Shown: positions 1 to 64,000 of the stretch, one piece after another
Layout of the letters: every line of letters begins with the position of its first letter
Position numbering within the stretch: the stretch's first letter is position 1
Source: a virus
Lineage: Duplodnaviria; Caudoviricetes
Length of the DNA: 64,000 nucleotides
IMG/VR virus record: IMGVR_UViG_2894625894_000003
Span: 64,001 to 128,000 of that record
Direction: 5' to 3' (one strand)
Translations under genes and position numbers: made by a program
The notes under the pieces: model-generated
The model's input: only the letters and a program-made list of their open reading frames with translations
Told to the model about the DNA's origin: nothing
Databases searched by the model: none

Positions 1-3000
1 TGCCCGGCCGAAGTCGAGCTGCCCGTCTTTAGCCCGAACTACATTCGGCGTCAGCATCTTGGAGGCAGAGACGGGCATCACCAGGTCGATACCAGCCTGG
101 GGACCACCGTAGGTCCAACCCTGGTCGGTTTGGGTCCAGCCTTCCATACGGAGCCGCATCTGGTGCAGTTCTTTTTTGTTAGGCTTTTCCACCCAGAGTC
201 GGTACTGCCAGTTGCCTGCTTCATCCTGCCAGGCCGACACATCCCCATCCTGGGAGCGGCTACCGGGCTGAATGCTGTACAGGGTTTGGAACCCCGTCGG
301 CAACCGTCCTCCCCGGCGGGCAAATTCATCGGCCGAAATCACCACCGGTAAAGAAGTCATCTGCCGGCTTAGCAGTGTATCCGACTTTTTGAGGTATTTC
401 TGCCCATCGGCCCCTACCGTTTTGATCGAGTTAAAAATGACATCATTGTCGTACATCTGCTGAATCTCCTCGGTCGACAGGGGCTGGCCCGTCTGGATCT
501 TGTCCAGCATCCGGGCATGCGGTACCGACAACCGGGCCTGCCCCCAGAGGGCATACCGGTAGCCATCAACAGTGGTCCAGTTCTGGGCATCGGCAAACTT
601 GATGTTGTCACCCGTCAGGTCCGATTTCAGCACGGGCTCGTCGGTGACGATATAGCGGAAATGGGTAAGGGGCCGGGTGATGCCTAGTTCCGGAGCCGTC
701 AGTTGGGAGGCAAACGCCCCGATGGCCGCATTTCGGCCCTTGAACCGTTTGAACATATCACCCCCGTCATTTTTATAGGTCAGGGCCGGATCGCCATGTA
801 CCATGCCATTGAGGGCGTGGGTGTTCAGAAAATCAGACAGCAGCTTGCTGTAGAGGTTTTCTTTCAGGACCGCTTCATCCCAGCTCCAGCCGGTGATTTC
901 CTTGGTTTTGGGATCCCGAATGACGCTACCCGCCGTTACCATACCCGTCTCGGCATCTCCTTCCAGAAAGGAGCGGTGAAGCAGCAGATCATCCTGGCCC
1001 AACACGCCATTTTCCAGCAGGATCTGCCACTGGGCATCCAGGGCTGTTTGAACACCTTCCTGCAGCCAGCTTTCCAGCTGGGTCAGCTCCTCAAAGGGAA
1101 CACCCCGCATGGCAGCCAGTACCAGGTTGTTGGTAACCTGTTCAGCACTAGGCGCCTGATCCCGGAAACCAAGGGCCGTCATTCGACTGCTGCCCGCCAG
1201 TGCCCGTACTGAATCTGAGAACTCCAGTGCCCGAAAACCTTTCTTGGGCAAATACAATGTCTGTTCAGGCTGGGTTTCGGACAGGGCTGGCAAGGTGACA
1301 GCTTTAAAGTCTGTTGCCTTACCGGTATTGTAACTTTCGTACTGCTCGGAAAGTCGGCTGGGGTCAAACTCAACGGCTTCCAGCTGTCGGTAGACGCGGG
1401 CAATCCGTTCGTATTCGGGCCGGATCGTTTGCTTGAATAGTGTCAGGGCCTGCTTCGAGAGCTGACCTCGGCTATAGAGATTCTTTAGATAAGGCAGCAA
1501 GACAAAGTCAGCCGTCCGGCTGGTCTCCAGATTGCCCAGGTAAACGGGCCGCAGACTCAGCCCCGCTCCGTTTTCCGATTGGGTAAAGAAGCTATTGAGT
1601 CGGTAGAGGTCAAATTCCCGGTCCGACATACTACCAAACGAGATGCCGTCACTGGCCGCCTGGTTGTAATCCCGGACCATTCGTTCTTTGCCATCCTCCT
1701 TGTAAGATTGCTGGCGGAGACCGTCGGCAGAGAAATGGATCATCTTGGACCGCATGGCCTGATAGGCAGGATCCCGGGCCAGTTTGTCCAGAAGCCAGTT
1801 CTGCTGATAGAACCCCAGGTCCTCACTCAAATAATGAGTAAACCCGTCGGGGTCCTGCCGGAGTACGGTTCGGTAGCCTTCCAATAGAGAGTTCCAGTAA
1901 TCGAGGCCATCGGCATCCACCAGGTAGCGAAAGAACTGAAGGTGAAACGTTTTGGCCTGGTGGGCGTAAATGGTTTTTCCTTCCGCATTCTTGTAGTTGG
2001 ACTCCATAGCCGACTCATCAAACCGGGCATTACCTTTGGCCAGGTTACGTAACCGGCTCACCATCCCTCCTTTTTCGTCACTGGTCCGGGAAAACGGATC
2101 ACCTCCCTGCCGCAGCTGGTCGGCCAGCGCCTTGAGGAAAGGGCGGCTGAGGAGTTGGTTTTTCTCCAGATTCGTCATGGCCAACAGACTGGCATCGGCC
2201 GACGAGAGTTCCGCTTCGGGGAGCTTGGAGGCAGCCAGTACCGAATACCGAACGTAATCACTACTTAACCGGATACCCAGCTTGTCGAGCAACTGAACCA
2301 GTTGCCGGCTGCGGGTGGCTACCTGCCCACTGGCGGACACGGCTACGTCCATATCAGCCAGCTGGTCTACCAGAGCTGGGTCAGGGGTTGCCTGTTGATG
2401 GAAGGCGGATGCCCAGGCCGACACCTGGGTTAAATCCACCCGGTTGGTATTGGCATTAAAAAGTTCACCGTGTAGGGTCTCAGGATCAAAGAGCATGACC
2501 ATGTTCTGGCGAACCCAGAGATCAAAACCCTTCAGCACCCGGTTGAGCTTTATTTTGGCCGGGGTGGCCAGAATACGGTTGAGGTCCGTATCGGCCTGCG
2601 GGTTATGAACCGACAGCTGTCCGGCCAGGATGGCATCAATCAGTTGCTGACGGCTAAGGGTAGCCCCCTGGGCCATATCATCCACCAATCGGTCGACAAA
2701 GGCCCGGGTGTCCTCATTACCCGATAACTGAGAAAATTGGATCAGCCCTCTCAGCCGGCTTTCGTCCGAGCGGGTATTGCCCAGGCTACGGGCCAGGGCA
2801 TAATAGATCTTTCCGGCATCGACGGCCTGACGAACGGGTATATCCTGAAAGCCGCCCGTGGGCAACTGAATACGGTGAATCCGGGGATTACCCTGCCCGT
2901 CCAGTACCGGACGGCCCACCGTAGCAATGTATTGTTTGAGCCAGCTCGATAGTCCCTGGGGACCTACCTCGTTGGCTGCCTGCTCGAATCGGTCGAACTC

Positions 3001-4179
3001 AGAGGCTCCCCCATCGGTATCTTCATCGGTCTCAGCGGCCAGCTCCTGGTAGGATTTCATTCGGTCCAGGTAGGCCTGCACATCGGCAACGATCAGCGGA
3101 TACTGGGCGTTGGCAACCGTGGTTTTACTGGCACCAAACCCACGGCTCATGGTTGGTCGTAGTTGTTCGGCAATCAGCTTGTCCTTGGGTGTATCACTCG
3201 ACTGGTAATACGAAGCCCAGGTGGACAGGGCTGCTTCGATCCGACCCGCTTCAGAAAGATTTGGGAAGGCCGAGGTGTCCAGGGCCAATAGGCCAATGTT
3301 CCAGATCAATTGCTGGGATTCGGTAGAGGACATGGTATGCCCGTCTGCCCCCAATTCGATGAGCCGGGTGGCAGGAACGGTATCGTAGTCGGAGCTGGTC
3401 AGGATACGCGCTTTAGCATACTGTCCCTGGGCGATCTTGTCAAAAAGAAGCTCGGCCTTCTCCCGGTTTTTGTCGTAATAACCCAGTATCTTATTCAGGT
3501 ACCGGTAAAGGTTAGTAAACAGCCTGGCTACAGCCCGGGCCGTTCCCACACCTAAATAGGGTTTGAGTTGTTCTGTTAGTTTCCGTTGTAGGTTGTTGTC
3601 GGCTAGATCCATATAAGATCCGTAGGCCATACGAGAGACGAACAGACGAGCCAGTTCCTCCTCGTATAGCCGGTTCAATCCCGCTTCTTTGGAAAGAGCC
3701 TCGTAGGTTTTTGGGTAGACTGCCCGAGTAGTCTGGTAATGGTTTTCCAGACTACCCATTCCCCAGGTTGACAGCCGACTTTCCAGCAGGGCTTTACCGA
3801 CTCGTAAATATTCCGATTTTTCATCGGCTGGTATCAAACTACCGAATATCGCGTGGAAGCTCTCTTCCCAGACCTCGTCCCGGCGGATAGCTTTGCCGAA
3901 GTATAGGGCATTCTTCCAGAAGGCCGCCGACGTTTCGGGCGGAACCATGGCCGCTATCTCCGAGAGCTCACCCACCCGGAACTGATCCGGGTCGATGAGT
4001 TCGGCCATCATCTGCTTGGCCTCGTCCAACTGAAGAGCCGGACGGGTTAGATGGTTCCGCCAGGTTTGGTAGTCTGGCAGTAACCCATCGTGCAGAATCA
4101 GTTGGTTATATGTTTCCTGGAGACCAACCTGGGCAGTCCATAACTGAATATCCGGGTGGTTCAAATTTAAACAATCCAT
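1..4179 (-). CDS. Giant virion protein, probable virion RNA polymerase (N-terminal >=1393 aa, truncated by window edge)
   Basis: Not in the ORF track because no stop lies in the window. ATG at 4179 (MDCLNLNHPDIQ...); the frame was open in every line checked. It has a zincin-like WEESFHAIF...LYEEELARLF segment and is last in the cargo operon. The RNAP catalytic motif was not seen. Confidence 0.7.
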   Translation of the reverse strand, partial: MDCLNLNHPDIQLWTAQVGLQETYNQLILHDGLLPDYQTWRNHLTRPALQLDEAKQMMAELIDPDQFRVGELSEIAAMVPPETSAAFWKNALYFGKAIRRDEVWEESFHAIFGSLIPADEKSEYLRVGKALLESRLSTWGMGSLENHYQTTRAVYPKTYEALSKEAGLNRLYEEELARLFVSRMAYGSYMDLADNNLQRKLTEQLKPYLGVGTARAVARLFTNLYRYLNKILGYYDKNREKAELLFDKIAQGQYAKARILTSSDYDTVPATRLIELGADGHTMSSTESQQLIWNIGLLALDTSAFPNLSEAGRIEAALSTWASYYQSSDTPKDKLIAEQLRPTMSRGFGASKTTVANAQYPLIVADVQAYLDRMKSYQELAAETDEDTDGGASEFDRFEQAANEVGPQGLSSWLKQYIATVGRPVLDGQGNPRIHRIQLPTGGFQDIPVRQAVDAGKIYYALARSLGNTRSDESRLRGLIQFSQLSGNEDTRAFVDRLVDDMAQGATLSRQQLIDAILAGQLSVHNPQADTDLNRILATPAKIKLNRVLKGFDLWVRQNMVMLFDPETLHGELFNANTNRVDLTQVSAWASAFHQQATPDPALVDQLADMDVAVSASGQVATRSRQLVQLLDKLGIRLSSDYVRYSVLAASKLPEAELSSADASLLAMTNLEKNQLLSRPFLKALADQLRQGGDPFSRTSDEKGGMVSRLRNLAKGNARFDESAMESNYKNAEGKTIYAHQAKTFHLQFFRYLVDADGLDYWNSLLEGYRTVLRQDPDGFTHYLSEDLGFYQQNWLLDKLARDPAYQAMRSKMIHFSADGLRQQSYKEDGKERMVRDYNQAASDGISFGSMSDREFDLYRLNSFFTQSENGAGLSLRPVYLGNLETSRTADFVLLPYLKNLYSRGQLSKQALTLFKQTIRPEYERIARVYRQLEAVEFDPSRLSEQYESYNTGKATDFKAVTLPALSETQPEQTLYLPKKGFRALEFSDSVRALAGSSRMTALGFRDQAPSAEQVTNNLVLAAMRGVPFEELTQLESWLQEGVQTALDAQWQILLENGVLGQDDLLLHRSFLEGDAETGMVTAGSVIRDPKTKEITGWSWDEAVLKENLYSKLLSDFLNTHALNGMVHGDPALTYKNDGGDMFKRFKGRNAAIGAFASQLTAPELGITRPLTHFRYIVTDEPVLKSDLTGDNIKFADAQNWTTVDGYRYALWGQARLSVPHARMLDKIQTGQPLSTEEIQQMYDNDVIFNSIKTVGADGQKYLKKSDTLLSRQMTSLPVVISADEFARRGGRLPTGFQTLYSIQPGSRSQDGDVSAWQDEAGNWQYRLWVEKPNKKELHQMRLRMEGWTQTDQGWTYGGPQAGIDLVMPVSASKMLTPNVVRAKDGQLDFGRA

Positions 4180-4189
4180 TCGTGGGTGG

Positions 4190-7100
4190 TTAATGACAGT
4201 GACGGATAAGAGCCTCAACCCGTTGGGCCAGCTCTACCGGAGAGAGGGTTACGTGCGTAACGGGAACAGAATCGGTGCGGGAGAACAAGCCACTTGCCGG
4301 ATCCGTCAGCAGGGCTCTGTGTTCGGGGTTCAGCTGGGGATCCAGCTCGTTGATTTCCGCGACAGCCGCCGGGTCGGCTTTCAGCATTGGTCCCCCTGTA
4401 AAAATCAAGCTGGGATAAGGCTGGCCCGTCTGGGGATTGATCCCCCCTGAGACTCCGTGCGTTGCTAGGACAAACGTACGGATTTTTTCGGATAATCCGA
4501 GATCTTTCAGCTCATTAGCCAGTTCATTTTCCAGTTTTTCTACTGGAATATCTATAGCCACTTCTTCAGCTATTTGCTGGCTGGTTTCCGGCTTAGGGGG
4601 TAATGCAACAACGACCCGATCTTCCCCTAACGGATTGTGTGTATCCAATTCGGAATTTACCCGTAGACGAGTGGTCAGGTTATTGTACATAAACACGACC
4701 GGGGAGGCAATCCGAACCGACCGGCTCAAGATGGTCTCGTCGAGCTTTAAGCCCCCCTGCCGAACACTAATCTCACCCAGCTCTAGGGTCTGCTTGCGGC
4801 TGGAATCCTGCCCGGCATGAAACGTTCCATTAGCTGTTGCTGTCAGTAACCGGTTCAGTTCACCCGGTTTACCCACTTGGCTGGCCGATACGTATTTGTC
4901 GGAATAGTACTGCTCACCGTTGTGCTTATACGTCAACCGCAGCACCGGTTTATCCTTCACTGTATCCAGTACCAGGTGTAAGTCGCTGATACCGGTTTGG
5001 GGAGCCCCGGAGGCTGCCACAAAGTAATCGGTGAGGTTAATCAACTGGGGATTTTGGGACAGGGCCTGGGTCAGCTGTTCATCGGCATAGGGGGACTCCA
5101 CGGGCAGAAACAACAGCTTACCACCAGGGGTGGTCACCAGTACATGATAACCCAGGTGAGGCTTGCTGGTGGTGTTGTCCTGGAAATAGGCCTGGACGGC
5201 TTTTCGAATCCGGGTCCGGGGCTGCTGATCCAGGGGAGCTTCGACCAGTGTGGATAAAAACGAACCGTACGTATCGACGATCGGACTGCGGGCATCCCCC
5301 TGCAGATGCACCACCACCGGTCCCCGGATCGCTCCCCCGGGACTGTCAAGAACCAGATCGGTGTGGACCAGACTGCTGATGGGTTGCAGACCGCCGGGGC
5401 CAGGACGATCCAGGGGCATCAGCCCGTGGGGATTTTCACTGACTTCAAGCCGACTTAGCAGACTGTTCAGCATACCTTCCGTCAGGGGTTGGTTGACGGC
5501 CTGTTCGAGAAGTAGATTGGCAAGGGTAGATCGAAGGCTTTCGTACTGCCAGTGAATAGTCAGCCACTCTTGCAGGCTTTGCCGAAATCCTAACCAGGGC
5601 CGGCCCGTCTGAGGATCCGTTTCCAGGAGGGCATTATAGACATCCTGGGTGAGCAGCCCCGACTCAACCAGCTCATTAATTAATATGTTGGACTGCCCAA
5701 GCCGTGGTTGTAGCGGATGGCTGGCTGGTAATCGGGTTTGTAGAAACCCCCTGGCCCGTTCGGATAATTCCAGACTATGATCGAGTGGAATGGAGAGAAC
5801 CAGCTGATTATCCAGACGGGCCGTTAGTAACCGACCGGGGGTTCGACGGGCCAGGCCCGGATCCCCTTTGAGCTCGGAAGCCGTTCGAACCGGCGTCGGT
5901 GCCTGGATTGCCCAGGACACATTCGACAGGATTGCCCGTTTGTCGGCTACCGTATCAGCGGGTACCCGCCAGAGCCGGGCAAACTTGGCCTTGGCCATCA
6001 GCCAGGCCGACATACGGTCGAGTAAATCCCAGTTTTTAGTTTGAATAGCCCCGGCAATATTAGTAAACTTGGGATCACCCTGGCGACCCAGATTGGCATC
6101 CCACTCGTCCCAGAGAACCGATTCGAGGTATTTGGATGCTACCGATCCTTCATCGCCCCGTAGGGTACGGTCGAGGGGAGGGGTTGGGGCTTTGGGAGGT
6201 GTGGGTGGTTTAGCGGTGATGCCCTGCCGCTGCACCTGGACCAGGCCAGCCAGATACGGGGTAAGCACACCCTGATCCCAGAAAGTCAGTAGGAGTCGTT
6301 TAAAAGTATCGGAAGTTCCTGCCAGGGCTGCATCCAGTTCGGCAGAACGGCGTATTTTATTGTTAGCCAAATCGTTCAGCAGCGCCTCTACCCGGTCGGC
6401 AGATACCGGTCCCTGCAGGGCAGCGGTCGCCAGTTCAGCCAGATAATCTTTATCGAGTCCCAGTTTATCGGCCAGCGATTCAACCTGATCCGACATAATG
6501 GTTTTATTGGTAGCCGGTCTTTCCTCAACAGGTGCCGAAGTGGGTACTTCAACGTACGGATCTATGGATGAGCCGGCCTGATCCCGGATGGCCTCTGCCT
6601 GCAATTGGGCCTCGATCTGGTCTGAGTAGGCCTGATAGATCTCCTGCTGCCGGTCGCTAAGCTGACGGCCCGATTTAAGGGCCGCTGTCAACTCCCGTAG
6701 AATCGGTTCCTGACTGGCGGTGGGTAATTTCCCCGTATCGACAAACTGATCCCAAACCTGATTGACAATACCCCCTTCTTCAGCCAACGGATCACGAGTA
6801 GGCGTAGTGGGCATGGTTGTCACCGGTCCCGGACTGGGAGCAGCAACCGGCGCCGGTTGGGGTAATGGTAATTCAGCCTCATACTGCTCTTTGACCAGAG
6901 CGAAGATGGTAAAGGCATCCCGGTAATTTTCCTGGGCCGCTACGGTTTTTAGTTTCCGCTCCAGCTTGACATAGCCGGGATCCAGGCTCTGACGGGCAAT
7001 GATGCCATTATCCGCTTTGAGATCCGTTAGTAAATCGTCCAGAAACTGCTTCCGCTCCGTTTGTTGCCGGCGGTGTTCATCCCGCTGCCGGGTTAACTCG

Positions 7101-10100
7101 GTGGTGAGTTGAGTCCGGGTAGCTCCCTCATCTGCCTGGAATTGGGGCAGGTAGGTATCGATTAGATCCGAGAGGTCATTCCCCAGAACGGCCTTCCGTT
7201 CGGTTTCATTGGCGAATACCCCACTGATGTGATCATGCAGGGATTGCCGCTGAGCGGCCCGACGAGCCGTTTGCTGAGCCTTTTCCAACACTTCCTTCTG
7301 ACGCTGGAAATCCTCGGTCTGAGCCACAAAGTCGGTAAACCCCCGCTGACTCTTGAGTTTATCGGATCGGTCGGCCAGTGTTTTCAGAGCTGCTTCCAGG
7401 GCCTGGGCATCGTGGGCCTGCTGTAAAAGACCTTTGGTCTGCTCGTTATCCTCCAGATTGACATTAAACTCACTGGTGGCCAGTACCTGCCGGGCCGTCG
7501 AGACAGCTTTGTCGAGGGGAAAATCTGCTGATTCCAGTTCCTCGATCCAGGTCTGTTGCTGATCGATTTCCTTCAACCGGTCCTCAAAGCGGTCCAGCAA
7601 GTCGGCTTCCAGTTCCCGGGTTAGCCGATCGGTCTCCTCGGCGTGTTGTCTCACTTTAACTCCGTGACTGGCATCGGGATTTTCGGGGGCCACCGGCCGG
7701 GAAGCCTGTTGCTGGAGATCGAGGGCCTTTCGTTCCTGGTCGATGGTTTGCTCGATGGTTTTCTTTTCCCGGGCCAGTTCCACCCGGCGGCTACGCCAGC
7801 CTTCGGGGGTGATGAGCTGGGTAAGGTCTTCCATCGTCAACCCACTGCCACTACCACTGATAGCCTGTCCCAGCGACTGCCGGCGGTCCGTATACGCTTT
7901 CCTGATAAATTCAGCGTGGAGCATTTCATTGTAGTAATCCTCCCACTGACGATAGAGGGTCTGCTGCTCGGCACTGGCATCGGCCGTGAGCCGGTATGGA
8001 TTTTTGTACAAACCACTTAAGCGGTCCTGAGCTTTTTCCAGTGTCCTCAACGTCTGGTCCATACCCTGTACGAGCCCCGAGAGTTGCTCCTTACTGAAGC
8101 TGCCCGCGTCTCCCAATCCAAAGGCCTGAGTAAATTCTTCGGGCCGCTGGTTGATCGTCTCATTCCAGGTTTTGAACTGTTCCCGGATCAGATCCCCAGA
8201 CCCTTGTTTGACAAATGGTAGCAGGAAATGAAACTGAGCCGAGTTTTTCAGGTTCTGAAAAACGAACTGATCCGACAGAAGAGCGGCATCCTTTTGTAAG
8301 GTAGTCAGGTTCATAGAAGCCTGAGCCTGCTGAGCTTTCTGGTCGAGGCTATTGCCCAGACTCTGGCGTTCCAGCAACATCCGGGCAGCCTCCTGTACGG
8401 CCACCGGCGACAGGTTGAACTGCCGGGCAATCTCCTCGAAGCGGGCTTTCTGCTCAGGGCCGTTCAGGCGGTCGACGACGTACTTGGAAACACCCCCACC
8501 AATACGGCCTACGATCAAACCACCCAACCCTTCGGTCCACCCTTCCCGGGTTCCGAAGGCCTGCTGTAATCCATGCAGAGCCGCTTCCAGGGCCAGATCC
8601 GTATCCTTTTTGGATACACCTGACTGCTGTAGCTGGTAGTAGTGCTGGCTGCCCTCTGAGATGGCCTTTTGAAACTGTTCTTCCAGCATCTCCGACGAGT
8701 TGCCAATAAGCAGCTCTTTACCCTCGTTTCGAGCAAATGTAGCCACCTTACCGAAGGCCTTCTCGTACCACTTCTCATTGGCTCCGAAGGTAATGAGGGT
8801 AGGCTTGTTGGGGACCACGTCAAGCTGAGCCGGGTTGCCCGCTTTCTGTTGAAGTCGGTAGAGGTCATCGGCCTGGCCGAAAAGACGCTGAGCCTGGGGA
8901 AAGTTTTTCAGAATCGTCCCCAGCTGGAAGGTATTGGTTACCCCCAATAAGGCATGGTTTAGCAGAAAAGTCGCATTACCGGCCTGCTTGGCGGCTTCTC
9001 TAAACTTGGCTTTCTGGTCGGCATCCGGCTGAGTGCCGGTACGTTGCCGGTAATCTCTCAGGAGCTGCTGGTAAAGTTCCCGTTCGGCCTGGTAGCCTTC
9101 CAGGGATGCCTCCCCATTCGCTTGCAGAAAACTGTGCAACAGGGGTTTGGCCCCTACCCGTAATCCGATGGGGGTGTCGATGCCATTCCATACCGCCGAT
9201 GCCCCCAGTAGCAGCTTGTCTCCCCGACCGGCCTGCTTGGCTGCCTGATAGGCATCGTCGAGATAGGTCAACGACCGCTCCACGGTGGAGAGCCCTTTAG
9301 TGAGTTTGGCTAGCCGGTTGGTCCAGCTGGCAGCTAGTATCCCCAGGCTGGCCCCTTCGGTTAAGGGGGCCGCTGCTGAGAGCAACGCCGTCTCAATCAG
9401 TCCCGTTGTCAGACCACCAGCCAGAAAACCAAAGCTGCGGGCCAGCGACCCAAAGTCATTCCCACCCTCTCCCATAAAGGGAACCAGGTTCAGGTTGGGA
9501 TGCTGACGAGCCCAGTCACTCTGGAAGTTCTGATGGGACTCGTCGATCCGGGTCATCCAGTCATTGATATTCCGAAGGGCGGATCCTTCATCGCCCCGCA
9601 TGGATTCGGTAAAGGCATCCAGCCCGTGGATGTTACCAGCCAGCAGGTCTTTGGTAGTTTTGATTAACGTAGGCAAACTAACACTCCAGGCCCCGACGGT
9701 ACCCAGGGTGTTGACTCCTACCATGGTAGTGTCGTTCCAGAGCTGCCCCCAGAAACCCTGCCGTGCATTGGCATAGGCTTCATTGTCCCGGCCTCGTAGG
9801 AAATCAAAACCATTCTGGTGAAGCCGGTTGGTTTCCTCTACCTCGGCCTCACTCATTGGATCGGCCCGAACGGCTATCGCCTGCGCATTAACGGGGTCTT
9901 TCTGCCATTCGTCATTTTGACCCTTAACCCAATTCATCAACCCCTGAGTCATCAAATTACTCCGGTCGGTATCGGTCAGTACAGAAGGGGCCGCTGGATC
10001 TGATAGAGTAGGCTCATGCCAGCTGGGTGCGGGTTGTGGCTTGGGATCCTGCCAATCTTGGGCAGCGATGTCGGGTCCACCCGGTGGTTCCATGCCGGGA

Positions 10101-10171
10101 GAAGGCATACCCGTTAGGGGGGCTGTAAACTCTGTTGGTAAAATCTCGGAACTAGCCGGTGTGGGATTCAT
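4190..10171 (-). CDS. Large ejection/cargo protein (1993 aa)
   Basis: Long ORF with Gly/Ala-rich hydrophobic segments and coiled coils, at the crAss cargo position. Confidence 0.75.
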   Translation of the reverse strand: MNPTPASSEILPTEFTAPLTGMPSPGMEPPGGPDIAAQDWQDPKPQPAPSWHEPTLSDPAAPSVLTDTDRSNLMTQGLMNWVKGQNDEWQKDPVNAQAIAVRADPMSEAEVEETNRLHQNGFDFLRGRDNEAYANARQGFWGQLWNDTTMVGVNTLGTVGAWSVSLPTLIKTTKDLLAGNIHGLDAFTESMRGDEGSALRNINDWMTRIDESHQNFQSDWARQHPNLNLVPFMGEGGNDFGSLARSFGFLAGGLTTGLIETALLSAAAPLTEGASLGILAASWTNRLAKLTKGLSTVERSLTYLDDAYQAAKQAGRGDKLLLGASAVWNGIDTPIGLRVGAKPLLHSFLQANGEASLEGYQAERELYQQLLRDYRQRTGTQPDADQKAKFREAAKQAGNATFLLNHALLGVTNTFQLGTILKNFPQAQRLFGQADDLYRLQQKAGNPAQLDVVPNKPTLITFGANEKWYEKAFGKVATFARNEGKELLIGNSSEMLEEQFQKAISEGSQHYYQLQQSGVSKKDTDLALEAALHGLQQAFGTREGWTEGLGGLIVGRIGGGVSKYVVDRLNGPEQKARFEEIARQFNLSPVAVQEAARMLLERQSLGNSLDQKAQQAQASMNLTTLQKDAALLSDQFVFQNLKNSAQFHFLLPFVKQGSGDLIREQFKTWNETINQRPEEFTQAFGLGDAGSFSKEQLSGLVQGMDQTLRTLEKAQDRLSGLYKNPYRLTADASAEQQTLYRQWEDYYNEMLHAEFIRKAYTDRRQSLGQAISGSGSGLTMEDLTQLITPEGWRSRRVELAREKKTIEQTIDQERKALDLQQQASRPVAPENPDASHGVKVRQHAEETDRLTRELEADLLDRFEDRLKEIDQQQTWIEELESADFPLDKAVSTARQVLATSEFNVNLEDNEQTKGLLQQAHDAQALEAALKTLADRSDKLKSQRGFTDFVAQTEDFQRQKEVLEKAQQTARRAAQRQSLHDHISGVFANETERKAVLGNDLSDLIDTYLPQFQADEGATRTQLTTELTRQRDEHRRQQTERKQFLDDLLTDLKADNGIIARQSLDPGYVKLERKLKTVAAQENYRDAFTIFALVKEQYEAELPLPQPAPVAAPSPGPVTTMPTTPTRDPLAEEGGIVNQVWDQFVDTGKLPTASQEPILRELTAALKSGRQLSDRQQEIYQAYSDQIEAQLQAEAIRDQAGSSIDPYVEVPTSAPVEERPATNKTIMSDQVESLADKLGLDKDYLAELATAALQGPVSADRVEALLNDLANNKIRRSAELDAALAGTSDTFKRLLLTFWDQGVLTPYLAGLVQVQRQGITAKPPTPPKAPTPPLDRTLRGDEGSVASKYLESVLWDEWDANLGRQGDPKFTNIAGAIQTKNWDLLDRMSAWLMAKAKFARLWRVPADTVADKRAILSNVSWAIQAPTPVRTASELKGDPGLARRTPGRLLTARLDNQLVLSIPLDHSLELSERARGFLQTRLPASHPLQPRLGQSNILINELVESGLLTQDVYNALLETDPQTGRPWLGFRQSLQEWLTIHWQYESLRSTLANLLLEQAVNQPLTEGMLNSLLSRLEVSENPHGLMPLDRPGPGGLQPISSLVHTDLVLDSPGGAIRGPVVVHLQGDARSPIVDTYGSFLSTLVEAPLDQQPRTRIRKAVQAYFQDNTTSKPHLGYHVLVTTPGGKLLFLPVESPYADEQLTQALSQNPQLINLTDYFVAASGAPQTGISDLHLVLDTVKDKPVLRLTYKHNGEQYYSDKYVSASQVGKPGELNRLLTATANGTFHAGQDSSRKQTLELGEISVRQGGLKLDETILSRSVRIASPVVFMYNNLTTRLRVNSELDTHNPLGEDRVVVALPPKPETSQQIAEEVAIDIPVEKLENELANELKDLGLSEKIRTFVLATHGVSGGINPQTGQPYPSLIFTGGPMLKADPAAVAEINELDPQLNPEHRALLTDPASGLFSRTDSVPVTHVTLSPVELAQRVEALIRHCH

Positions 10172-12840
10172 CGGGAAATATTTTGTAGTCGGAACTGATC
10201 AAAGTAGCGGTGTAGGTCAGCTACGGTCGGAATATAGTTAGGGTCCTTGCCCCCATAGAGGGCCTTTAGTTGTTGTTGGAGTTGGACAGCTAGAGCATCT
10301 AATCCGTTTCGACACCATCCGGTTGGATCAGATTGAAACTTATCAATACTTGTAAACTGGGTTGGGACCTGATAATCGTGGTCTCCAAATCGATAAGTAA
10401 GGCCGTACGAGCCATCTCTATTTTTTGTCGGAGAAACAGCTATTGCTAATCCCTGACTGGGAGTATAAAGATGCCGGGTATTACCAATCATTAAATTTCC
10501 CTGTCTATCCAATCTTTCTTTGAAAGGGTCGGGGGCCGCCTGGGCAGCTTTCAGAAGCCGCTGATCAACCATTCGGCCAAATTCCGAGGAGTTGCCGTAA
10601 TCCAGTCGAACCGTTTCTTCCAGGGCTTCTTTACCCGACCCTGTCTTGAGCCGGACATCGACCTGCCGGCTGCCGGGCAAAAACGTAACCCCCACCATTT
10701 CCACGGGCTGCCCTGAGCTCCACTTATCCAACAGTTCTTTCTGCTCGGAGCGGGTGTTACCCGCTGGGGCTATGCTGCCGTTACGAACCCGGTAGAGCAG
10801 GGCCTGGTGGATTTCATTGTCGGTTTTGAGGTAATCCCCTCCGGCAACCAGTCCGTGCTGAACATAGCCCCGTTTGGAAAGCTCCTCGCCCACCGCCTGC
10901 TGAGCGGCCAGGTGGCGGGCTTTAAGGGCATTATAGCGTTGCATGGGTTCATTGAAACTTTCATCCATACCCCGGAACAGAGCCGGGTTCTCAGCTATCT
11001 GTTTATCCATCATCGCCATAAACGCCCGGTCGTCGGCCGAAAGCGGATTACGGCGGTCCACGTCAGCCCGGATCTGTTTGATTTCCTCCCGCTGGAGTTT
11101 CAATAGAGCGGCCCGTTCGGTTAGATCCTGGTACTGACGACGTAATTCGGGATTGAGCCTTTTTAAGAATTCAGGGTTGGTTTTGCCGTGCTGAACGTAC
11201 TGGTTATAGTCGTTTTGCCAATCGACAATCAACCGGGCAATGGCTGGGGGTACGCCTTCAGCCTGGGTATTACGAATCTGTCCATCGCCGTAATAGTTGA
11301 CCTTCATTTCCCGGGCCATCTTATCGGCTAGGTCGGCATTACCCGCCCAGCGGACAATACCCACGGCCATATCCCGGACGGCAGCATCCTGGGTGCGGGC
11401 CTGGTTATCCAGATCCGCCTGCACTGATTCCAGGGTAGGATTGGTCAGAGCACCGGGTTGAACGGGCAGATCCACCACAAATAAATCGTTGCCTTCCCCG
11501 GCCCCATACGAGCCGTCTTTCTTTTTGGAGAGACCAACCTGGGCGGCCCGGGTGGCCAGCTCTCGTTCCTTCAACTCAAACTCCCGCTGTTTGTCCGAGC
11601 GGTCGGCCCCGAACTGAGTCTTTTTCCAAAACTCATCTGAGTTGAATTCGTCCTGCCAGCTCTGGCGTTCCCAGTCGAATTTCTGAACAGCCAGGTTATG
11701 GGCCTGAGCGGCAATGAAGGTTGGATCCGATCGGACTTTGCTGGCATCGAATACGTATCGACCCGCCAGATGATTGAGGTAGTTTTCGGTAAAGGAATTG
11801 ACCGCCATCGTTTCAGGATCCATTGAGGGCAGGGCCGTCAGGGTTCGCTGTTTGGCCTCGATCAGGTTTCGCTGATAAGTCAGGGCATTGTCCCGTTCGG
11901 CTGTCAGCTGGGCTTTCTCTTCGGCCGAGGAAGCTCGGGCCAGCCGGGCGGCCCATTCAGCCTGGTTGGCTTGCAGTACCTGGTTGTCGGTGGATAGCTG
12001 GGCCGTCAACTGCCGGCTGTATTCCGCTCGGTATGCATCGGGATTGGCCAGAATACCCTGCCCTTTATAACGGGCATCGACGCCAACCTGCCGGCTGAAT
12101 CGGGGATCCATAGCCAGTCGGGTGCGGGCGATCTGCTGAACCTGATCGTAGGTCAGCTTCCGGTTCTCGGTGATGTAGCCGTTCACGACGGTCGTATCGT
12201 TTGGTGCGGCCAGGATACGTTTGGTTACCGCATCGAGCTCCTTACTGAATTCGGCATCGTAGTTAAAATAGGGGTTGGCCGACTTATCCCCTCTGTAGGA
12301 GGCCGTGGGAGTTCGGTCATTGATATAGGAGTTGACCTGCCGTTGGAAATCCCATTCGTTCTGGGGGGCGTACTGCCCTCCGAATTTTTTGGGATCTTTC
12401 TGCCACTCTTTGAATTGATTCTGTACACCCCGGATTACGGCTGTATCGGCCATAGCCCCTACAATCCGTTCATCCTGGTCGAGGCTATTGGTAATCTGAC
12501 CAATCTGAGCCAGCACATTATGGTCGGCAAAGTTAGCGCCAGCCAGCTTATCGACCTGTGATTCCAGATCAGCTTTTCGCTGCAGGTAATAAGCCCGGTG
12601 TTCGGGGTGGAGAATATCCCGCTTCCCCATGTTCTGAAGCATGGTCTCAGCCTGCATCACACCCCGATCGAATTGTTGCTGGGAGTAAGCCAGCCCCTTA
12701 AAGGCCACTGAGGGGTCTAAGGGTGTAATATAGTCTGAAGGCTCCAGGGCCTTGGAAACGTACGAAACAGCCATATACTGGGAAACCGGTAGTAGAGGTA
12801 CCGGCGGGTAGGTAGGAGATGACGGTAAAATTACAGCCAT
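10168..12840 (-). CDS. Ejection/cargo protein (890 aa)
   Basis: Helical Q/A-rich ORF, ATGA-coupled to the 1993-aa gene. Confidence 0.7.
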   Translation of the reverse strand: MAVILPSSPTYPPVPLLPVSQYMAVSYVSKALEPSDYITPLDPSVAFKGLAYSQQQFDRGVMQAETMLQNMGKRDILHPEHRAYYLQRKADLESQVDKLAGANFADHNVLAQIGQITNSLDQDERIVGAMADTAVIRGVQNQFKEWQKDPKKFGGQYAPQNEWDFQRQVNSYINDRTPTASYRGDKSANPYFNYDAEFSKELDAVTKRILAAPNDTTVVNGYITENRKLTYDQVQQIARTRLAMDPRFSRQVGVDARYKGQGILANPDAYRAEYSRQLTAQLSTDNQVLQANQAEWAARLARASSAEEKAQLTAERDNALTYQRNLIEAKQRTLTALPSMDPETMAVNSFTENYLNHLAGRYVFDASKVRSDPTFIAAQAHNLAVQKFDWERQSWQDEFNSDEFWKKTQFGADRSDKQREFELKERELATRAAQVGLSKKKDGSYGAGEGNDLFVVDLPVQPGALTNPTLESVQADLDNQARTQDAAVRDMAVGIVRWAGNADLADKMAREMKVNYYGDGQIRNTQAEGVPPAIARLIVDWQNDYNQYVQHGKTNPEFLKRLNPELRRQYQDLTERAALLKLQREEIKQIRADVDRRNPLSADDRAFMAMMDKQIAENPALFRGMDESFNEPMQRYNALKARHLAAQQAVGEELSKRGYVQHGLVAGGDYLKTDNEIHQALLYRVRNGSIAPAGNTRSEQKELLDKWSSGQPVEMVGVTFLPGSRQVDVRLKTGSGKEALEETVRLDYGNSSEFGRMVDQRLLKAAQAAPDPFKERLDRQGNLMIGNTRHLYTPSQGLAIAVSPTKNRDGSYGLTYRFGDHDYQVPTQFTSIDKFQSDPTGWCRNGLDALAVQLQQQLKALYGGKDPNYIPTVADLHRYFDQFRLQNISR

Positions 12841-12895
12841 TTTCTAGCACCTCAAACAGTTTACCCACTATTACCGATCTTTACTACCGTATATT

Positions 12896-12911
12896 AGGTA
12901 TAACTATTTTT
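12896..12911 (-). promoter_or_regulatory. Candidate late promoter motif AAAAAnnGTTATACCT
   Basis: 14/16 identical to 59570-59585; both copies lie upstream of minus-strand late operons. Confidence 0.4.
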
Positions 12912-13025
12912 TCCAGTTTATTTGGTTGTTTTCATTTTTTAGCCAATATTTCGAACCTATAGCCAGTAACAGCCCGTCTCAACTGCCTGTGCTGGACAAA
13001 AGACCCTTTATATTTATTTACACCC

Positions 13026-13976
13026 TTGGTAGCGACCAATACAAATCCTCCCTCGCAAAGCCCCAAAGGCTTACACAAAGATGCCCAGCAACGGCTGGAC
13101 AATATACTGACCCGACTCCGAAGCCTGCTGGGCGATGGTCAGTGGCATAAGATCCCCCGGGCCGATTTTGCCAAAACCTACGGAACCGATCACCGGGTAT
13201 TGTCCGTACTGGTGGACTCAAAAGCCCTGGAACAGAAAAAAGAAGGTAATGTACTCTACTACCGTCGTCGTTCGGGACTCGCCCAGATGCAGGTAACTGT
13301 GCTGCATTCCTTGATGGCGGCCCGGCGGGCTAAGGACAAAGCAATCCAGGTTGGTACGACATACCATACGACGACGGCAACAGACATGACCTCGGCAGGA
13401 ACCCCAACGGCCCCCGAGCAGATGATCACCCACAGACAGGCTGGTTCGTTAAACATGGCAATTCTCCAGCGATTTAGTTTGCAGACCGGTTTGTCAGGAG
13501 CTGCCCTTAAACAGGCCTATCTGAATTTACCGCTGGAAGATGCCCTTGAAAAACTTCCTCAAGAACGTCCCGAAATCAAACTAAATCCACCGGAAACGAT
13601 TATTCGGCTTTCCAATCCAATGCTGGAAGCAGCTAACGAGGTCCCTGTGGTCCCGCTGCCGGTTGTGGCCCCTACTCCCAAGTTAACCCCGGTATCACAT
13701 GCGTTACCAAGCCATCCACTATGCGGGGAGATTCGCCGGTTGTTGGGTCAACAGGAAACATTACGTGATCTCAATAAGCAACGGCAGGAGCTGGACAAAC
13801 AGATTGCTGCTCAGCAGGAACTTATCCAAAAATCCATAGAAGGGTTTTATTATGTCAACAGGCGGCTGGAGCACCACCGGTTTGTCTATCAGGACACCAA
13901 CCACGGGTCGTTTCTGGTGACAACGTCCCCGGATAAAACCCTGGATGTACGACGCATCCTGGTGGAGGTAGCTTAA
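13026..13976 (+). CDS. Putative DNA-binding protein (winged-helix-like N-terminus, coiled-coil C-terminus)
   Basis: 316-aa ORF (TTG start uncertain); segment RADFAKTYG...LVDSKALEQKKEGNVLYYR; followed by a terminator. Confidence 0.5.
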   Translation: MVATNTNPPSQSPKGLHKDAQQRLDNILTRLRSLLGDGQWHKIPRADFAKTYGTDHRVLSVLVDSKALEQKKEGNVLYYRRRSGLAQMQVTVLHSLMAARRAKDKAIQVGTTYHTTTATDMTSAGTPTAPEQMITHRQAGSLNMAILQRFSLQTGLSGAALKQAYLNLPLEDALEKLPQERPEIKLNPPETIIRLSNPMLEAANEVPVVPLPVVAPTPKLTPVSHALPSHPLCGEIRRLLGQQETLRDLNKQRQELDKQIAAQQELIQKSIEGFYYVNRRLEHHRFVYQDTNHGSFLVTTSPDKTLDVRRILVEVA

Positions 13977-13996
13977 CGAGTAACCACCTTATAATC

Positions 13997-14030
13997 AAAA
14001 GCCCTCTGGAGATACCGGAGGGCTTTTTGT
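13997..14030 (+). terminator. Intrinsic terminator
   Basis: AAAAGCCCTCTGG-agata-CCGGAGGGCTTTTTGT. Confidence 0.8.
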
Positions 14031-14073
14031 TTATCCGGAATATTTAATTATTTTGCCCAAATTAAACCGATTT

Positions 14074-14541
14074 ATGAATTTTCCTGTTTACCCCGTGGAT
14101 GCGTCGGAAGATCGTATGCTCTTCCGATTTTATAGTGAGGGGCCAAAGGGAATAATTGAAAAACGGGTACAGTTTGAAAAATATCCCTGGAAAACCTGGT
14201 ACAATTTAATACTTGGTGATGTTGATGATAAAGGCCAATTGAAATTTGAAGTGAGCGGTAATGAGGACATGAAAGTTATAATGGCCACAGTGGCTTATAT
14301 AATTGACAAGTTCTTATCAAAATACCCAGACCGTGTCGTTATTTTACAAGGGACTGACACTCGGCGTATACTCCTTTATGGACGCATTATCAGAGAACAC
14401 ATGCTGGACTTTTTTCCAGGTTATACATTCCACGGATTGATTGACGCTTCCACCCTTCTTCATCCAATTCTCCTTCACCCAAAAGATCCCAATATCGCTT
14501 TTTGTGAAATGTTTACTGTTCAGAAAACGTTTAACAAGTAG
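14074..14541 (+). CDS. DUF6934-like protein, copy 1
   Basis: FRFYSEGPKGIIEKRVQF...NLILGD...SGNEDMKVIMATVA...R.LLY matches the recalled Bacteroidota DUF6934 pattern; ATG 14074 preferred by alignment with copy 2. Confidence 0.7.
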   Translation: MNFPVYPVDASEDRMLFRFYSEGPKGIIEKRVQFEKYPWKTWYNLILGDVDDKGQLKFEVSGNEDMKVIMATVAYIIDKFLSKYPDRVVILQGTDTRRILLYGRIIREHMLDFFPGYTFHGLIDASTLLHPILLHPKDPNIAFCEMFTVQKTFNK

Positions 14542-14543
14542 AA

Positions 14544-15095
14544 ATGGCCACAAACTCAAAACATAATATAAAAGGGAAAAGACCAGTAGTAGGTGGGCAG
14601 ATCAATACGGTGGACGATTTAAAACCATTTCCAGCTGATCATCCAGTTATTGCTGCAAAAATGGAAAGGGTTACCCGGATTATAACCAATATGCCCTCTC
14701 AAATAACTCACCTTCCCTTTCCTTCTAATAAGACATATGGAAGAGTATATCCTGGCCGAGAGGCCCGTATACAGAGCCATCCACACGATCTTACTGAGGA
14801 GTTTTACTACGTCGCAGTTCCGGCTAACCGGGACTATTCAACATGGGCTGCAAGTTTCTTTAAAAATTGGGCAGCCGTAAATGACTATAAATCAGCCGCC
14901 TTTGTAGCCTATTCAAAAGCAATGATTATTCGGACAGTGCATACCGGCAAGATTATTACTACTGTTCTTGAAGAAGCACCAGATTTAGACAAGTTTGAGA
15001 CTATTTCACCATTTGTGGCCCCTTCCCCTCAAATTTCGATAAAAATTGAAGAGGTGCTCGCCATTCTCAAACAGCTTCGAGGGAAAATTTTATAA
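14544..15095 (+). CDS. DUF6934 partner protein 1 (antitoxin-like N-terminus plus extra domain)
   Basis: Starts 2 nt after DUF6934; motif LKPFPADHPVIAAK shared with 15733..16077. Confidence 0.6.
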   Translation: MATNSKHNIKGKRPVVGGQINTVDDLKPFPADHPVIAAKMERVTRIITNMPSQITHLPFPSNKTYGRVYPGREARIQSHPHDLTEEFYYVAVPANRDYSTWAASFFKNWAAVNDYKSAAFVAYSKAMIIRTVHTGKIITTVLEEAPDLDKFETISPFVAPSPQISIKIEEVLAILKQLRGKIL

Positions 15096-15118
15096 GGCTG
15101 TGACAGTACCAATGAAAA

Positions 15119-15163
15119 AATTACCCATTCCGGAACGTTACTGGAATGGGTAATTAGTTTTTT
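15119..15163 (+). terminator. Intrinsic terminator
   Basis: AATTACCCATTCCGG-aacgtta-CTGGAATGGGTAATT followed by a T-tract. Confidence 0.75.
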
Positions 15164-15208
15164 GGGAAACCGGAATGTTTGATTATTTTTCCCCAATCAA
15201 ACTGAATT

Positions 15209-15721
15209 ATGGATTTACCCGTTTATTATGTAAAGGAGTCCTCGGATCATACCTATTTCGAATTTGATAGTGTTGGAAAAAGGGGGACAATCCGCAAGTA
15301 TGTTCAGTTTAAACAATATGTGGACAAACAAGGTGATCTTTGGAACGATCATTTTTACTTAACCCTAGGGGATATCGTTGATAAAAAACATATAGTAAAT
15401 CGTATATCGGATAATGGGGATATAATAATGGTGATGGCAACTGTTACCAGAATTATTCAGTATTACTTGACGACTTATCCAGATAGAATAGTAGTTTTCG
15501 AAGGCATCCCGGATCCGGAAACTAATATTAATCAAAGGAACCACCTCTATAGTAGAATCCTCTACCGACACATTGAAGAATTTAATTTTCTTAAAATAAT
15601 TGCTCGAATTGGGGGTGAACAAACTGGCAAATACTTTGAGTTAACCCCTTTTATGACCTCAACTTTTGACATCCCCGAGTACGAAATATTCTTTATATCC
15701 AACAAAACGGCAATTCGATAA
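15209..15721 (+). CDS. DUF6934-like protein, copy 2
   Basis: YFEFDSVGKRGTIRKYVQF...LTLGD...SDNGDIIMVMATV...RNHLY; paralog of copy 1. Confidence 0.7.
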   Translation: MDLPVYYVKESSDHTYFEFDSVGKRGTIRKYVQFKQYVDKQGDLWNDHFYLTLGDIVDKKHIVNRISDNGDIIMVMATVTRIIQYYLTTYPDRIVVFEGIPDPETNINQRNHLYSRILYRHIEEFNFLKIIARIGGEQTGKYFELTPFMTSTFDIPEYEIFFISNKTAIR

Positions 15722-15732
15722 AATACGGAACG

Positions 15733-16077
15733 ATGGCTAAGCATACAACCTATAATGCACCGGATGATTCAGTATTCTCAATTGATCCGAATCTCAAACC
15801 GTTACCGGATGATCATCCAGTCATTATCCAGAAACAAGAAGAATACCATATACTGGTAGGAAATATAGAACCAAACCTTAGCAAGGTTAGAAGTGACATT
15901 CAAGTAATAAACGAAAAAGATTTTAGAAAAGATACAGCCATATGGTTAAATCAAGACCGTCCAGATAACAAACGTAGCTTTGGAAGACTCAAACTAGTAA
16001 TAGGTCTTATGGAGGAAACATCTGTAGGCCTTGTTCAACTACTTAAATTACTATTTCACAACCGCTTAAAACCTTAA
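15733..16077 (+). CDS. DUF6934 partner protein 2
   Basis: IDPNLKPLPDDHPVIIQK motif; directly follows copy 2. Confidence 0.6.
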   Translation: MAKHTTYNAPDDSVFSIDPNLKPLPDDHPVIIQKQEEYHILVGNIEPNLSKVRSDIQVINEKDFRKDTAIWLNQDRPDNKRSFGRLKLVIGLMEETSVGLVQLLKLLFHNRLKP

Positions 16078-16174
16078 TACCAGTCTATTCTGATTACCTA
16101 ACTTTAACATAGAACTCCGAATAAGTTTCAATATAATCTCAATAAGACAATTACTAATAGATTAAATTTCATTT

Positions 16175-16205
16175 AAAGGCCTCCTGAACCCCAGGGGGCT
16201 TTTTT
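16175..16205 (+). terminator. Intrinsic terminator
   Basis: AAAGGCCTCCTG-aaccc-CAGGGGGCTTTTTT. Confidence 0.75.
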
Positions 16206-16288
16206 ATTGCCATGCCAGTTGGATACCGACTGGATCTCCGATTACCAGAGATACTCTGGATGTCATTCATTTCCTTCACAATACATCC

Positions 16289-16684
16289 ATGAAAACGGTA
16301 CTTCAACACGCTTACCAAAATCGTTCAACTACGTATACAAACACTTCAACCAACAGTCGGTACCTTGAACTACTTGAAGAACTAGTCCGGATGGAGAAAG
16401 CCCGGATGAAGCTTAATGCGGACTGCACCGAGTATCTGATCTCAACAATTGGACTTGATTTGGGTATAGCGGCTAAAACACTGAATCTGATGCTACATAA
16501 AGCTGGAGTCCTCCGAATGACTCGGGCCGGCTGGGTGTTAACCGGTGATTACCAGGATGCGGGTTATGCCTTCTATAAGATACCGCCGGTCCAAACCAAA
16601 TCAGCTAAGACTCGGCATACCATCATGTGGACAGAAAAAGGTCGGGCACTGGTTACCAGCATTGCCCGGCAGACACGCCGATAA
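16289..16684 (+). CDS. Phage antirepressor KilA-C (ANT) domain protein
   Basis: ISTIGLDLGIAAKTLNLMLHKAGV...GWVL...Y...GY...WTEKGRALV. Confidence 0.75.
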   Translation: MKTVLQHAYQNRSTTYTNTSTNSRYLELLEELVRMEKARMKLNADCTEYLISTIGLDLGIAAKTLNLMLHKAGVLRMTRAGWVLTGDYQDAGYAFYKIPPVQTKSAKTRHTIMWTEKGRALVTSIARQTRR

Positions 16685-16687
16685 ATA

Positions 16688-16728
16688 AAATTACCCTACT
16701 CTGGTATACAGCCGGAGTAGGGTAATTT
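16688..16728 (+). terminator. Long hairpin/terminator
   Basis: AAATTACCCTACTCTGG...CCGGAGTAGGGTAATTT. Confidence 0.7.
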
Positions 16729-16730
16729 GT

Positions 16731-16738
16731 TATGTTTG
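16731..16738 (+). promoter_or_regulatory. Bacteroidota -7 box TATGTTTG (would give a near-leaderless mRNA)
   Basis: Exact TAnnTTTG, 4 nt before ATG 16743. Confidence 0.4.
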
Positions 16739-16742
16739 GAGG

Positions 16743-16937
16743 ATGAGAAATATACCCGCACCCTCCTATGGATTTTTTCTATTATTGGTATCCGGCATAT
16801 TTTTAATTATTGAATGTATTAGAAAGCCCAGAGTTCTTTCGGATCTCATCGAAATAGTTTTGTTTTTCGTTGGAATACCGGTTGCATTTATACTATTTTC
16901 CTGGGTCAGTGATTTCTTTAAATCTGACAAAAAATGA
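16743..16937 (+). CDS. Small two-TM membrane protein
   Basis: Two hydrophobic segments; ATGA overlap with the next gene. Confidence 0.6.
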   Translation: MRNIPAPSYGFFLLLVSGIFLIIECIRKPRVLSDLIEIVLFFVGIPVAFILFSWVSDFFKSDKK

Positions 16938-17383
16938 GATTACCCCTCCTCCCTTTTTTATTTTTATGCTTGGGGCCGGTCCCTTTAACCTACGGTCAGG
17001 CATCATATTTGTCTAAACCACTAACCTCAACTCATTACATCTCACCAGTAAGTCCGGTTGTGACATATGGAAGTCTCTATGCTCGCCAGGCGCAATATGA
17101 TGAAGGTAGAAATAAGGTTCAACAGAAAATTAACACGATCTTAGAAGCAATTGAGGACTTGTCTATTACCAAACCTAATGGGGCAAAAGCATCTCATTTA
17201 ACCCTACAGGTCTTTATAGACAGGATAAATGAAAAGGATCCAGATTATAGTAATCCAGATGTAATTAAGCCGTGGCTGGACTATCTAACCCAAGTACGAG
17301 AGTTGGTCCGTAATTATCATCGGAAGCCTGATTTGACAAATCAGGAATTAGCCGAAGTGTATAAACTAATTGAGGCCCAGTAA
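16934..17383 (+). CDS. Exported protein with signal peptide
   Basis: MRLPLLPFLFLCLGPVPLTYG-Q signal followed by a helical domain. Confidence 0.6.
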   Translation: MRLPLLPFLFLCLGPVPLTYGQASYLSKPLTSTHYISPVSPVVTYGSLYARQAQYDEGRNKVQQKINTILEAIEDLSITKPNGAKASHLTLQVFIDRINEKDPDYSNPDVIKPWLDYLTQVRELVRNYHRKPDLTNQELAEVYKLIEAQ

Positions 17384-17398
17384 ACCAGGCCTCAATTA
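17367..17398. terminator. Hairpin between convergent genes (bidirectional terminator)
   Basis: TAATTGAGGCC...GGCCTCAATTA. Confidence 0.6.
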
Positions 17399-19432
17399 TT
17401 AATCGATAAGAATCAAATCCACTGAACCACCCTGCTGAAACGTGCCAGGTCTTGCCAATTTCCCTGTCTGTTGTAGTAGTTGAAGATTTTGCAGTAACTG
17501 CTTCTGCTGGCTCAGTACGTCCTGGGTATACTCTACCCCAGTTACGTTACCCAGTCCGTCGGTTTTGGTCTTGGTTTTACCATTAGCCGAAGCCATACCA
17601 CCCAAACCGGGCATGCTACCGTTGAGAATAACCTTCTCCCCTTTCTTATGCACGATTCGGCCATCGGGTAAAACCTCGAAGTTTTTGCCGAAGACACTCT
17701 GGAACGCATTGTAGTTCCGCTCCTCCTGAGCCGCTTTCTGCCGTTTTTCATCCATGGACTTAAGGGCTCCAAAGACCTGTTGCCGCTGGGCCTCGTCAGC
17801 TTGCTTGTTCTGCTGATCGAACAGCTGCAGGTATTGATTGTTCTGTAGCTGAGCCTGATACTGAGCTTGTTCATTGGCCGTCAGTTCCTGGACTTCCAAC
17901 TGATTATTTTGTTGTTGGACCTGGGCCAGATAATCATTGACTCCCCGGAAATAATCCGCCTGGGCCGCTACCTGCCGGGCATTGCCCAGGGTAGAGCCAT
18001 CGTTGTTCCGACTGAGCTGGTAGGCTGCTTCTCCCAGGGCCTGCATTCCTAATCGTTCATTCACCCTCGGTAAACGTACTGTCGGAGCATCTACCTGCAT
18101 AAGCTGATTCGGAGTCTTCTGGGCAGCATCAGCCAGCATAACCATATCCGTCAGCAGACTCATGCCATCCAACTCGTAGGGATTCGACGAAGTCTGAGCC
18201 GTCTGACCCCCTCCTACCGAAGCCGGCGCCTGCGGATTATCGGTCCCTAGTTGTCGCAGAAACGTAGCCGGAATCCGGTTAGGATCTAAGGCATTCCGAC
18301 GGATTAGTTCCAGGGGTTCCGGTAGCGGATTGATGGGTACAATGCCCAATCCATCACTATCTACGCGAGTCCAATCCGGTTGCTGTACCGGACTGGAGGG
18401 AGCCATCAGGTTGCTCAGGGCTGGTTTAGTGCCCGGTTTTCTTTGGGCAGAACCCGCTCGAACGGGATCGGGAATTTCACCTCCCAGCAGGGGATTGCCC
18501 ATTTCATCAATGGGCAAGGGTTCCCCTGTCAGCAGATGTTGCTGTAGAGCGGGTGGGGTCTTATTATAGAGCAGGCTATTGGGCAGTGGCCGGGTGGGAT
18601 TGAGATCCCCCATCAACTCGGCCAGGCGGCCCTGTAGCTGTTTGGTTTCCGGATCGTGGGCGATACGTTGGGAAAGAGCCACAAAGTCACTCAGCTCTTC
18701 CGTGTTCAGTAGATCAGGATTTTGATTCCAGCGATTCAGGTAGTCGTTATACTTAACCCGTTGCCGTCCATTGAGCCCCTGAGTGGTTGGTGCTGGGCCA
18801 CCCGTCCGGGCTACAGGCAGGGTCAGCAGGTCCGCAGGAGTCAATTCCACAAACTCCCCTCCTTGTTGGGCCGTTGGCATCTTATCACCCAAAAACTGTA
18901 GTTGCTTCTTTCCTTCCTGAAGCTGGAAGGCTGCCCCAAACAAATATTCGTCCGTGGGCAGAGCACCGGCCTGAGCCATAATCACCTCCAGGGAGGCTGT
19001 CCGGTAGGGTTGGCCGGGACCACCCTGCTCCCCTTCCGTCGCCTTCAGGAGTTTTTCGGCCCGCTCGTCCCGGGCATCCCGCATTTTCTCGAATAGCCGG
19101 CTGGGGGACATCGACACGGATGTATCGAGCTGGATTCCTAGGGACAGTGCTACCTGACGGGCTTCACCGGGCTTGATCTTGATAACGGCATCGTCCGGGT
19201 TGTCGGCCCGCTTACCCCGGTTGATCTGTTCCTGGGAAGCGGACAGAATCCGAAAAGCATCCGGCACCACGACCCCACCCCGGCCTTTGGGAGCGGGCTG
19301 GGCGGCTCCGTCAATCAGCAGAATACCATCATCGTGCGAGGGGGCCTGGGGGTCCACTTGACTAAGACCACCGTCCAGCCGCTGGTAATGCTCTCCCCTT
19401 TCCGCAATAATGGGTTTAGTGGCTAGTTTCAT
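17399..19432 (-). CDS. Cargo/ejection protein (677 aa)
   Basis: crAss-type N-terminal AERGE...PSHDDG motif, QQGG motifs, Q-rich coiled coil. Confidence 0.7.
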   Translation of the reverse strand: MKLATKPIIAERGEHYQRLDGGLSQVDPQAPSHDDGILLIDGAAQPAPKGRGGVVVPDAFRILSASQEQINRGKRADNPDDAVIKIKPGEARQVALSLGIQLDTSVSMSPSRLFEKMRDARDERAEKLLKATEGEQGGPGQPYRTASLEVIMAQAGALPTDEYLFGAAFQLQEGKKQLQFLGDKMPTAQQGGEFVELTPADLLTLPVARTGGPAPTTQGLNGRQRVKYNDYLNRWNQNPDLLNTEELSDFVALSQRIAHDPETKQLQGRLAELMGDLNPTRPLPNSLLYNKTPPALQQHLLTGEPLPIDEMGNPLLGGEIPDPVRAGSAQRKPGTKPALSNLMAPSSPVQQPDWTRVDSDGLGIVPINPLPEPLELIRRNALDPNRIPATFLRQLGTDNPQAPASVGGGQTAQTSSNPYELDGMSLLTDMVMLADAAQKTPNQLMQVDAPTVRLPRVNERLGMQALGEAAYQLSRNNDGSTLGNARQVAAQADYFRGVNDYLAQVQQQNNQLEVQELTANEQAQYQAQLQNNQYLQLFDQQNKQADEAQRQQVFGALKSMDEKRQKAAQEERNYNAFQSVFGKNFEVLPDGRIVHKKGEKVILNGSMPGLGGMASANGKTKTKTDGLGNVTGVEYTQDVLSQQKQLLQNLQLLQQTGKLARPGTFQQGGSVDLILID

Positions 19433-19441
19433 ACGCTAAGG

Positions 19442-20191
19442 TTAAAGAATGGGAATCAGCTCTACCTGTCCTCCTTGTTGGAACAGGGATCGGGCATTGT
19501 TCATCCGGGCTTGTTCGATCCGGGCGGGCCGCTCATAACTATGGGCGAAGGCATAGGCGGCCTCTTCGGGTGTTTTCGTAGCCCCCACCCGCTTGAGCAT
19601 CCGGGCCGACTCGCCGGGTTCGGAGAGAATATAGTCCAGCTGGAAATTCGTATCGTAGGGGTCGACACCGGCCTGGCGGGCGGCATTGACGACACCGGCC
19701 CACCGATCCGGATGCCACTGAGCCAGGCCCCTGGCTTTGCCACCGTCTCCTACAGCCCGGGTGTTGAGACTGGATTCCTGCATGAGATTACCCACAATAC
19801 CGGCCGCTACGTGTGGGGCCAGTCCGTGCTTTTTCTGTAGATACTGGTAGGCCTGCTGGGCCGTTGTGGAAGGTGCCGATGTAGACATGGATGGAGCGGG
19901 CGTGGAAGAAGACACATGACCGGCATACCCACTAAAGGGGGTAGCCAGGGAGGGCCTGGGGTCGTAGCGACGGCGGGCCTGGGGATTGTAGTAGGACCGG
20001 ATTTGATCCAGCAGCGTGAACTCCGATTCGTCAGCCGCCAGGGGCTCATCATCGGCATCCTCTTGGGCACCATCAGCATAATCCGGTACTGGAGAAGACT
20101 CCTCGGCGGCAGCCGGGGGCAGAAGAGATGGCTGCGGGTCCGCCCCCTCTTCGGGGACGGCCAGCAACTCATCCAACCAGGAAAGATCCAT
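19442..20191 (-). CDS. Virion-associated lysozyme (Phage_lysozyme2-like)
   Basis: AAGIVGNLMQESSLN...GLAQW...QLDYI...YERP. Confidence 0.85.
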   Translation of the reverse strand: MDLSWLDELLAVPEEGADPQPSLLPPAAAEESSPVPDYADGAQEDADDEPLAADESEFTLLDQIRSYYNPQARRRYDPRPSLATPFSGYAGHVSSSTPAPSMSTSAPSTTAQQAYQYLQKKHGLAPHVAAGIVGNLMQESSLNTRAVGDGGKARGLAQWHPDRWAGVVNAARQAGVDPYDTNFQLDYILSEPGESARMLKRVGATKTPEEAAYAFAHSYERPARIEQARMNNARSLFQQGGQVELIPIL

Positions 20192-20193
20192 AA

Positions 20194-23100
20194 TTATTGT
20201 GGGATGCGGGCAGGCTGGTCAGCAATCACGCCCATAAACTGATACTGGTAACGACTTTCGGTATTGATCAGGGTGAGCGTCTGCCCAGCCTGAATAAGGT
20301 GCTGGCCCGAGGCCTCCCGGGTAGGCATACCGTATTGGAGCCGGTTTTGATTTAAAATTCGCCTACTTCCTCCAGTTTCCCAAAGCCATACCGGTTGTTG
20401 GGTAGCTCCCACACGGCTAATATCCCGGAAGTTGTTGAGCCGCCAGAAGCCCGATCGGCTGCGACAAATAGGAACCTCGGTTCGGTCCTGTCGGTACTGA
20501 ATCCGGTTACGTTTATCGGCGCCATTGTCGGGCTCCAGCTGTAAATACCCACTACACCCTTCAGGACCCCAGATAACGGCTTGTCGAAACGGTTCGTTCT
20601 CGACCAGGTAATAACTGTCGTCCCCCCGATACCGAATTGTTTGCTGGCGGATCTGGATGGCCTGCAAGCGGGAGGATGCCCCGGCAGGCATGGGCACATC
20701 AATAACGAAGGGATGTAACCGGCCGTAAAACACCTGGAAGCTGCGACGGGTAGCCCCGTGAATCCACAAGCTATCGTCGGCCCAGGCACCTAACAGGGGT
20801 CCCATGGGTAAAAAGGCCTGGGGCTGGAAGGAATAGAACACCCAGCTTTCCCGGTTCAGGTAATACCCGACTGTCCAGTGGGCAGCAGTAAACGCCCGAC
20901 TGTCAGAGAGGGGTACCACCTGGCGCCCCTGACTGGTATCGCGGTAGAACTGATTGTAGACGGTATCATAGCGAACGGAAGCATCCCGGCAGACGTAGTC
21001 CCGCTTACTAAGCAGGATCCGGCCGTTCTGCCGGTCAAACCCCATACTAATCCCACAGCCCGTCGCCGTATTGTCGACTGGAATCTGAGGAAATTGTTCC
21101 TGAAGTCGGAATGGCAGGTGTCGCTCGAAAAATTCCTGCATTCCTTTCTGGGTCAGATCCTGGAGTCCCTCCCCGCTGGGCGATAGCAGAAACACCTTCC
21201 GGTTCCGGACATCCAGGGTAACAATACCGTATTCGGTTCGCAGCAGGCCCTTATGAGAGGAGCCGGCATAGCCGCCATCGGTCTGGATGTATTCCTGGGG
21301 CTGCTGGGCAAAGAGCTCCCCGGCTCCCAACTGAATGGGCTGCTGGGACGTATCCAGCCGCAACATACCGCCAAACAATCGGCTGCTGAGTTGCTGACGA
21401 ACCAGGAGTCGGTCCCCGGCAATGCCGTCGACACCCGTCAGCAGGCCCCGACTGGCACCGGCATCGTAGATGTCGTTGGGCCGGAAAGTCAGCCAGCGGT
21501 CGAAACTGCTGGTTTCTACCAGGGGATCGGCGGCATTGAGCGAGACACGAATCCGGTTGGGGTGAACCTGCCGACAGGCCTGCCCGGGCCGGAACGCGGC
21601 ACTATACCCACACAGACTATTCTCCTGGGGTACCCGGCTGTAGACAGGGTTATAAAAATACCGGTTATCGATAGCGGGTGAAACGACTTCCTCCTGCAGC
21701 CACTGGGAGAGATTAGCGGTGGCCGGGTAAAAACTATTTTCTTTACCCTCCCGGCCGTGCCGAAGATCCAGGTTAATGCTGGACTCACAGAGAAAGCTGG
21801 GAATACCGTAGCTATAGAGGTACATATACCCCTTCTGGAAATACACCTTCGTATCGGTTGAATCCAGATCGAGTCGGTTCTTGGCAGCCCCGAAATTGGC
21901 ACTTACCACCGCCCCCAGGGCGGAGAACACGTTGTTGGCCTCGAAGCCGTCCAGCAGGCCTCCCAACGTATTGAGGTAGTAGTTCGGGTAGGCTACGTTT
22001 CCCAGCTTCTCATACCGAACGTCGGTTCCGGAAGCCGCCTTGAACCGGGTCTCCCGGAAGAAACTGTGTTTACGTTTGAGGCTCATCCGACCAATAAAGG
22101 TACCGCCACCAAAGATTAAGCCCGGATTACTGGTTAGGGCGATGCTGCCATAACCGGTTTCCACATACCGGATGGTTTCCAGATTGCCGTACTGATCGGG
22201 CCGGTTGGCTTTGATGGAACCGTAGTAACTGGATATAGGAGCGTAAATCCGTTTGGATAAATTATCCTCGTCGGTTACCTCGGCCGCCACAAACCGGCTT
22301 TTATCCTCAACGCTGGGCATAGGTAAGGCTTTACCCCGAATCCGCAGGTAGGTAGCCGATTCCCGGTGCCAGTTATTGAACCGTATCCGGCGGGGCCGCT
22401 GTTCCTGTTGATCCCGCAGGGGAGCAAAGGGGTCAGTTAGCAAATCACCCAGTCGAAACGAGGGCACTTTACCCGTTGTTGGTACGGGGTTGTCATCCAC
22501 ATCCTGCCAGTCAGCTTCCAGGGATTGTAAACTGCCTAGTGCCCGGATCTTATGGCCCCACCCATTGGTAATGGGAAGACTGTTGACATACCGACCTACT
22601 GAGTTGTACTGGAGGGCAAAATTGTGGTAGGGTGTGATGGCTGTCAGGATTTCCCGCATCAGGGCAATCGACTGCATTAACTGGACAATCGAGGCTGGAT
22701 TAGCCATCTTGACGGCCGTCTTCACGATACTAGCAATAGCATCGGTGATCAGATCGATAAAGCCCGTCTGGGTCGAGCTAACGGTCGTACTCATATCGGC
22801 CAGGGTGTGACTAATAAACGACGGGCCTTCGGGATTTAAAACCCCGGTAGAGGGTTGATTAAAGCCGGAAGGAGCTAAAGGCCGACTCGTCGAACCTACG
22901 GTAGATACGGGTTCCCCAAAGGTCATCCGGGTGGATGCCGTATTGGAAGCTGCCACGGGGGGTATCGATTCGGAGTCCACTTTTCGGGAATCGTCGTCTT
23001 TGGCAAAAAACAGAGCAATACCAGCTGCCGCTGCCATAATGGAGGCAAAGGTCGACAAAAATCGGTAGTGTGCCTGACCCCGGGCTTCTTCGAAGTAGCC

Positions 23101-25245
23101 TTCACTCTGCCCCGTTTCCAGGGTTTCTAGGACGAGTTTATCCCCCGAGAGTCCCCGCTGTTTGCCCAGAAAATGGTGCTCGGGACTATGAAACGTATAG
23201 CGACCAGAGGTATCAAACTTCAACCGGTATTCACACTGTACCCCAGCCCGGCCATTACAATCCCGGGGTTTGGTACGACCGCCCCCGTAATCGGGATTGT
23301 CGTAGGTACTGGTGTTGGAGGACAGGAACGGATCCGTTCGAAGGTCGTTATAGGGATAGTTGGGATAATAAACGGTTTGATCGTCCTTCTGGTATTTGTT
23401 GACATCGTACAGCAATCCTTTGGCTAGGACTGAGGCCTGACCCGTCATATCGGCCCGTACCAGCCGGTAGCCTTTGATCCGCAGCCGGTCGGCTTCCGAA
23501 AGAAATCCCCGACGTACCCCGTCGGCCAGTGCATTGATTACCGAGCCGTGGTCAACCTGTAAACCCAGTACGTAGAGCATGTTCTGAGCACCGAACTGCA
23601 GATCCCCGGTTCCATCGTGAAAGGGGCTGATACTACAGTCGGGCAGCCGGTGGTGCCGGATGGGCTTTCCAGCCAGCTCCCCCCAGATCAAGGGATCATT
23701 GGGGTAGCGAAGCACCGACTCCCAATAGCCCATCTCCCCAGTCTCCCAGATGGTATCTTTACAGGGGTCATAAGGCTGATGGGGCTGGGTTAGCGTCCTG
23801 GCTGTATTATAAACCTGCCAGTAGGCGGGCACGGCTGGGTTGCAGTCCGTCTGCTGGCTAAGCCGGTCAGCATTATCGGGTGCTGGCTTGAGCTCGTCAG
23901 TAGACGCTATCCGGCCCGGCAGGTGCAGCACACAGGATTCCTCCCCCGTATCATACTCAAAGACCAATCCAACAGCAATTACCTCATCGCGGGGGTAGCC
24001 CGTCATCCGGCTGGCGGTAACCCCATTACGGTAGGACCCTTCGGGTAAACTGGTTGTTGCCCACCCCAGGCGGATGCTATTGACGACCCGTTGGAGGTTA
24101 GGCTTACTGTACTCGGTCAGTCCCCAGGTAAAGAGTTTGTTACCCGACTCGGTCAGTCCCTTGCTGGATTCGTAGTAGGCCCTTCGACTCAGCAGTTCGG
24201 CCAGCGGTAGGGTTGTCATCGTCTCATTACCCGTTATGAGTAGCTGTCCCTGGTCGATAGGGAATGTTCCTACCAGCCGACTTTGCAGGGCACCATCGAC
24301 GTTCTGGAGCATGACCAGGTTATAAAACGGAAAGCTGGCCGTGTCCGCTGTTACCGTCAACCGGATTGCCTGCCCGGTATCGTAATCCGTTTCTTCCGTG
24401 GTTTGCCGGGTGGACAGGCTGACGGGGTAGGTCATTCCCTGGTAATCAGACAGGGCATTACCTTGTGCATCCGCATAGGCAGCCAGAAACCGGTAGGTCC
24501 CGGCCGGTAGGTTCCCCCCCGAGACAACCGCTGTCGGCTGCAGTCGAAGACGGCCCAGTAGCGGTTGCATCCGGATCCGGTTCAGATCCAGCTCGGCCAG
24601 CCCCGGAAACTGGAAGTAAGGATCCAGCACCAGGTTGGACAGAGGGTTAAGCGGCTGGCTGTAGGTAAAGTAAAGGTACCGATCGGGATTATACCCATCC
24701 ACCCAGTAGAGACGCAGCCGGCAGTCGTCAAGCCGCACCTGGGCATCAATCGGATGATGCAAATTGAAGTTAAACCGAAAATGCTCTACCAGCACCGTCA
24801 GTCGGGCACCAGGCCCCACCGATACGGATTCCAGGGGATGCACCTGGGTAGATGGTGGGCATTCCACACAGGGGGCTACACTGCCCAGATTGTCGATCCC
24901 CCGCTCCAGGCGTACCCCCGTGAGCTCCACCAGTTTGCCTGGGGTCGTGTCAAAGCCGGACAGCGGTTGTTGGTTACCACTGACCAGGGGGGTTGCTTTG
25001 GGGGCTAAAAACAGCAAAAGCCGTTCCTGAGCTGGAACGGCAACGTAGCCAGCTACCCCAAAACCGGCAGGCAGGTGGTGAGCCAGCAGGGTCGATGGCT
25101 CATTGGTAATCAAAGGGGCCGTGGGTGTTCCCGACAGGGCTGCATTGAGCAAGTAGGGAGAAGCCCCTTCGGGAAGTGCACCCGGGCTCACGTCCCGGTT
25201 CATGCCCGGAACGGCCTGGATGGAATGGGCTTGCGGAGTGGTCAT
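20194..25245 (-). CDS. Tail muzzle/stabilization protein
   Basis: 1683 aa; GMNRD N-terminus, LYWVDGYNPDRY, GTYRF..AY, YPRDEV motifs; follows the tubular protein. Confidence 0.85.
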   Translation of the reverse strand: MTTPQAHSIQAVPGMNRDVSPGALPEGASPYLLNAALSGTPTAPLITNEPSTLLAHHLPAGFGVAGYVAVPAQERLLLFLAPKATPLVSGNQQPLSGFDTTPGKLVELTGVRLERGIDNLGSVAPCVECPPSTQVHPLESVSVGPGARLTVLVEHFRFNFNLHHPIDAQVRLDDCRLRLYWVDGYNPDRYLYFTYSQPLNPLSNLVLDPYFQFPGLAELDLNRIRMQPLLGRLRLQPTAVVSGGNLPAGTYRFLAAYADAQGNALSDYQGMTYPVSLSTRQTTEETDYDTGQAIRLTVTADTASFPFYNLVMLQNVDGALQSRLVGTFPIDQGQLLITGNETMTTLPLAELLSRRAYYESSKGLTESGNKLFTWGLTEYSKPNLQRVVNSIRLGWATTSLPEGSYRNGVTASRMTGYPRDEVIAVGLVFEYDTGEESCVLHLPGRIASTDELKPAPDNADRLSQQTDCNPAVPAYWQVYNTARTLTQPHQPYDPCKDTIWETGEMGYWESVLRYPNDPLIWGELAGKPIRHHRLPDCSISPFHDGTGDLQFGAQNMLYVLGLQVDHGSVINALADGVRRGFLSEADRLRIKGYRLVRADMTGQASVLAKGLLYDVNKYQKDDQTVYYPNYPYNDLRTDPFLSSNTSTYDNPDYGGGRTKPRDCNGRAGVQCEYRLKFDTSGRYTFHSPEHHFLGKQRGLSGDKLVLETLETGQSEGYFEEARGQAHYRFLSTFASIMAAAAGIALFFAKDDDSRKVDSESIPPVAASNTASTRMTFGEPVSTVGSTSRPLAPSGFNQPSTGVLNPEGPSFISHTLADMSTTVSSTQTGFIDLITDAIASIVKTAVKMANPASIVQLMQSIALMREILTAITPYHNFALQYNSVGRYVNSLPITNGWGHKIRALGSLQSLEADWQDVDDNPVPTTGKVPSFRLGDLLTDPFAPLRDQQEQRPRRIRFNNWHRESATYLRIRGKALPMPSVEDKSRFVAAEVTDEDNLSKRIYAPISSYYGSIKANRPDQYGNLETIRYVETGYGSIALTSNPGLIFGGGTFIGRMSLKRKHSFFRETRFKAASGTDVRYEKLGNVAYPNYYLNTLGGLLDGFEANNVFSALGAVVSANFGAAKNRLDLDSTDTKVYFQKGYMYLYSYGIPSFLCESSINLDLRHGREGKENSFYPATANLSQWLQEEVVSPAIDNRYFYNPVYSRVPQENSLCGYSAAFRPGQACRQVHPNRIRVSLNAADPLVETSSFDRWLTFRPNDIYDAGASRGLLTGVDGIAGDRLLVRQQLSSRLFGGMLRLDTSQQPIQLGAGELFAQQPQEYIQTDGGYAGSSHKGLLRTEYGIVTLDVRNRKVFLLSPSGEGLQDLTQKGMQEFFERHLPFRLQEQFPQIPVDNTATGCGISMGFDRQNGRILLSKRDYVCRDASVRYDTVYNQFYRDTSQGRQVVPLSDSRAFTAAHWTVGYYLNRESWVFYSFQPQAFLPMGPLLGAWADDSLWIHGATRRSFQVFYGRLHPFVIDVPMPAGASSRLQAIQIRQQTIRYRGDDSYYLVENEPFRQAVIWGPEGCSGYLQLEPDNGADKRNRIQYRQDRTEVPICRSRSGFWRLNNFRDISRVGATQQPVWLWETGGSRRILNQNRLQYGMPTREASGQHLIQAGQTLTLINTESRYQYQFMGVIADQPARIPQ

Positions 25246-25943
25246 AGTTGATAGCGGGATAAAAGGCGGCCGTGCCAGCTTTCTTTCCAGGCCAGCAGTT
25301 GCTTGAAACTCGGCGTTTTGAGGTAGTTGGTGGCTACCGCTTCGGCTAGTTCATAGTCCCGTTTGGCCAGGTCCAGTCGTCGTTCCAGGTCATTGACCTC
25401 CGCATTGATGTAGAGGTCCTTGAGGGTCTGGTAGATAAGAAACTTTTCCAGGTAATCGGTCAGTATCGGTTCAGCCGGCACCAGGATTGAGCCGTTATGG
25501 CGGGGAGTCCCCCACCCCTGGACCAGTACATAACTATCGGTAAAATCGAACCGAAAGTAATGGCCGTCTTCAGTAAACTGGCGGTGGTAGTGATGGGAAC
25601 GACAGGGCGATTGACGGTGGATCTGACTGTTTCGTTCGGCCTGGTGAGAGACCTGTCTGGCCCGGCTGGGGGGAATATACCGCAGCAGGGATCCGCTACT
25701 GGCCTCGGGATCTTCCAGCTCATGGATACTCCAGAAATCGACCATATCGGCGGGCTTGAGTACGCGGTGATTTTTTACGGCCAGCACCCACTCGGTCTCT
25801 TCTTTCAGAGACAGGCCCATTCGGCCCATCTCCTTTTTGAGCAGCGAGTAAAACTCTCCGGTATCCACCAGGTTAGCCGCTACGTAGCTACGCAGTCGGC
25901 TTTCAACCCCGCTTATCAGGGAGGCAGCGTCAGTAAATTGCAT
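25242..25943 (-). CDS. Tail tubular/ring protein
   Basis: 233 aa immediately upstream of the muzzle gene, as in Crassvirales. Confidence 0.7.
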   Translation of the reverse strand: MQFTDAASLISGVESRLRSYVAANLVDTGEFYSLLKKEMGRMGLSLKEETEWVLAVKNHRVLKPADMVDFWSIHELEDPEASSGSLLRYIPPSRARQVSHQAERNSQIHRQSPCRSHHYHRQFTEDGHYFRFDFTDSYVLVQGWGTPRHNGSILVPAEPILTDYLEKFLIYQTLKDLYINAEVNDLERRLDLAKRDYELAEAVATNYLKTPSFKQLLAWKESWHGRLLSRYQL

Positions 25944-25945
25944 GG

Positions 25946-26467
25946 TTAAGGCTGGAGGCTGGAAAATTTATAGGTTCCTTCGAGATAGTCGTGCCCCTGA
26001 TCGAGCCGGTCTTTGATGGAGCGGTTCAGCTCCCGAACGGCCTGAAAGGTAAACAGGTACTTTAACGGAAGGCGGGCTTTCTTGAGCCGGACCCATTTGA
26101 TACAGTACGTGTAGCCGAAGGTGTGTAAATTAAGCTGGGGTACCTTCTGGCCCGTCTTACAAAAAGCAACCCGGTCGATAAAGGGCTGATTGCCCCGCAC
26201 TTTACGTTTGTTAATGATCAGCAAGCCTAGTCGGTGGGGCAGCCAGAAACCACCCCGATCGGAAAGGACAGCCTCAGCAATGGATTTGTTGGAGGCTTCG
26301 ATAACGGCCAGCCAGGTTTTGAAGGGAGGAGGGTTTTTATGACCGGCATAAATGGCCTGCCAGGTTTCTTTGTTGGAAAGCGAATGCCGACCGGCTAGTT
26401 TACTGGGCTTGGCCAGCTGTTTTTTCGAGTCGGTTGTCGTTTTGTAATTCGTCGGGAGGAATTCCAA
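25946..26467 (-). CDS. crAss IHF/HU-like protein
   Basis: FWLPHRLGLLIINK...NLHTFGY motif and position; TTG start uncertain. Confidence 0.65.
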   Translation of the reverse strand: MEFLPTNYKTTTDSKKQLAKPSKLAGRHSLSNKETWQAIYAGHKNPPPFKTWLAVIEASNKSIAEAVLSDRGGFWLPHRLGLLIINKRKVRGNQPFIDRVAFCKTGQKVPQLNLHTFGYTYCIKWVRLKKARLPLKYLFTFQAVRELNRSIKDRLDQGHDYLEGTYKFSSLQP

Positions 26468-27092
26468 GGGGTGATTGTCTCAGCGATTGGGTGAGTGTCG
26501 ATAGCAGGTCATGCACCAGATAATCCGGCAGCGGGCTGGTCTGCTCCAGCCGGGAGATTGCCGGATCGTAGGGATCCACCGGGTACTGGAAAAGGCCCCG
26601 TACAGTTACCGCTTCCAGATCGTCTCCAATCAAATAGAGATGATCATCTGCCCCCCGGTGGTAGTAGCCCCAGCCGGGTGGATGTTCCTGCCGGTTGAGC
26701 AAAGCTGGCCATAAGGCGGGGTTCTTGGGGTGATACCGGCGGGAACCATCCAGGGAAGTTACCAGCAGCAGATCACCGGATTGCCCCGAAAACAGGGCGG
26801 GCAGCGGTTGTCGACTTTTACGGAGAGATCGGCCCGACCCCACCAGCACGTGGGTGGGTAGACCTGGCATCCAGGCAGGTACTTCTGCCGGGTCCAGCAC
26901 CAGGTGGTCAATGACCTGGTAGAGATTGGTTAGCTTTAAAATCCGGCGGGAGTCCGAGTCACGCCGGATAAAAACCGAAGCCAGCCGAAGGAGCTGGCGG
27001 TACAAATATCGGTTGGAAATTCGACTATCCCTATCGACCGACCGTAAATTATTTCGGAGGGTGTAGAGCTGCTCCCCAATAGTTTCGTTCAT
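26400..27092 (-). CDS. Tail ring protein
   Basis: MNETIGEQL...DSRISNRYL; ATG 27092 overlaps the CHAP stop codon (ATGA). Confidence 0.65.
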   Translation of the reverse strand: MNETIGEQLYTLRNNLRSVDRDSRISNRYLYRQLLRLASVFIRRDSDSRRILKLTNLYQVIDHLVLDPAEVPAWMPGLPTHVLVGSGRSLRKSRQPLPALFSGQSGDLLLVTSLDGSRRYHPKNPALWPALLNRQEHPPGWGYYHRGADDHLYLIGDDLEAVTVRGLFQYPVDPYDPAISRLEQTSPLPDYLVHDLLSTLTQSLRQSPLGIPPDELQNDNRLEKTAGQAQ

Positions 27093-27553
27093 AAGTTTGT
27101 ACGGAGAAATCCTTTGATCGATGCGGCTTTCCGGCTTCTCCGGCATACCACGAACCCCTCCCGGCTACCTTCATCGTTGGTATTACCTTCAATGGTATGA
27201 AAACGGGTTCCTTCCCGGGTAGCTATCACCTGTTCGACAATGCCGGCGTGGCCCTGTCCTTTCCCATAATCCATGATAAAAATATCACCGGGACGTACAT
27301 CATCGGCTTTCACCCGAAGGCTCGTCGAGGAATTCCACTGTTTGAGGACACCACCCGTTTTAAAGAGAGGGTTGATGTCATTTTGTGCCCTGGCTGCTTT
27401 TTCAGCACACCAGTAGCAGAAGGCCATGCACCAGGCGGCCGGGAAATAAATCCCGACCGATTTGAGGTACTGTTCTACGGAATACCCCCAGTTGGAACCC
27501 CGGGGGCTTTCTTCCACGCCAACCTGCGATTGAGCAGCTTGTAAAAGCGTCAT
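27089..27553 (-). CDS. CHAP-domain endolysin
   Basis: AWCMAF...GDIF...GHAGIV...TIEGNT. Confidence 0.9.
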   Translation of the reverse strand: MTLLQAAQSQVGVEESPRGSNWGYSVEQYLKSVGIYFPAAWCMAFCYWCAEKAARAQNDINPLFKTGGVLKQWNSSTSLRVKADDVRPGDIFIMDYGKGQGHAGIVEQVIATREGTRFHTIEGNTNDEGSREGFVVCRRSRKAASIKGFLRTNL

Positions 27554-27561
27554 TGATTACA

Positions 27562-28308
27562 TTAAAAGGGGATATACGTCAGTCCCACCCCGAGGTAGGG
27601 AGCTGGTTTGGGTGTTCCCGACTCGGGAATACTGTAGCCATAACCCACATGAAAACCCAGTTGTAGCCGGGGCTTGGGTGTCTGAACGACAATGGACTGC
27701 AGGGTCGGGGTATGCACGTAAGGGTTGGTATTGAAGGCTGACACGACGGTCTGCCGTTCACCCAGTCCCAGAAAACCGGTTTTCCGGGTAGCTACCTGGA
27801 GATGGATCTGGTTGGGCAGCAGCAGCGAGTCGATGGTTACACCGGACGAATCGGTTGATCCTTCAATATAAAACTTAGGGAGTGCATTGAGCTGGAAGTC
27901 CATGCCCCGCCCCTGATAGGGAATCTTCAGATCCTTGATGGAGGCCTGCTGACTGGCGATGATTGTTGCCTGTGGGGTAAACTTACGGAGCCGATTTATT
28001 TCCCGTTGTAGACTATCCGTCAGGGCAATATACTGGGCAAGCACCTTAGTGGTGGTAACCGTACCGGCTTGCACCTGGGCCACCTCGACAACCTTGTCGC
28101 GGTACTGGATCTGCACCTGCTGGGTTTTGTGGGTCTGGGTAGCCAGGGCTTCGACCGTCTGACTTTCCTGCTTGGCCGTCTCACAGCTCCGGCTAATGAC
28201 CAGAATGATGATCATAATAAACAAACAGATCACCAGCCAGGGGCGGGAAAGTATTTCATGGGTTGCAGCCGAGAACCAGCTTTGTTTGGGTGGGGTCGGA
28301 ACGGGCAT
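27562..28308 (-). CDS. Putative spanin-like lysis protein
   Basis: N-terminal TM, coiled coil, C-terminal amphipathic beta strands; lies between holin and endolysin. Confidence 0.55.
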   Translation of the reverse strand: MPVPTPPKQSWFSAATHEILSRPWLVICLFIMIIILVISRSCETAKQESQTVEALATQTHKTQQVQIQYRDKVVEVAQVQAGTVTTTKVLAQYIALTDSLQREINRLRKFTPQATIIASQQASIKDLKIPYQGRGMDFQLNALPKFYIEGSTDSSGVTIDSLLLPNQIHLQVATRKTGFLGLGERQTVVSAFNTNPYVHTPTLQSIVVQTPKPRLQLGFHVGYGYSIPESGTPKPAPYLGVGLTYIPF

Positions 28309-28311
28309 GGG

Positions 28312-28638
28312 TTAGAGCTGTTTTTCGTACATTTTTTGCATGAGGGCCGTATTCTGGCTCAACACTTCGGTATTCCGGGCAACGGTTGCCTGGAACTGTT
28401 CCGTGGTACGGATGCTGTCAGCCTGCATCTGGGCCATCTGCTGAAGAAGCTGCAGGATCTGTTTATCCTTTTCGGCCACCAGAGCCTCTTTTTGCTGGTA
28501 AGCCCGGTAGAGGACAATAAGCACCATCAACAGGATTCCGGCGATTGACAGATTCTGAGCCAGGGCCTGGACCTGGGTGATACCCGGATCCAGGACGGTC
28601 GGTGCGGCAGTGGTAGCCTGCAAAAGGATTGGTTCCAC
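28312..28638 (-). CDS. Putative holin
   Basis: Single TM plus coiled coil, in the lysis cluster. Confidence 0.55.
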   Translation of the reverse strand: MEPILLQATTAAPTVLDPGITQVQALAQNLSIAGILLMVLIVLYRAYQQKEALVAEKDKQILQLLQQMAQMQADSIRTTEQFQATVARNTEVLSQNTALMQKMYEKQL

Positions 28639-28647
28639 GGGAAGAAA

Positions 28648-29022
28648 TTAGTCGATGTAATACGTCAGACCGGTGCCGGTGACGGGTAGCTGGGCCGATC
28701 CTCGGCAGGATCGCCAGCCGACCAGCAGCCCCGGCTGGAGGTACCGGAGCTGATTGGTCTGAGGAAAATCAATCGTAGATCCTGGTGTGACGGACAGGGC
28801 TGCGTAGATTACGGCTTGTTTGCCATCTGGGACCGAGATCCCCCGACCGTCATTGTGTAGGGTCTCGGCGGGGGAAATACGGCAGGAACAGATCTGAAGG
28901 CGGGAAGCCAGCTGGTGCTTGACGGTTTCCACATACTGGGGATCCTCGGCCAGCAGTTTAGAAGGGTCTATAAATACCTCCTCGGTAACGAGGGTCTCAG
29001 AATCTAATAAGAGTGAAAGCAT
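28648..29022 (-). CDS. Hypothetical protein
   Basis: ORF filling the operon gap; ATG 29022 chosen. Confidence 0.5.
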   Translation of the reverse strand: MLSLLLDSETLVTEEVFIDPSKLLAEDPQYVETVKHQLASRLQICSCRISPAETLHNDGRGISVPDGKQAVIYAALSVTPGSTIDFPQTNQLRYLQPGLLVGWRSCRGSAQLPVTGTGLTYYID

Positions 29023-29023
29023 A

Positions 29024-30802
29024 CTAAACAAGCTGAAGGGTTACTTTATTGGTATCGAGGTTGACAAAGCAACGGGCCGTGAGCTTTTCGACTCCCTGAT
29101 CGAAATAGTAGGGAACGTTAACCTGCCCGGTATCTTTTGAGGTAGAAGTGGTCCCCGAGATATAGAAGTCACTACCGTTTGACCGGGGGGTTGCTACAAG
29201 ATCACCGGCCTGCGTTCCCTGGGAACCCATAGCCCAAAAAGGCAGATTTTGAGTGATCAGCGGGGTAAGCTCCGTAACATAAAGGGCGATGGAAACAACT
29301 CCGGTATATCCCCTGGCCCGCAGTCGGGCACAGCTCACCATCATCCGGTTAAATACTTTGGCCGGCGGATTCTCTGGGTAGCCAATACTGTCGAAGCTGG
29401 CGGCCAGCACCGCATCGTTGGCTGACGAGCCACCAATGAAGCGTTGGGATTCATCCCCGTGTTTGGTGATAGCCGACTGGCCGGCATACATACCCGACTC
29501 AATCATATACCGGCAGGCGTAATTGACCTGGGGCGGATTCGGATTCCAGCGGCTGGCGTAGGCTTGTAAAGGTTTGTTATCGTAGTGGAAATTGACCGTT
29601 ACCACTCCCAGAATATCAGGGGATGGTGTGTCACACTGAGGGCTGACCACTTCGACGGTACGATCATACCATTTACTGCAGTCCACCCCGTTCCAGATAC
29701 GTACGGTCCAGTACTGTCCCTGCCCCGCCGGGGGTGCCGCAACCGAGATACTATGGTTACTGGTTGAAAATGTTCCTTCCGGAGACGAGCAGTCGTTGCT
29801 ACCCTGATACGAGCTACCCTGATAGGTCCGGTAGCGATTACCGTTGGTAATATTGGACAGCTTCAGGGTTGCCGGTCCCATGACATTATTGACGCAGACG
29901 GGCTGATCAACACTCAAATTGAAGGAAGGGTTAACCGGTTCAGCCGTACAGGCCGGACTGGTAACGGTGATGCTCTTATCGAGCCAGTCGCCACAATTGG
30001 TTCCTTTCCAGATCCGGACCGTGTACGTCTTGGATTCACCGGCTGGTGGTGCCGGCACCGGAATATCCACCCAGGTCGAATCAAACGTCCCTCTGGGGTT
30101 AACGCAGTCATTGGACCCTTGGTAGGTCGATCCCTCGGAAATATTATAACGGTCTCCGTTACTGACGGCCGTTACGTTCAGTACCGCATTGCTTAAATTT
30201 CCATTGGTGCAGGTGGGCTGGGTAATGCCCAGATTGAACGAAGGGGTTGCAGGTCCCGGTGTCTGACAGGAAGGCGTACTGATGGTTACCGGCATATCAA
30301 ACCAGTCTCCACAGTTGGCCCCATTAAAGGCCCGGATGACGTAATTCCAGGTCTGTCCTACCGGTGGAGGTGGCAATAACACCGTGCCGGAGTTACCTGA
30401 CCAAATACCATCGGGGCTGGTACAGTCACCTCCGGAGACAAACGAGCCATCCCGCAGTAATTTATAGCGGTCGGCATTGACGATGTTACTGATGCTGGCC
30501 GATGCATTGGTGGGTGTATTACCCACGCAGGCCGGCTGAGTAACGGCCGTAATGGAAAATCCAGGCTGGGGCGCCTGGGGTACGGGACAGCTCTTCTGGA
30601 AGGTTGTTGAAGCAGGTTCGCAGCCGGCCTTACTGATGACAACCGTGTAGTTGACTACCTGACCGTTGCGGACCGGGTTGTAAGCCGCCTTGTAGGAGGC
30701 ATAGTCAAAATCGGTACAACGTTCGGTATTGTCTCCCTCGGCCTTAATCGAAATGCTGTAGGGGGGCGTTCCCCCCTGAATGATTAACTGAACTTCGGCC
30801 AT
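29024..30802 (-). CDS. Cys-rich accessory fibre/adhesin with three tandem Ig-like repeats
   Basis: Three ~105-aa repeats of QP.C...DRY...DC..P.G...PP.G....Y.(I/V)R...C..W. Confidence 0.7.
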   Translation of the reverse strand: MAEVQLIIQGGTPPYSISIKAEGDNTERCTDFDYASYKAAYNPVRNGQVVNYTVVISKAGCEPASTTFQKSCPVPQAPQPGFSITAVTQPACVGNTPTNASASISNIVNADRYKLLRDGSFVSGGDCTSPDGIWSGNSGTVLLPPPPVGQTWNYVIRAFNGANCGDWFDMPVTISTPSCQTPGPATPSFNLGITQPTCTNGNLSNAVLNVTAVSNGDRYNISEGSTYQGSNDCVNPRGTFDSTWVDIPVPAPPAGESKTYTVRIWKGTNCGDWLDKSITVTSPACTAEPVNPSFNLSVDQPVCVNNVMGPATLKLSNITNGNRYRTYQGSSYQGSNDCSSPEGTFSTSNHSISVAAPPAGQGQYWTVRIWNGVDCSKWYDRTVEVVSPQCDTPSPDILGVVTVNFHYDNKPLQAYASRWNPNPPQVNYACRYMIESGMYAGQSAITKHGDESQRFIGGSSANDAVLAASFDSIGYPENPPAKVFNRMMVSCARLRARGYTGVVSIALYVTELTPLITQNLPFWAMGSQGTQAGDLVATPRSNGSDFYISGTTSTSKDTGQVNVPYYFDQGVEKLTARCFVNLDTNKVTLQLV

Positions 30803-30803
30803 A

Positions 30804-31331
30804 TTAACAGGTTGGGTTTACAGCCGTCACCGACAGCGTACAGCTGGTAGTACAGGTAACTGGTACCGTCTGATCGGCGGCTTTGCAACTGGCATAGCTG
30901 GAATCCGAAGCCCGTACCGTGTAGGTTTTTCCTGAGCTGACCGCATAGGCTTTGGTGGTACCTGGATTGAGCAGCTCGTTGCTGATTTCGGTCGCTCCGT
31001 CGAAGATCTGTACCCGTACCTGCCGGGACTGGGAAAAATTGACCTGTACATTGATCTTGGGGGCAGCGGCATTCGAGCAGTCGGCCGTGGCAAACAAACT
31101 TGGAATGGCGGCACAGGGACAGAGCTGGTTAAAGCTACTGGTAGCCGCGTTACAGGTGCCATTAGAAACCGATACGTTATAGGTATGTGACAGGCCATCC
31201 GGGATTGCGGTAAACTGGGCGGGTGTGGTGCCACTCAAATACCGGTTGGTACCCTGCGGGTCGGTATCGGCAGCAATACGAATCGTGAACGGACCCGCCC
31301 CACCTGTAATGTTTAAATCTACACTTGCCAT
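30804..31331 (-). CDS. Cys-rich Ig-like accessory protein
   Basis: Beta-rich; shares the N-terminal module of its neighbours. Confidence 0.65.
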   Translation of the reverse strand: MASVDLNITGGAGPFTIRIAADTDPQGTNRYLSGTTPAQFTAIPDGLSHTYNVSVSNGTCNAATSSFNQLCPCAAIPSLFATADCSNAAAPKINVQVNFSQSRQVRVQIFDGATEISNELLNPGTTKAYAVSSGKTYTVRASDSSYASCKAADQTVPVTCTTSCTLSVTAVNPTC

Positions 31332-31334
31332 AGG

Positions 31335-31883
31335 TTAGTCCACACAGGTGGAATTACTGATTTGAAGGGAGAGAGAACAACCGGCCGGTGGGTTAACCTT
31401 GACGGCCAGGGTAATGGGTCGGTTACCGCAACCGTTGGCAACGGTAACTTTGACGGGGTGAGTGCCCTGGGTGAACCCCCGCAGCCGAATGTAGTTGTGG
31501 GTGGACGAGCCCCCCTCGATAGCCACGAGCCCGGCTGGAACTTCCCAGCTATAGGAGAAAGGAGCCTGGCCACTAATACCCGTTACTGTCAGGACTACTT
31601 CCCCACCCTGGGGCATGGAGTCCGAACCCTGAAGGGATCCCCCAGTGGGAGGTTGACAGGCTGGCTGACAGGTGAGCGACACCTGCCGGGTAGCCGTGCG
31701 GATGCCATCAAAAATCTGGATGGCGTAGTTATGGGTCAACCCATCCGCCTGGGGTGTAAATTCGACATCGAACGCATCTCCCTGCCGGGAATGGCGGAGG
31801 TATCGGTTTTCAGTCGAAGGGGGCAGCGTCACCAGGAAACTGGGATTTTGAGCCCCAGGGTATTTAAACTTGACGCGGCTCAT
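31335..31883 (-). CDS. Ig/PKD-like accessory protein
   Basis: FSYSW...VKVTVANGCG; shared N-terminal module. Confidence 0.65.
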   Translation of the reverse strand: MSRVKFKYPGAQNPSFLVTLPPSTENRYLRHSRQGDAFDVEFTPQADGLTHNYAIQIFDGIRTATRQVSLTCQPACQPPTGGSLQGSDSMPQGGEVVLTVTGISGQAPFSYSWEVPAGLVAIEGGSSTHNYIRLRGFTQGTHPVKVTVANGCGNRPITLAVKVNPPAGCSLSLQISNSTCVD

Positions 31884-31885
31884 GC

Positions 31886-32338
31886 TTAGTAGGATTGTAG
31901 GTTAGTACCGGCAACCAGTTGCTCGAAGAGTTGTCGGAGCTGGGGTGTGCTGCGGATGACACTCAACAGGTTGGCTACGTTGAGGGTGATGACCCGTTTC
32001 TGATTGATGCCCGTTCCCTGAAGATCCACTGACAACAGGCCCGAATTGTCACTGACCAGCGGTATGGAAACCGTTCCCCCGGATTCAGAGGTACCCGAGG
32101 TTTCTTCCAACTCTCCGATTTTCTCATCGATGGCTTCCAGAATGGCCTCCAGGGGGCTGTCGGAAGGCATACCCAAATTGTCAAGTTGAGATAAGCTGTT
32201 GGGACGCCCGGCATGGTATCTGACGCATCCAGCGTCTATTTCGGCATCACAAACGCCCGACGAACGGCAGGGGTCGGCAACAACCGGTGGGCAGTTTCCG
32301 CAGGGCACGGAAGAGCCGCATGGTGTTTGTTGGCACAT
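31886..32338 (-). CDS. Cys-rich structural protein
   Basis: CVRYH...LG...LEAILEAIDEKI; paralog of 40234..40716. Confidence 0.65.
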   Translation of the reverse strand: MCQQTPCGSSVPCGNCPPVVADPCRSSGVCDAEIDAGCVRYHAGRPNSLSQLDNLGMPSDSPLEAILEAIDEKIGELEETSGTSESGGTVSIPLVSDNSGLLSVDLQGTGINQKRVITLNVANLLSVIRSTPQLRQLFEQLVAGTNLQSY

Positions 32339-32350
32339 GAACAGGTGAGA

Positions 32351-33196
32351 TTAACGGGGTTGCTGATAAACCCAGGTGCGGATGGTAGGAATAGAGCCCA
32401 GAATTAGGGCGTAGTCGAAACTTAATCGCTCGGTAGCGGAGAGAACCTTGGTAGGCGTTATGGCCAGGTAGCCCGTCGGATAATCACCGGGCCTTCCTTT
32501 GCCGGGAATACCCAGAAAACCAACGTTAAAATCAGTCTGTCCCCGGCTCCACAAACCTACGCAGTTCACGCCGGAATCGGAAAGAGCTACCCAGTTTTCG
32601 GTAGCACTAAGGGCTACTGCTTCTTCGGTACTAAGTAGGGGTTGACTCAGGGGTAATTCCAGAAAAGGATCATCTCCACCGTAGTAGACAGGCCGGTAAT
32701 ACTGCCCCGTCAGATAGACCAGTGGGAGCTGATGGATCCGGGCGGCATATACGGCTTTATCGAATCGGTTGAGCTGTAGTTCCCCGTGGACACGTAGGGC
32801 TGGTCCATCCAGCCACACCCACTGGTCGAGTACGGCTTCGGCCGGAATACCACTCGCTGTTTCTATAAGCAGATTAGTCCGGATATACCGGGTAGTCTCA
32901 TCGCCTCCCAGGTAAATAACGGGGTTGGGTGTATCATAGAAATCCGTAGTCTGAGCAGCTGACCAGCCAACTGTTTGATGGGACGTATGAAGCGGAAAGC
33001 CCAGCACCTGGTAGGGTACTGGGCCGCTCCGCACAATGATACCCGTTCGACGGGAGGCCGTCAGGGTGTTGAGCACATTGGGCTGGCCTTTCAATCCCAA
33101 TTCCAGGAGGCCCCCACCGGCCTGGGTATCCAGGCTACAGTAGAGGACCTCACTTTGGAGAGTGGGATCTGTCAGCGCCGGTAAGGGCGTGTACAT
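32351..33196 (-). CDS. Beta-rich protein paralogous to the C-terminal domain of the 1580-aa protein
   Basis: Aligns by eye to the neighbour's C-terminal third. Confidence 0.6.
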   Translation of the reverse strand: MYTPLPALTDPTLQSEVLYCSLDTQAGGGLLELGLKGQPNVLNTLTASRRTGIIVRSGPVPYQVLGFPLHTSHQTVGWSAAQTTDFYDTPNPVIYLGGDETTRYIRTNLLIETASGIPAEAVLDQWVWLDGPALRVHGELQLNRFDKAVYAARIHQLPLVYLTGQYYRPVYYGGDDPFLELPLSQPLLSTEEAVALSATENWVALSDSGVNCVGLWSRGQTDFNVGFLGIPGKGRPGDYPTGYLAITPTKVLSATERLSFDYALILGSIPTIRTWVYQQPR

Positions 33197-33214
33197 AAAA
33201 AGAATTTTTTGCTA

Positions 33215-36200
33215 TTATGGATTCGTGGCCGTCAGATCCCGGTAAGAGATCCATTTTATTTTCAACTCCTCGTTGGTCAGCACCGTATTGTTGTTTCGTT
33301 TACGGAGCACGAACGTCGTGATGTCGGTATTGTCCCAGTTGGCCATACCCGTCATATCGATTTCTACCGTATGAAACTGACCATCATTGGCGACATTGAA
33401 CTCTTTAAAAAATTCGCCCGAATTGACCAGTCCAGGTTTTACCCACCGCAACCACATGGCCCCGTCGGATGAAGTCAGCGCCATCCGTACATAGATCTTT
33501 TTGACTGTGCGGCCATTGATCCACCGTTCAGGCAGCGACACATTGTAGTCCCTTCCCGCGTTCTCCGTGTTAACCAAAGGTTTGACGGACAGGTACGAGG
33601 TAATGTTCTTTTCCAGCTGGTCTTCCGCTTTATGAAGAAAGAAACCCAGGCGGGATTTGCTGTTAAAGATGTATTCCGGTAAACCATTCCACTGAGCCTT
33701 CAGCCGGGTAAGACTGTTGACATAGGCCCGTATTTCGGCCTCGGTACCCTCCATGAAAGCCGCATCGAAGTCGTAGACACCATCCTTATCAATGCTCATC
33801 AAGGGAGCGGCTGCGAAATAGTTCGAGTTAAAGCTGGTCGGTTTATTGCTGGTAAAATTCTCCAGGTTAAACCCACCCACCGCAAACCGCGCATTATTAC
33901 TAATGATGGCAATGTAGCGATCCAGCGTCCGGTGTTTCATCAGGATTACCGGTTCGGAGCCAAGTATAGGCGGGGCCGCGATGCCCCCCATGGCTTCGTT
34001 GTAGGAATACTCGATGAGTGGGGCGTTGGTAAAGGGCTGACCGGCAATGTAAAAAACCCGCTTGTAGTCAGTAGTCGTATACCAGCAGGGGGCCTCTTGC
34101 TGGCGGGGAGTAGGATATTTTGTTGAATAGGAATCATTCCGGTCCATCTCCCAGCGGGCATGACGACGAACGACTTTCGAGTTACTTGGATCGAAATCAA
34201 TCCAGCCCTTCATTTTCATCCGCCCGAAAATACCCGCCATGTCCCACTGGGCGGGCGTTGTTTCGTAGAACAACCTCGAACCACTGTTATGCAGGACAAG
34301 TGTATTACCGTACGTAGGATTCATCCCCGTACTACCTCCTTGCACGGGATTGTAACCAATACTGCCGGCACCAGCGGGATGAAATTGTCCCGTTGATTGC
34401 CCTGCTTCGGTATAGTGCCCCTCACTATTTGGCCCCACATCGCCCCGTGGGTAGCCGTACATGGCATCCATGAGCTGGCGCCCCGCGTCGTCTTTTTGAT
34501 TATCGGGCCAGATGGGGGAATTGACGGCACTAAACAGACCACCATCGAACGACATGTAATCGATGACACTACCGAGCTTCGTGTTGACCGCAACCCGGGT
34601 ATTGCCATTGATGATAAAGGCCCGAGGGAATTGGAGCGTGGCTGATGGCCGGTTTAGCTCGGGTAGATTAACATACGTACTGTTATCGGCATACAACCCG
34701 CCATAGCCCGTTGTGGGTACATTGGGAGTACCGGTTGTAATACTCGCCAATCCCTGAGCAATCCGTTTGGCAATCTCCAAATGTCCCGCATCATTCCAGT
34801 GAGCAGCTACACCCGAATGGGCATTCGGATTTGGTGGATCAAATTCCGTGGCCCGGTAGGCAGGGTAATCAACCCGGTCCGAGAAACTAATAAAGGTATA
34901 ACCCCGCGAGGTCGCATACTCCTGAGCAGCGGCCGTTGACGTGGAATGGCCCGACCAGAAAGCCCCCCGAATCAGAATCCGACAATCACTGGTTTTAGGT
35001 ATACGGCTGATTACCTGGTCGAGTCCAGCAAAGTATTTTGCCTTGTCGAAGCTGGCTTCATAGATATTTTCCCCAATACTGATAACAATAGCCCCGAATG
35101 CCGGAGGGTTGTTACTAAACTGGTAATTGAGGTCCCCGGTGATTCGACTATTGTAGTCGTAATTACCATCCAGATAGGAATAGGTCTGTCCCTCGAAAGG
35201 AGCCCCGTGGGAACTACCGTAGACTTGTGCCGAGGGGTTAACCGTCCGAAGCATAGCCTGCAACCGGTGGACATAGTCCATCTCCAGGCTGCTGGCCGAC
35301 ATCCCGTTGCTACGCGGCCAGCCCGTAAACGAACCCGCATAGGTAAACGAGTTACCAAAAACGTAAACGTAGTTGATACTGGGCAATCCCGAAATAATGG
35401 TCGTATTATCGGGCGGGGTGACTGTGGCTGAACCAGGCCGGCTGATTCGGATACTTTCGGACGCTAAGTAGGCCGTGGGGGTGATAGTAACGGTATTACT
35501 ATTCTGAACAAAGCCTGCCACTACTGCCGTCAGGGACTTTATCTGCCCCCCTGTTCCGGCAAAGGAAAGGGCTTGAGGGGTGCCCCCGTTTACCGATACA
35601 TTGGCCGTACCGGGTGTTGACGTACTCTGGTAGTTGAGCACCAGCGTATAACTCCCGGGACCAGGTACGTTGGGAATAGTATACGTTAAAGCTCCATCTT
35701 TGATTTTCCCCGATGGTGCATCTGGTTTATCCCAAATTGAACCAGGGCCTTCAGCTAAATAACTCGGAAAGGTCTGATCATAGGCCAGTACCGTTTCACT
35801 ACCACATCCGGTTACTGACTGCCCAATGGTGATTGTCTTTGCCGGACAGTTGGCTTTGGTGGCTGTGGCGGTATAAAAATAGGTACCGTTGGTGGAGAGC
35901 TTGGCGGAAACCGTCTCGCCCGTAGATGATAAAAGACCGGCCCCCGTCCAGCTATAGCTAACCCCGTCACAGTTAGAACCTGCACAGGCAACCGAAAGGG
36001 AAAAGTTTGTATTACAGCCAACGCCAACTGGTAGAACCGTTGCCGTCAGCGTACCCATACAACTAGGTGTGGGGGTGACAGCATCCTTAATTACCCGTTC
36101 GGGCATGGCTTCACTGTTGGACGCCGTATATCGGTAATCGCCTGCCCAGGTAAACGTTTCCCCGTAAATATTGGTGAACCGCACCCGCATGTGCTGGGGC

Positions 36201-37957
36201 AGTAGTTGCACCCCCGCTGGCACATCATCGGGTTTGTAGGTATCAATGAAAGGTGCCCGCCCTTTGAGGGTAAAGAAGGTTGATTTACTCTTCCAGGTAC
36301 CCGTATCCCACCAGACGTTGACAGTGACCTCATCTTCAGGATCCAATATTGGCCAGGCTGCCACCAGCTGGACATAGTTACCCGTTTCCGAGATACGTCC
36401 CCGGATAATAGGCTCGTTCCATTTATCAGGAGTAGCACTAATGGCCCGGATTGGCCGGATCCAGTAGTGATTACCCCAGGGCAGGTGATCAAATTCAGAT
36501 GCCCGGTGGAGTGCTTTGGTAACCACTTCCCACTGGCCCAGACTGCTGGTATAACCCATCGAGCCACCCCGCTGGCCGGGAAAGTCAACCCTGTTTTCGT
36601 GACTGAGTGGTCCCCGTTGTAAATACTCCGAGTGCCACATCAAATCAGCATCGTGGAGCAGATACCGGAACAGCATACCGGCTTCCAGCCCTTCGGGATT
36701 CAGAGGCCGGCTATCTCCCTGTCCGGGTGCATTGGCTTCCTCGGTATGAACCCGGTACCAGTCTCCTGTCTTGATGTTGGCAAATTCAGCCCGGCGATCA
36801 TTCTTTCGGAGCGGGTACTGTCCGCCGTTTAACCACCAGCGGTGGGCATCATCAAACTGAACGTCCTCATAGAGCCAGGAGGTCCACCAATCGTATTCAT
36901 TCTCGTTGTAAAAGTTGGGATCCTTGCCGTATACGGTAAAGGTTTTGCCGTAAAGGGTTACCTGGCTATTATCCTCCCGAAGGATACGGCGCCCATTGAC
37001 GAGCTTGTAGGACCCATCTCCATTTTTCTGGTAGATGGTTCCCTGGCCAATGGTGTTTTTCCAGTAGTGGTCCCCCGAAGCGATACCACCCCCATTTGCT
37101 CGTAGGGCCTGGGCAATCGGAGAGTTCACATCGACGGCCGCAATCTCGGAAAAACCCTTCCAGTACATGTTGTTGAGAAACTCCCGGTTTTCGTACCAGA
37201 GTTTACCACCAATGACCCGTCCCTGGTCGGCATGCCCCTTGTAGCTCATGGTGTTCGGGGCAACCTTCTGGCCGTAGGTAAACACCTTCGAGCCTTCACA
37301 AACTTCCAGAGCACCCAGGTAGAGATTACCCAGAAAGGTTCGCATGACTGTCTCGCCCCCCGCATCCCAGTAGTGAGCCGACTCCTCATCGATGGATATA
37401 TATTTTGGGATCTTACCCCCACATATATCGTTTTTTAAAACGCCCCCAATCCAGCGGCCCATCAGCTTGGCGGCTTCCGTATTGGCCGTTGGAATCAGGC
37501 TATTGATGTATTTGCCGATTTCAGTTTTACGGGCATCGGAGCTGGGTAGGCTGTTATAGGCGTTCTTAAAGGCATCCGGCATATTTGCCGGGCTTCCTGG
37601 CATATAGAAGACAGCAAACATCTTCTGCCCATCCAGACCCAGATCACGAGCATCTTCCGAATTGCCCGTTGTTTGGTAGAAGAACTGGGGAGCCATCTGG
37701 CTATAGCCGTGGCGAAGAGCGTCATCATCCCACTCTCCCGGAGCTCCGGGAGACTTGCGGAAGCGGGGTCCCCAGTAGAGTACATCATGCGTAGGCAGGG
37801 CAAAGCGGGGAAAGATCCGCCAGTTGACGACGGCTTTGGCGGCCTGCTGGGGCAATGGGTAGTCATTACCCTTGGGTCGCAGGTAATTCCGCATTATCTG
37901 GGCCGGCGAGAGCTGGCTAACCAGCAACAGCAGGGCTAAGAGAATCCGTTTGTTCAT
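33215..37957 (-). CDS. Multidomain protein: signal peptide, Ig/CBM-like modules, SGNH/GDSL esterase, beta-rich C-terminal domain
   Basis: MNKRILLALLLLVSQLSPA-Q; VFGNSFT...IGEN...HWNDAGH. Confidence 0.75.
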   Translation of the reverse strand: MNKRILLALLLLVSQLSPAQIMRNYLRPKGNDYPLPQQAAKAVVNWRIFPRFALPTHDVLYWGPRFRKSPGAPGEWDDDALRHGYSQMAPQFFYQTTGNSEDARDLGLDGQKMFAVFYMPGSPANMPDAFKNAYNSLPSSDARKTEIGKYINSLIPTANTEAAKLMGRWIGGVLKNDICGGKIPKYISIDEESAHYWDAGGETVMRTFLGNLYLGALEVCEGSKVFTYGQKVAPNTMSYKGHADQGRVIGGKLWYENREFLNNMYWKGFSEIAAVDVNSPIAQALRANGGGIASGDHYWKNTIGQGTIYQKNGDGSYKLVNGRRILREDNSQVTLYGKTFTVYGKDPNFYNENEYDWWTSWLYEDVQFDDAHRWWLNGGQYPLRKNDRRAEFANIKTGDWYRVHTEEANAPGQGDSRPLNPEGLEAGMLFRYLLHDADLMWHSEYLQRGPLSHENRVDFPGQRGGSMGYTSSLGQWEVVTKALHRASEFDHLPWGNHYWIRPIRAISATPDKWNEPIIRGRISETGNYVQLVAAWPILDPEDEVTVNVWWDTGTWKSKSTFFTLKGRAPFIDTYKPDDVPAGVQLLPQHMRVRFTNIYGETFTWAGDYRYTASNSEAMPERVIKDAVTPTPSCMGTLTATVLPVGVGCNTNFSLSVACAGSNCDGVSYSWTGAGLLSSTGETVSAKLSTNGTYFYTATATKANCPAKTITIGQSVTGCGSETVLAYDQTFPSYLAEGPGSIWDKPDAPSGKIKDGALTYTIPNVPGPGSYTLVLNYQSTSTPGTANVSVNGGTPQALSFAGTGGQIKSLTAVVAGFVQNSNTVTITPTAYLASESIRISRPGSATVTPPDNTTIISGLPSINYVYVFGNSFTYAGSFTGWPRSNGMSASSLEMDYVHRLQAMLRTVNPSAQVYGSSHGAPFEGQTYSYLDGNYDYNSRITGDLNYQFSNNPPAFGAIVISIGENIYEASFDKAKYFAGLDQVISRIPKTSDCRILIRGAFWSGHSTSTAAAQEYATSRGYTFISFSDRVDYPAYRATEFDPPNPNAHSGVAAHWNDAGHLEIAKRIAQGLASITTGTPNVPTTGYGGLYADNSTYVNLPELNRPSATLQFPRAFIINGNTRVAVNTKLGSVIDYMSFDGGLFSAVNSPIWPDNQKDDAGRQLMDAMYGYPRGDVGPNSEGHYTEAGQSTGQFHPAGAGSIGYNPVQGGSTGMNPTYGNTLVLHNSGSRLFYETTPAQWDMAGIFGRMKMKGWIDFDPSNSKVVRRHARWEMDRNDSYSTKYPTPRQQEAPCWYTTTDYKRVFYIAGQPFTNAPLIEYSYNEAMGGIAAPPILGSEPVILMKHRTLDRYIAIISNNARFAVGGFNLENFTSNKPTSFNSNYFAAAPLMSIDKDGVYDFDAAFMEGTEAEIRAYVNSLTRLKAQWNGLPEYIFNSKSRLGFFLHKAEDQLEKNITSYLSVKPLVNTENAGRDYNVSLPERWINGRTVKKIYVRMALTSSDGAMWLRWVKPGLVNSGEFFKEFNVANDGQFHTVEIDMTGMANWDNTDITTFVLRKRNNNTVLTNEELKIKWISYRDLTATNP

Positions 37958-37964
37958 AGAAAGG

Positions 37965-37984
37965 TGGGGACCCGAAGGTCCCCA
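37965..37984 (-). promoter_or_regulatory. cUUCGg tetraloop hairpin
   Basis: Minus strand TGGGGACC-TTCG-GGTCCCCA, 7 nt before ATG 37957. Confidence 0.65.
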
Positions 37985-37999
37985 GTCTAAAGCGAAAGG

Positions 38000-40234
38000 T
38001 TAGATGTCGGTATTCTGGGTACCGTCCAGGATAGGGGCTTGCTGGAGGGTGAAAGGGGTACTTTCGTAGTCGTTCCGGTTTTCACCACCCGACCAAATCT
38101 CATTGTAGGGCTGGTGGCCTCCCGGATCCGGGTTGGTTGGGGTATCGCCCAGCGTCGTGACGCAGAACACCCCACCGTAGGCCGACACCCCAACATTGTT
38201 TTTGGCCCGAACACGGTAGCAGTATTGCGTACCGGCCGTTAGTCCCGTATCGGTATAGTTGGTGGTATTGGCCGGAAGAGGGGCCAGGAGAGTAAAACCA
38301 CTCACTGCACTGAGGGACCGTTCCAGCTCGTAGCCCGTTTCGTTGGTGGCACTGTCAAACCAGCTGATACTAATGACACTGCTGGAGAGGGCCAGTGCCG
38401 ACAGCAGTGATGGGGCGGCCGGTAACGTAGGCTGCACAGGAGCCGGCTCAAAATACACGGCACCTAATGAGTCGGTACCGGAAACAAAACCAAATGGGGG
38501 CTCTAGTCCAGTCGGTTTAGCGAGTCCTCCTAACCCCGTCGTTCCACCGGCCAGGCAGTTATCGGCAATGGTCTTGGACATGGTCACATCCGATCGGGTA
38601 CGTACGTTATTGCCAACGGGGTAATACCGACCCAGTGCCAGATCCGCTGCCGACTGTAATACCAGCACCCAGCCACTGCTGAATTCTTTGGTCCGGATGG
38701 CAATACTCTGGCCATTGACCAGCCGAACACCCACCTGTTGATCTTCTTCCATCATACAGGGTACTACCGGAGGGGTAACGACGGTAAAGGTCGCCGTCTT
38801 GGTATCGGTCAGTCCTAACTCGTCGGTTGTCGTCAGGGCAACGGGGTAAATACCCACTTGGGTAGGTGTGCCCGATGCAACGCGACCCGCACCGGAAATA
38901 CCGGGAGGCAAACCATCCCACTGGTAGGAAAGGCTATGGCCGTCACTATCCGTTGATTCGGGAGCCGTATAACTAAAGGCTACACCCCGCGTCAGGGTTT
39001 TATTGTCGATAGGAGCTCCGACGGGTGGATGGTTGACTGGATCCGTCGTCGATAGAATCCGGGTTTCAGCATGGAGCACCTTCCCACAGTTATTCAGGGT
39101 GAGGATCACTAGCTGGCGAATGACGCCATTTTCCTCCTGGAGGCTGGTGGCAATGTAACCACAGGCTATGGGCGGATATACCCCGTTTTTGATATAGAGT
39201 ACACTACTATTTTGTACGGGAATTGGCGTACTGACGGGTACCTGTTCTTCGACAAGCTGGTAACCGCTCATCACTACACTTCGGAAGGACGGCTGTTGCA
39301 GCCAGTTAATCAGGCTGGCCTCGGAGCGAAATGGTTCCGCTGGCAGGTTTCCTTTTTTCCGAAGCACCGCCGTCATCAGGGGCCAATTCTGAATCTGAGT
39401 GGGCGTATAGGTGGCTCCCTGGCAAGCCTGATTACAGGGAAAATCATCCAGCACGTGGGTAAAGACAACCTCAGATGATTTACAGGGTGGATCCGTGATG
39501 GTCTCCAGGTAGACACTATAGCTACCGGCTGGAATAGGAATACCCAGGGAGAAGAGCACCGTGCCGTCGGTTTCCGCCCGGGCGCTGCCACTTTGAATGG
39601 TTACCCCCGTACTGGAAAGAATATAGCACCGATACGGACCGGGGTTGGCACCTGTTCCCAGTGTGATGCGGTAGGTGCTACCGGCCTGTCCGGGTGGGGT
39701 GTCGATCCGATCGATCTGCTTGATGGGCAACCGGCAGGGTGTGGCATTGAGAACGACGATGGGAAACCGGGTTTCAATTTCCCCACAGGGGTTTTTAATT
39801 TTTACCGTCAGCGAAGCATTACCCGGTTGAAACCAGCGTACCGATACGGTAGGGGCATTGGCCCGGCCTTCAATACTTCCCCCGTAGCAGGTCCACTCAT
39901 AAGTAAACTCGGGGGTACCATCGCTGGCAACAGTATAAGCCAGCAGCCGGTCTGGCTGGGGCGTTTTCTCTCCCGTCAACAGCGCCGTGGTGACGGGCCG
40001 ACAGGCTGTACCGACCGTAATATGAGCCGTGTAGGATTCCGAACGGCCGCTGCTCTCGGTGACGGTAATTACGTAAGCATGGGGCTTACCATCCGAGAGG
40101 GCATCGAACTGGATCGTCAGCTGGTCGTCATTAGCCGCGTACTGACGAAACCGTTCGGTGTCGGGGTCCCCTTCCATCCGGACCGAAATCTGATTCGGTA
40201 CCAGGTTGGTGAGTTTGATGTAGGTTTCCGTCAT
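38000..40234 (-). CDS. Accessory fibre/decoration protein with PKD, He_PIG Ig-like and FN3 domains
   Basis: NHPPV...GLPPG...SGTPT; PAAP...W.D...NETGY.LER...YTDTGL..GTQYCYRVRA.N. Confidence 0.8.
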   Translation of the reverse strand: MTETYIKLTNLVPNQISVRMEGDPDTERFRQYAANDDQLTIQFDALSDGKPHAYVITVTESSGRSESYTAHITVGTACRPVTTALLTGEKTPQPDRLLAYTVASDGTPEFTYEWTCYGGSIEGRANAPTVSVRWFQPGNASLTVKIKNPCGEIETRFPIVVLNATPCRLPIKQIDRIDTPPGQAGSTYRITLGTGANPGPYRCYILSSTGVTIQSGSARAETDGTVLFSLGIPIPAGSYSVYLETITDPPCKSSEVVFTHVLDDFPCNQACQGATYTPTQIQNWPLMTAVLRKKGNLPAEPFRSEASLINWLQQPSFRSVVMSGYQLVEEQVPVSTPIPVQNSSVLYIKNGVYPPIACGYIATSLQEENGVIRQLVILTLNNCGKVLHAETRILSTTDPVNHPPVGAPIDNKTLTRGVAFSYTAPESTDSDGHSLSYQWDGLPPGISGAGRVASGTPTQVGIYPVALTTTDELGLTDTKTATFTVVTPPVVPCMMEEDQQVGVRLVNGQSIAIRTKEFSSGWVLVLQSAADLALGRYYPVGNNVRTRSDVTMSKTIADNCLAGGTTGLGGLAKPTGLEPPFGFVSGTDSLGAVYFEPAPVQPTLPAAPSLLSALALSSSVISISWFDSATNETGYELERSLSAVSGFTLLAPLPANTTNYTDTGLTAGTQYCYRVRAKNNVGVSAYGGVFCVTTLGDTPTNPDPGGHQPYNEIWSGGENRNDYESTPFTLQQAPILDGTQNTDI

Positions 40235-40716
40235 TAACAGTAGACCTCAAGCGTGGATACATCCGGCTCCGCGACAGGTTTGGTAATCTTGTCGATGTAG
40301 GCCGGGTTTTTTGAAATCAGATCGACCAGGGCCGCTACGTCCAGACAGGCCATGATCTCCCCGTTGTCAATCGTGAGTTTGATGAGCTTGTCGGGACAAT
40401 CCTTGACCTTTAAGGGAGCCTGCTTGATCAGACAGAGCTCGGTATCGACGGCCTGGGCAAAGTCAGCCCAGCTGCTGATTTTATAGGATTTGGTCAAGCA
40501 GCACAGCTGACCCATCTGCATACTGCAGAGCCGATCATCGATCTTTTCCAGGATCCGCTCCAGACTAGTACCATTCTTAATCCCCAGGCATCGGAGCTTA
40601 GAGGGTATGTTGGTATTACAGTGGTAGGTAATCCGGCTACTGTCGAAGGGTCCTACGGCCCGGCAATCCGGCGCCGGAGGGGGCTGGGGAGTGGTGCAGG
40701 GAGATTGGTTATTCAT
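40234..40716 (-). CDS. Cys-rich structural protein
   Basis: LRCLGIKNGTSLERILEKIDDRLC. Confidence 0.65.
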   Translation of the reverse strand: MNNQSPCTTPQPPPAPDCRAVGPFDSSRITYHCNTNIPSKLRCLGIKNGTSLERILEKIDDRLCSMQMGQLCCLTKSYKISSWADFAQAVDTELCLIKQAPLKVKDCPDKLIKLTIDNGEIMACLDVAALVDLISKNPAYIDKITKPVAEPDVSTLEVYC

Positions 40717-41194
40717 TCGGTAGGTAGGTTAGCGTCGAGGCACTGTATGAGGGAGCCGACACCAGGTCCCGCAGCCGGCATACCTCCCCTACCAGACTAC
40801 TCAGCACCCCCTTCAGTGTCGTGGTTCCGGGTCCGCAGGCTCCCGACAGACACCCGGCATCGACACTGGTAACTAGACTCATCAGGGCCTCAGCCGTGAG
40901 TTTCTTATTTTGATTGTCGATGGTTTGCTGGAGGGCCTGATTTTTGGTGACCAGGGCCGAGAGTATCTGAGACAGTGACGCCCCCGGAGCAAGGCCGAGT
41001 GAATCCAACAATTCTTTAGGGAAGCTCAGTTGCTGTTTGTGGTGGTCGATTTCGGCATCCAGCACTGGCAGGATGTCCCCCACCAGCAGGGAGCCACAAC
41101 TGGGCACCGGCACGAGCTTGAGCGGGGTGCCGTCATAGGCAACACAGTGGGCCGCTGTCGGGGATGGACAGGGTGCCCGGCGGATTGGTGGCAT
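40709..41194 (-). CDS. Cys-rich structural protein
   Basis: CVAYDG.PL...; coupled ORF. Confidence 0.65.
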   Translation of the reverse strand: MPPIRRAPCPSPTAAHCVAYDGTPLKLVPVPSCGSLLVGDILPVLDAEIDHHKQQLSFPKELLDSLGLAPGASLSQILSALVTKNQALQQTIDNQNKKLTAEALMSLVTSVDAGCLSGACGPGTTTLKGVLSSLVGEVCRLRDLVSAPSYSASTLTYLPNE

Positions 41195-41195
41195 G

Positions 41196-41411
41196 TTAGA
41201 GTTGATTATACAGCGTCTGGAGCGGCTCGATTTGGGTTAGCCCAAAGGCTCGTGGATCGGTAAGCCGGTCGGTTAACCGGTTGATGAGTGCCAACCGGCA
41301 GTTGGGTGTGGCCTGGTAGCCATAGGCCAGCTGGCCGTAGAGGACATTGCCCGCCCGCAGGGTGTTATTGCAGGGCAGGTTCTGCGGTGTAACAGGGATG
41401 GGCTTGAACAA
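41196..41411 (-). CDS. Small hypothetical protein
   Basis: Fills the operon gap; TTG start uncertain. Confidence 0.45.
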   Translation of the reverse strand: MFKPIPVTPQNLPCNNTLRAGNVLYGQLAYGYQATPNCRLALINRLTDRLTDPRAFGLTQIEPLQTLYNQL

Positions 41412-41721
41412 GGGGCAGTAGCAGAAAGTCTTCGACCTGACGCAGGCGGCTGGCTCCTACCGTGTTTTCGTAGACACAGTCGACGCCGGATTTGACAAAC
41501 CCCAGGTACTGGTTGATATGAGAGAGGGAGGTGTTGAGGGCGGCCAGGGTACCGGGCTGGTTTTCCTCACTCAGTTTAAGACAGTGAAGGATATGCAGAC
41601 TACGAAGCCGGCCAGCAGCTGATCCCAGGCAGTCCTGAGCAAAAGGAGCCTGGGGGTTGGCATTGACAAGGGCGGACGGCTGGTAAAGTGTGGGCAGGGG
41701 ATTACTCTTGCAGTTACACAT
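41365..41721 (-). CDS. Hypothetical protein (MCNCKS...)
   Basis: Likely start at MCNC, overlapping the upstream stop; the longer track ORF overlaps the previous gene. Confidence 0.55.
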   Translation of the reverse strand: MCNCKSNPLPTLYQPSALVNANPQAPFAQDCLGSAAGRLRSLHILHCLKLSEENQPGTLAALNTSLSHINQYLGFVKSGVDCVYENTVGASRLRQVEDFLLLPLVQAHPCYTAEPALQ

Positions 41722-42226
41722 GGCTGAATGTATCCAGGAGACGGCTGGCCCGGTCGTATTGGGCCGTAGCCAGCGTGAAGTGACCCGCTTCGGCATTAGC
41801 AGCGCCAGCCCGCAGCAACACATCGAGTTGAGCCAGTTGATGACCCAGCTCATCGAGTTGCCGATCATCCGTATCACAGCCTACTGCCAGGAGCCACTTG
41901 TCAATTCGGGCATTGAGCTGGGAGGTTTTAAGGTAGTTCAGACAAACGGAAACCCGGTCGTGGGGAGCTACTGCATACCGTATCTGGTAGATACCGTCCG
42001 GTAGTTCAACCCGGCCGCCCAATCCTAACTCCCAGCCGGTCAGGGTTGTCAGGCCCGCTACGTTCATGGCGATAGTAGAAGCCGTCACCCGTCCAGGCAG
42101 GATCACATTCAGTAGGGCCTGCTCGGGTTCGGTAAAGTAGGCCGATCGGTCGAGAATGACCAGTGTCCGGCTGTCAGCCTCCGCTACGGCAGAGATAGCC
42201 AGGCTATGGCGTTTGATGGCTTGCAT
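41714..42226 (-). CDS. Structural protein (tail hub-like, tentative)
   Basis: LPDGIYQIRY.V.P motif recalled from crAss-like structural genes. Confidence 0.55.
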   Translation of the reverse strand: MQAIKRHSLAISAVAEADSRTLVILDRSAYFTEPEQALLNVILPGRVTASTIAMNVAGLTTLTGWELGLGGRVELPDGIYQIRYAVAPHDRVSVCLNYLKTSQLNARIDKWLLAVGCDTDDRQLDELGHQLAQLDVLLRAGAANAEAGHFTLATAQYDRASRLLDTFSHV

Positions 42227-42264
42227 AACAAAGAAAGGCCGGACGAGTCAACCCCGCCCGGCCT
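42227..42264 (-). terminator. Intrinsic terminator
   Basis: AGGCCGGGCGGG-gttga-CTCGTCCGGCCT-TTCTTTGT. Confidence 0.75.
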
Positions 42265-42294
42265 ATTGAGATAGGGTTTCAGGAAAACGGATGC

Positions 42295-44223
42295 CTAGAT
42301 ATGCACCAGCGGTAGTTCCGGATTAGCCGAGGCAATTAGCCCGTTGATGGCTTCAGCAAAGGCCAGCCCTTTGCCCATGGGGTAGAAGAACCGATACATG
42401 ATCTGGAAGGGACCGCCCCCGAAAATGTTCGGGGTTGCCAGACTAGGCTGCAGCGTCAGCTGGTACTCGTCATAGAACTGGGACGGATCGGTAACGAACT
42501 TGTTGCCGAATACTTCACGGATCCGGGGATCGAAGGCATACTCCTTGAGGAAGTAACTCAGACTATCAAGCTCGGCCTCCACAATATCGGAGCCTTTACC
42601 GATAGCCCGGTCCGCTGTCTGCAGCACCGTAAACGGAATGTCCCGGGGCTCGTCTGGAGACGACGTGTAGTCGTGACTATGCGTCGAGATTTCGATATAA
42701 ACCGGTGAGTCATCGTCAATGCTACGGCCCGTATAGGGGAAGTTCTCCTGGGTCACCGTCTGTTTGAAGCGGGCACCCTCGAAGATCAACCCGTAATTGA
42801 CTCCCGTCTCGTCACCCGGTACTGGCAGGACTGGCTCCCAGTCCATACCGTCGAAGCTGGCCGGGCGGCTAAACGTATAATCTTCCAGAGCACAACCATC
42901 GACAATCGAGTTGTCCGACAATACGGTCGTCTCGTAGACGTGGACACATTGACCGGTAGTTACCGAGGAAACCGTCAGCGTTGGGTAACGGGCCTGTAAT
43001 TCGAGTAGTCGATCTGTTCCGCAAGCTGTATCCTGCAGAGTGATTCGGTATGCACGGCTGATTTTCTTACGGGTGCCGGCAGCGGCCCAGCTGTAGGTAG
43101 CACCGGCCGGTCCCCGGCAGATGTCCCGGCTGATACCCAGGTAAGCAATCGTAGTAGCCGACGCGCCACTGGTAAGTACCGTATCCGTGTTGGTGTCGTT
43201 ATCAACATAAACCAGATACGTATCCCCCGAGGTCGAGGTACGTACTTTCTTACGGCTGATCTGACCTGTCAGGGCTGGTAATGAACCAGTAGCTGTGCCG
43301 GCAGGTACCGTAAATTCAAAGGCTTTGATGCCGTCGACAGCTGTCCAGCCCGCTGGACAAGAGGCACACTGATCCAGGATCTGGGGAGAACTGGCCGTTG
43401 TATCAGCCGGAGCCGCCCCTGTTTTAATTGTTTGGTAGGTTGTGTTGAGGCCGTCCCGCTTTACCCGCTTGATAACCAGGGCTGGATACATCCCCTGAAT
43501 TGAACCCAGGGCATCTTCTGAACCGTCATCGACTACTGTCACCTGGTAAACGTTCAGGGTCGTGATGTCTCCAGCCGAAGGTGGCGTAGTGTACTTGGTG
43601 ATTTTTTTACAACTGGCGAGTCGGCTGATAGGTACCGATCCAAACGTAGCCCGGTGATAGGCATCGTAGATGGCCTGCTGCAAACGGGCACCAGATTCCT
43701 TGCCACTTAGGTCATCGCAGGGACCAATGGTTTTAGCATCGATATACAACTCGACAACGTGCGGGATATTTTTGTTGGTCAACCGTTGAACAGGTGTACC
43801 TTTCAAATAGATATACACCTTCAGATTCTCACCCCGATTGGCCGTAATGGTTTTACTCAGATCGTTCGAACCGTCGTAGCCCAGGGCCACAATCGGCTCT
43901 TTGCTGGACGGCTTGGCTTTGATACCCCGCCAGGCGACGATCTCACTGGCCTTGAAGTCAATAGTCTGGTGAACCCAGTTGGGCAGCAAGGCCCGGTCAA
44001 CCAGTGGATCGTAGGATTGATCCATACCCAGGGCAATGCGGAACTCAGCGCCTTTGGCATGTTTGGGGGTGGTGGTACCTTTGAAGGGCTGTCCCTTCCC
44101 GTTGCTTTGGAAAATACCGATTTGGTGAAGGCCCAAACTGGCTTTGTCCACCCCAGCAAACAGGGTTGGGTTGTTAGTTACCAGCGTAATCCGCTGGCCT
44201 TGGTTAAGTTTTCCCTGGTTCAT
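42295..44223 (-). CDS. Major structural/auxiliary capsid protein (642 aa)
   Basis: Position after the MCP and ring genes; followed by a terminator. Confidence 0.6.
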   Translation of the reverse strand: MNQGKLNQGQRITLVTNNPTLFAGVDKASLGLHQIGIFQSNGKGQPFKGTTTPKHAKGAEFRIALGMDQSYDPLVDRALLPNWVHQTIDFKASEIVAWRGIKAKPSSKEPIVALGYDGSNDLSKTITANRGENLKVYIYLKGTPVQRLTNKNIPHVVELYIDAKTIGPCDDLSGKESGARLQQAIYDAYHRATFGSVPISRLASCKKITKYTTPPSAGDITTLNVYQVTVVDDGSEDALGSIQGMYPALVIKRVKRDGLNTTYQTIKTGAAPADTTASSPQILDQCASCPAGWTAVDGIKAFEFTVPAGTATGSLPALTGQISRKKVRTSTSGDTYLVYVDNDTNTDTVLTSGASATTIAYLGISRDICRGPAGATYSWAAAGTRKKISRAYRITLQDTACGTDRLLELQARYPTLTVSSVTTGQCVHVYETTVLSDNSIVDGCALEDYTFSRPASFDGMDWEPVLPVPGDETGVNYGLIFEGARFKQTVTQENFPYTGRSIDDDSPVYIEISTHSHDYTSSPDEPRDIPFTVLQTADRAIGKGSDIVEAELDSLSYFLKEYAFDPRIREVFGNKFVTDPSQFYDEYQLTLQPSLATPNIFGGGPFQIMYRFFYPMGKGLAFAEAINGLIASANPELPLVHI

Positions 44224-44278
44224 ATAAGGAATCGGTCAGCTGGACCGTACAGGTTATGGGAAAAGGGAGGGGGGTTGG

Positions 44279-44977
44279 TTAGAAGGTTTCGCGTTCCTCG
44301 GTAGCGATTCGGTCAGCGGCCAGCTGGAAGCCACCACTCGATTGCCAGATGCGGAACGCTTCTTTGGCCAGCCGGTCGAGAATCTGATCGCAAGCTACAT
44401 CCTCCAGCTCTGGATTGATGGTAGATGCGGCAGAACCTGAATCGGTGATATAGCCGTTTAGATCGATATTGACCGGGTAGCGGTAATACGTGAGCTTAAC
44501 CTGGTCGATCATAAAGTCGGGGGCCAGGTACAGATGCAGCCCATCGGCCTGCAGCGTATAGAGCGTTTCCCGCCAGTCCCAGCTGGGATTGTTTAACGGA
44601 TCCCGAAGCAGCTCAGAGAGGTTAGCCATATCCGTCGGCCGGGCATCGAGTGACACTAACAGCTGGGGCTGCTCCCGGTAGAACGCCCGGGGCCGCACCT
44701 GTTTGAGTCTAGCCCAATGGAGTGGGCTGGTGTCTGCCACCACTTCCAGCTCCTGGGCCATTGTTTTTACCGGCAGGATCGTACTCACCAGCAGCCGGGA
44801 AAGATCATCCCGCTCATCGGAATCATCTTTTTTAGCCAACGACTGGTGGATCCACCGCCGTTGTTCCCGGTTCCAGAGGCTAACGAAGGCCGCTACCGGG
44901 AAGTCGAGGTTGACGCCCCGGTTGAGCTCGTTGAGCAGCAGCCGGGCGTCATAGTAGAGGTCTTCGGCTGTTTTCAT
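44279..44977 (-). CDS. Ring protein (crAss conserved capsid-module gene)
   Basis: DPLNNPSW.W; LTYYRYP; position. Confidence 0.7.
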   Translation of the reverse strand: MKTAEDLYYDARLLLNELNRGVNLDFPVAAFVSLWNREQRRWIHQSLAKKDDSDERDDLSRLLVSTILPVKTMAQELEVVADTSPLHWARLKQVRPRAFYREQPQLLVSLDARPTDMANLSELLRDPLNNPSWDWRETLYTLQADGLHLYLAPDFMIDQVKLTYYRYPVNIDLNGYITDSGSAASTINPELEDVACDQILDRLAKEAFRIWQSSGGFQLAADRIATEERETF

Positions 44978-45862
44978 CTACCAGTGTGGCAAGAATTCCT
45001 CCAGGATCTGAGCCAGCAGTTCCTGCTGACGGGTCAGACTCAGCTCACTAATTACATCGAGCTTGGTGCCTCCCAGTGGGGTCCCTTTATAGGTCCACTG
45101 ACCAGCTTCCTTGCCAAACTTGTGACGACGCATGGCCGTGTCCACTACGTACTGAATCTGCAACGTGGTATTGTCTTTTTCGATCTCGTCCTTCAGATGG
45201 CTCCACTCTTCGATGGATTTGAGCTTGGAACGGTAGTTAATCAGCTGCATGTACAGCGACTCCCGGTCCATGTGCTGGTTAACTGGCAGCGCCAGCCCCG
45301 AACAGATGTAGAAGAGTTTCTCACGGCTGTTTTTGATCAGACTGATCTTACCGGCTACCTCATCCATCAGCTCCTGAATCTCTACCTTACGTGAGGTATG
45401 CTGTACGGAATTGTGGACATACAGGAACGTATTAAGGTATTCCGGCTCGGAGAGCTGTTCGTAGCTATCGGCCACAAAACGTCCCGCCAGGGCTACCGTA
45501 TACTTCAGTTTATCCAGGGGCAAATCCAGATCCCAGGTCAGGTCGTGGCCACCCACTTCAACCAGATCAATCTCGAACTCCAGCCAGTAATCCGAATGAG
45601 GTCCCAGGTCAACACCGAGTTTGGCTTCGAGGTCCTTCTTAAGATCCTGAATCTCCTTGATTTTTTTGGCCCGGGTTTTGGGATCGGCAATCGATTGTAC
45701 CGATGGAGCATTTTCATTGAGACCCGTAACGAAGGTACGTTGGTCGCGTTCCTTGCGGGCAAAAACAGACTGACGGGCGGAAGGGTGGACAGCCAGGTCC
45801 AAGCGGTCGAGGCCAAAGTACTTGGCGGCTTCAGTGGGCCGCTGACGGATGGTAACTTTCAT
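44978..45862 (-). CDS. crAss conserved protein downstream of the MCP
   Basis: FVTGLNE...LEAKLGVDL...YW...LDL..PLD. Confidence 0.7.
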   Translation of the reverse strand: MKVTIRQRPTEAAKYFGLDRLDLAVHPSARQSVFARKERDQRTFVTGLNENAPSVQSIADPKTRAKKIKEIQDLKKDLEAKLGVDLGPHSDYWLEFEIDLVEVGGHDLTWDLDLPLDKLKYTVALAGRFVADSYEQLSEPEYLNTFLYVHNSVQHTSRKVEIQELMDEVAGKISLIKNSREKLFYICSGLALPVNQHMDRESLYMQLINYRSKLKSIEEWSHLKDEIEKDNTTLQIQYVVDTAMRRHKFGKEAGQWTYKGTPLGGTKLDVISELSLTRQQELLAQILEEFLPHW

Positions 45863-45879
45863 GGAAAAGTGAAAACAGT

Positions 45880-45918
45880 GAAGGAAACAACCCGGACCGG
45901 AAGGTCCAGCCCGGGTTG
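45880..45918 (-). terminator. Hairpin/terminator after the MCP
   Basis: CAACCCGGGCTGGACC-TTCC-GGTCCGGGTTG-TTTCC. Confidence 0.65.
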
Positions 45919-45940
45919 CGGAGACGAAAGGAAGAGGGGG

Positions 45941-47638
45941 TTAATCGTAGTCGAGTGGGTCTTCGCGTTCGATCAGGATTACGCGACTTGGGTCTTTAAG
46001 CCATACTTCACCCGCCCAGAACAATTTGATTTTGAAGCCAAAGAAGTCACCCGAGCTGATGTGGGCGTTCTTACCGGCACCGGCATACTGCATGAGGAAA
46101 TCCGGGCAGTAGTCACCGATCTGGAAGACCGTATGGGTGTCTGCGTAGTTCTTCGGCTTGAGCATAACGATGTTCTTGCCGTTGTTGAAACTATCTACCT
46201 GACCCTGTGGAATGGCATTGGAGAAGGTAGGATCGGTTAGATCCTTCACTAAAATAGAGTACGAGCTGTTCGGATAACGGCCGTAGAAGGTCGTCTCCGA
46301 TTTGGTGCCCTCAAAGTCAAGCGCTGGGTTGTGCTCGATCATTACCTCACCGGCTTCGGGGAAGTTATAGGACACGAATCGGAACCCACCGTAACGCAGG
46401 TTCATCGAATCACCCGACAACAGACCCTTCAGGGCTGGGTGGTCAGCTAGTACTGTGAATGGGTTGTCCTTACGGTACTCCTGGGCAAAGGCTTTCTGAA
46501 TTTCGATGAGAGCCCCCATGCCCATCTCGAATTTCACCCGGCGCATGTGCATCGGCAGATCCGAACGCCCGTAGAACATGGTACCCACCACGTCTTTCAG
46601 GATGTTGAGCAGCTGGCGGGTATCCGAATACTGTCGGTACATCCCCGTTTTCAGCTGTGGATAGAGACCCATACCCACGCGGGCCATCGTACCCCGGCCG
46701 TCGTAGATCACCCCACCGGTATTCCACATGCAGTGCATTTCCTGCATACGGGCCTGTTCGCGGTAGAGCATCTCGATGATGGTTGGCATCCAGCGGCCAG
46801 ACCCTTTAACCTGCTTGGAGCGGTCGTAGCGGTCCTTGTTGTTTGGATCGTAGGGATCCCCCATCGTCTCAAACATGTAGACAATAGAAGCCAGGTGTGG
46901 GTTGCAGTACTGGTTCAACAGGCTCTTGTCCATTCCTTCCGGAATTTTCTTGAGCTCGATCATATCGGCATTACCCGTCATTACGTGCTCCAGGCCCTGC
47001 AGGGTCTCCCCCGTCTGGAACATGAGCGTCTCGTAACCGTCCGAGTCATTGCTGATGGCCGAATTCTCGGTTGACCATTCGGTTTTGATATGGCCGATTT
47101 TAAACCATTCCACGTCCGGCTGCAGGAACTTGCGAGGTACGTACGCCTTGGGATCGGTGGACTTCACCCGCAGACAGTACTTCCAGCCCGAACTATACGG
47201 CTCCACTTCCTCGTCGAAGACCACGTAACACTGGACACCGATTCGGCGGTTGTAGGTCAGAATGTCCCCTTTCTGGTAGCGGTTGGTGTCGAGTACCGTA
47301 TAAAACTTCTCCCGGCCAATACCAACGCGGTCCTGGTCGCCGGCAATGTCTTCCAGTACTTTGGGCAGGCTGGTTTTGTAGGGAACCGTGTAGGTCAGCT
47401 GCTCCCCCATCGTGTTGGTATACTGAACGTTACCGCTCAGCTCCGTCATCGAGATGATAGGGGTATTGACAATCTGGTAGTGATTCCAGAGTTTAAGCAG
47501 ACCCAAATACTGCTGTTGAGAACCAAGCATCTGGGTAACCGTATTGGCTTCCGTGTGTTTAGTGCCCAAATTCAGCTGGGTTCGGCCCATGGCTACGCCA
47601 TGCTGCAGGCCGTTCACTGGTGATCCAGGTTGAATCAT
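45941..47638 (-). CDS. Major capsid protein
   Basis: 565 aa; G.GLYPQL, GFRFVSY, IEHNPALD, VWLKDPSR are crAss MCP-type motifs. Confidence 0.9.
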   Translation of the reverse strand: MIQPGSPVNGLQHGVAMGRTQLNLGTKHTEANTVTQMLGSQQQYLGLLKLWNHYQIVNTPIISMTELSGNVQYTNTMGEQLTYTVPYKTSLPKVLEDIAGDQDRVGIGREKFYTVLDTNRYQKGDILTYNRRIGVQCYVVFDEEVEPYSSGWKYCLRVKSTDPKAYVPRKFLQPDVEWFKIGHIKTEWSTENSAISNDSDGYETLMFQTGETLQGLEHVMTGNADMIELKKIPEGMDKSLLNQYCNPHLASIVYMFETMGDPYDPNNKDRYDRSKQVKGSGRWMPTIIEMLYREQARMQEMHCMWNTGGVIYDGRGTMARVGMGLYPQLKTGMYRQYSDTRQLLNILKDVVGTMFYGRSDLPMHMRRVKFEMGMGALIEIQKAFAQEYRKDNPFTVLADHPALKGLLSGDSMNLRYGGFRFVSYNFPEAGEVMIEHNPALDFEGTKSETTFYGRYPNSSYSILVKDLTDPTFSNAIPQGQVDSFNNGKNIVMLKPKNYADTHTVFQIGDYCPDFLMQYAGAGKNAHISSGDFFGFKIKLFWAGEVWLKDPSRVILIEREDPLDYD

Positions 47639-47643
47639 TAGGA

Positions 47644-48975
47644 TTATTGGATAAGGGATTTGTAGGCAGTATTGATCGACTGCTGGTAGGTACTAGCCCC
47701 TCCAGCGGACCGGCCAGGGCCGGGTTGATCAATGGCTTGGGAAGCGGTTCGACTGGGGGTAAACTGAAGCCCCTGGAAGGTTTTGTCGACCGTCTGGTTG
47801 ATTACGGGTTGCGTGAGGTTCTTGATAAAGTTGTCCTCGTCGAGGACGAATTCGGCAAACCGTAGGTACTTTTCCGGATCTTTTTTAAGTTGATAAATCC
47901 GGTAGTCAAGTTCGGTCAGGATCTGGCCGTTAGGGGCTTTGTAGCGGTCATCGTAGATGTCCTTGAGCCGCTGGTTCATGGTGTCGGCCGACACATTTTT
48001 ATTTTGCAGGATTTTCTGAGCAGCCGACCGTTCACCGGCTTTGCGATTCAGCTCGGCCTGCTGAGCGGCTTTCTGACGATCCACCAGGGCTTTTTGGTCG
48101 GCCTGGATTTTGGCCCCCCACTGGCCTTCGACAAACGTAGCCTCCTCGTCGAGTTCGGTCTTGGATAGCTCCAGGCCCTTAATGTGCCGATCAATTCGGG
48201 CTGCCGGCCACTGCTGGGCTTCGGCATAGTACTTTCGGATGGCAGCGATCTTACCACTGTCCGATTTGAAATCAAGCTGAGCCACCGCTTCTTCGGCCTG
48301 TAGCAGATGGGCCATCTGGGCGGGGTCTCCCCCATTCTGGATGTAGTCCAGCACCCGTCCTACCCGTTCATTGCCGTTAACGGTTTTATCCCACTTGGAC
48401 TGGTGGCGGTGTTGCTCCTGGAGCTGGGCCAGCTCGTGATACCCGGCCTCATCCAGATCCAGTTCATCGAAACCCTGTACAGGTTGCCAGACGCCGGCAT
48501 CGATCAGCTTTTTGGCTGAGGCCTTGAACACCTGGCGGGTATAAGCATCGATTTCGGCCTGCTGATCGGCTGATAGGTTATTCCCGGCAGCTGGTGGGGC
48601 AGCAGGGGGTTCAACGACAGGGGGCGTGACAGGTGCCGGTGGGGTGGCTGGTGGCGTGTTTGGGTCAGCAGCGGGAGGTGTAGCAGCAGGTGTTGCCGGG
48701 GCCGGTGTTGGTAGTGGAACGGGAGCAAACAGATCCTCATCATCGAGGGCTGCATTGGCCGCTGAAACAGGTTGAGGGTTTAGGTTAAAGAGTTTGTTCA
48801 GATCAGGGGCTGCCCCACCGGACCCCGTAATGGGATCCGGCGTGGCCGCTGGTGTGGAAAGAGGCTCGGCAGGGACCGGCGGAGCAGCCGGCGGAGCTGG
48901 TGTGGGTGTAGGAGTAGGTTCAAACAGTTCGTCAATGAACTGGTCCTGGCGGGCCACTGTGAAGGGGAAGTCCAT
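47644..48975 (-). CDS. Putative scaffold protein
   Basis: Pro/Ala/acidic N-terminus, lies between portal and MCP; ATG 48975 (MDFPF) preferred. Confidence 0.7.
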   Translation of the reverse strand: MDFPFTVARQDQFIDELFEPTPTPTPAPPAAPPVPAEPLSTPAATPDPITGSGGAAPDLNKLFNLNPQPVSAANAALDDEDLFAPVPLPTPAPATPAATPPAADPNTPPATPPAPVTPPVVEPPAAPPAAGNNLSADQQAEIDAYTRQVFKASAKKLIDAGVWQPVQGFDELDLDEAGYHELAQLQEQHRHQSKWDKTVNGNERVGRVLDYIQNGGDPAQMAHLLQAEEAVAQLDFKSDSGKIAAIRKYYAEAQQWPAARIDRHIKGLELSKTELDEEATFVEGQWGAKIQADQKALVDRQKAAQQAELNRKAGERSAAQKILQNKNVSADTMNQRLKDIYDDRYKAPNGQILTELDYRIYQLKKDPEKYLRFAEFVLDEDNFIKNLTQPVINQTVDKTFQGLQFTPSRTASQAIDQPGPGRSAGGASTYQQSINTAYKSLIQ

Positions 48976-49068
48976 AGGATTGGGGCAAAAATATGGGGGT
49001 GAAAGGCCATTTGGGGAGTTGATCACCAAAAGCCGAATTGGTGGTATAGCCGAACCGACTAAAAATCC

Positions 49069-51834
49069 TTATTTGGATTTATCGCCCATAACACGGGCAT
49101 TCTGATTTTTCTGGGCTTGAAGGCGGGCTTGCTGGGCGAGAGTCTCCCGTTTTAGGGTCCGGTCTTTCTCCCGATTCTGGTTATCCAGCAATAGCTTTAA
49201 GCGATTGTCGTCCTGTTTGCGGGACTCCAGGTCGAGTTTGGCCTGGTCGGTCTGGGACTTCTGGTTGAACTTGTCGTACTCCAGTGCATCGGGTGTCCCT
49301 GAGTTGTCGGTATCGCCCATGGTGGCATTGTTGCGCCCCCCGAACGTACGGATGTAGGCCTGCCGTTCTTCGGAAGCCCGGTCGAGCTGGTTTTCGTTGG
49401 ACTCCCAGGTCTGCTGGTCTTTCTGGAGCTGAGCTTTCTGATCGATTTCGGCCTGCTTCTGCTCGAAGGCAGCCTGCTGGTTTTGTCGGTCTTCGTCTTC
49501 CCCCTGACGGAGTAGTTCCAGGATTCGTTCGACGGAGTTGGTCGATACCATCTCCACCCGGTCCGAAATCCGGGTTAGCATGGTATTATTTTCGATACCC
49601 AGCTGGCGGATCGTCTCCAGAATACGGCGTTCCTCCTGGGCATCGGTAACGTACACCGATAGCTGGGCCAGCAACAGATCCATCCGGTTGAGCCGCAAAA
49701 AGGCATTGGAAAAGTCACTGTTGGTAGCAGCGGCAACGATGTCTTCATTACGACATTCGACGTACTGGGCAAAGTCGAGGTCTTTCTTGAGCACCCGTTG
49801 TTTGTACTGGTAGAATCGGGTGAAGATGCTGGATGTCTGAACGTAGGAATTCTGGGTAGCCGTCTGAACGCCGGTAGCGGTCTCGTGAGCTTTGATGTCG
49901 GCCATCCGCTGGGGAGCCATACCCAGCTGTTCGAGCCCCATCTGTTTCATGTTCCGGGCCAGCTCGTAGCGGGCCAACATGCGACTGGTGGCTTCCAGGT
50001 TGATAACAGCCGGCAGCTGGCCTCCCCCGTTGGCTCCCTGGAGCTGGTGAGGCCGGGTATCGACGGGAGCCACCCGGATGGACCGGATGGATTCCATCCA
50101 TTTTTCCCAGCCATCTTCCCCACCCCAGTCCTTGATGTTAGGAATGGCATTGACATCCAGCATCATAAAGGGCAGCACCTCTTCCTCGGCAATTAGCACG
50201 GCCTGGTTCATAAACAGGTTGTGACTAATCTGGAAGGGCTTGATGCGGTCGACTACCGACTGGGACTTGGCATTGCGGTTATTAAAGACCTCACCGACTA
50301 CTGGCAGTTCACATTCGTAGAGAAAGCCGTCTGGTTTACCCTGAAACTCCAGGGGTTTGATATTCAGATACAGGGGTTTCTGGGTTGTAGCGGTTCCGAG
50401 TGGAGTGATCTTGATACCACCCCAGACCTCATTGATCCAGGTGTACTCGATGGTCGGACGACCGTCCCAGTCACTAGCCGGTTCTTCCCCGTAGAGGTTA
50501 CCCGATACTTCCCGAATATCGGCAGGCAGCACCACCGATTCATCGACAATGACCTTTTCAAAGAGGCTCGTCTGGGGATTGATCCAGCTGAGCTTACCCA
50601 GCTTTTTCTGGGATTTCCAGTAACCTTCCGTTACCTGGTAGAGGTTATTGATGTAGGCGCCGTAGTTGGAGATCTGATCGCTAACCTGGAAAAGCTCATC
50701 GTACCAACCAGGTCCGGTCGTCTGACTGACCTGGGGAAACATAGTCATCATCCAGGGATTGTTGGTCGGGATCCGGCTGGCATAGGGCAACCCGTCGGGC
50801 GACAGGTAGCTAATGTTATTACCGAACCAGTCTTTCGGTTTCCACCCACCCTGATACTGAGCCGGAAGCTGGCCGTGGAGCTCTTCCAGCTGCTTGCCAC
50901 TCATCAGGTGGCCGTAGCGGTCGATGATGTCGGACAGTGAGAGGATAAAGGTGCGACCAACATAGTTGCCCTTTTCAATTTCCCGGACTTCGGGAGACTT
51001 ATGAAAAAACGTGTGGACTGGGTTCCAGGTCTCCTGGGTGTAGCCCGTGCCGGTCAGATAGAAATGCCGGAAGCAACGGTCGGCAGCCATTTTATCCCGG
51101 AATTCGGTCTGGAATTTTTCGTCCGTACGGTAGCGTTTCCGGTTGGCCTTCATGCGGGTGTTGGCCCACTTGGCGGCTACATGCTGCCATTTGGTATCCA
51201 TGTACCGCTGAATCTCGGGAGGTGTCATGGCCTGACGAGCCTCCTGAAGCTGCTGGTCATAGGCCTGGGCTTCCTCGGCTGAGCTGAAGTCAGACCGGTT
51301 GGGATCGAGTCCCATCTGGGCCAGCTGCCGGTCGATGTTTCGATTGACCTGCTCATGGACATAATCCTTCAGCATACGGGCCTTCTCGGCTTCTCGCTGG
51401 GAGTTGATCCAGTCTCCTTCGGCTATGGCCCGAAATGTGTCGGGGTGGCTTTCCAACTCACCGCTCAGGGTGTTGATGATCTGGCCGGTAAAATCGAAAT
51501 GTTGCAGCCGGCTGGGAAGCTCGAATTTTTTCTGAACGGCTGCCAGCAGGGATACGTATTCGTTCTGGTCAACGTCTTCGTAATGGTAGCGGATAAATTC
51601 ACCGTTCCCAATCCGGTAGTTTTCCCGTAGCTGCAGGTTGTCCCAGTACTGAGCCCGTCCGACGGCTTCCAGTGCATCCAGGTTGTGGTGCTTCCAGTCC
51701 TCATTTTTCTCCGAAGCCGGTAGCATTTGTGGCGGAAAATTCCCCACCAAAGTGGGAATGCCAGACGGAATAAATGGGTGTTGAAGCAAGGTTTTAGGCG
51801 GGATAGAAAAATGATCAGGCAAGTTTACCGCCAT
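49069..51834 (-). CDS. Portal protein
   Basis: 921 aa; K..DW, YWKS.KK.G, WINEVW.G.KI, S.VD..KPFQ, G..PQR. Confidence 0.9.
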   Translation of the reverse strand: MAVNLPDHFSIPPKTLLQHPFIPSGIPTLVGNFPPQMLPASEKNEDWKHHNLDALEAVGRAQYWDNLQLRENYRIGNGEFIRYHYEDVDQNEYVSLLAAVQKKFELPSRLQHFDFTGQIINTLSGELESHPDTFRAIAEGDWINSQREAEKARMLKDYVHEQVNRNIDRQLAQMGLDPNRSDFSSAEEAQAYDQQLQEARQAMTPPEIQRYMDTKWQHVAAKWANTRMKANRKRYRTDEKFQTEFRDKMAADRCFRHFYLTGTGYTQETWNPVHTFFHKSPEVREIEKGNYVGRTFILSLSDIIDRYGHLMSGKQLEELHGQLPAQYQGGWKPKDWFGNNISYLSPDGLPYASRIPTNNPWMMTMFPQVSQTTGPGWYDELFQVSDQISNYGAYINNLYQVTEGYWKSQKKLGKLSWINPQTSLFEKVIVDESVVLPADIREVSGNLYGEEPASDWDGRPTIEYTWINEVWGGIKITPLGTATTQKPLYLNIKPLEFQGKPDGFLYECELPVVGEVFNNRNAKSQSVVDRIKPFQISHNLFMNQAVLIAEEEVLPFMMLDVNAIPNIKDWGGEDGWEKWMESIRSIRVAPVDTRPHQLQGANGGGQLPAVINLEATSRMLARYELARNMKQMGLEQLGMAPQRMADIKAHETATGVQTATQNSYVQTSSIFTRFYQYKQRVLKKDLDFAQYVECRNEDIVAAATNSDFSNAFLRLNRMDLLLAQLSVYVTDAQEERRILETIRQLGIENNTMLTRISDRVEMVSTNSVERILELLRQGEDEDRQNQQAAFEQKQAEIDQKAQLQKDQQTWESNENQLDRASEERQAYIRTFGGRNNATMGDTDNSGTPDALEYDKFNQKSQTDQAKLDLESRKQDDNRLKLLLDNQNREKDRTLKRETLAQQARLQAQKNQNARVMGDKSK

Positions 51835-51844
51835 TGACCCGGCT

Positions 51845-51897
51845 TAAAAACAAAGTACCCGTTGGACGGTAGTAGATCTACCATCTAACGGGTACTT
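51845..51897 (-). terminator. 20-bp-stem hairpin with T-tract before the portal gene
   Basis: AAGTACCCGTTAGATGGTAG...CTACCGTCCAACGGGTACTT-TGTTTTT. Confidence 0.7.
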
Positions 51898-51921
51898 GAC
51901 TGTTTTCAGAAATTTATCCGG

Positions 51922-52233
51922 TTATTCCAGAATTTGCCAGTCCTCAGCCAGCATGTCGGTTTGAGAAGCCAGCCAACCGATGACGGTGGCACCCGTGGCC
52001 GAGTACATATTTAGGTGAGGTAAGCGCGTGGCACTGCCGTCGGCCCCTCGGTTGTAGAGGCTTGTAGATACCCCTTCAATTTTGTCTTCGAGTTGGTGGA
52101 GGAATTCGCCATTCTGGGCATCCCAGACGGAGGATCCTTTTTCCAGGAAAACAAACATACGTTTCCCATTCCAACCCGCCCGGGCAATGCGGGCACCTTG
52201 TTTTGCGGCCTCCAGGGCCTTTCCAAAATTCAT
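51922..52233 (-). CDS. tad2: DUF2829 / Thoeris anti-defence Tad2-family sponge protein
   Basis: MNFGKALEA.K.G..IAR.GWNGK.MFVFL...GWLASQTDMLAEDW. Confidence 0.85.
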   Translation of the reverse strand: MNFGKALEAAKQGARIARAGWNGKRMFVFLEKGSSVWDAQNGEFLHQLEDKIEGVSTSLYNRGADGSATRLPHLNMYSATGATVIGWLASQTDMLAEDWQILE

Positions 52234-52373
52234 AGGATCTCCTCTAGGATTGAATCGATTTGAGCGTCGAGTTTATAGGCGACGGTCGTGCCGGGCGTAA
52301 TGGCCCGTTTGGCCAGGATTAATAAACGGAGCTTGAGATAAGCCTTGTACTTTTTCAGAAAAGTAGTAACCAT
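52230..52373 (-). CDS. 47-aa microprotein
   Basis: MVTTFLKKYKAYLKLRLL...ILEEIL*; ATGA-coupled to tad2. Confidence 0.5.
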   Translation of the reverse strand: MVTTFLKKYKAYLKLRLLILAKRAITPGTTVAYKLDAQIDSILEEIL

Positions 52374-52465
52374 GACAGGGTTTCGATGTAAAAGGTCAAC
52401 AAGTGGATGTAGGCTTGGAGCGCCACCGGGTGGCGGTATATCCAGCTACGAAGCCGGCTGATCAT
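52355..52465 (-). CDS. 36-aa hydrophobic microprotein
   Basis: MISRLRSWIYRHPVALQAYIHLLTFYIETLSWLLLF*; ATGA-coupled to the upstream ORF. Confidence 0.4.
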   Translation of the reverse strand: MISRLRSWIYRHPVALQAYIHLLTFYIETLSWLLLF

Positions 52466-52563
52466 ACGATAGGGGCTGGAATGAGTTTCTTCAACTGGCC
52501 CCACCCCCATTTACAGAACCTGTAGAGTAAGGGGGAAAGCCGTTGGCGGTGACACATGGGCAT
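52462..52563 (-). CDS. 33-aa microprotein
   Basis: ATG 1 nt after the previous stop; MPMCHRQRLSPLLYRFCKWGWGQLKKLIPAPIV*. Confidence 0.35.
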   Translation of the reverse strand: MPMCHRQRLSPLLYRFCKWGWGQLKKLIPAPIV

Positions 52564-52564
52564 G

Positions 52565-53299
52565 TTATCCGAAGAGATCGTCGTCCCCTACTGCTGACTG
52601 GACAGTGGGATCGACTGGTGGACCGGCTTGTGGACTCAGTTGCTGGCCCTCAGCTGCGGTAGTCTGGCTATCGGCTGGGGTAGCTGGAGCTGCCGAAGCG
52701 TTTGTCTTTTTAGCCGACTTACTGGCTGATTTAGTAGAAGGCTTGGGGGCAACTGTGACGGGTACCAAAAAATCATCCGGTTTGGTATCGGCTGGTAATT
52801 CCGTCTGGGGTTGACTGTCGGGCAAAGACACTGCAGCCGGGTCAGCTGGAGGGACCAGTGTACTAACAGGCTCCGGGGCTGGGGTCCCCTGTTTGAATAG
52901 ATCCAACACAGTATCAATGGCGGGGCGCTCCGTCTCTACCGGTATGGGTATATACGTCGATGCTGTATGGCCTGTTTCCTGTATACCTGCCTCGGGTAAA
53001 GTGCCGGTTGGGGCGGGCACGTACTGATCGTGAAATTCATCGGCCGTCTTAACCAGGTAGAATCCATCGGGATCCAGGATGACAAAGTCACCCAGCCGTA
53101 AAGCCGTTAACCCGGCTGGTGTTTTAACGACGGGTCCCAGTTCGGCATAAAACGGTACGTATTCATGACGGTAGGCAATCCGAAATACATTGCCGGTTTT
53201 GCGGTCGATGTGACCCCATTGAAGAAATTCAGGTAAGGTGTCCTCTCCCTGGTACTGGTAGGCATCTACGTACCGGGGTTTTTGAAGATAACTGAGCAT
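52565..53299 (-). CDS. Conserved phage protein (KP..V.A.Q...GD(F/Y)(V/I) family) with a low-complexity tail
   Basis: KPRYVDAYQY...KTPAG...GDFVI...F...Y. Confidence 0.6.
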   Translation of the reverse strand: MLSYLQKPRYVDAYQYQGEDTLPEFLQWGHIDRKTGNVFRIAYRHEYVPFYAELGPVVKTPAGLTALRLGDFVILDPDGFYLVKTADEFHDQYVPAPTGTLPEAGIQETGHTASTYIPIPVETERPAIDTVLDLFKQGTPAPEPVSTLVPPADPAAVSLPDSQPQTELPADTKPDDFLVPVTVAPKPSTKSASKSAKKTNASAAPATPADSQTTAAEGQQLSPQAGPPVDPTVQSAVGDDDLFG

Positions 53300-53307
53300 A
53301 AGGGTTA

Positions 53308-53640
53308 CTACATTACAGAATGATCAATCGGAAACACACCGGCCGATGACAGGTATGAATAATCAAATAGGGAATCGAAGCGGCCTGAATCCTTTCTGCC
53401 TGCGTAAAGCATACTCATGTAACTGTGTTTAGGCTTTTCAAGTAACAGGGTTCGGGTAGGATCTCTTAAACCAGGGTGGGTCCAGGCATTACATTGCTGT
53501 TTTAAAAACCAGTCACAAAATGATTCCGGTGGTTGTTTCTGGTAGTCCCTGGATTTTTCCAGTTTTTGGAGTAATCCTCTGGCTACTGCTGTTTCGTCCG
53601 GTTTAGTAGGAGCCGGACTGGGGGTCCAACCCCCGTCTAA
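53308..53640 (-). CDS. Start-less 110-codon -1 frame (frameshift extension of the 69-aa gene)
   Basis: Verified stop-free; no ATG/GTG/TTG for the first 74 codons; begins at the slippery heptamer. Confidence 0.65.
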   Translation of the reverse strand, partial: LDGGWTPSPAPTKPDETAVARGLLQKLEKSRDYQKQPPESFCDWFLKQQCNAWTHPGLRDPTRTLLLEKPKHSYMSMLYAGRKDSGRFDSLFDYSYLSSAGVFPIDHSVM

Positions 53641-53646
53641 AAAGGG
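53620..53646 (-). promoter_or_regulatory. Programmed -1 ribosomal frameshift signal
   Basis: C CCT TTT, then a 5-nt spacer (TAGAC), then the GGGGGT-TGG-ACCCCC hairpin. Confidence 0.7.
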
Positions 53647-53846
53647 CGTATTTTAATCGTTATCTGACTGAGTCGATCTTCAAACACCTCCGGGATGGCA
53701 CGGGCTATTTTAGTTTTGGCTCCATCTTCACTAATCGACAGGATTTCTGTGATGGGTACAACCACTTCTGGTTTAACGCCGGCTTTGCGTTCATCGGCAG
53801 TTGGGTAAAAGATGGCTACACCCTGGAATAATTGTTCGTTGTTCAC
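53637..53846 (-). CDS. Small phage protein ending ...IRPF
   Basis: 69 aa, GTG start. Confidence 0.75.
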   Translation of the reverse strand: MNNEQLFQGVAIFYPTADERKAGVKPEVVVPITEILSISEDGAKTKIARAIPEVFEDRLSQITIKIRPF

Positions 53847-53881
53847 GGTAAAAAATTGGTTTTAAGGTTACTACAACGTGT

Positions 53882-54370
53882 TTATTTAGATAGGATAGAG
53901 AAGTCGAACAGCTCATCGAACGCCTTCGAATACTGATTCCAGTCCTCGGGGCTCATTTTCATACCCAGGGGTTTGACCTCATTAGGCAGGGCATCCCGCT
54001 CGGGGTTAAAGTTTTCGGTTAGTTTTCGACGGAACCAGTTGATGGTCAGCGTGTCGGAATAAGACTTCCACTTTTGAAGAGTGGTTAATCGGTTGACAAC
54101 AAACAGTTCCTGGTTAAATCGGAGGATACCTTTATTGTGGTTTTCCGGTGAAATCTGGTTGATCCGGGCTGGAATGGCCTGTAGCTCGGAATCAAAGTAC
54201 TCCATCTGGTTGACGTAGTTGATTAACTCTTCAACCGAGCTGAAGTAAACCGGAATGTGACTCTCGTCGATGAGGGCTTCATTCAGGCTCTCTTCCGTAA
54301 TCTGGTCAACCAGAGCATTGAGTTCGGGGGTGTCTAAATCGGCTTGTGAAAAATTGGTACGGGCATCCAT
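53882..54370 (-). CDS. Hypothetical protein
   Basis: 162-aa acidic ORF after TerL. Confidence 0.65.
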   Translation of the reverse strand: MDARTNFSQADLDTPELNALVDQITEESLNEALIDESHIPVYFSSVEELINYVNQMEYFDSELQAIPARINQISPENHNKGILRFNQELFVVNRLTTLQKWKSYSDTLTINWFRRKLTENFNPERDALPNEVKPLGMKMSPEDWNQYSKAFDELFDFSILSK

Positions 54371-54412
54371 GCTATAGGTGGGATGAAAAAGAGTAAGAAG
54401 TATGTAAGGATC

Positions 54413-56560
54413 CTACCGGCGTCTGAAGCCGAAGGGAGACTTCCGAGAGGAGCTGGTTTTCCCGGATCCTGCTTGTCCGAGGCTCTTCTGGGGATCGAGG
54501 CCCATCCAGGCATTGGAAGGCGTTCGCTTTTGTTCCGTCACCGGTTTAGGTTCCGGTTTGAGGATGGCCATCGGGAAATACTTGTTGAGGTATTTCATGT
54601 AAGCCAGGGCGTGACCGTTACCAACGGCCCGGTCGTAGTTGCCCTTAATATTGGAGGGGTCGATGGCCAGGTACTCATCGATCAGTACCGGGTCCAGCCA
54701 GCGGGTATAACCGTAAATGATATTCTCACTGGTAACGTTACCCGAGGCATCCGTGATCTTATCGACCCGGAGTACCTCCCCGGCATATTCCACTGAAGCC
54801 CCCAGCCAGTAGGCAATGTTTCTTTCCGTAGGGGCTAATCCGTACGAAGAAGCCGCTTTCGATTTGGGATTAATAGTTTGCTGGAGGCTCCAGGTTTCCA
54901 CCAGGAATTTCTCAGCTTCCTGCCGCTCGTCGAAAAAGTTGAGGACCATGTCATTACTGACCTCGTGGAGCATCTTCCCTCCATACAGAATTAGAATCTT
55001 CCGGATGGTGTGGAAAAAAATATTAGTGGACCCTCCCGGACGAGCAACGTAACTAAGTACCATCGTATCCTGGAAGGGATCACTAATATCCTCATACCGA
55101 CGGCGGTAGAGATAAAAGGCACCTAGTGAGGGAGACGTACTGGTCGAAGCGGTGTTGTACGGGTCAAGCCCTCCCGCATGCAGATAATAGGCATCCTTAT
55201 GGCGAGGCTCCTCATACATGATGATTGCCGCATCCAGTTTATCCGATTTCTGGGTAGGATAGTTAGCAATAGGTACCTTGTTGGATAACTTCCATCCCAC
55301 ATCACCTGCCTTTTCGTCTCCAATGTAAAACAGATCGACGGCCCGTCCCTGGGGGTTTTCACGTAGCCAGTCCCGGTGTTTAGTCATTCCTTCTTTATAC
55401 TCTTCGAAGGGATTGGCCGAACTGGTGAGAAACATCTGGTCGATGGTCCGGGGTGCAAACATCTGGGCATTGTTACTGGATTTTTTGTCATCCGATTTCT
55501 CAGCTTTGGCAAACTCTTCATCCAGTACCCGGTTTGCTTTTTCAAAATCGGTTTCCTCCATGGGGAAGTTGCCCAGCTCACCCCCCGGGTTATAATCCAG
55601 TAACCCCTTTTTGACCAGGTATTCCCCTAGTGTGGTAATTTGTTTAAGATCCTGTCGATACCAGCCCCCCACAAAAAGCCCAGTCTTCTTACCATCATTG
55701 GTATACGTCCGTATATTGTTGGCTTCGGGATTAAGGTAAAAGGATTTTGCATCCTGAGACTTTTCAACGTTACCACCGGTGAAGGCCATAAACGGAGCAC
55801 TACGTAACCCATACTTTCCTTTCAGAGCCGGTATGATGGCATCGTGTGCCGAAATAAAAGGGGCCTTGGCAATTTCATCAAAAAAATACCAGGTCGTTGA
55901 TTTACCTGCCCCAACTTGGTCATTATTTCCCTCTTCGGTCAGGTAGAGGAATATACGACTCCAGATCTGTTCGGTATTGTCCTTTTGCTTGAGGCCGAAT
56001 TTCACTTCGGTCTTTGCCCAGGTCTTATCAATGGAGGGCATGTAAAAGATGTCCTCGAATACCCGACCATCTGAATCCGGGGTCAGGCTGTAATTCATGC
56101 CTACGTTGAGCTTTTTGGTAAAAGTCTCTTTGTCGGCTTTGATCGAAAACAGTCCTACTATCTCCGAGTTCCGAATCAGCTTGAGCTGCCGGCAGCACAT
56201 GGATACCATGTTGTCTGTTTTGCCGATTTGCCGGGCACCTCCAACACAAAATATCTCTTTGGCTAATCGGGCCAGGTCATATTCAGTGTGTATGATCCAG
56301 TCGTTGTCCCGCAAATTGGGACGCATAGCTAGTCGGGGTCGTCGCTCGTCATCGGTATCGACCATGAGCAAGTGGTGACACAAATGGTAATAGAGGGAAC
56401 CAACCAGTGGCACCCCATTAATATTTACCCCAATGAGGCATTTTTCGGTTTCAGCCTCTTCGAAAGCCTGCCGGTCAGGATGCCCATCCGGAGGAATATC
56501 CCCCGGTTTCATGTTTATATAAAGCTCGGGGGAATGAATATTAAATATGTCACTTTCCAT
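54413..56560 (-). CDS. terL: Terminase large subunit
   Basis: Walker A GARQIGKT, Walker B FFDEIAK, FTGG, nuclease GLDPY, NYDR; no intein or intron apparent. Confidence 0.92.
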   Translation of the reverse strand: MESDIFNIHSPELYINMKPGDIPPDGHPDRQAFEEAETEKCLIGVNINGVPLVGSLYYHLCHHLLMVDTDDERRPRLAMRPNLRDNDWIIHTEYDLARLAKEIFCVGGARQIGKTDNMVSMCCRQLKLIRNSEIVGLFSIKADKETFTKKLNVGMNYSLTPDSDGRVFEDIFYMPSIDKTWAKTEVKFGLKQKDNTEQIWSRIFLYLTEEGNNDQVGAGKSTTWYFFDEIAKAPFISAHDAIIPALKGKYGLRSAPFMAFTGGNVEKSQDAKSFYLNPEANNIRTYTNDGKKTGLFVGGWYRQDLKQITTLGEYLVKKGLLDYNPGGELGNFPMEETDFEKANRVLDEEFAKAEKSDDKKSSNNAQMFAPRTIDQMFLTSSANPFEEYKEGMTKHRDWLRENPQGRAVDLFYIGDEKAGDVGWKLSNKVPIANYPTQKSDKLDAAIIMYEEPRHKDAYYLHAGGLDPYNTASTSTSPSLGAFYLYRRRYEDISDPFQDTMVLSYVARPGGSTNIFFHTIRKILILYGGKMLHEVSNDMVLNFFDERQEAEKFLVETWSLQQTINPKSKAASSYGLAPTERNIAYWLGASVEYAGEVLRVDKITDASGNVTSENIIYGYTRWLDPVLIDEYLAIDPSNIKGNYDRAVGNGHALAYMKYLNKYFPMAILKPEPKPVTEQKRTPSNAWMGLDPQKSLGQAGSGKTSSSRKSPFGFRRR

Positions 56561-56904
56561 TAGGCCGAAGAGGAATCTGAATTAAGCAGCAACCGTTCGA
56601 CACGGGATGGGAGTTGTCCTTGCCCTCCACGAATTTCAACCACATCAGCAGCACCTTTCCGCATTTCTTCCAATTGGGGAAGCAGCTTGGTCAATTGCTC
56701 CATAGCTTTGATGTTGGCAGCAAATTGAGCCTCAATTGTGGCAATGATCGTTGGAATAGATCCCCCATTCGCTGTGGTTTTATAGGCCATTCGATCCTCC
56801 AGTTCGTGGACAGGTCTAGCTTCCAGAAATTGGATGTATTCATCCACTTTCTTTTCCAGGTATTCCAGCTCGGGCAGTGTGTAGGTGTGTTTTGCCTTAG
56901 CCAT
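56560..56904 (-). CDS. Protein upstream of TerL (candidate small terminase)
   Basis: 114-aa helical protein, coupled to terL. Confidence 0.5.
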   Translation of the reverse strand: MAKAKHTYTLPELEYLEKKVDEYIQFLEARPVHELEDRMAYKTTANGGSIPTIIATIEAQFAANIKAMEQLTKLLPQLEEMRKGAADVVEIRGGQGQLPSRVERLLLNSDSSSA

Positions 56905-56915
56905 AACCGAGGAGC

Positions 56916-57233
56916 CTAGTAGTTAGTCGTCTCCGGGAAGAGATCGGAATAGGTCTTTTCCATCGAAGGGCGGGGCACTTGTGGTGATTCGCCTGGCAAT
57001 CCGAATAGCTGGACCAGAATATGATCAGCCGCTTGCCGGCGGGTTTTATCCTGCCCTTTTCGAAAGGCGGTCCCACACATGACCCGTTTAAGGCCCATTG
57101 TTGTCTGGGGCAGTCGAGAGGTGTAAATCATTAGACCGAATTCATCCATCCAGGCATCTTTATCCTCCAGATAGGTAAATCCAAAGGCCTGGAGGAGCTC
57201 CGTGGTTAAGGGAACATCGTGTAGGTTTTCCAT
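56916..57233 (-). CDS. Hypothetical protein
   Basis: VPLTTELLQAFGF motif, common in Bacteroidota phages (recalled). Confidence 0.6.
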   Translation of the reverse strand: MENLHDVPLTTELLQAFGFTYLEDKDAWMDEFGLMIYTSRLPQTTMGLKRVMCGTAFRKGQDKTRRQAADHILVQLFGLPGESPQVPRPSMEKTYSDLFPETTNY

Positions 57234-57260
57234 CTGAAAACTGTCGGGGTGAAGGGTGTA

Positions 57261-57668
57261 TCATCCGGCAAAAGCCTCCCATTTAAGGGGCTGACTGTTA
57301 CCGGGGTTATTTTGGTTGTAGTAGCTCAGTCCGCACATGTTGTCGGTACGGAACGAGAGGACTTTGTAATCAATGTCACAGGAACAGATGCTGCAATGCA
57401 GATCCTGATCGGATCGATTGGTGAAATAATGCCCCCCAAACAAAGCATCAAATTCAGGTGATGTCTTGGCATTTAGGGAGTTAAACGGGCATCCCTGACA
57501 TAAGGCCATTCGCCGGTCGGCTTCGGCCGCTTTTTGGGGATCCAGTTCACCGGCCGTCTGGAGAGCTTTGTTCCAGCGGGCCTCTAGTACGTTGTCAATG
57601 TTTTTGGCTCCCTGAGCATAGTAGTGAGCCATTTCGGCAAAATAAGACCGGGGTTTTGTCGGGTCCAT
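57261..57668 (-). CDS. Zn-finger-like Cys protein
   Basis: RMALCQGCP...CSICSC.I..K......C...KW. Confidence 0.65.
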   Translation of the reverse strand: MDPTKPRSYFAEMAHYYAQGAKNIDNVLEARWNKALQTAGELDPQKAAEADRRMALCQGCPFNSLNAKTSPEFDALFGGHYFTNRSDQDLHCSICSCDIDYKVLSFRTDNMCGLSYYNQNNPGNSQPLKWEAFAG

Positions 57669-57843
57669 TATGAAAGAGAGAAGAATGGTCGGGTCCCCTG
57701 CTGCCGCAGTCGGACCCGGAATGGAGGTGGCTTGAAGGAAGGAACGGCAGACGGGAGGAAAGGCCTTACTACGGTTGGAAGCACATTATCCGGTTTACAG
57801 GCATTTTACCGGCTCTTTCAGGATTTGGCAGTTCAAAGATAGT

Positions 57844-58188
57844 TTATTTATTTTTACCCGTATAGCGGTAGCCCAAAATATTTTTTAATCGCCACAGTTT
57901 GGTGACATTTTCCCGGCACTCCTGCTGGACGGCCTGGACATTATAGGCGGGCTGACCGGGTTGCTTCAACCGTCGGTGCCGGATAAGATACCCACCTAGT
58001 TGTTTGAACAGCAGGGAGGGGTTGGTATAGAAGGTCCCCAGGTAGCGGATATAGTAACCTACGTGATAGGGATTGGCCAGCTGAGCTCGTACGTGTCGCC
58101 AGTACTCATCATTGATCCGGGCAATAGTCGATTCCGATATTTTCAGATCCATCGACACCTTCCGGTTGATCTGGTTAATGTCCTTCAT
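57844..58188 (-). CDS. HU/IHF-like DNA-binding protein
   Basis: INRKVSMDLKISE...IRYLGTF. Confidence 0.6.
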   Translation of the reverse strand: MKDINQINRKVSMDLKISESTIARINDEYWRHVRAQLANPYHVGYYIRYLGTFYTNPSLLFKQLGGYLIRHRRLKQPGQPAYNVQAVQQECRENVTKLWRLKNILGYRYTGKNK

Positions 58189-58549
58189 TCCAGCCGAATT
58201 TGATTACGTAGGCCATCTTATCGCCCTCCTGTACGGCCTGTACCAGGACGGGGTCTACGACATAGGTTCGGAACTTTGTATTCTTCAGACTAATCACTCC
58301 CTGCTTGCGAAGGTTACCTCGGATCTTGGCCAGGGTATGCCGGGCCATCTCTTCGCTCAGGTTGGGTAGTACATCACTGACCAGTAGAGTATCGGTTTCT
58401 CCACTCACCCCATGTAGGGCATAATAAGCTAGAACGGTTAGTTCCCGGTAGTTATATTTCCAGTGACGGAGTAGGTAGTAAATTTCCAGAAACTGGCGGA
58501 TGGCATCAATGCGGGTTGGGTGCTGACTCGGGGCTATGATTGTAGCCAT
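58175..58549 (-). CDS. Putative HTH protein
   Basis: 124 aa; LAKIRGNLRKQGVI. Confidence 0.5.
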   Translation of the reverse strand: MATIIAPSQHPTRIDAIRQFLEIYYLLRHWKYNYRELTVLAYYALHGVSGETDTLLVSDVLPNLSEEMARHTLAKIRGNLRKQGVISLKNTKFRTYVVDPVLVQAVQEGDKMAYVIKFGWNEGH

Positions 58550-59456
58550 GTTTTTGTCTGTAGTCGCTAATTAACTTGGTTACTTCTTTCCGCAGGTACG
58601 GAGTGTGGTAGGGAATTCGGGTACCGTCGTCGAGACAGTGAGTGAAACGGGTGGACCGGATTGTATAGCCGCACCGTTCCAGCATTCGGCCGTAAATGGA
58701 GATCTGTAGGGCATAATGCCAGTAGTTGGTATCGTGCAGGTGGGCCACAGGAGCCTGCATCTTATCGTACCGATTGGTCTTTTTTATTTCCTTATTAGTC
58801 TTCCAATCGTCGAGGTCTACGTACCGGATAGCGGGTCCATCCGTTGTATCCCACACATAAATACCATCCTGTTTTACCAGGTTAAGTGTGGAGGGTTTGA
58901 CGAGTTCCGTCGAAATCCAGCATCGGTCAATCTGACCAGCTGTCTGCTCAAGGTGATCAAAAACCAGCAGCTCAGGCCAGTAGCCGTCCGGTAGTTTGGC
59001 CAGATCGTACGTGTAGCGGTCCTTAGGTTGGGTAATGCCCTGTAGTTCATTATTACCTAGAATACTGTAGCCCAGCTGGTAGGCTTCATATTCCCGGGCA
59101 TTATGAAACAGGGTACCTTTGGTACAGGCCTGGTCTTTGGTTTCCTGCCATTCCTGGAGAATGACAACCTGTGTATGGAGGATCTTGTTGAAGAATGCCG
59201 GGTAAGCGGCCAGTAGAAACTGCCGGAGCCTGGTTTCGGTTTTATCGGCCTGCATGATGATCCGGCTGGCCTGGCTCCACGTAGCCGACTTTTTGGATTC
59301 CTGGACTACCCGCTGGGCCGCTTTATAGAGGGACCAGTACTGTTCGAGAAAAGGCTGTTTGTAGTGACCAATGAGCTGAGTAGCGGAGGTATATCGAATG
59401 TTATTCTCATTGGTATAGATGTGCTTTTCCGCGTCGAAGCGGACGGCTTGAACCAT
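58506..59456 (-). CDS. PD-(D/E)XK (Cas4/RecB-like) nuclease
   Basis: H.YT...Y.S.T; GT.FH; E; AGQID; DWKTN; Y.LQ.S.Y. Confidence 0.85.
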   Translation of the reverse strand: MVQAVRFDAEKHIYTNENNIRYTSATQLIGHYKQPFLEQYWSLYKAAQRVVQESKKSATWSQASRIIMQADKTETRLRQFLLAAYPAFFNKILHTQVVILQEWQETKDQACTKGTLFHNAREYEAYQLGYSILGNNELQGITQPKDRYTYDLAKLPDGYWPELLVFDHLEQTAGQIDRCWISTELVKPSTLNLVKQDGIYVWDTTDGPAIRYVDLDDWKTNKEIKKTNRYDKMQAPVAHLHDTNYWHYALQISIYGRMLERCGYTIRSTRFTHCLDDGTRIPYHTPYLRKEVTKLISDYRQKHGYNHSPESAPNPH

Positions 59457-59566
59457 GAACCAGAGGAGGCTGAACCGGGGGCGGACGACTGTCCGGCTGA
59501 GGTGAAAGAAAGACTTTCCCGGCTTGTGGGCTGAAAGCCAGTTTATACCAGCTTTCTATGATTCTC

Positions 59567-59585
59567 CAAAGGTATAACAGTTTTT
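59567..59585 (-). promoter_or_regulatory. Promoter for the late/packaging operon (TACCTTTG -7 box within the shared motif)
   Basis: TAnnTTTG at 59567-59574, overlapping AAAAAnnGTTATACCT. Confidence 0.5.
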
Positions 59586-59727
59586 CGGTATTATACCCAT
59601 TTTCCGGTAGAATATTTTTTGAGTACTCTGAAAAAAGGGTATAAATCTACCTATATTAAACCAGGTTTCTCTATTGCAAATCTGGTAAATTCTGGTTAGA
59701 CTTGGTTGGTTTTCAACCTGATACTCA

Positions 59728-60630
59728 ATGGAAATAAATCAAGTACCTGTACTCCCGGATCGGTTAAATGAGATTACCAAAAACTTGGACCGGTTTCGGG
59801 CTTACAACCTGTATTGTTTGGTAGGCGTTTGCGTGTGTGCTGTATCCACTCTGTCCGGCAAACTTACCCATACTGCCTTACTGGAATACACTGGAATAAT
59901 CCTTGGGGCTGTCTCTGCATTCGGAGCCGCTTTTTTCAGTAATAAAACAAATGGCATTACTCGGGCCCTAGTAATTGAGGCAAACCAACAGATTACTTCT
60001 GTTCAAGATCAATTACGTTTTGTGGAGGCTAGTCAGAACGAGTCAAATAACTGGTTAAGTGGAAGTGAAAGTTACGGGGTTATTCTTTTTTCTATTGCTC
60101 CAACTGAAACAGATAATGAGTTTGTGGTCAGCTTTAGGGATAACGATCCTATAATTTGGGTACCTCTCTCTCGTATTCGGTTAAAATTATTTTTTTTCCA
60201 ATGTGGGATTTATCCTTTGTATAATGTATCAATTTATCGTAAAGAAGATAATTGGCCAAGTACTCAGATTACACCAAATTACATTATTACTGAGACCAAT
60301 AAATTTGTACCTACATATTTGGGTGAATTAGTGATGGACATTACTGAACCTATTAAATTAGACTTCCATATTTTTTCCAGGAATAAATCCTGGGAGCAGT
60401 CTATTGAAATAGATTTAAAACAGTTTTCTGAAAATGGAGGATTAAATAAATCAGTATTGTTAAAAGAAATGGAGCACCCCCAACGGGTTGTTTTACAGGA
60501 TTTACAATTACTTCCCCGTAGCCCTTCTGAGTTCTATAGCAAACTCTTTATTGAGGACCTGTTTAATTTATTTGCTATAGATTCCAGGAAGAAGCTGTAT
60601 GATTTAATCAGATCCATTCAGCCTCTTTAA
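59728..60630 (+). CDS. AT-rich moron: membrane protein with two N-terminal TMs
   Basis: 300 aa, opposite strand, visibly low GC. Confidence 0.7.
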   Translation: MEINQVPVLPDRLNEITKNLDRFRAYNLYCLVGVCVCAVSTLSGKLTHTALLEYTGIILGAVSAFGAAFFSNKTNGITRALVIEANQQITSVQDQLRFVEASQNESNNWLSGSESYGVILFSIAPTETDNEFVVSFRDNDPIIWVPLSRIRLKLFFFQCGIYPLYNVSIYRKEDNWPSTQITPNYIITETNKFVPTYLGELVMDITEPIKLDFHIFSRNKSWEQSIEIDLKQFSENGGLNKSVLLKEMEHPQRVVLQDLQLLPRSPSEFYSKLFIEDLFNLFAIDSRKKLYDLIRSIQPL

Positions 60631-61126
60631 CCGGTTTATTTCCTTCATATCCCCGTTCCAGTACATCCTTTAATCGGGCGGTTCGGCTGCTGGTTGACCC
60701 CCGAAAGGTAAATCGAGGATTGACAATATAGGTCCCTTTGGCACTGGACAGCAAGGCCTTATGACTCTTTAGCTCGTAGATCACATTGGATACCGTTTTG
60801 GGACTGATTCCAAAATGATCGGCAATTTCCTCCCGTAATCCCTTATTGATAGCAAAGGTACGGCCGTCCCCATTCTGGCGGGCCAGGTATCCATATACCA
60901 TTATCTCCGGACAGGGATTTAATTTATTAAGCATCTCCCAGAAATCATCGTATACCATGTTGTAGGGTTCTTTGGCATTGACCAGGTATTGGTGTTTGGT
61001 TACTGACCGGTTAACTACCTTTCCATCGTGGTCCACGGTCATAGACTCTTCGACTAATCCTGTCTTTAAATATGGTTTATCCATTATACCCGTTTTAACC
61101 AGCTGGAAACAAATATACCGATTCAT
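60608..61126 (-). CDS. repL: RepL-like HTH replication/regulatory protein
   Basis: EIADHFGISPKTVSNVIYEL HTH; GTYIVNPRFTFRG. Confidence 0.7.
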   Translation of the reverse strand: MNRYICFQLVKTGIMDKPYLKTGLVEESMTVDHDGKVVNRSVTKHQYLVNAKEPYNMVYDDFWEMLNKLNPCPEIMVYGYLARQNGDGRTFAINKGLREEIADHFGISPKTVSNVIYELKSHKALLSSAKGTYIVNPRFTFRGSTSSRTARLKDVLERGYEGNKPVKEAEWI

Positions 61127-61144
61127 TTTATTTTACCCAACTCA

Positions 61145-61209
61145 ATGCCCTATTCTGGGGCATGAATCACCCCTGAACTGGGGCATATATATGCCCTATT
61201 CTGGGGCAT
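61145..61209. repeat. Three 19-bp palindromic repeats at 23-bp period
   Basis: ATGCCCTATTCTGGGGCAT at 61145 and 61191; 13/19 copy at 61168. Confidence 0.85.
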
Positions 61210-61614
61210 TGATAATCTCGTAATTATCTGGTTTACTGATCATTAACCCCTCCTCTCTTCTTCTTTCTTTCTATGGGATTTCTGGAAGAGATACCATGTA
61301 CCGGAATCTGTCCAAATTTTTCAATGGGTCAAAAGGCTGATCGTCAGTGGGATGAAAGGCCGGATTAGGGTATGAGCGATTGGGATGAATGTGGTTGTCA
61401 AAATTGGTCCTATGGGTTTATGAGACCAACCCTGGGCTGTTCTCTTGCCCCCCTTACCATCGTCGTTGTACCCCCACCCCCCGGGGTCGGCAATCTGGAT
61501 TTGGACCGGTTGCTGGCTATTTGGGTAAATGGGAAATCGATACGGGCAGTGTCCACCGGATGACCGGACACATCAACCACAATCGCCTGGCCTCCGTGAA
61601 GGGCCGAAGAAACC

Positions 61615-62181
61615 ATGCGTACCAACATCGCAACCCCAATGTTCAATGCTGATGCCGATTTACTTGGAGGTGGTGCAGCCACCCAAACCATGACACCACC
61701 GGCAAGCTCGGTCAATGTCAACCCACCGGTTAACCCCGGCAAGCTCAAGCTGCCCGAAACCAAGACCATCCAGGGATACCTGTTGAATGCCGAGATCATT
61801 GACGCCAAGAACAACACGGAGATTGTCCTGCTGACCGTGCAGGATGCACACAACAAGGTCCACACCATCAGCTCATCACCGGGCTACTGGACCCGTGTGG
61901 GTAAAGCCTTCAAGGAGGATGACGTGGTAGAGGTCAGCTACGAAAAACGTATTGCCCACGTAACCGGATACCACAAGGGCGGAGACGAGAACACACCCCT
62001 GACGGCCCACGAATCAGACGGTTCAAACCTGGCCTCGATCAAACGGTTCAGCAAATCGGCCTTCGAACGGATGCTTCTGGCCCAGGACGAAGACCGGCTG
62101 GTTGGCCGGGTGGAAGCTACCGAAGATTCCAAAGCCCTGGCCGTGGCAACCCTGCTCGGTGGTCTATATGGCCGTCGGTAG
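61615..62181 (+). CDS. First plus-strand (early) gene, possible OB-fold protein
   Basis: 188 aa, beta-rich core; fold is a guess. Confidence 0.6.
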   Translation: MRTNIATPMFNADADLLGGGAATQTMTPPASSVNVNPPVNPGKLKLPETKTIQGYLLNAEIIDAKNNTEIVLLTVQDAHNKVHTISSSPGYWTRVGKAFKEDDVVEVSYEKRIAHVTGYHKGGDENTPLTAHESDGSNLASIKRFSKSAFERMLLAQDEDRLVGRVEATEDSKALAVATLLGGLYGRR

Positions 62182-62409
62182 TCCGAGCTAAATCAATAAG
62201 GGTGGAGGGAGGTTGGGGTACCCCCAAACCCCTTTCTACCCCAACTCGGTCCATCCAACACTTTATCTATCGAAAACCTTTTCGGGATTTAGTGTTGGAT
62301 GGCTCGGAGAAAGGGATGGAAGAAGGGGCCTGTGCTTCCCACCGTCATCCCTAGAATCGCACCAATGGACCAAAATGGACCAACACCTAATCCGATTTAT
62401 AGCCAAGCC

Positions 62410-62517
62410 ATGTTAAAACGTTTACAGAAAATTCCCGAGTCAACCTGGTTAATAATCGGCATGATTGCCTATGACCTGGTCATGTTCAGCGTTGTCACCC
62501 ATTATTACTTCAGTTGA
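62410..62517 (+). CDS. 35-aa TM microprotein
   Basis: MLKRLQKIPESTWLIIGMIAYDLVMFSVVTHYYFS. Confidence 0.5.
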   Translation: MLKRLQKIPESTWLIIGMIAYDLVMFSVVTHYYFS

Positions 62518-62518
62518 T

Positions 62519-62749
62519 ATGGATAAGCTCACAGCCAAACAGATTATGGCCTTACCGCGTCGGGTTACCTACCAGACAGCGACGGGTCACTGGGCAGGTT
62601 ACTCGGATGGTACAATCCACAAAGGATCGTATCTCCGGGTATATCCAGCTAGATCGTACGTGAACCCATCCAATGGGGAATACCGAGTGTACAGTTTCCG
62701 GTCGGCTAAGCCGATAAACGTACCATTAACCAGAGTTTTCACCTTCTAA
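62519..62749 (+). CDS. Hypothetical early protein
   Basis: ATG 1 nt after the previous stop. Confidence 0.55.
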   Translation: MDKLTAKQIMALPRRVTYQTATGHWAGYSDGTIHKGSYLRVYPARSYVNPSNGEYRVYSFRSAKPINVPLTRVFTF

Positions 62750-62762
62750 CCAACCAAGCCCT

Positions 62763-63104
62763 ATGGCACCTCAAAACACATTCCGTACAGCTCAGACACC
62801 TCGTCCAGCTATTGTTGGTTCAGTAAACCCGTTAACACAAGTCCGGGTTAAAGTAGCCCTTATGGTCACCGGTATATGCCTATGTCTTGGTGTATTCATC
62901 TGGGCCTTGGCTACACCGAAGCCTACCAACTTTGCCAAGGTGGAATTCCCCGATAAGACCGTGGACATTGTACGACTGGGTGATGCTCACCTGTACGAGG
63001 ATGGCGAAATGATCATGCTGGATGATTATGATCAACCAGTCAAATTCCTGAAAGCAGTTGAGTCTCAGGATTCTGAAAAGGTTAACGTCAGCTTCAGGCA
63101 ATAA
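62763..63104 (+). CDS. Single-TM early protein
   Basis: Hydrophobic VALMVTGICLCLGVFIWAL. Confidence 0.6.
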   Translation: MAPQNTFRTAQTPRPAIVGSVNPLTQVRVKVALMVTGICLCLGVFIWALATPKPTNFAKVEFPDKTVDIVRLGDAHLYEDGEMIMLDDYDQPVKFLKAVESQDSEKVNVSFRQ

Positions 63105-63112
63105 CCAGAACA

Positions 63113-63139
63113 GGAAGCCCTACTCGGGCTTTTTGTTTT
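63113..63139 (+). terminator. Intrinsic terminator
   Basis: GGAAGCCC-tactc-GGGCTTTTTGTTTT. Confidence 0.75.
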
Positions 63140-63340
63140 GCTCGGGGCCGTCCGGTCAGGCTTCGCGTTCGGTAGTTGAAGCCCTTGGCCCTGTTAAATC
63201 TCCCTATATGCCTACCGAATATCCGGTAGTATGTTGTAGCTTTGTAAAATCTTTATAACTGGATAAAATCCCAATAACTGGATTTACCGGTTTTAATATC
63301 CGAATACTCCTGAATTTGAAACTGTATACACTACCCTTAA

Positions 63341-63685
63341 ATGAAACTTGTAGATAACCTAGGCCAAACCTGGGAAGTACTCCAGTTTGATAAATTGACC
63401 AAGAAAGCCATTATCCGGCACGGTCCCACCGAATTGAATGTGATCCTGATCTATTTCAATGACAAGTACTTTATCAGCTGGACCGGGGAAGGTATTGAAA
63501 CGATTGCCTGTAAACCTAAACGAGCACCTATCGTCATTCAATCGGAAACCCAGTATGAAGAGCTGCTAGTACGTACTCAGTCCCTAATTCATAAAGAAGA
63601 CCGGACAGAGGTGGAAGAAACGGAACTGGATGATTTGTCCATTGCCCTAGAAGAATATGAGAAACTACATTATCCGGTTGTATGA
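63341..63685 (+). CDS. Early protein with a C-terminal HigA-N-like domain
   Basis: IQSETQYEELL.R...L....RT..E..ELDDL...LEEYEKLHYP. Confidence 0.65.
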   Translation: MKLVDNLGQTWEVLQFDKLTKKAIIRHGPTELNVILIYFNDKYFISWTGEGIETIACKPKRAPIVIQSETQYEELLVRTQSLIHKEDRTEVEETELDDLSIALEEYEKLHYPVV

Positions 63686-63703
63686 AAATCATTAAGGTTA
63701 CTG

Positions 63704-64000
63704 ATGGAAGATCTATTGCAACAGATTAATAACCTGTCCAACCAATTAACTGATTGTTATAATGAACGGTCTATCTTACAGACCAAGATTGATCAGTTAC
63801 AATCGGAAAGATCCGTACTAACCAGTAAAGCCATGGAAACCTTCTGGAACATTATTCAGGAGGGTGATCAATTTACCTGCGGCAACCAGGTATTTGAAAT
63901 TAGTTCGATTTACCGAAATCGGGATCCAGCCTGCCTATACGTGTACGAGCTGGTAGATGGTAAACGAGAGAATGGCCAAACCATCTATAAATGGTGGTTG
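63704..64000 (+). CDS. Hypothetical protein (partial, runs off window)
   Basis: ATG 63704 (MEDLLQQINNL...); frame open to the window end. Confidence 0.6.
   Translation, partial: MEDLLQQINNLSNQLTDCYNERSILQTKIDQLQSERSVLTSKAMETFWNIIQEGDQFTCGNQVFEISSIYRNRDPACLYVYELVDGKRENGQTIYKWWL

Follow-up and report, generated by a model that had tools for sequence, protein, structure and literature searches.

In Bacteroidota, genes of the DUF6934 family (PF22028) form, together with a small downstream partner, a conserved two-gene cassette with no earlier description. At about 100 loci of this phylum, the DUF6934 gene (A) is almost always trailed by a gene for a conserved protein of 51-60 aa (B) that falls outside any Pfam family. 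Two diverged, fast-evolving A-B pairs stand in tandem at positions 14035-16077 of the window, i.e., the whole 64,000-nucleotide stretch of DNA analysed here, within a prophage of a Spirosoma-like bacterium. Neither a function of DUF6934 nor its conserved partner gene is on record in Pfam or the literature, where the one paper found gives no more than the name. We tentatively read the tandem pairs as a toxin-antitoxin (TA)-like conflict cassette that might be carried by the prophage as a moron.

Two DUF6934 gene pairs in a prophage island

The island that contains both pairs has a GC content of 37-41%, against about 55% around it, and lies on the strand opposite to the late structural block that encloses it, which includes the terminase, portal and major head protein genes. 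The island interrupts a run of giant putative ejection/cargo proteins, and it is absent at the identical junction from a related prophage (G067). No flanking repeats were found around the island or its modules. It is best read as a low-GC accessory island (moron) carried inside the prophage. The same island further carries a gene with a KilAC/ANT domain and a membrane/exported protein pair. A canonical profile search for proviruses gave a single match, a second provirus in which an A-B pair lies beside an XRE-type regulator. In the 7.5-Mb host genome, A1 and A2 were the only DUF6934 genes returned by a profile search. The features of the two modules, all on the + strand, are as follows.

13997..14027, +: hairpin terminator of the upstream island gene, 13-bp stem plus T run; 5' boundary of module 1
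14035..14073, +: leader 1, promoter-like, with TTTG, a 19-nt spacer and, some 18 nt ahead of the ATG, a TAnnTTTG-like box
14074..14541, +: A1, DUF6934 protein of 155 aa with a predicted GNAT-like fold (PF22028, E 3.1e-29)
14544..15095, +: B1, partner of 183 aa, with its N-terminal ~60 aa at the small-partner position and carrying LKPFPADHPVI
15119..15155, +: hairpin terminator at the end of module 1, a 15-bp stem followed by a T run (inverted repeat I2)
15170..15208, +: leader 2, paralogue of leader 1 according to the leader comparison
15209..15721, +: A2, DUF6934 protein of 170 aa (PF22028, E 9.4e-23)
15733..16077, +: B2, partner of 114 aa, with LKPLPDDHPVI near the N-terminus and a C-terminal part unrelated to that of B1
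16181..16198, +: terminator-like hairpin past module 2, followed by a T run

Both A1 (102.3 bits) and A2 (81.3 bits) score above the curated gathering threshold of PF22028 (27 bits). The two proteins are 38-40% identical and align over the entire DUF6934 domain, with the Phe-x-Ser, Lys, Asp, Asn-x-Asp, Gly and Tyr positions that are invariant in the family; in A1 numbering, Asn63/Asp65, Arg98 and Tyr102 are among the invariant residues. The start codon of A1 is most likely ATG 14074 (MNFPVY...) rather than TTG 14053, since its relatives begin there too. In the DUF6934 family tree, a quick IQ-TREE run, A2 is the sister of A1 (SH-aLRT 93) and the two longest branches lead to the phage copies (3.85 and 1.98 changes per site), the most divergent DUF6934 members sampled. 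A word-based homologue search with A1 returned just A1 and A2, and A1 had no match in tblastn against 50,697 phage records or in IMG/VR. No longer, fused form of A turned up in a search for such forms, a negative result of little weight. Nothing was found for A1, A2, B1 or B2 in PHROGs and NCBIfam, nor in PADLOC-DB 2.0 at E up to 1. A pantothenate-kinase match (14 bits) and a DUF6956 match (E 0.034) were dismissed as noise.

Each DUF6934 gene is followed on the same strand by its partner gene, after 2 nt in the A1-B1 pair and after 11 nt in the A2-B2 pair. B1 and B2 align over only about 31 residues around LKPFPADHPVI and LKPLPDDHPVI (BLASTP E 7e-6). The 35-nt stretch coding for this motif (repeat D3) is 80% identical between the two genes, compared with about 52% in the surrounding DNA. 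Residues ~61-183 of B1 form an extension without relatives, and an exhaustive phmmer search with B1 against 1.84 billion representatives returned B1 itself alone. The partners are basic (pI ~10) and the A proteins acidic, and no Pfam domain or recognisable DNA-binding domain was found in B1, B2 or eight canonical partners. In the prediction, B is an extended segment leading into one or two helices, and the model of B1 is confident only for a helix at residues 34-49.

The relationship of the window partners to the canonical partner family is more difficult to trace. The B profile that first matched B1 and B2 had included both in its training, and the match vanished once the window sequences were excluded (hmmsearch E 4-7), so the claim that B1 and B2 are recognised by the family profile was downgraded. 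In profile-profile comparison (hhalign) without the window sequences, the window partners reached a probability of 0.85% against all partners, and of 22% (E 1e-3) against a divergent Spirosoma subgroup that shares (D/E/N)HP(I/L/V), with a register that agrees with the prediction from gene position. With the window sequences excluded, the sequence link between the window partners and the canonical partner family is weak.

The two leaders are identical at 32 of 39 positions (82%), compared with 52% for the aligned A1/A2 codons, and the leader motif is confined to these two sites in the 7.5-Mb genome, where chance would be expected to give 0 matches. Bacteroidetes promoters have a consensus of -33/-7 elements, and the likeness of the leaders to this consensus suggests that they are Bacteroidota-type promoters. 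A look-up of sequencing runs containing this stretch listed no RNA run, only what is probably the DNA run of its origin. The B1 and B2 ORFs both terminate just ahead of their hairpin terminators. These observations bear out the architecture described in the earlier note, i.e., two paralogous DUF6934 genes, each closely followed by a partner, with a short N-terminal motif as the only similarity between the partners and a separate leader and terminator for each pair; that note also knew of no assigned function for DUF6934.

The cassette across Bacteroidota and the fold of A

We defined the cassette by a small co-oriented ORF that comes next after DUF6934 at a gap of no more than ~30 nt, and the spacing of the two window pairs fits this definition. 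Of 80 Bacteroidota loci fetched independently, 77 have a small B-family ORF (51-60 aa) directly 3' of DUF6934 on the same strand. The median gap over 99 pairs is 10 nt, with nine 4-nt overlaps, and the whole unit measures about 0.65 kb, with a canonical partner of ~53 aa. Long partner extensions are the exception among cassettes, being present only in the window, at one other locus (L041) and in a few database proteins (including P0004 and P0008). One natural A-B fusion was found (P0007).

The distribution of the cassette is patchy. It is present in 19 of the 36 genomes of its own genus, in 1-4 copies each, and in 17 of 400 genomes across the phylum, one of which has eight copies, so that the range is 0-8 per genome. 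The main clade of the A tree intermixes Spirosomataceae, Chitinophagaceae, Flavobacteriaceae and Hymenobacteraceae, a topology that points to transfer of the cassette between orders. Cassette genes have a lower GC content than their surroundings, and most cassettes are chromosomal and far from phage genes. Among decayed copies, A is broken and B intact at L017/L072, L078, L088 and L089, with the reverse at L046 only, although this asymmetry (at least 4:1) is not far from the 3:1 expected by gene length alone. At two loci (L055 and L081), an orphan B stands without any A remnant. Overall, the cassette has the general genomic traits of type II TA systems in being small, co-oriented, tightly spaced, patchy, multi-copy and horizontally mobile.

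The neighbouring genes are diverse, with 1241 genes falling into 1071 clusters and no family occurring more than three times among 150 immediate neighbours. The survey revealed neither a third gene conserved alongside the pair nor any sign of a defence island, and the neighbours are housekeeping or metabolic genes. The earlier note had put forward a TA or defence system; the conserved two-gene module and its TA-like genomic behaviour speak for that proposal, and the housekeeping neighbours and the lack of a PADLOC match speak against it. Its idea of a swappable sensor domain does not extend to the family, in which the usual partner has 51-60 aa and long extensions are rare. Immunity against host copies of the module, also proposed there, finds no target in the present host, because that genome has no DUF6934 gene beyond A1 and A2.

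The AF2 model of A1 is of high confidence (pLDDT 90, pTM 0.85). Nearly all of its 50 best structural matches (VIA) have a GNAT fold at Z 5.2-6.2, including the GNAT toxin AtaT (Z 6.2, rmsd 3.9 Å over 110 residues), with Z values of about 6 lying in the range that the search tool rates as common. Foldseek matches of the model in the PDB have E values of 7e-3 or worse at TM ~0.4, and the model lacks the alpha1-alpha2 arm of canonical GNATs. Against BFVD, Foldseek matched A1 to domains of large phage proteins (E 1e-5 to 1e-3, TM 0.5-0.65) that are annotated as ParB/Srx, zeta toxin, deaminase and Alt-like ADP-ribosyltransferase (ART). The T4 genome has no PF22028 sequence match, and the link to Alt therefore holds at the level of the fold only. 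An OmpA-like beta-alpha-beta similarity from a PDB profile search was sub-threshold (E 0.06) and was treated as chance.

At the sequence level, no GNAT match was found in a Pfam search of A1 and A2, and an hhalign comparison between 88 DUF6934 sequences and 14 PF00583 proteins encoded in the host genome yielded a probability of 0.2%. The sole piece aligned in that comparison was RTRLY against the GNAT a..fY helix. The Q/RxxGxG/A signature of GNAT motif A was not found in A, whose consensus loop before alpha1 is S-N-N-G-D. Judged from the predicted model, A probably belongs to a GNAT-like fold class, with no sequence similarity to GNATs detected.

Possible roles of the pairs

A TA-like reading of the cassette fits its tight coupling, its patchiness in 0-8 copies per genome, its transfer between orders, the orphan partners, the decay bias and the A-B fusion. 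Also counted in its favour are the solitary insertion of the cassette, with non-conserved neighbours and a GC content below that of its surroundings, the GNAT-dominated structural matches of A1, AtaT among them, the BFVD matches in phage conflict proteins, the absence of the low-GC, opposite-strand island from the G067 prophage, and the pair in a second provirus. Counted against it are the null results in PADLOC, PHROGs and NCBIfam, the housekeeping neighbours and the failure of an independent profile to match B1 and B2, as well as the lack of GNAT sequence similarity or motif in A, the commonness of Z scores near 6, the basic B without a DNA-binding domain, and the nearness of the decay asymmetry to the gene-length expectation.

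Under the TA-like reading, A (~150 aa and GNAT-shaped) would be the putative effector, with conserved residues where GNATs hold their cofactor. B, co-translated with A from one short operon, would restrain it by binding; the contact would involve the conserved helix of B and the extended segment ahead of it, which in the phage copies would correspond to LKPxPxDHPVI-x-x-K. Each prophage pair may have a host-type promoter of its own and be expressed separately from the late structural operon, and the expressed pairs might stabilise the prophage, or else act against competing phages by abortion or exclusion. The C-terminal extensions, which are unrelated between B1 and B2, would be additions specific to particular lineages. 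In proposing this scheme, we infer toxicity of A, neutralisation and binding by B, expression in the lysogen and a role in phage defence.

The same pairing would also be expected of a non-toxic two-subunit accessory factor, an explanation that we consider rather unlikely. A would then be a divergent GNAT-like enzyme or a ligand-binding pseudo-enzyme, which might modify a small molecule, an antibiotic or a host protein, and B would be its obligate small subunit, perhaps supplying the GNAT alpha1-alpha2 helices, with the prophage copies serving as lysogenic-conversion genes. The model of A shows a GNAT topology minus this arm, and B is predicted to offer an extended segment plus one or two helices. 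Strict co-occurrence and fusion of A and B suit a heteromer equally well as a TA pair, the neighbours are metabolic or housekeeping genes, and a basic B without a DNA-binding domain is unlike typical antitoxins. However, such extreme patchiness, with up to eight copies, inter-order transfer and frequent pseudogenes, would be unusual for a plain metabolic enzyme, orphan B genes occur without A, and neither an acetyl-CoA motif nor GNAT profile similarity was found in A. A further and improbable explanation concerns the phage copies only, which might be diverged host cassettes kept for counter-defence or mimicry, neutralising DUF6934-type modules or another host system. Neutralisation would then fall to the LKPxPxDHPVI peptide, with the C-terminal domains adding other activities. 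Chromosomal DUF6934 cassettes do occur in half of the species of the genus, the long branches of the phage copies would be expected under an arms race, motif and leader have stayed constant as the rest diverged, and a DUF6934-like fold recurs in large phage conflict proteins, where GNAT stands beside ART domains (PMC5512222). By contrast, the present host has no further DUF6934 gene to be countered, and a pure antidote would need B alone, yet A is intact in both phage copies. The individual host-type promoters and terminators would also resemble those of morons expressed in the lysogen rather than early anti-defence genes.

It is very improbable that the partners or their extensions are non-functional read-through or decaying ORFs beside DUF6934 genes. 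Such an origin would account for B1 having no relative and a mostly low-confidence model, and for the failure of the independent B-family profile to find B1 and B2. On the other hand, a 123-codon extension would stay open by chance in 40%-GC DNA with an estimated probability of only ~3e-4, the motif-coding stretch is better conserved between B1 and B2 than the DNA around it, both ORFs stop just before terminators, and a small partner ORF occupies the same position in nearly all relatives. The least probable of the alternatives makes A1 and A2 virion-associated cargo or adaptors, with the shared peptide of the partners docking variable cargo onto A. The island does split a run of giant putative ejection/cargo proteins, and the BFVD matches include Alt-like ADP-ribosyltransferases, which are packaged in T4-like virions. 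This location is offset by the opposite strand, the low GC content and the promoter-like leader and terminator of each pair; moreover, the cassette is mostly chromosomal and far from phage genes, the T4 genome has no PF22028 sequence match and the related G067 prophage lacks these genes.

TA and small defence modules of Bacteroidota are far less charted than those of Proteobacteria and Firmicutes. The present analysis turns a bare domain of unknown function into a defined and testable 0.65-kb two-gene unit, whose ~53-aa partner has no Pfam family, and provides about 100 natural examples, a high-confidence model of A, a natural fusion and a tandem prophage variant whose partners have appended domains. 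Should A prove toxic and B act as its neutraliser, the cassette would constitute a new TA family that pairs a GNAT-like effector with a minimal peptide as antidote, and it would illustrate how prophage morons diversify a module of this kind. Should A prove non-toxic, so strict a pairing still indicates a two-subunit protein of unknown kind, common among the Bacteroidota of soil and freshwater.

Comparison with known systems

Among the closest known systems are the GNAT-fold type II TA systems AtaT-AtaR, TacT-TacA, KacT-KacA and ItaT-ItaR, in which the toxin is a recognisable acetyl-CoA-binding GNAT and the antitoxin, encoded upstream, is a DNA-binding protein of the RHH type (DUF1778). The DUF6934 cassette resembles them as a small two-gene operon on mobile DNA, with a larger protein whose predicted fold is GNAT-like. 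It differs in that its partner is encoded downstream, has ~53 aa and no known domain, with one confidently modelled helix (in B1), and in that A has no profile similarity to GNATs. The combination of an acidic A with a basic B without a DNA-binding domain also sets it apart from most type II TA pairs.

A structural neighbour of A1 is DUF6169 (PF19666; TM 0.65), although the sequence similarity between the two families is marginal, with one match at E 2e-4 in a tiny database. DUF6169 is likewise patchy and multi-copy (25 of 36 genomes of the same genus) and likewise in tight coupling with a small helical ORF (60-69 aa), but this ORF lies upstream and overlaps the DUF6169 start. No literature was found on the DUF6169 module. 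It is conceivable, if doubtful, that DUF6934 and its ~53-aa partner, perhaps with DUF6169 as a reversed module, represent a new Bacteroidota-wide two-gene conflict class, in which a stripped-down GNAT-fold effector is checked or completed by a short peptide, and the peptide of the phage partners serves as a docking handle for new C-terminal domains. If so, this would be a modular phage-borne TA or defence system with exchangeable sensor and effector parts.

Some prophage morons carry exclusion or TA genes, lambda rexAB being one case. The window pairs resemble such morons as self-contained units of putative promoter, genes and terminator, of deviant GC content, that run against the direction of the phage operon, but they are related to known moron-encoded systems neither in sequence nor in fold. 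RimI-like GNAT domains adjoin ART domains in the injected polyvalent proteins of phages (Iyer et al., 2017; PMC5512222). In fold, the A1 model matches domains of large phage proteins, Alt-like ART proteins among them; unlike in polyvalent proteins, however, DUF6934 stands alone, unfused to other effectors, is mostly chromosomal and has a dedicated small partner. Within the PF22028 family itself, A1 and A2 are distinguished by their carriage on a prophage and by their unusually long partners.

Paired genes in the prophage island

The DUF6934 (PF22028) genes A1 and A2 and their respective downstream partners, B1 and B2, sit in a plus-strand island (approximately 12841-17398) that has a GC content of 37-41%, compared with about 55% around it, and breaks into the minus-strand phage structural block. 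The element is a tailed-phage structural block within a large chromosomal contig, and the block also holds tail proteins and several giant proteins.

Features of the island and of the structural block (A and B genes from the ORF listing and direct reading)
13997-14027, hairpin and T run
14035-14073, leader 1, 39 nt, preceding the A1-B1 pair
14074-14541, plus strand, A1, DUF6934, 155 aa
14544-15095, plus strand, B1, partner of A1, 183 aa
15119-15155, hairpin and T run
15170-15208, leader 2, 39 nt, preceding the A2-B2 pair
15209-15721, plus strand, A2, DUF6934, 170 aa
15733-16077, plus strand, B2, partner of A2, 114 aa
16181-16198, hairpin and T run
16289-16684, same island, KilAC/ANT-domain gene (PF03374, 31 bits)
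16743-16937, same island, small membrane protein, 64 aa, two hydrophobic segments
16934-17383, same island, exported protein, 149 aa, signal-peptide-like N-terminus, start overlapped by the 64-aa gene
45941-47638, minus strand, major head protein
49069-51834, minus strand, portal
54413-56560, minus strand, terminase large subunit

The earlier note had described paralogous DUF6934 genes with a partner behind each, and this is borne out by the ORFs, the Pfam scores of A1 and A2 (102.3 and 81.3 bits; cut-off 27) and their 38-40% identity. The longest ORF of A1 begins at TTG 14053; all relatives begin MN.P.Y, corresponding to the ATG at 14074. The note was equally correct that the partners are alike only in a short motif: B1 and B2 can be aligned over only about 31 residues, around LKPFPADHPVI/LKPLPDDHPVI (E 7e-6), with 80% identity in the 35 nt coding for the shared motif, and their C-terminal parts are unrelated. 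Each pair also has, as claimed, its own leader and terminator. The two leaders are identical at 32 of 39 positions, as against just 52% for the aligned A1/A2 codons, and their motif has two sites in the whole 7.5-Mb genome, both in these modules. The Bacteroidetes promoter consensus is TTTG, about 19 nt, TAnnTTTG, and each leader is a predicted host-type promoter, ending approximately 18 nt 5' of the ATG.

The KilAC/ANT, 64-aa and 149-aa genes are typical moron cargo, possibly with a role in superinfection exclusion. One related prophage in the genus (genome G067) has homologs of the island-flanking 677-aa and 890-aa proteins, with no DUF6934 gene between them and other genes of normal GC instead, so that the island is a lineage-specific insertion of the moron type. 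At this junction (6649-10067 of locus L140, G067:C9:158000-176000) lie three different normal-GC genes, mostly co-oriented with the structural genes, which marks it as a variable spot. The 677-aa and 890-aa proteins (17399-19432 listed) had no PHROG match whatever; the neighboring 249-aa protein (19442-20191) hits tape-measure PHROGs in their lysozyme-like part (phrog_9570, E 1e-26). In a second provirus (IMG/VR UViG_2636415943_000003, 7182-8626 of locus L141), a DUF6934 gene (8001-8471) and a partner-like 50-aa ORF (8474-8626) come straight behind a regulator with an XRE-type HTH (about 244-264 aa), a slot in which prophages often keep lysogen-expressed genes.

A two-gene cassette in Bacteroidota

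An ORF of 51-61 aa lies behind every DUF6934 gene in the first 20 loci. A profile of these small ORFs, trained with B1 and B2 included, was run on 80 further phylum-wide loci fetched by the A protein alone, and in 77 of them it detected this small protein immediately downstream, on the strand of the A gene; the remaining three comprise a contig end, an in-frame stop and one partner too divergent to call. The median gap between A and B is 10 nt, nine pairs overlap by 4 nt, and the partner consensus is roughly M-K-T-x-x-x-L-N-x-x-K-x-P-I-V-x-I-D-x-S-L-x-K-Y-x-D-K-x-L-F-P-E-K-L-x-K-A-N-x-x-L-K-T-x-K-L-P. This small protein has no Pfam family, its ESM Atlas matches are unnamed look-alike clusters only, and we found no literature on it; "DUF6934" itself turns up once in the papers searched, where a table uses it to label a gene. 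The two-gene cassette is real, widely spread and previously undescribed, and the window holds a prophage-borne tandem variant of it.

The genome that carries the prophage has no further DUF6934 gene. The cassette is present in 19 of 36 other species of the genus (1-4 copies each), and of 400 Bacteroidota genomes drawn evenly, 17 (in 13 of 180 genera) have DUF6934, one with eight copies that include a tandem pair. DUF6934 genes in tandem, spaced about 1-1.6 kb, lie at G457:C3:31332-32723 (a genome with eight copies in all) and G055:C30:8823-10880; tandem arrays are thus not unique to this prophage. A natural fusion of the DUF6934 domain and the small partner in one ORF (database protein P0007, 174 aa; 8 member sequences) lies on a 1081-bp contig.

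The neighbors of the cassette are not conserved: 1241 flanking genes fell into 1071 clusters, and among 150 immediate neighbors each family is seen three times at most, and housekeeping and metabolic genes predominate. PIN-domain genes, transposases and tyrosine integrases appear nearby only sporadically. The GC content of the cassette genes is below that of their surroundings, and in the main clade of the A tree sequences from different families and orders intermingle as a result of horizontal movement of the cassette. A is broken and B intact at no fewer than four independent loci, the reverse at one, and orphan B genes without an A remnant occur at two; as A is three times the length of B, this asymmetry is suggestive only. 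Taken together, these features are those usually seen in the genomics of small selfish or conflict modules, toxin-antitoxin pairs for example, and not those of a resident of defense islands.

At L055:13264-14505, about 400 bp separate an orphan partner (14329-14505, minus strand) and a PIN-domain gene (13503-13907) whose small upstream ORF makes it a VapBC-like pair. In a Chitinophagaceae MAG, a 270-bp direct repeat (L031:9658-9926 and L031:10605-10873; 98% identical, spacing 947 bp) surrounds an A-B cassette and may be a trace of its duplication or movement. The repeat contains a 71-aa gene with its hairpin, and in the database proteins P0004 and P0005 the partner is fused in frame to this gene.

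Predicted fold of A and divergence of the partners

The AlphaFold2 model of A1 (19-sequence alignment; pLDDT 90, pTM 0.85) runs through four N-terminal strands, helix-strand-helix and two further strands. Exhaustive structural comparison matched almost exclusively GNAT folds (Z 5.2-6.2), including RimI/RimJ-type enzymes, the toxin AtaT, phage Mu Mom and AcrVA5; Foldseek matches in the PDB were weak. Predicted viral structures gave 20 matches (E <1e-3, TM 0.5-0.65), many of them domains of large phage proteins labelled ParB/Srx, zeta toxin, deaminase or Alt-like ADP-ribosyltransferase, in agreement with the description by Iyer et al. (2017, PMC5512222) of injected polyvalent proteins in which GNAT domains adjoin ART domains. 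At the sequence level, DUF6934 has no profile similarity to the GNATs of its own genome (probability 0.2%), no GNAT motif A was found in A, and T4 gave no PF22028 match. Residues that are invariant or nearly so across the family are Asn-x-Asp, immediately ahead of helix 1, and Gly...Arg...Tyr, where strand 5 meets helix 2; mapped by secondary-structure order only, these would fall at the GNAT cofactor and catalytic-tyrosine positions. A, as modelled, is therefore GNAT-shaped without the alpha1-alpha2 arm; it is possibly, but not necessarily, an enzyme.

The B1 model (90-sequence alignment) is confident only at residues ~31-50, with a helix at 34-49 (pLDDT 92-96), and of low or modest confidence elsewhere, including the C-terminal extension; among 1.84 billion representatives, B1 retrieved only itself. 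A profile built without B1 and B2 did not recognize them (E 4-7), and hhalign probabilities were 0.85% for the full partner set and 22% for the divergent Spirosoma subgroup, whose members share (D/E/N)-H-P-(I/L/V) followed by K-x-E/A. On this basis, we treat B1 and B2 as positional counterparts of the canonical 51-60 aa partner, to which they are probably, though not demonstrably, homologous. In length they rank first and second among about 100 partners; extensions otherwise occur only in the partner at locus L041 (149 aa) and in a few database proteins, and are mutually unrelated. The picture of a "conserved peptide plus variable domain" accordingly describes this phage and fails as a family rule. 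On the A tree, A1 and A2 are sisters (SH-aLRT 93) whose branches are longer than those of any other of the 88 sequences, which fits a tandem duplication and then rapid evolution in the phage, long-branch attraction being a possible alternative.

Possible functions and known systems

The best reading, which we hold tentatively, is a toxin-antitoxin-like cassette carried here twice as prophage morons. A would be the effector and B a co-translated neutralizer gripping A through the B helix, and the two copies could stabilize the prophage or shut out other phages. As a function for the cassette this is a well-founded hypothesis, and the interpretation in the earlier note is supported in part. A two-subunit accessory protein is somewhat less probable, and is likewise compatible with the strict A-B pairing, the natural fusion, the missing GNAT arm, the basic B (pI ~10, vs. 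~5 for A) and the housekeeping neighborhoods.

Counter-defense through diverged phage copies is attractive, since half of the genus has chromosomal cassettes and the phage copies are the fastest evolving, but we consider it unlikely: the present host has no chromosomal cassette, and in both modules A remains intact. That the partners or their extensions are non-functional is improbable given their long open frames and conserved motif, and a role as virion cargo or adaptor is more improbable still in view of the strand, the GC content and the separate leaders and terminators of the pairs.

PADLOC models gave no match for the cassette. If it works like anything known, the nearest likeness is to the GNAT-toxin type II systems AtaRT, TacAT and KacAT; membership was rejected because, unlike in these systems, the partner is downstream and lacks an RHH domain, and A is not recognizable as a GNAT from sequence. 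A parallel two-gene module in the same genomes is built on DUF6169 (PF19666), a structural neighbor of A1 that is patchy in the genus (25 of 36 species, 1-6 copies) and also occurs in the present genome (G000:C8:60993-61244). DUF6169 always has an overlapping helical ORF of 60-69 aa upstream (L123-L134; for example, L123:1110-1319 with L123:1309-1803), so that, compared with the DUF6934 cassette, the gene order is reversed and the small ORF comes first.

Follow-up and report, generated by a model that had tools for sequence, protein, structure and literature searches.

Most of the conserved frameshifts known in tailed phages concern tail chaperones, and a few concern capsid or tail extensions. 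In E. coli dnaX the tau and gamma products arise through a -1 shift at the heptamer A AAA AAG, with an SD-like element upstream, and the shift gives the shorter product. Shifts in the +1 direction occur at CUU UGA in prfB, which encodes RF2, and at CCC followed by a stop codon in structural genes of the Listeria phage PSA. For the lambda-like tail assembly chaperones the G/GT frameshift was described by Xu, Hendrix and Duda 2004 (cited in PMC4276943).

Here we characterize a small gene in the window, i.e. the whole stretch of 64,000 nucleotides that was analysed, which is a prophage in a 7.5-Mb genome. A preliminary description of this DNA had proposed that the gene undergoes a programmed -1 ribosomal frameshift that opens a hidden extension. 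We re-read the locus, compared it with homologous loci and weighed frameshifting against other explanations. As a -1 frameshift cassette we considered a combination of four features: an X XXY YYZ heptamer in the 0 frame, an open startless -1 frame that overlaps the end of the 0-frame ORF, a stimulatory element 5–9 nt downstream, and a signal and shifted frame that are conserved beyond the needs of the protein sequence. The family was defined by an N-domain of about 68 aa and by a tail motif close to TYxSASS[IL] at the end of the extension.

The window gene, its slip site and the -1 frame

The gene is a 69-aa ORF on the minus strand with a GTG start (53637-53846), which encodes a conserved globular N-domain and ends Arg-Pro-Phe-stop. 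Its last codons read CGC CCT TTT TAG, such that a slippery heptamer C CCU UUU of the type X XXY YYZ lies in the 0 frame (53640-53646, minus strand). Directly 3' of it follows the 0-frame stop codon UAG (53637-53639, minus strand), which terminates the short isoform and, abutting the heptamer, probably acts as a pause element. Re-reading of the sequence confirmed the perfect heptamer before the stop that had been claimed for this site.

In the -1 frame a TAA at 53655-53653 is followed by a stretch that is open from the TTA at 53640 onwards and comprises 110 sense codons and a TAG at 53310-53308 (53308-53640, minus strand). This frame overlaps the end of the 0-frame ORF and is startless for 74 codons, the first ATG, GTG or TTG being codon 74. 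It stops 8 nt short of the next gene, whose start is at 53299, and thereby fills the gap between the two genes. All coordinates of the open frame, of its upstream stop and of the gap given in the preliminary description hold, and the product sizes of 69 aa and 179 aa derived from the ORF and the 110-codon frame are correct as predictions. The predicted transframe junction peptide is IRPFLDGGWTPSPAPTKPDETAVAR. When the stretch was resampled with a Markov model, a frame of 110 codons stayed open in 0.26 % of the cases (chance 0.0026). The codon score of the -1 frame was -0.004, i.e. neutral, and the highest among the three frames, compared to 0.22-0.37 for the neighbouring genes of the window.

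Downstream of the heptamer the minus strand can form stem-loops, either two hairpins or an alternative 11-bp stem (53596-53634), as a putative frameshift stimulator. After a spacer of 5 nt (TAGAC) the stems GGGGGT/ACCCCC (53634-53620) and GTCCGG/CCGGAC (53618-53596) are present where they had been described. The alternative stem, obtained with ViennaRNA, pairs 53634-53624 with 53618-53608. With the same program a fold energy of -27.9 kcal/mol and a z value of -1.93 were obtained over 91 nt, and a z value of -1.67 over 60 nt. The window thus carries a candidate stimulatory element within 5–9 nt of the heptamer, with a hairpin z value that is modest (-1.7 to -1.9). A search against Rfam over 52400-54500 gave no match.

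A family of small phage proteins ending in RPF and its neighbourhood

An exhaustive phmmer search with the window ORF retrieved relatives in 76 representative clusters of phage proteins of about 68 aa, with E-values down to 1.7e-11 and identities of 30-48 %, which places the window N-domain within the family. The small phage proteins ending in RPF that the preliminary description had mentioned therefore correspond to a real family. Nearly all members are 64-72 aa long. Their alignment (A1) reaches the final residue, with R67 and F69 conserved in at least 90 % of the members and RPF as the usual ending. No family member had a match in Pfam or PHROGs, and Atlas clusters with the N-domain fold are viral hypothetical proteins. 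For the N-domain AF2 gave a pLDDT of 95.9 and the order strand-helix-strand-helix-helix-strand. Fold searches returned middling matches to PurS and eL20-like proteins (Z up to 7.2) and no Foldseek hit with E <0.001. Such matches are too middling to indicate a function.

The family was found in only 2 of the 401 genomes of the host's family. A scan of viral contigs with single proteins gave no match. Among 50,697 GenBank phage records, searched by blastn with the region and by tblastn with five members, only one unannotated uncultured 735-kb phage was found, in two records. The literature searched, on the heptamer with either stop context and on surveys of phage frameshifts, contained no description of the family; the occurrences of the heptamer found there were in flaviviruses, other RNA viruses and one tail chaperone only.

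On the minus strand of the window an exonuclease gene, small ORFs, terL (56560-54413) and a 162-aa ORF precede the family gene, which is followed by a 244-aa ORF (52565-53299, minus strand), a Tad2-like gene, the portal gene (51834-49069) and the major head protein gene. By this order the family gene belongs to an accessory insert that separates terL from portal. A tail assembly chaperone of the G/GT type was considered and rejected given this position and the lack of a Pfam or PHROG match. Position and family searches agree with the earlier impression that the gene does not look like a tail chaperone. A search with TerL gave no close prophage relatives. The 244-aa protein has weak N-terminal matches to phrog_419 and phrog_1810 (E ~4e-4), and its C-terminal half is long, of low complexity and rich in Pro, Ala, Ser and Thr. 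The same two PHROGs match the downstream neighbour of a family member at another locus, for which tblastn gave no direct similarity to the 244-aa protein. The 330 bp between the 244-aa and Tad2-like genes (52234-52564) hold short ORFs only (33-51 aa).

The genes next to the relatives encode mostly proteins of DNA metabolism, i.e. clamp loader, DNA polymerase, helicase, primase, RecT and RecE-like proteins, and further UvsX and RecA-like proteins, SbcCD, topoisomerase and HNH nucleases; structural genes were absent near the relatives among the matches listed. Downstream genes of about 300 aa had been considered as capsid proteins, which was rejected after they turned out to be clamp loaders, recombinases and nucleases. 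No match was obtained by tblastn of the neighbouring proteins of the window against all fetched loci. The preliminary description had placed the window gene in an anti-defence cluster. Such an assignment rests only on the Tad2-like gene (103 aa, 51922-52233, minus strand; PF11195 with E 2.6e-23, phrog_1048 and phrog_872), which lies 1.4 kb from the family gene, while the relatives lie mostly among replication and recombination genes. In a metagenomic relative (L084 1202-1516) an Acb2/Tad1-hairpin gene (PF24729) follows as the second gene downstream of the family gene. The Tad2-like and Acb2/Tad1-like neighbours are a weak hint of a link between the family and counter-defence islands.

Slip-site conservation and shift direction among homologous loci

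Homologous loci were collected from IMG/VR (24), from metagenomes (46) and by exact look-up (two), which together with the only relative in the genus (G016) and the window gave 62 non-redundant loci; related loci in this set are not independent of one another, and part of it was fetched with a peptide pattern ending in RPF, which biases the set toward that ending. A stop codon follows immediately after the Phe codon in all 62. In 49 of the loci the end of the ORF reads CGN CCT TTY plus stop, to which we refer as the -1 type. Here the Arg codon is CGC in 46, CGT in 2 and CGA in 1 of the loci, and the Phe codon TTT in 31 and TTC in 18, while elsewhere in these loci CGC accounts for 28 % of the Arg codons and CCT for 19 % of the Pro codons. 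The homologues, from phages of 29-67 % GC, keep CGC CCT TTY plus stop in spite of their own codon preferences: where GC is 29-37 %, the codons before the site have A or T in the third position, and CGC CCT TTT is nonetheless retained. The commonest stop codon of the -1 type is UAG (25/49).

All 49 loci of the -1 type possess a long open frame in -1, while their +1 frame usually closes within a few codons. The -1 extensions were 33-176 aa long, the extension of the window being the second longest seen; where the flank sufficed, the -1 frame was open for 47-176 codons. In most loci the shifted-frame peptide ends in a motif of approximately [PA][AS]TYxSA[SA]x[ILV], preceded by a linker that is variable and rich in Ser, Thr, Asn and Gly. 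A strict regular expression applied to the -1-type loci located this motif in the -1 frame in 38 loci, in both frames in 1 and in the +1 frame alone in none, with 6 loci in which it was undetected. No ATG, GTG or TTG occurs before codon 10 in 33 of the 45 complete -1 extensions, and 14 are without any ATG. Indels among related extensions are multiples of three, and the last ~25 residues are conserved. Signal and shifted frame are thus conserved beyond what the protein sequence needs. The comparison of homologues for an intact CCCTTTT and an open -1 frame, which the preliminary description had suggested as a check, therefore favours frameshifting.

A smaller group of 12 loci reads CGN CCC (or CCG) TTT plus stop and carries its extension in the +1 frame, with the -1 frame closing quickly in several of them. 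The Ser-rich linker and the motif are found in the +1 frame in most of these loci; of the 11 whose flank was long enough, only 6 matched the strict expression. All 12 have TTT for Phe, without which +1 re-pairing on UUU U could not occur. A -1 shift would depend, as far as re-pairing is concerned, on the U of CCU alone, and the -1 group has a mixture of TTT and TTC. With the strict expression the motif was never found solely in the frame opposite to that predicted from the Pro codon. From the association of CCT with -1 and of CCC with +1 we conclude that the same heptanucleotide CCCUUUU serves two registers. A tree of the N-domain shows at least 3 changes between -1 and +1 on supported branches, and one -1 locus (L018) and one +1 locus (L037) are sisters. 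The proposed -1 two-isoform system with a variable extension hence describes most of the family, while a part of it uses +1.

Enrichment of downstream RNA structure is confined to the -1 group, with a mean z value of -1.17 (n=47) versus -0.20 in the +1-type loci (n=12). The stop codon of the +1 type is TGA in 11 of the 12 loci; the choice of the stop may tune the termination pause. As a further observation, 11 of these 12 loci contain the string GAGGT(G/A)GCGGT about 13 nt upstream of the Phe codon, where it encodes Glu-Val-Ala-Val; the spacing of this SD-like GAGGT string is unlike that in prfB, and it may reflect shared ancestry.

In an attempt at refutation we looked up three homologues with an ending other than RPF-stop. 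Those ending SAF (GCT TTC TGA) and KSF (TCT TTT TAA) both keep U UUY plus stop and have the motif in their -1 extension, and a locus ending RVF (L049; GTT TTT TGA) behaves in the same way. In the third homologue, ending VPFHQG, C CCT TTT lies three codons before the stop and the motif is found in the -1 frame. These four cases point to two routes, a tandem slip on the heptamer and a slip of tRNA-Phe in the P site with a stop codon in the A site, and both seem usable in the family. Two members are continuous ORFs in which N-domain, linker and a tail-like motif are fused in frame, i.e. P0006 (149 aa, with RCF in place of RPF) and P0047 (121 aa). From these natural fusions it follows that the long form exists as a real protein.

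Two relatives stand out by their extensions. In the 735-kb uncultured phage (L082; LR756501.1 259365-262568, match 1501-1704) the ORF ends CGC CCT TTT TAA, and the -1 extension comprises 190 codons with ~24 collagen-like Gly-X-Y repeats; the record is without annotation. In G016 (L003, G016:C1:138826-142023) the ORF ends CGA CCT TTT TAA, such that the heptamer A CCU UUU is imperfect. A perfect 13-bp hairpin with a z value of -5.6 begins 4 nt after CGA CCT TTT (L003 1430-1500, minus strand). The -1 frame of G016 is 176 codons long and runs into a 152-aa gene with its own ATG, such that a shift would fuse the family protein with this neighbour.

The extension of the window itself was compared with the family tail in several ways. 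HMM and PWM scores for the tail were no better than for shuffles, hhalign gave a probability of 0.1 %, and the tail motif thus had no significant match in the window extension. At its best PWM site the extension has five consecutive residues in common with the motif of one homologous locus (L017), a loose resemblance that is not significant. BLAST against the G016 extension gave no similarity, and an Atlas search no usable match, with a low recognition score. A word-index search of predicted proteins with the window extension gave no match either. We attribute this lack of homologues among predicted proteins to the fact that startless ORFs are not called as genes. The 179-aa product of the window is thus a predicted one, whose extension bears no detectable similarity to the family tail.

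Proposed mechanism, alternatives and relation to known systems

What the sequences show directly is the set of signals, how well these are conserved and, in the relatives, that the shifted frame is coding. That the window copy shifts, how efficiently it would do so and any function are inferred from them. For the family as a whole we regard programmed frameshifting as highly probable. That the 69-aa gene of the window makes two isoforms by a programmed -1 frameshift at its last codons we consider likely, with a lower confidence than for the family because the window extension is unlike the family tail and the heptamer of G016 is imperfect.

According to this mechanism most ribosomes would terminate at the UAG and yield the 69-aa globular protein. 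A fraction would slip by -1 on C CCU UUU, where tRNA-Pro would exchange CCU for CCC and tRNA-Phe would meet UUU again; alternatively, with the stop codon standing in the A site, the P-site tRNA-Phe may slip on its own. The slip is probably helped by the adjacent stop and by the hairpin 5 nt downstream, and translation of UUA (Leu) and 109 further codons would then give the 179-aa protein. What is added would, for most family members, be a variable disordered linker followed by the conserved short motif, an architecture that suggests a tether with a docking peptide. AF2 applied to the extension alignment gave a pLDDT of 63 and almost no secondary structure. In this model the family extension appears disordered, which fits a tether carrying a short docking motif. 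The efficiency of frameshifting would decide how much of the protein carries a tail and how much does not, as we suggest by analogy with dnaX and with SSB tails.

The main alternative for the window is that the slip site was inherited and retained while the extension has degenerated, such that in this prophage it is no longer functional and the 330-bp stretch is decaying or non-coding. The absence of the family motif by HMM, PWM and hhalign, the neutral codon score, the lack of homologues and the low Atlas recognition score all fit such a decay. Yet 110 open codons would have had to persist at a chance of 0.0026, in the frame that scores best of the three and that ends 8 nt before the next gene, and the heptamer, still perfect, is retained together with stop and hairpin. 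We therefore hold this alternative to be unlikely, though deserving of consideration. A programmed frameshift in the window remains the preferred reading.

Two explanations dispense with ribosomal slippage altogether. The downstream frame could be a separate gene, translated from a non-canonical start or by termination-reinitiation, next to which the heptamer would be a coincidence. Some relatives do have TTG or GTG near the junction, including one (L008) with GGAGG followed by GTG, and in 6 of 11 +1-type loci a start codon lies upstream in the +1 frame. The window, in contrast, has no ATG, GTG or TTG for 74 codons, and 33 of 45 -1-type loci have none before codon 10. Two genes would moreover leave unexplained the conservation of CGC CCT, the link of CCT to -1 and of CCC to +1, the TTT-only rule of the +1 loci and the natural fusions, which makes this explanation very improbable. 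Hardly any weight can be given to the idea that the assembly is in error, that a once continuous 179-aa gene recently suffered a frameshift mutation, or that RNA polymerase slips on the T run. The shift does occur at a run of five T (53640-53644), and continuous versions exist naturally in P0006 and P0047, but the same arrangement is found in >60 independent assemblies, always with the stop directly after the Phe codon. Polymerase slippage is further opposed by the 18 -1-type loci that read CCT TTC, whose three T are too few.

Taking programmed frameshifting as the preferred reading, we lean somewhat toward a broader picture: an undescribed recoding family, widespread in uncultured phages with the 735-kb one among them, in which CCCUUUU acts as a -1 or a +1 site depending on which of two registers it occupies relative to the stop. 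Either shift would equip a small globular protein from the replication/recombination module with a disordered tether that bears a conserved docking motif. The RPF ending would then be largely an imprint of the RNA signal, and the window and G016 would have swapped in different, longer extensions. Such a second broad frameshift family would let slippage by -1 and by +1 be compared in nature on identical nucleotides, the direction having been exchanged repeatedly, and would provide a case of a conserved C-terminal tripeptide dictated by an RNA signal. It would point to a two-isoform factor in phage DNA metabolism. Its long products would be missed by gene callers, as the startless extensions are absent from protein databases.

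Each of the known systems shares part of this arrangement. In dnaX, too, a -1 heptamer and a downstream hairpin set the ratio of isoforms that differ by a C-terminal interaction region, and the setting is DNA replication; unlike in dnaX, the shift would lengthen the family product, and there is no homology. As in prfB and PSA, the P-site codon of the +1-type sequence CCC UUU UGA can re-pair, and the A site holds a UGA that is decoded slowly. Unlike in prfB, an SD-like element at the RF2 spacing is lacking (GAGGT lies ~13 nt upstream), the family is unrelated, and the window copy is of the -1 type.

With G/GT the family shares a single start from which a short and a C-terminally extended isoform arise, through a conserved frameshift close to where the short ORF ends. 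In both, relatives differ in the direction of the shift but retain the principle of two products. Unlike in G/GT, the family gene does not lie between tail tube and tape measure genes, its short product has only ~68 aa, and its slip site abuts the stop. The flavivirus NS1' site has the identical heptamer C CCU UUU and a downstream structure, but it belongs to a eukaryotic RNA virus, is stimulated by a pseudoknot, has no adjacent stop and concerns an unrelated protein (PMC11797035).

Programmed frameshifting as a mechanism is thus known, while, judging from the literature searched, the gene family and the placement of its slip site at the very end of the ORF against the stop codon are new, as is the interchangeable use of one heptanucleotide for -1 and +1 shifts.
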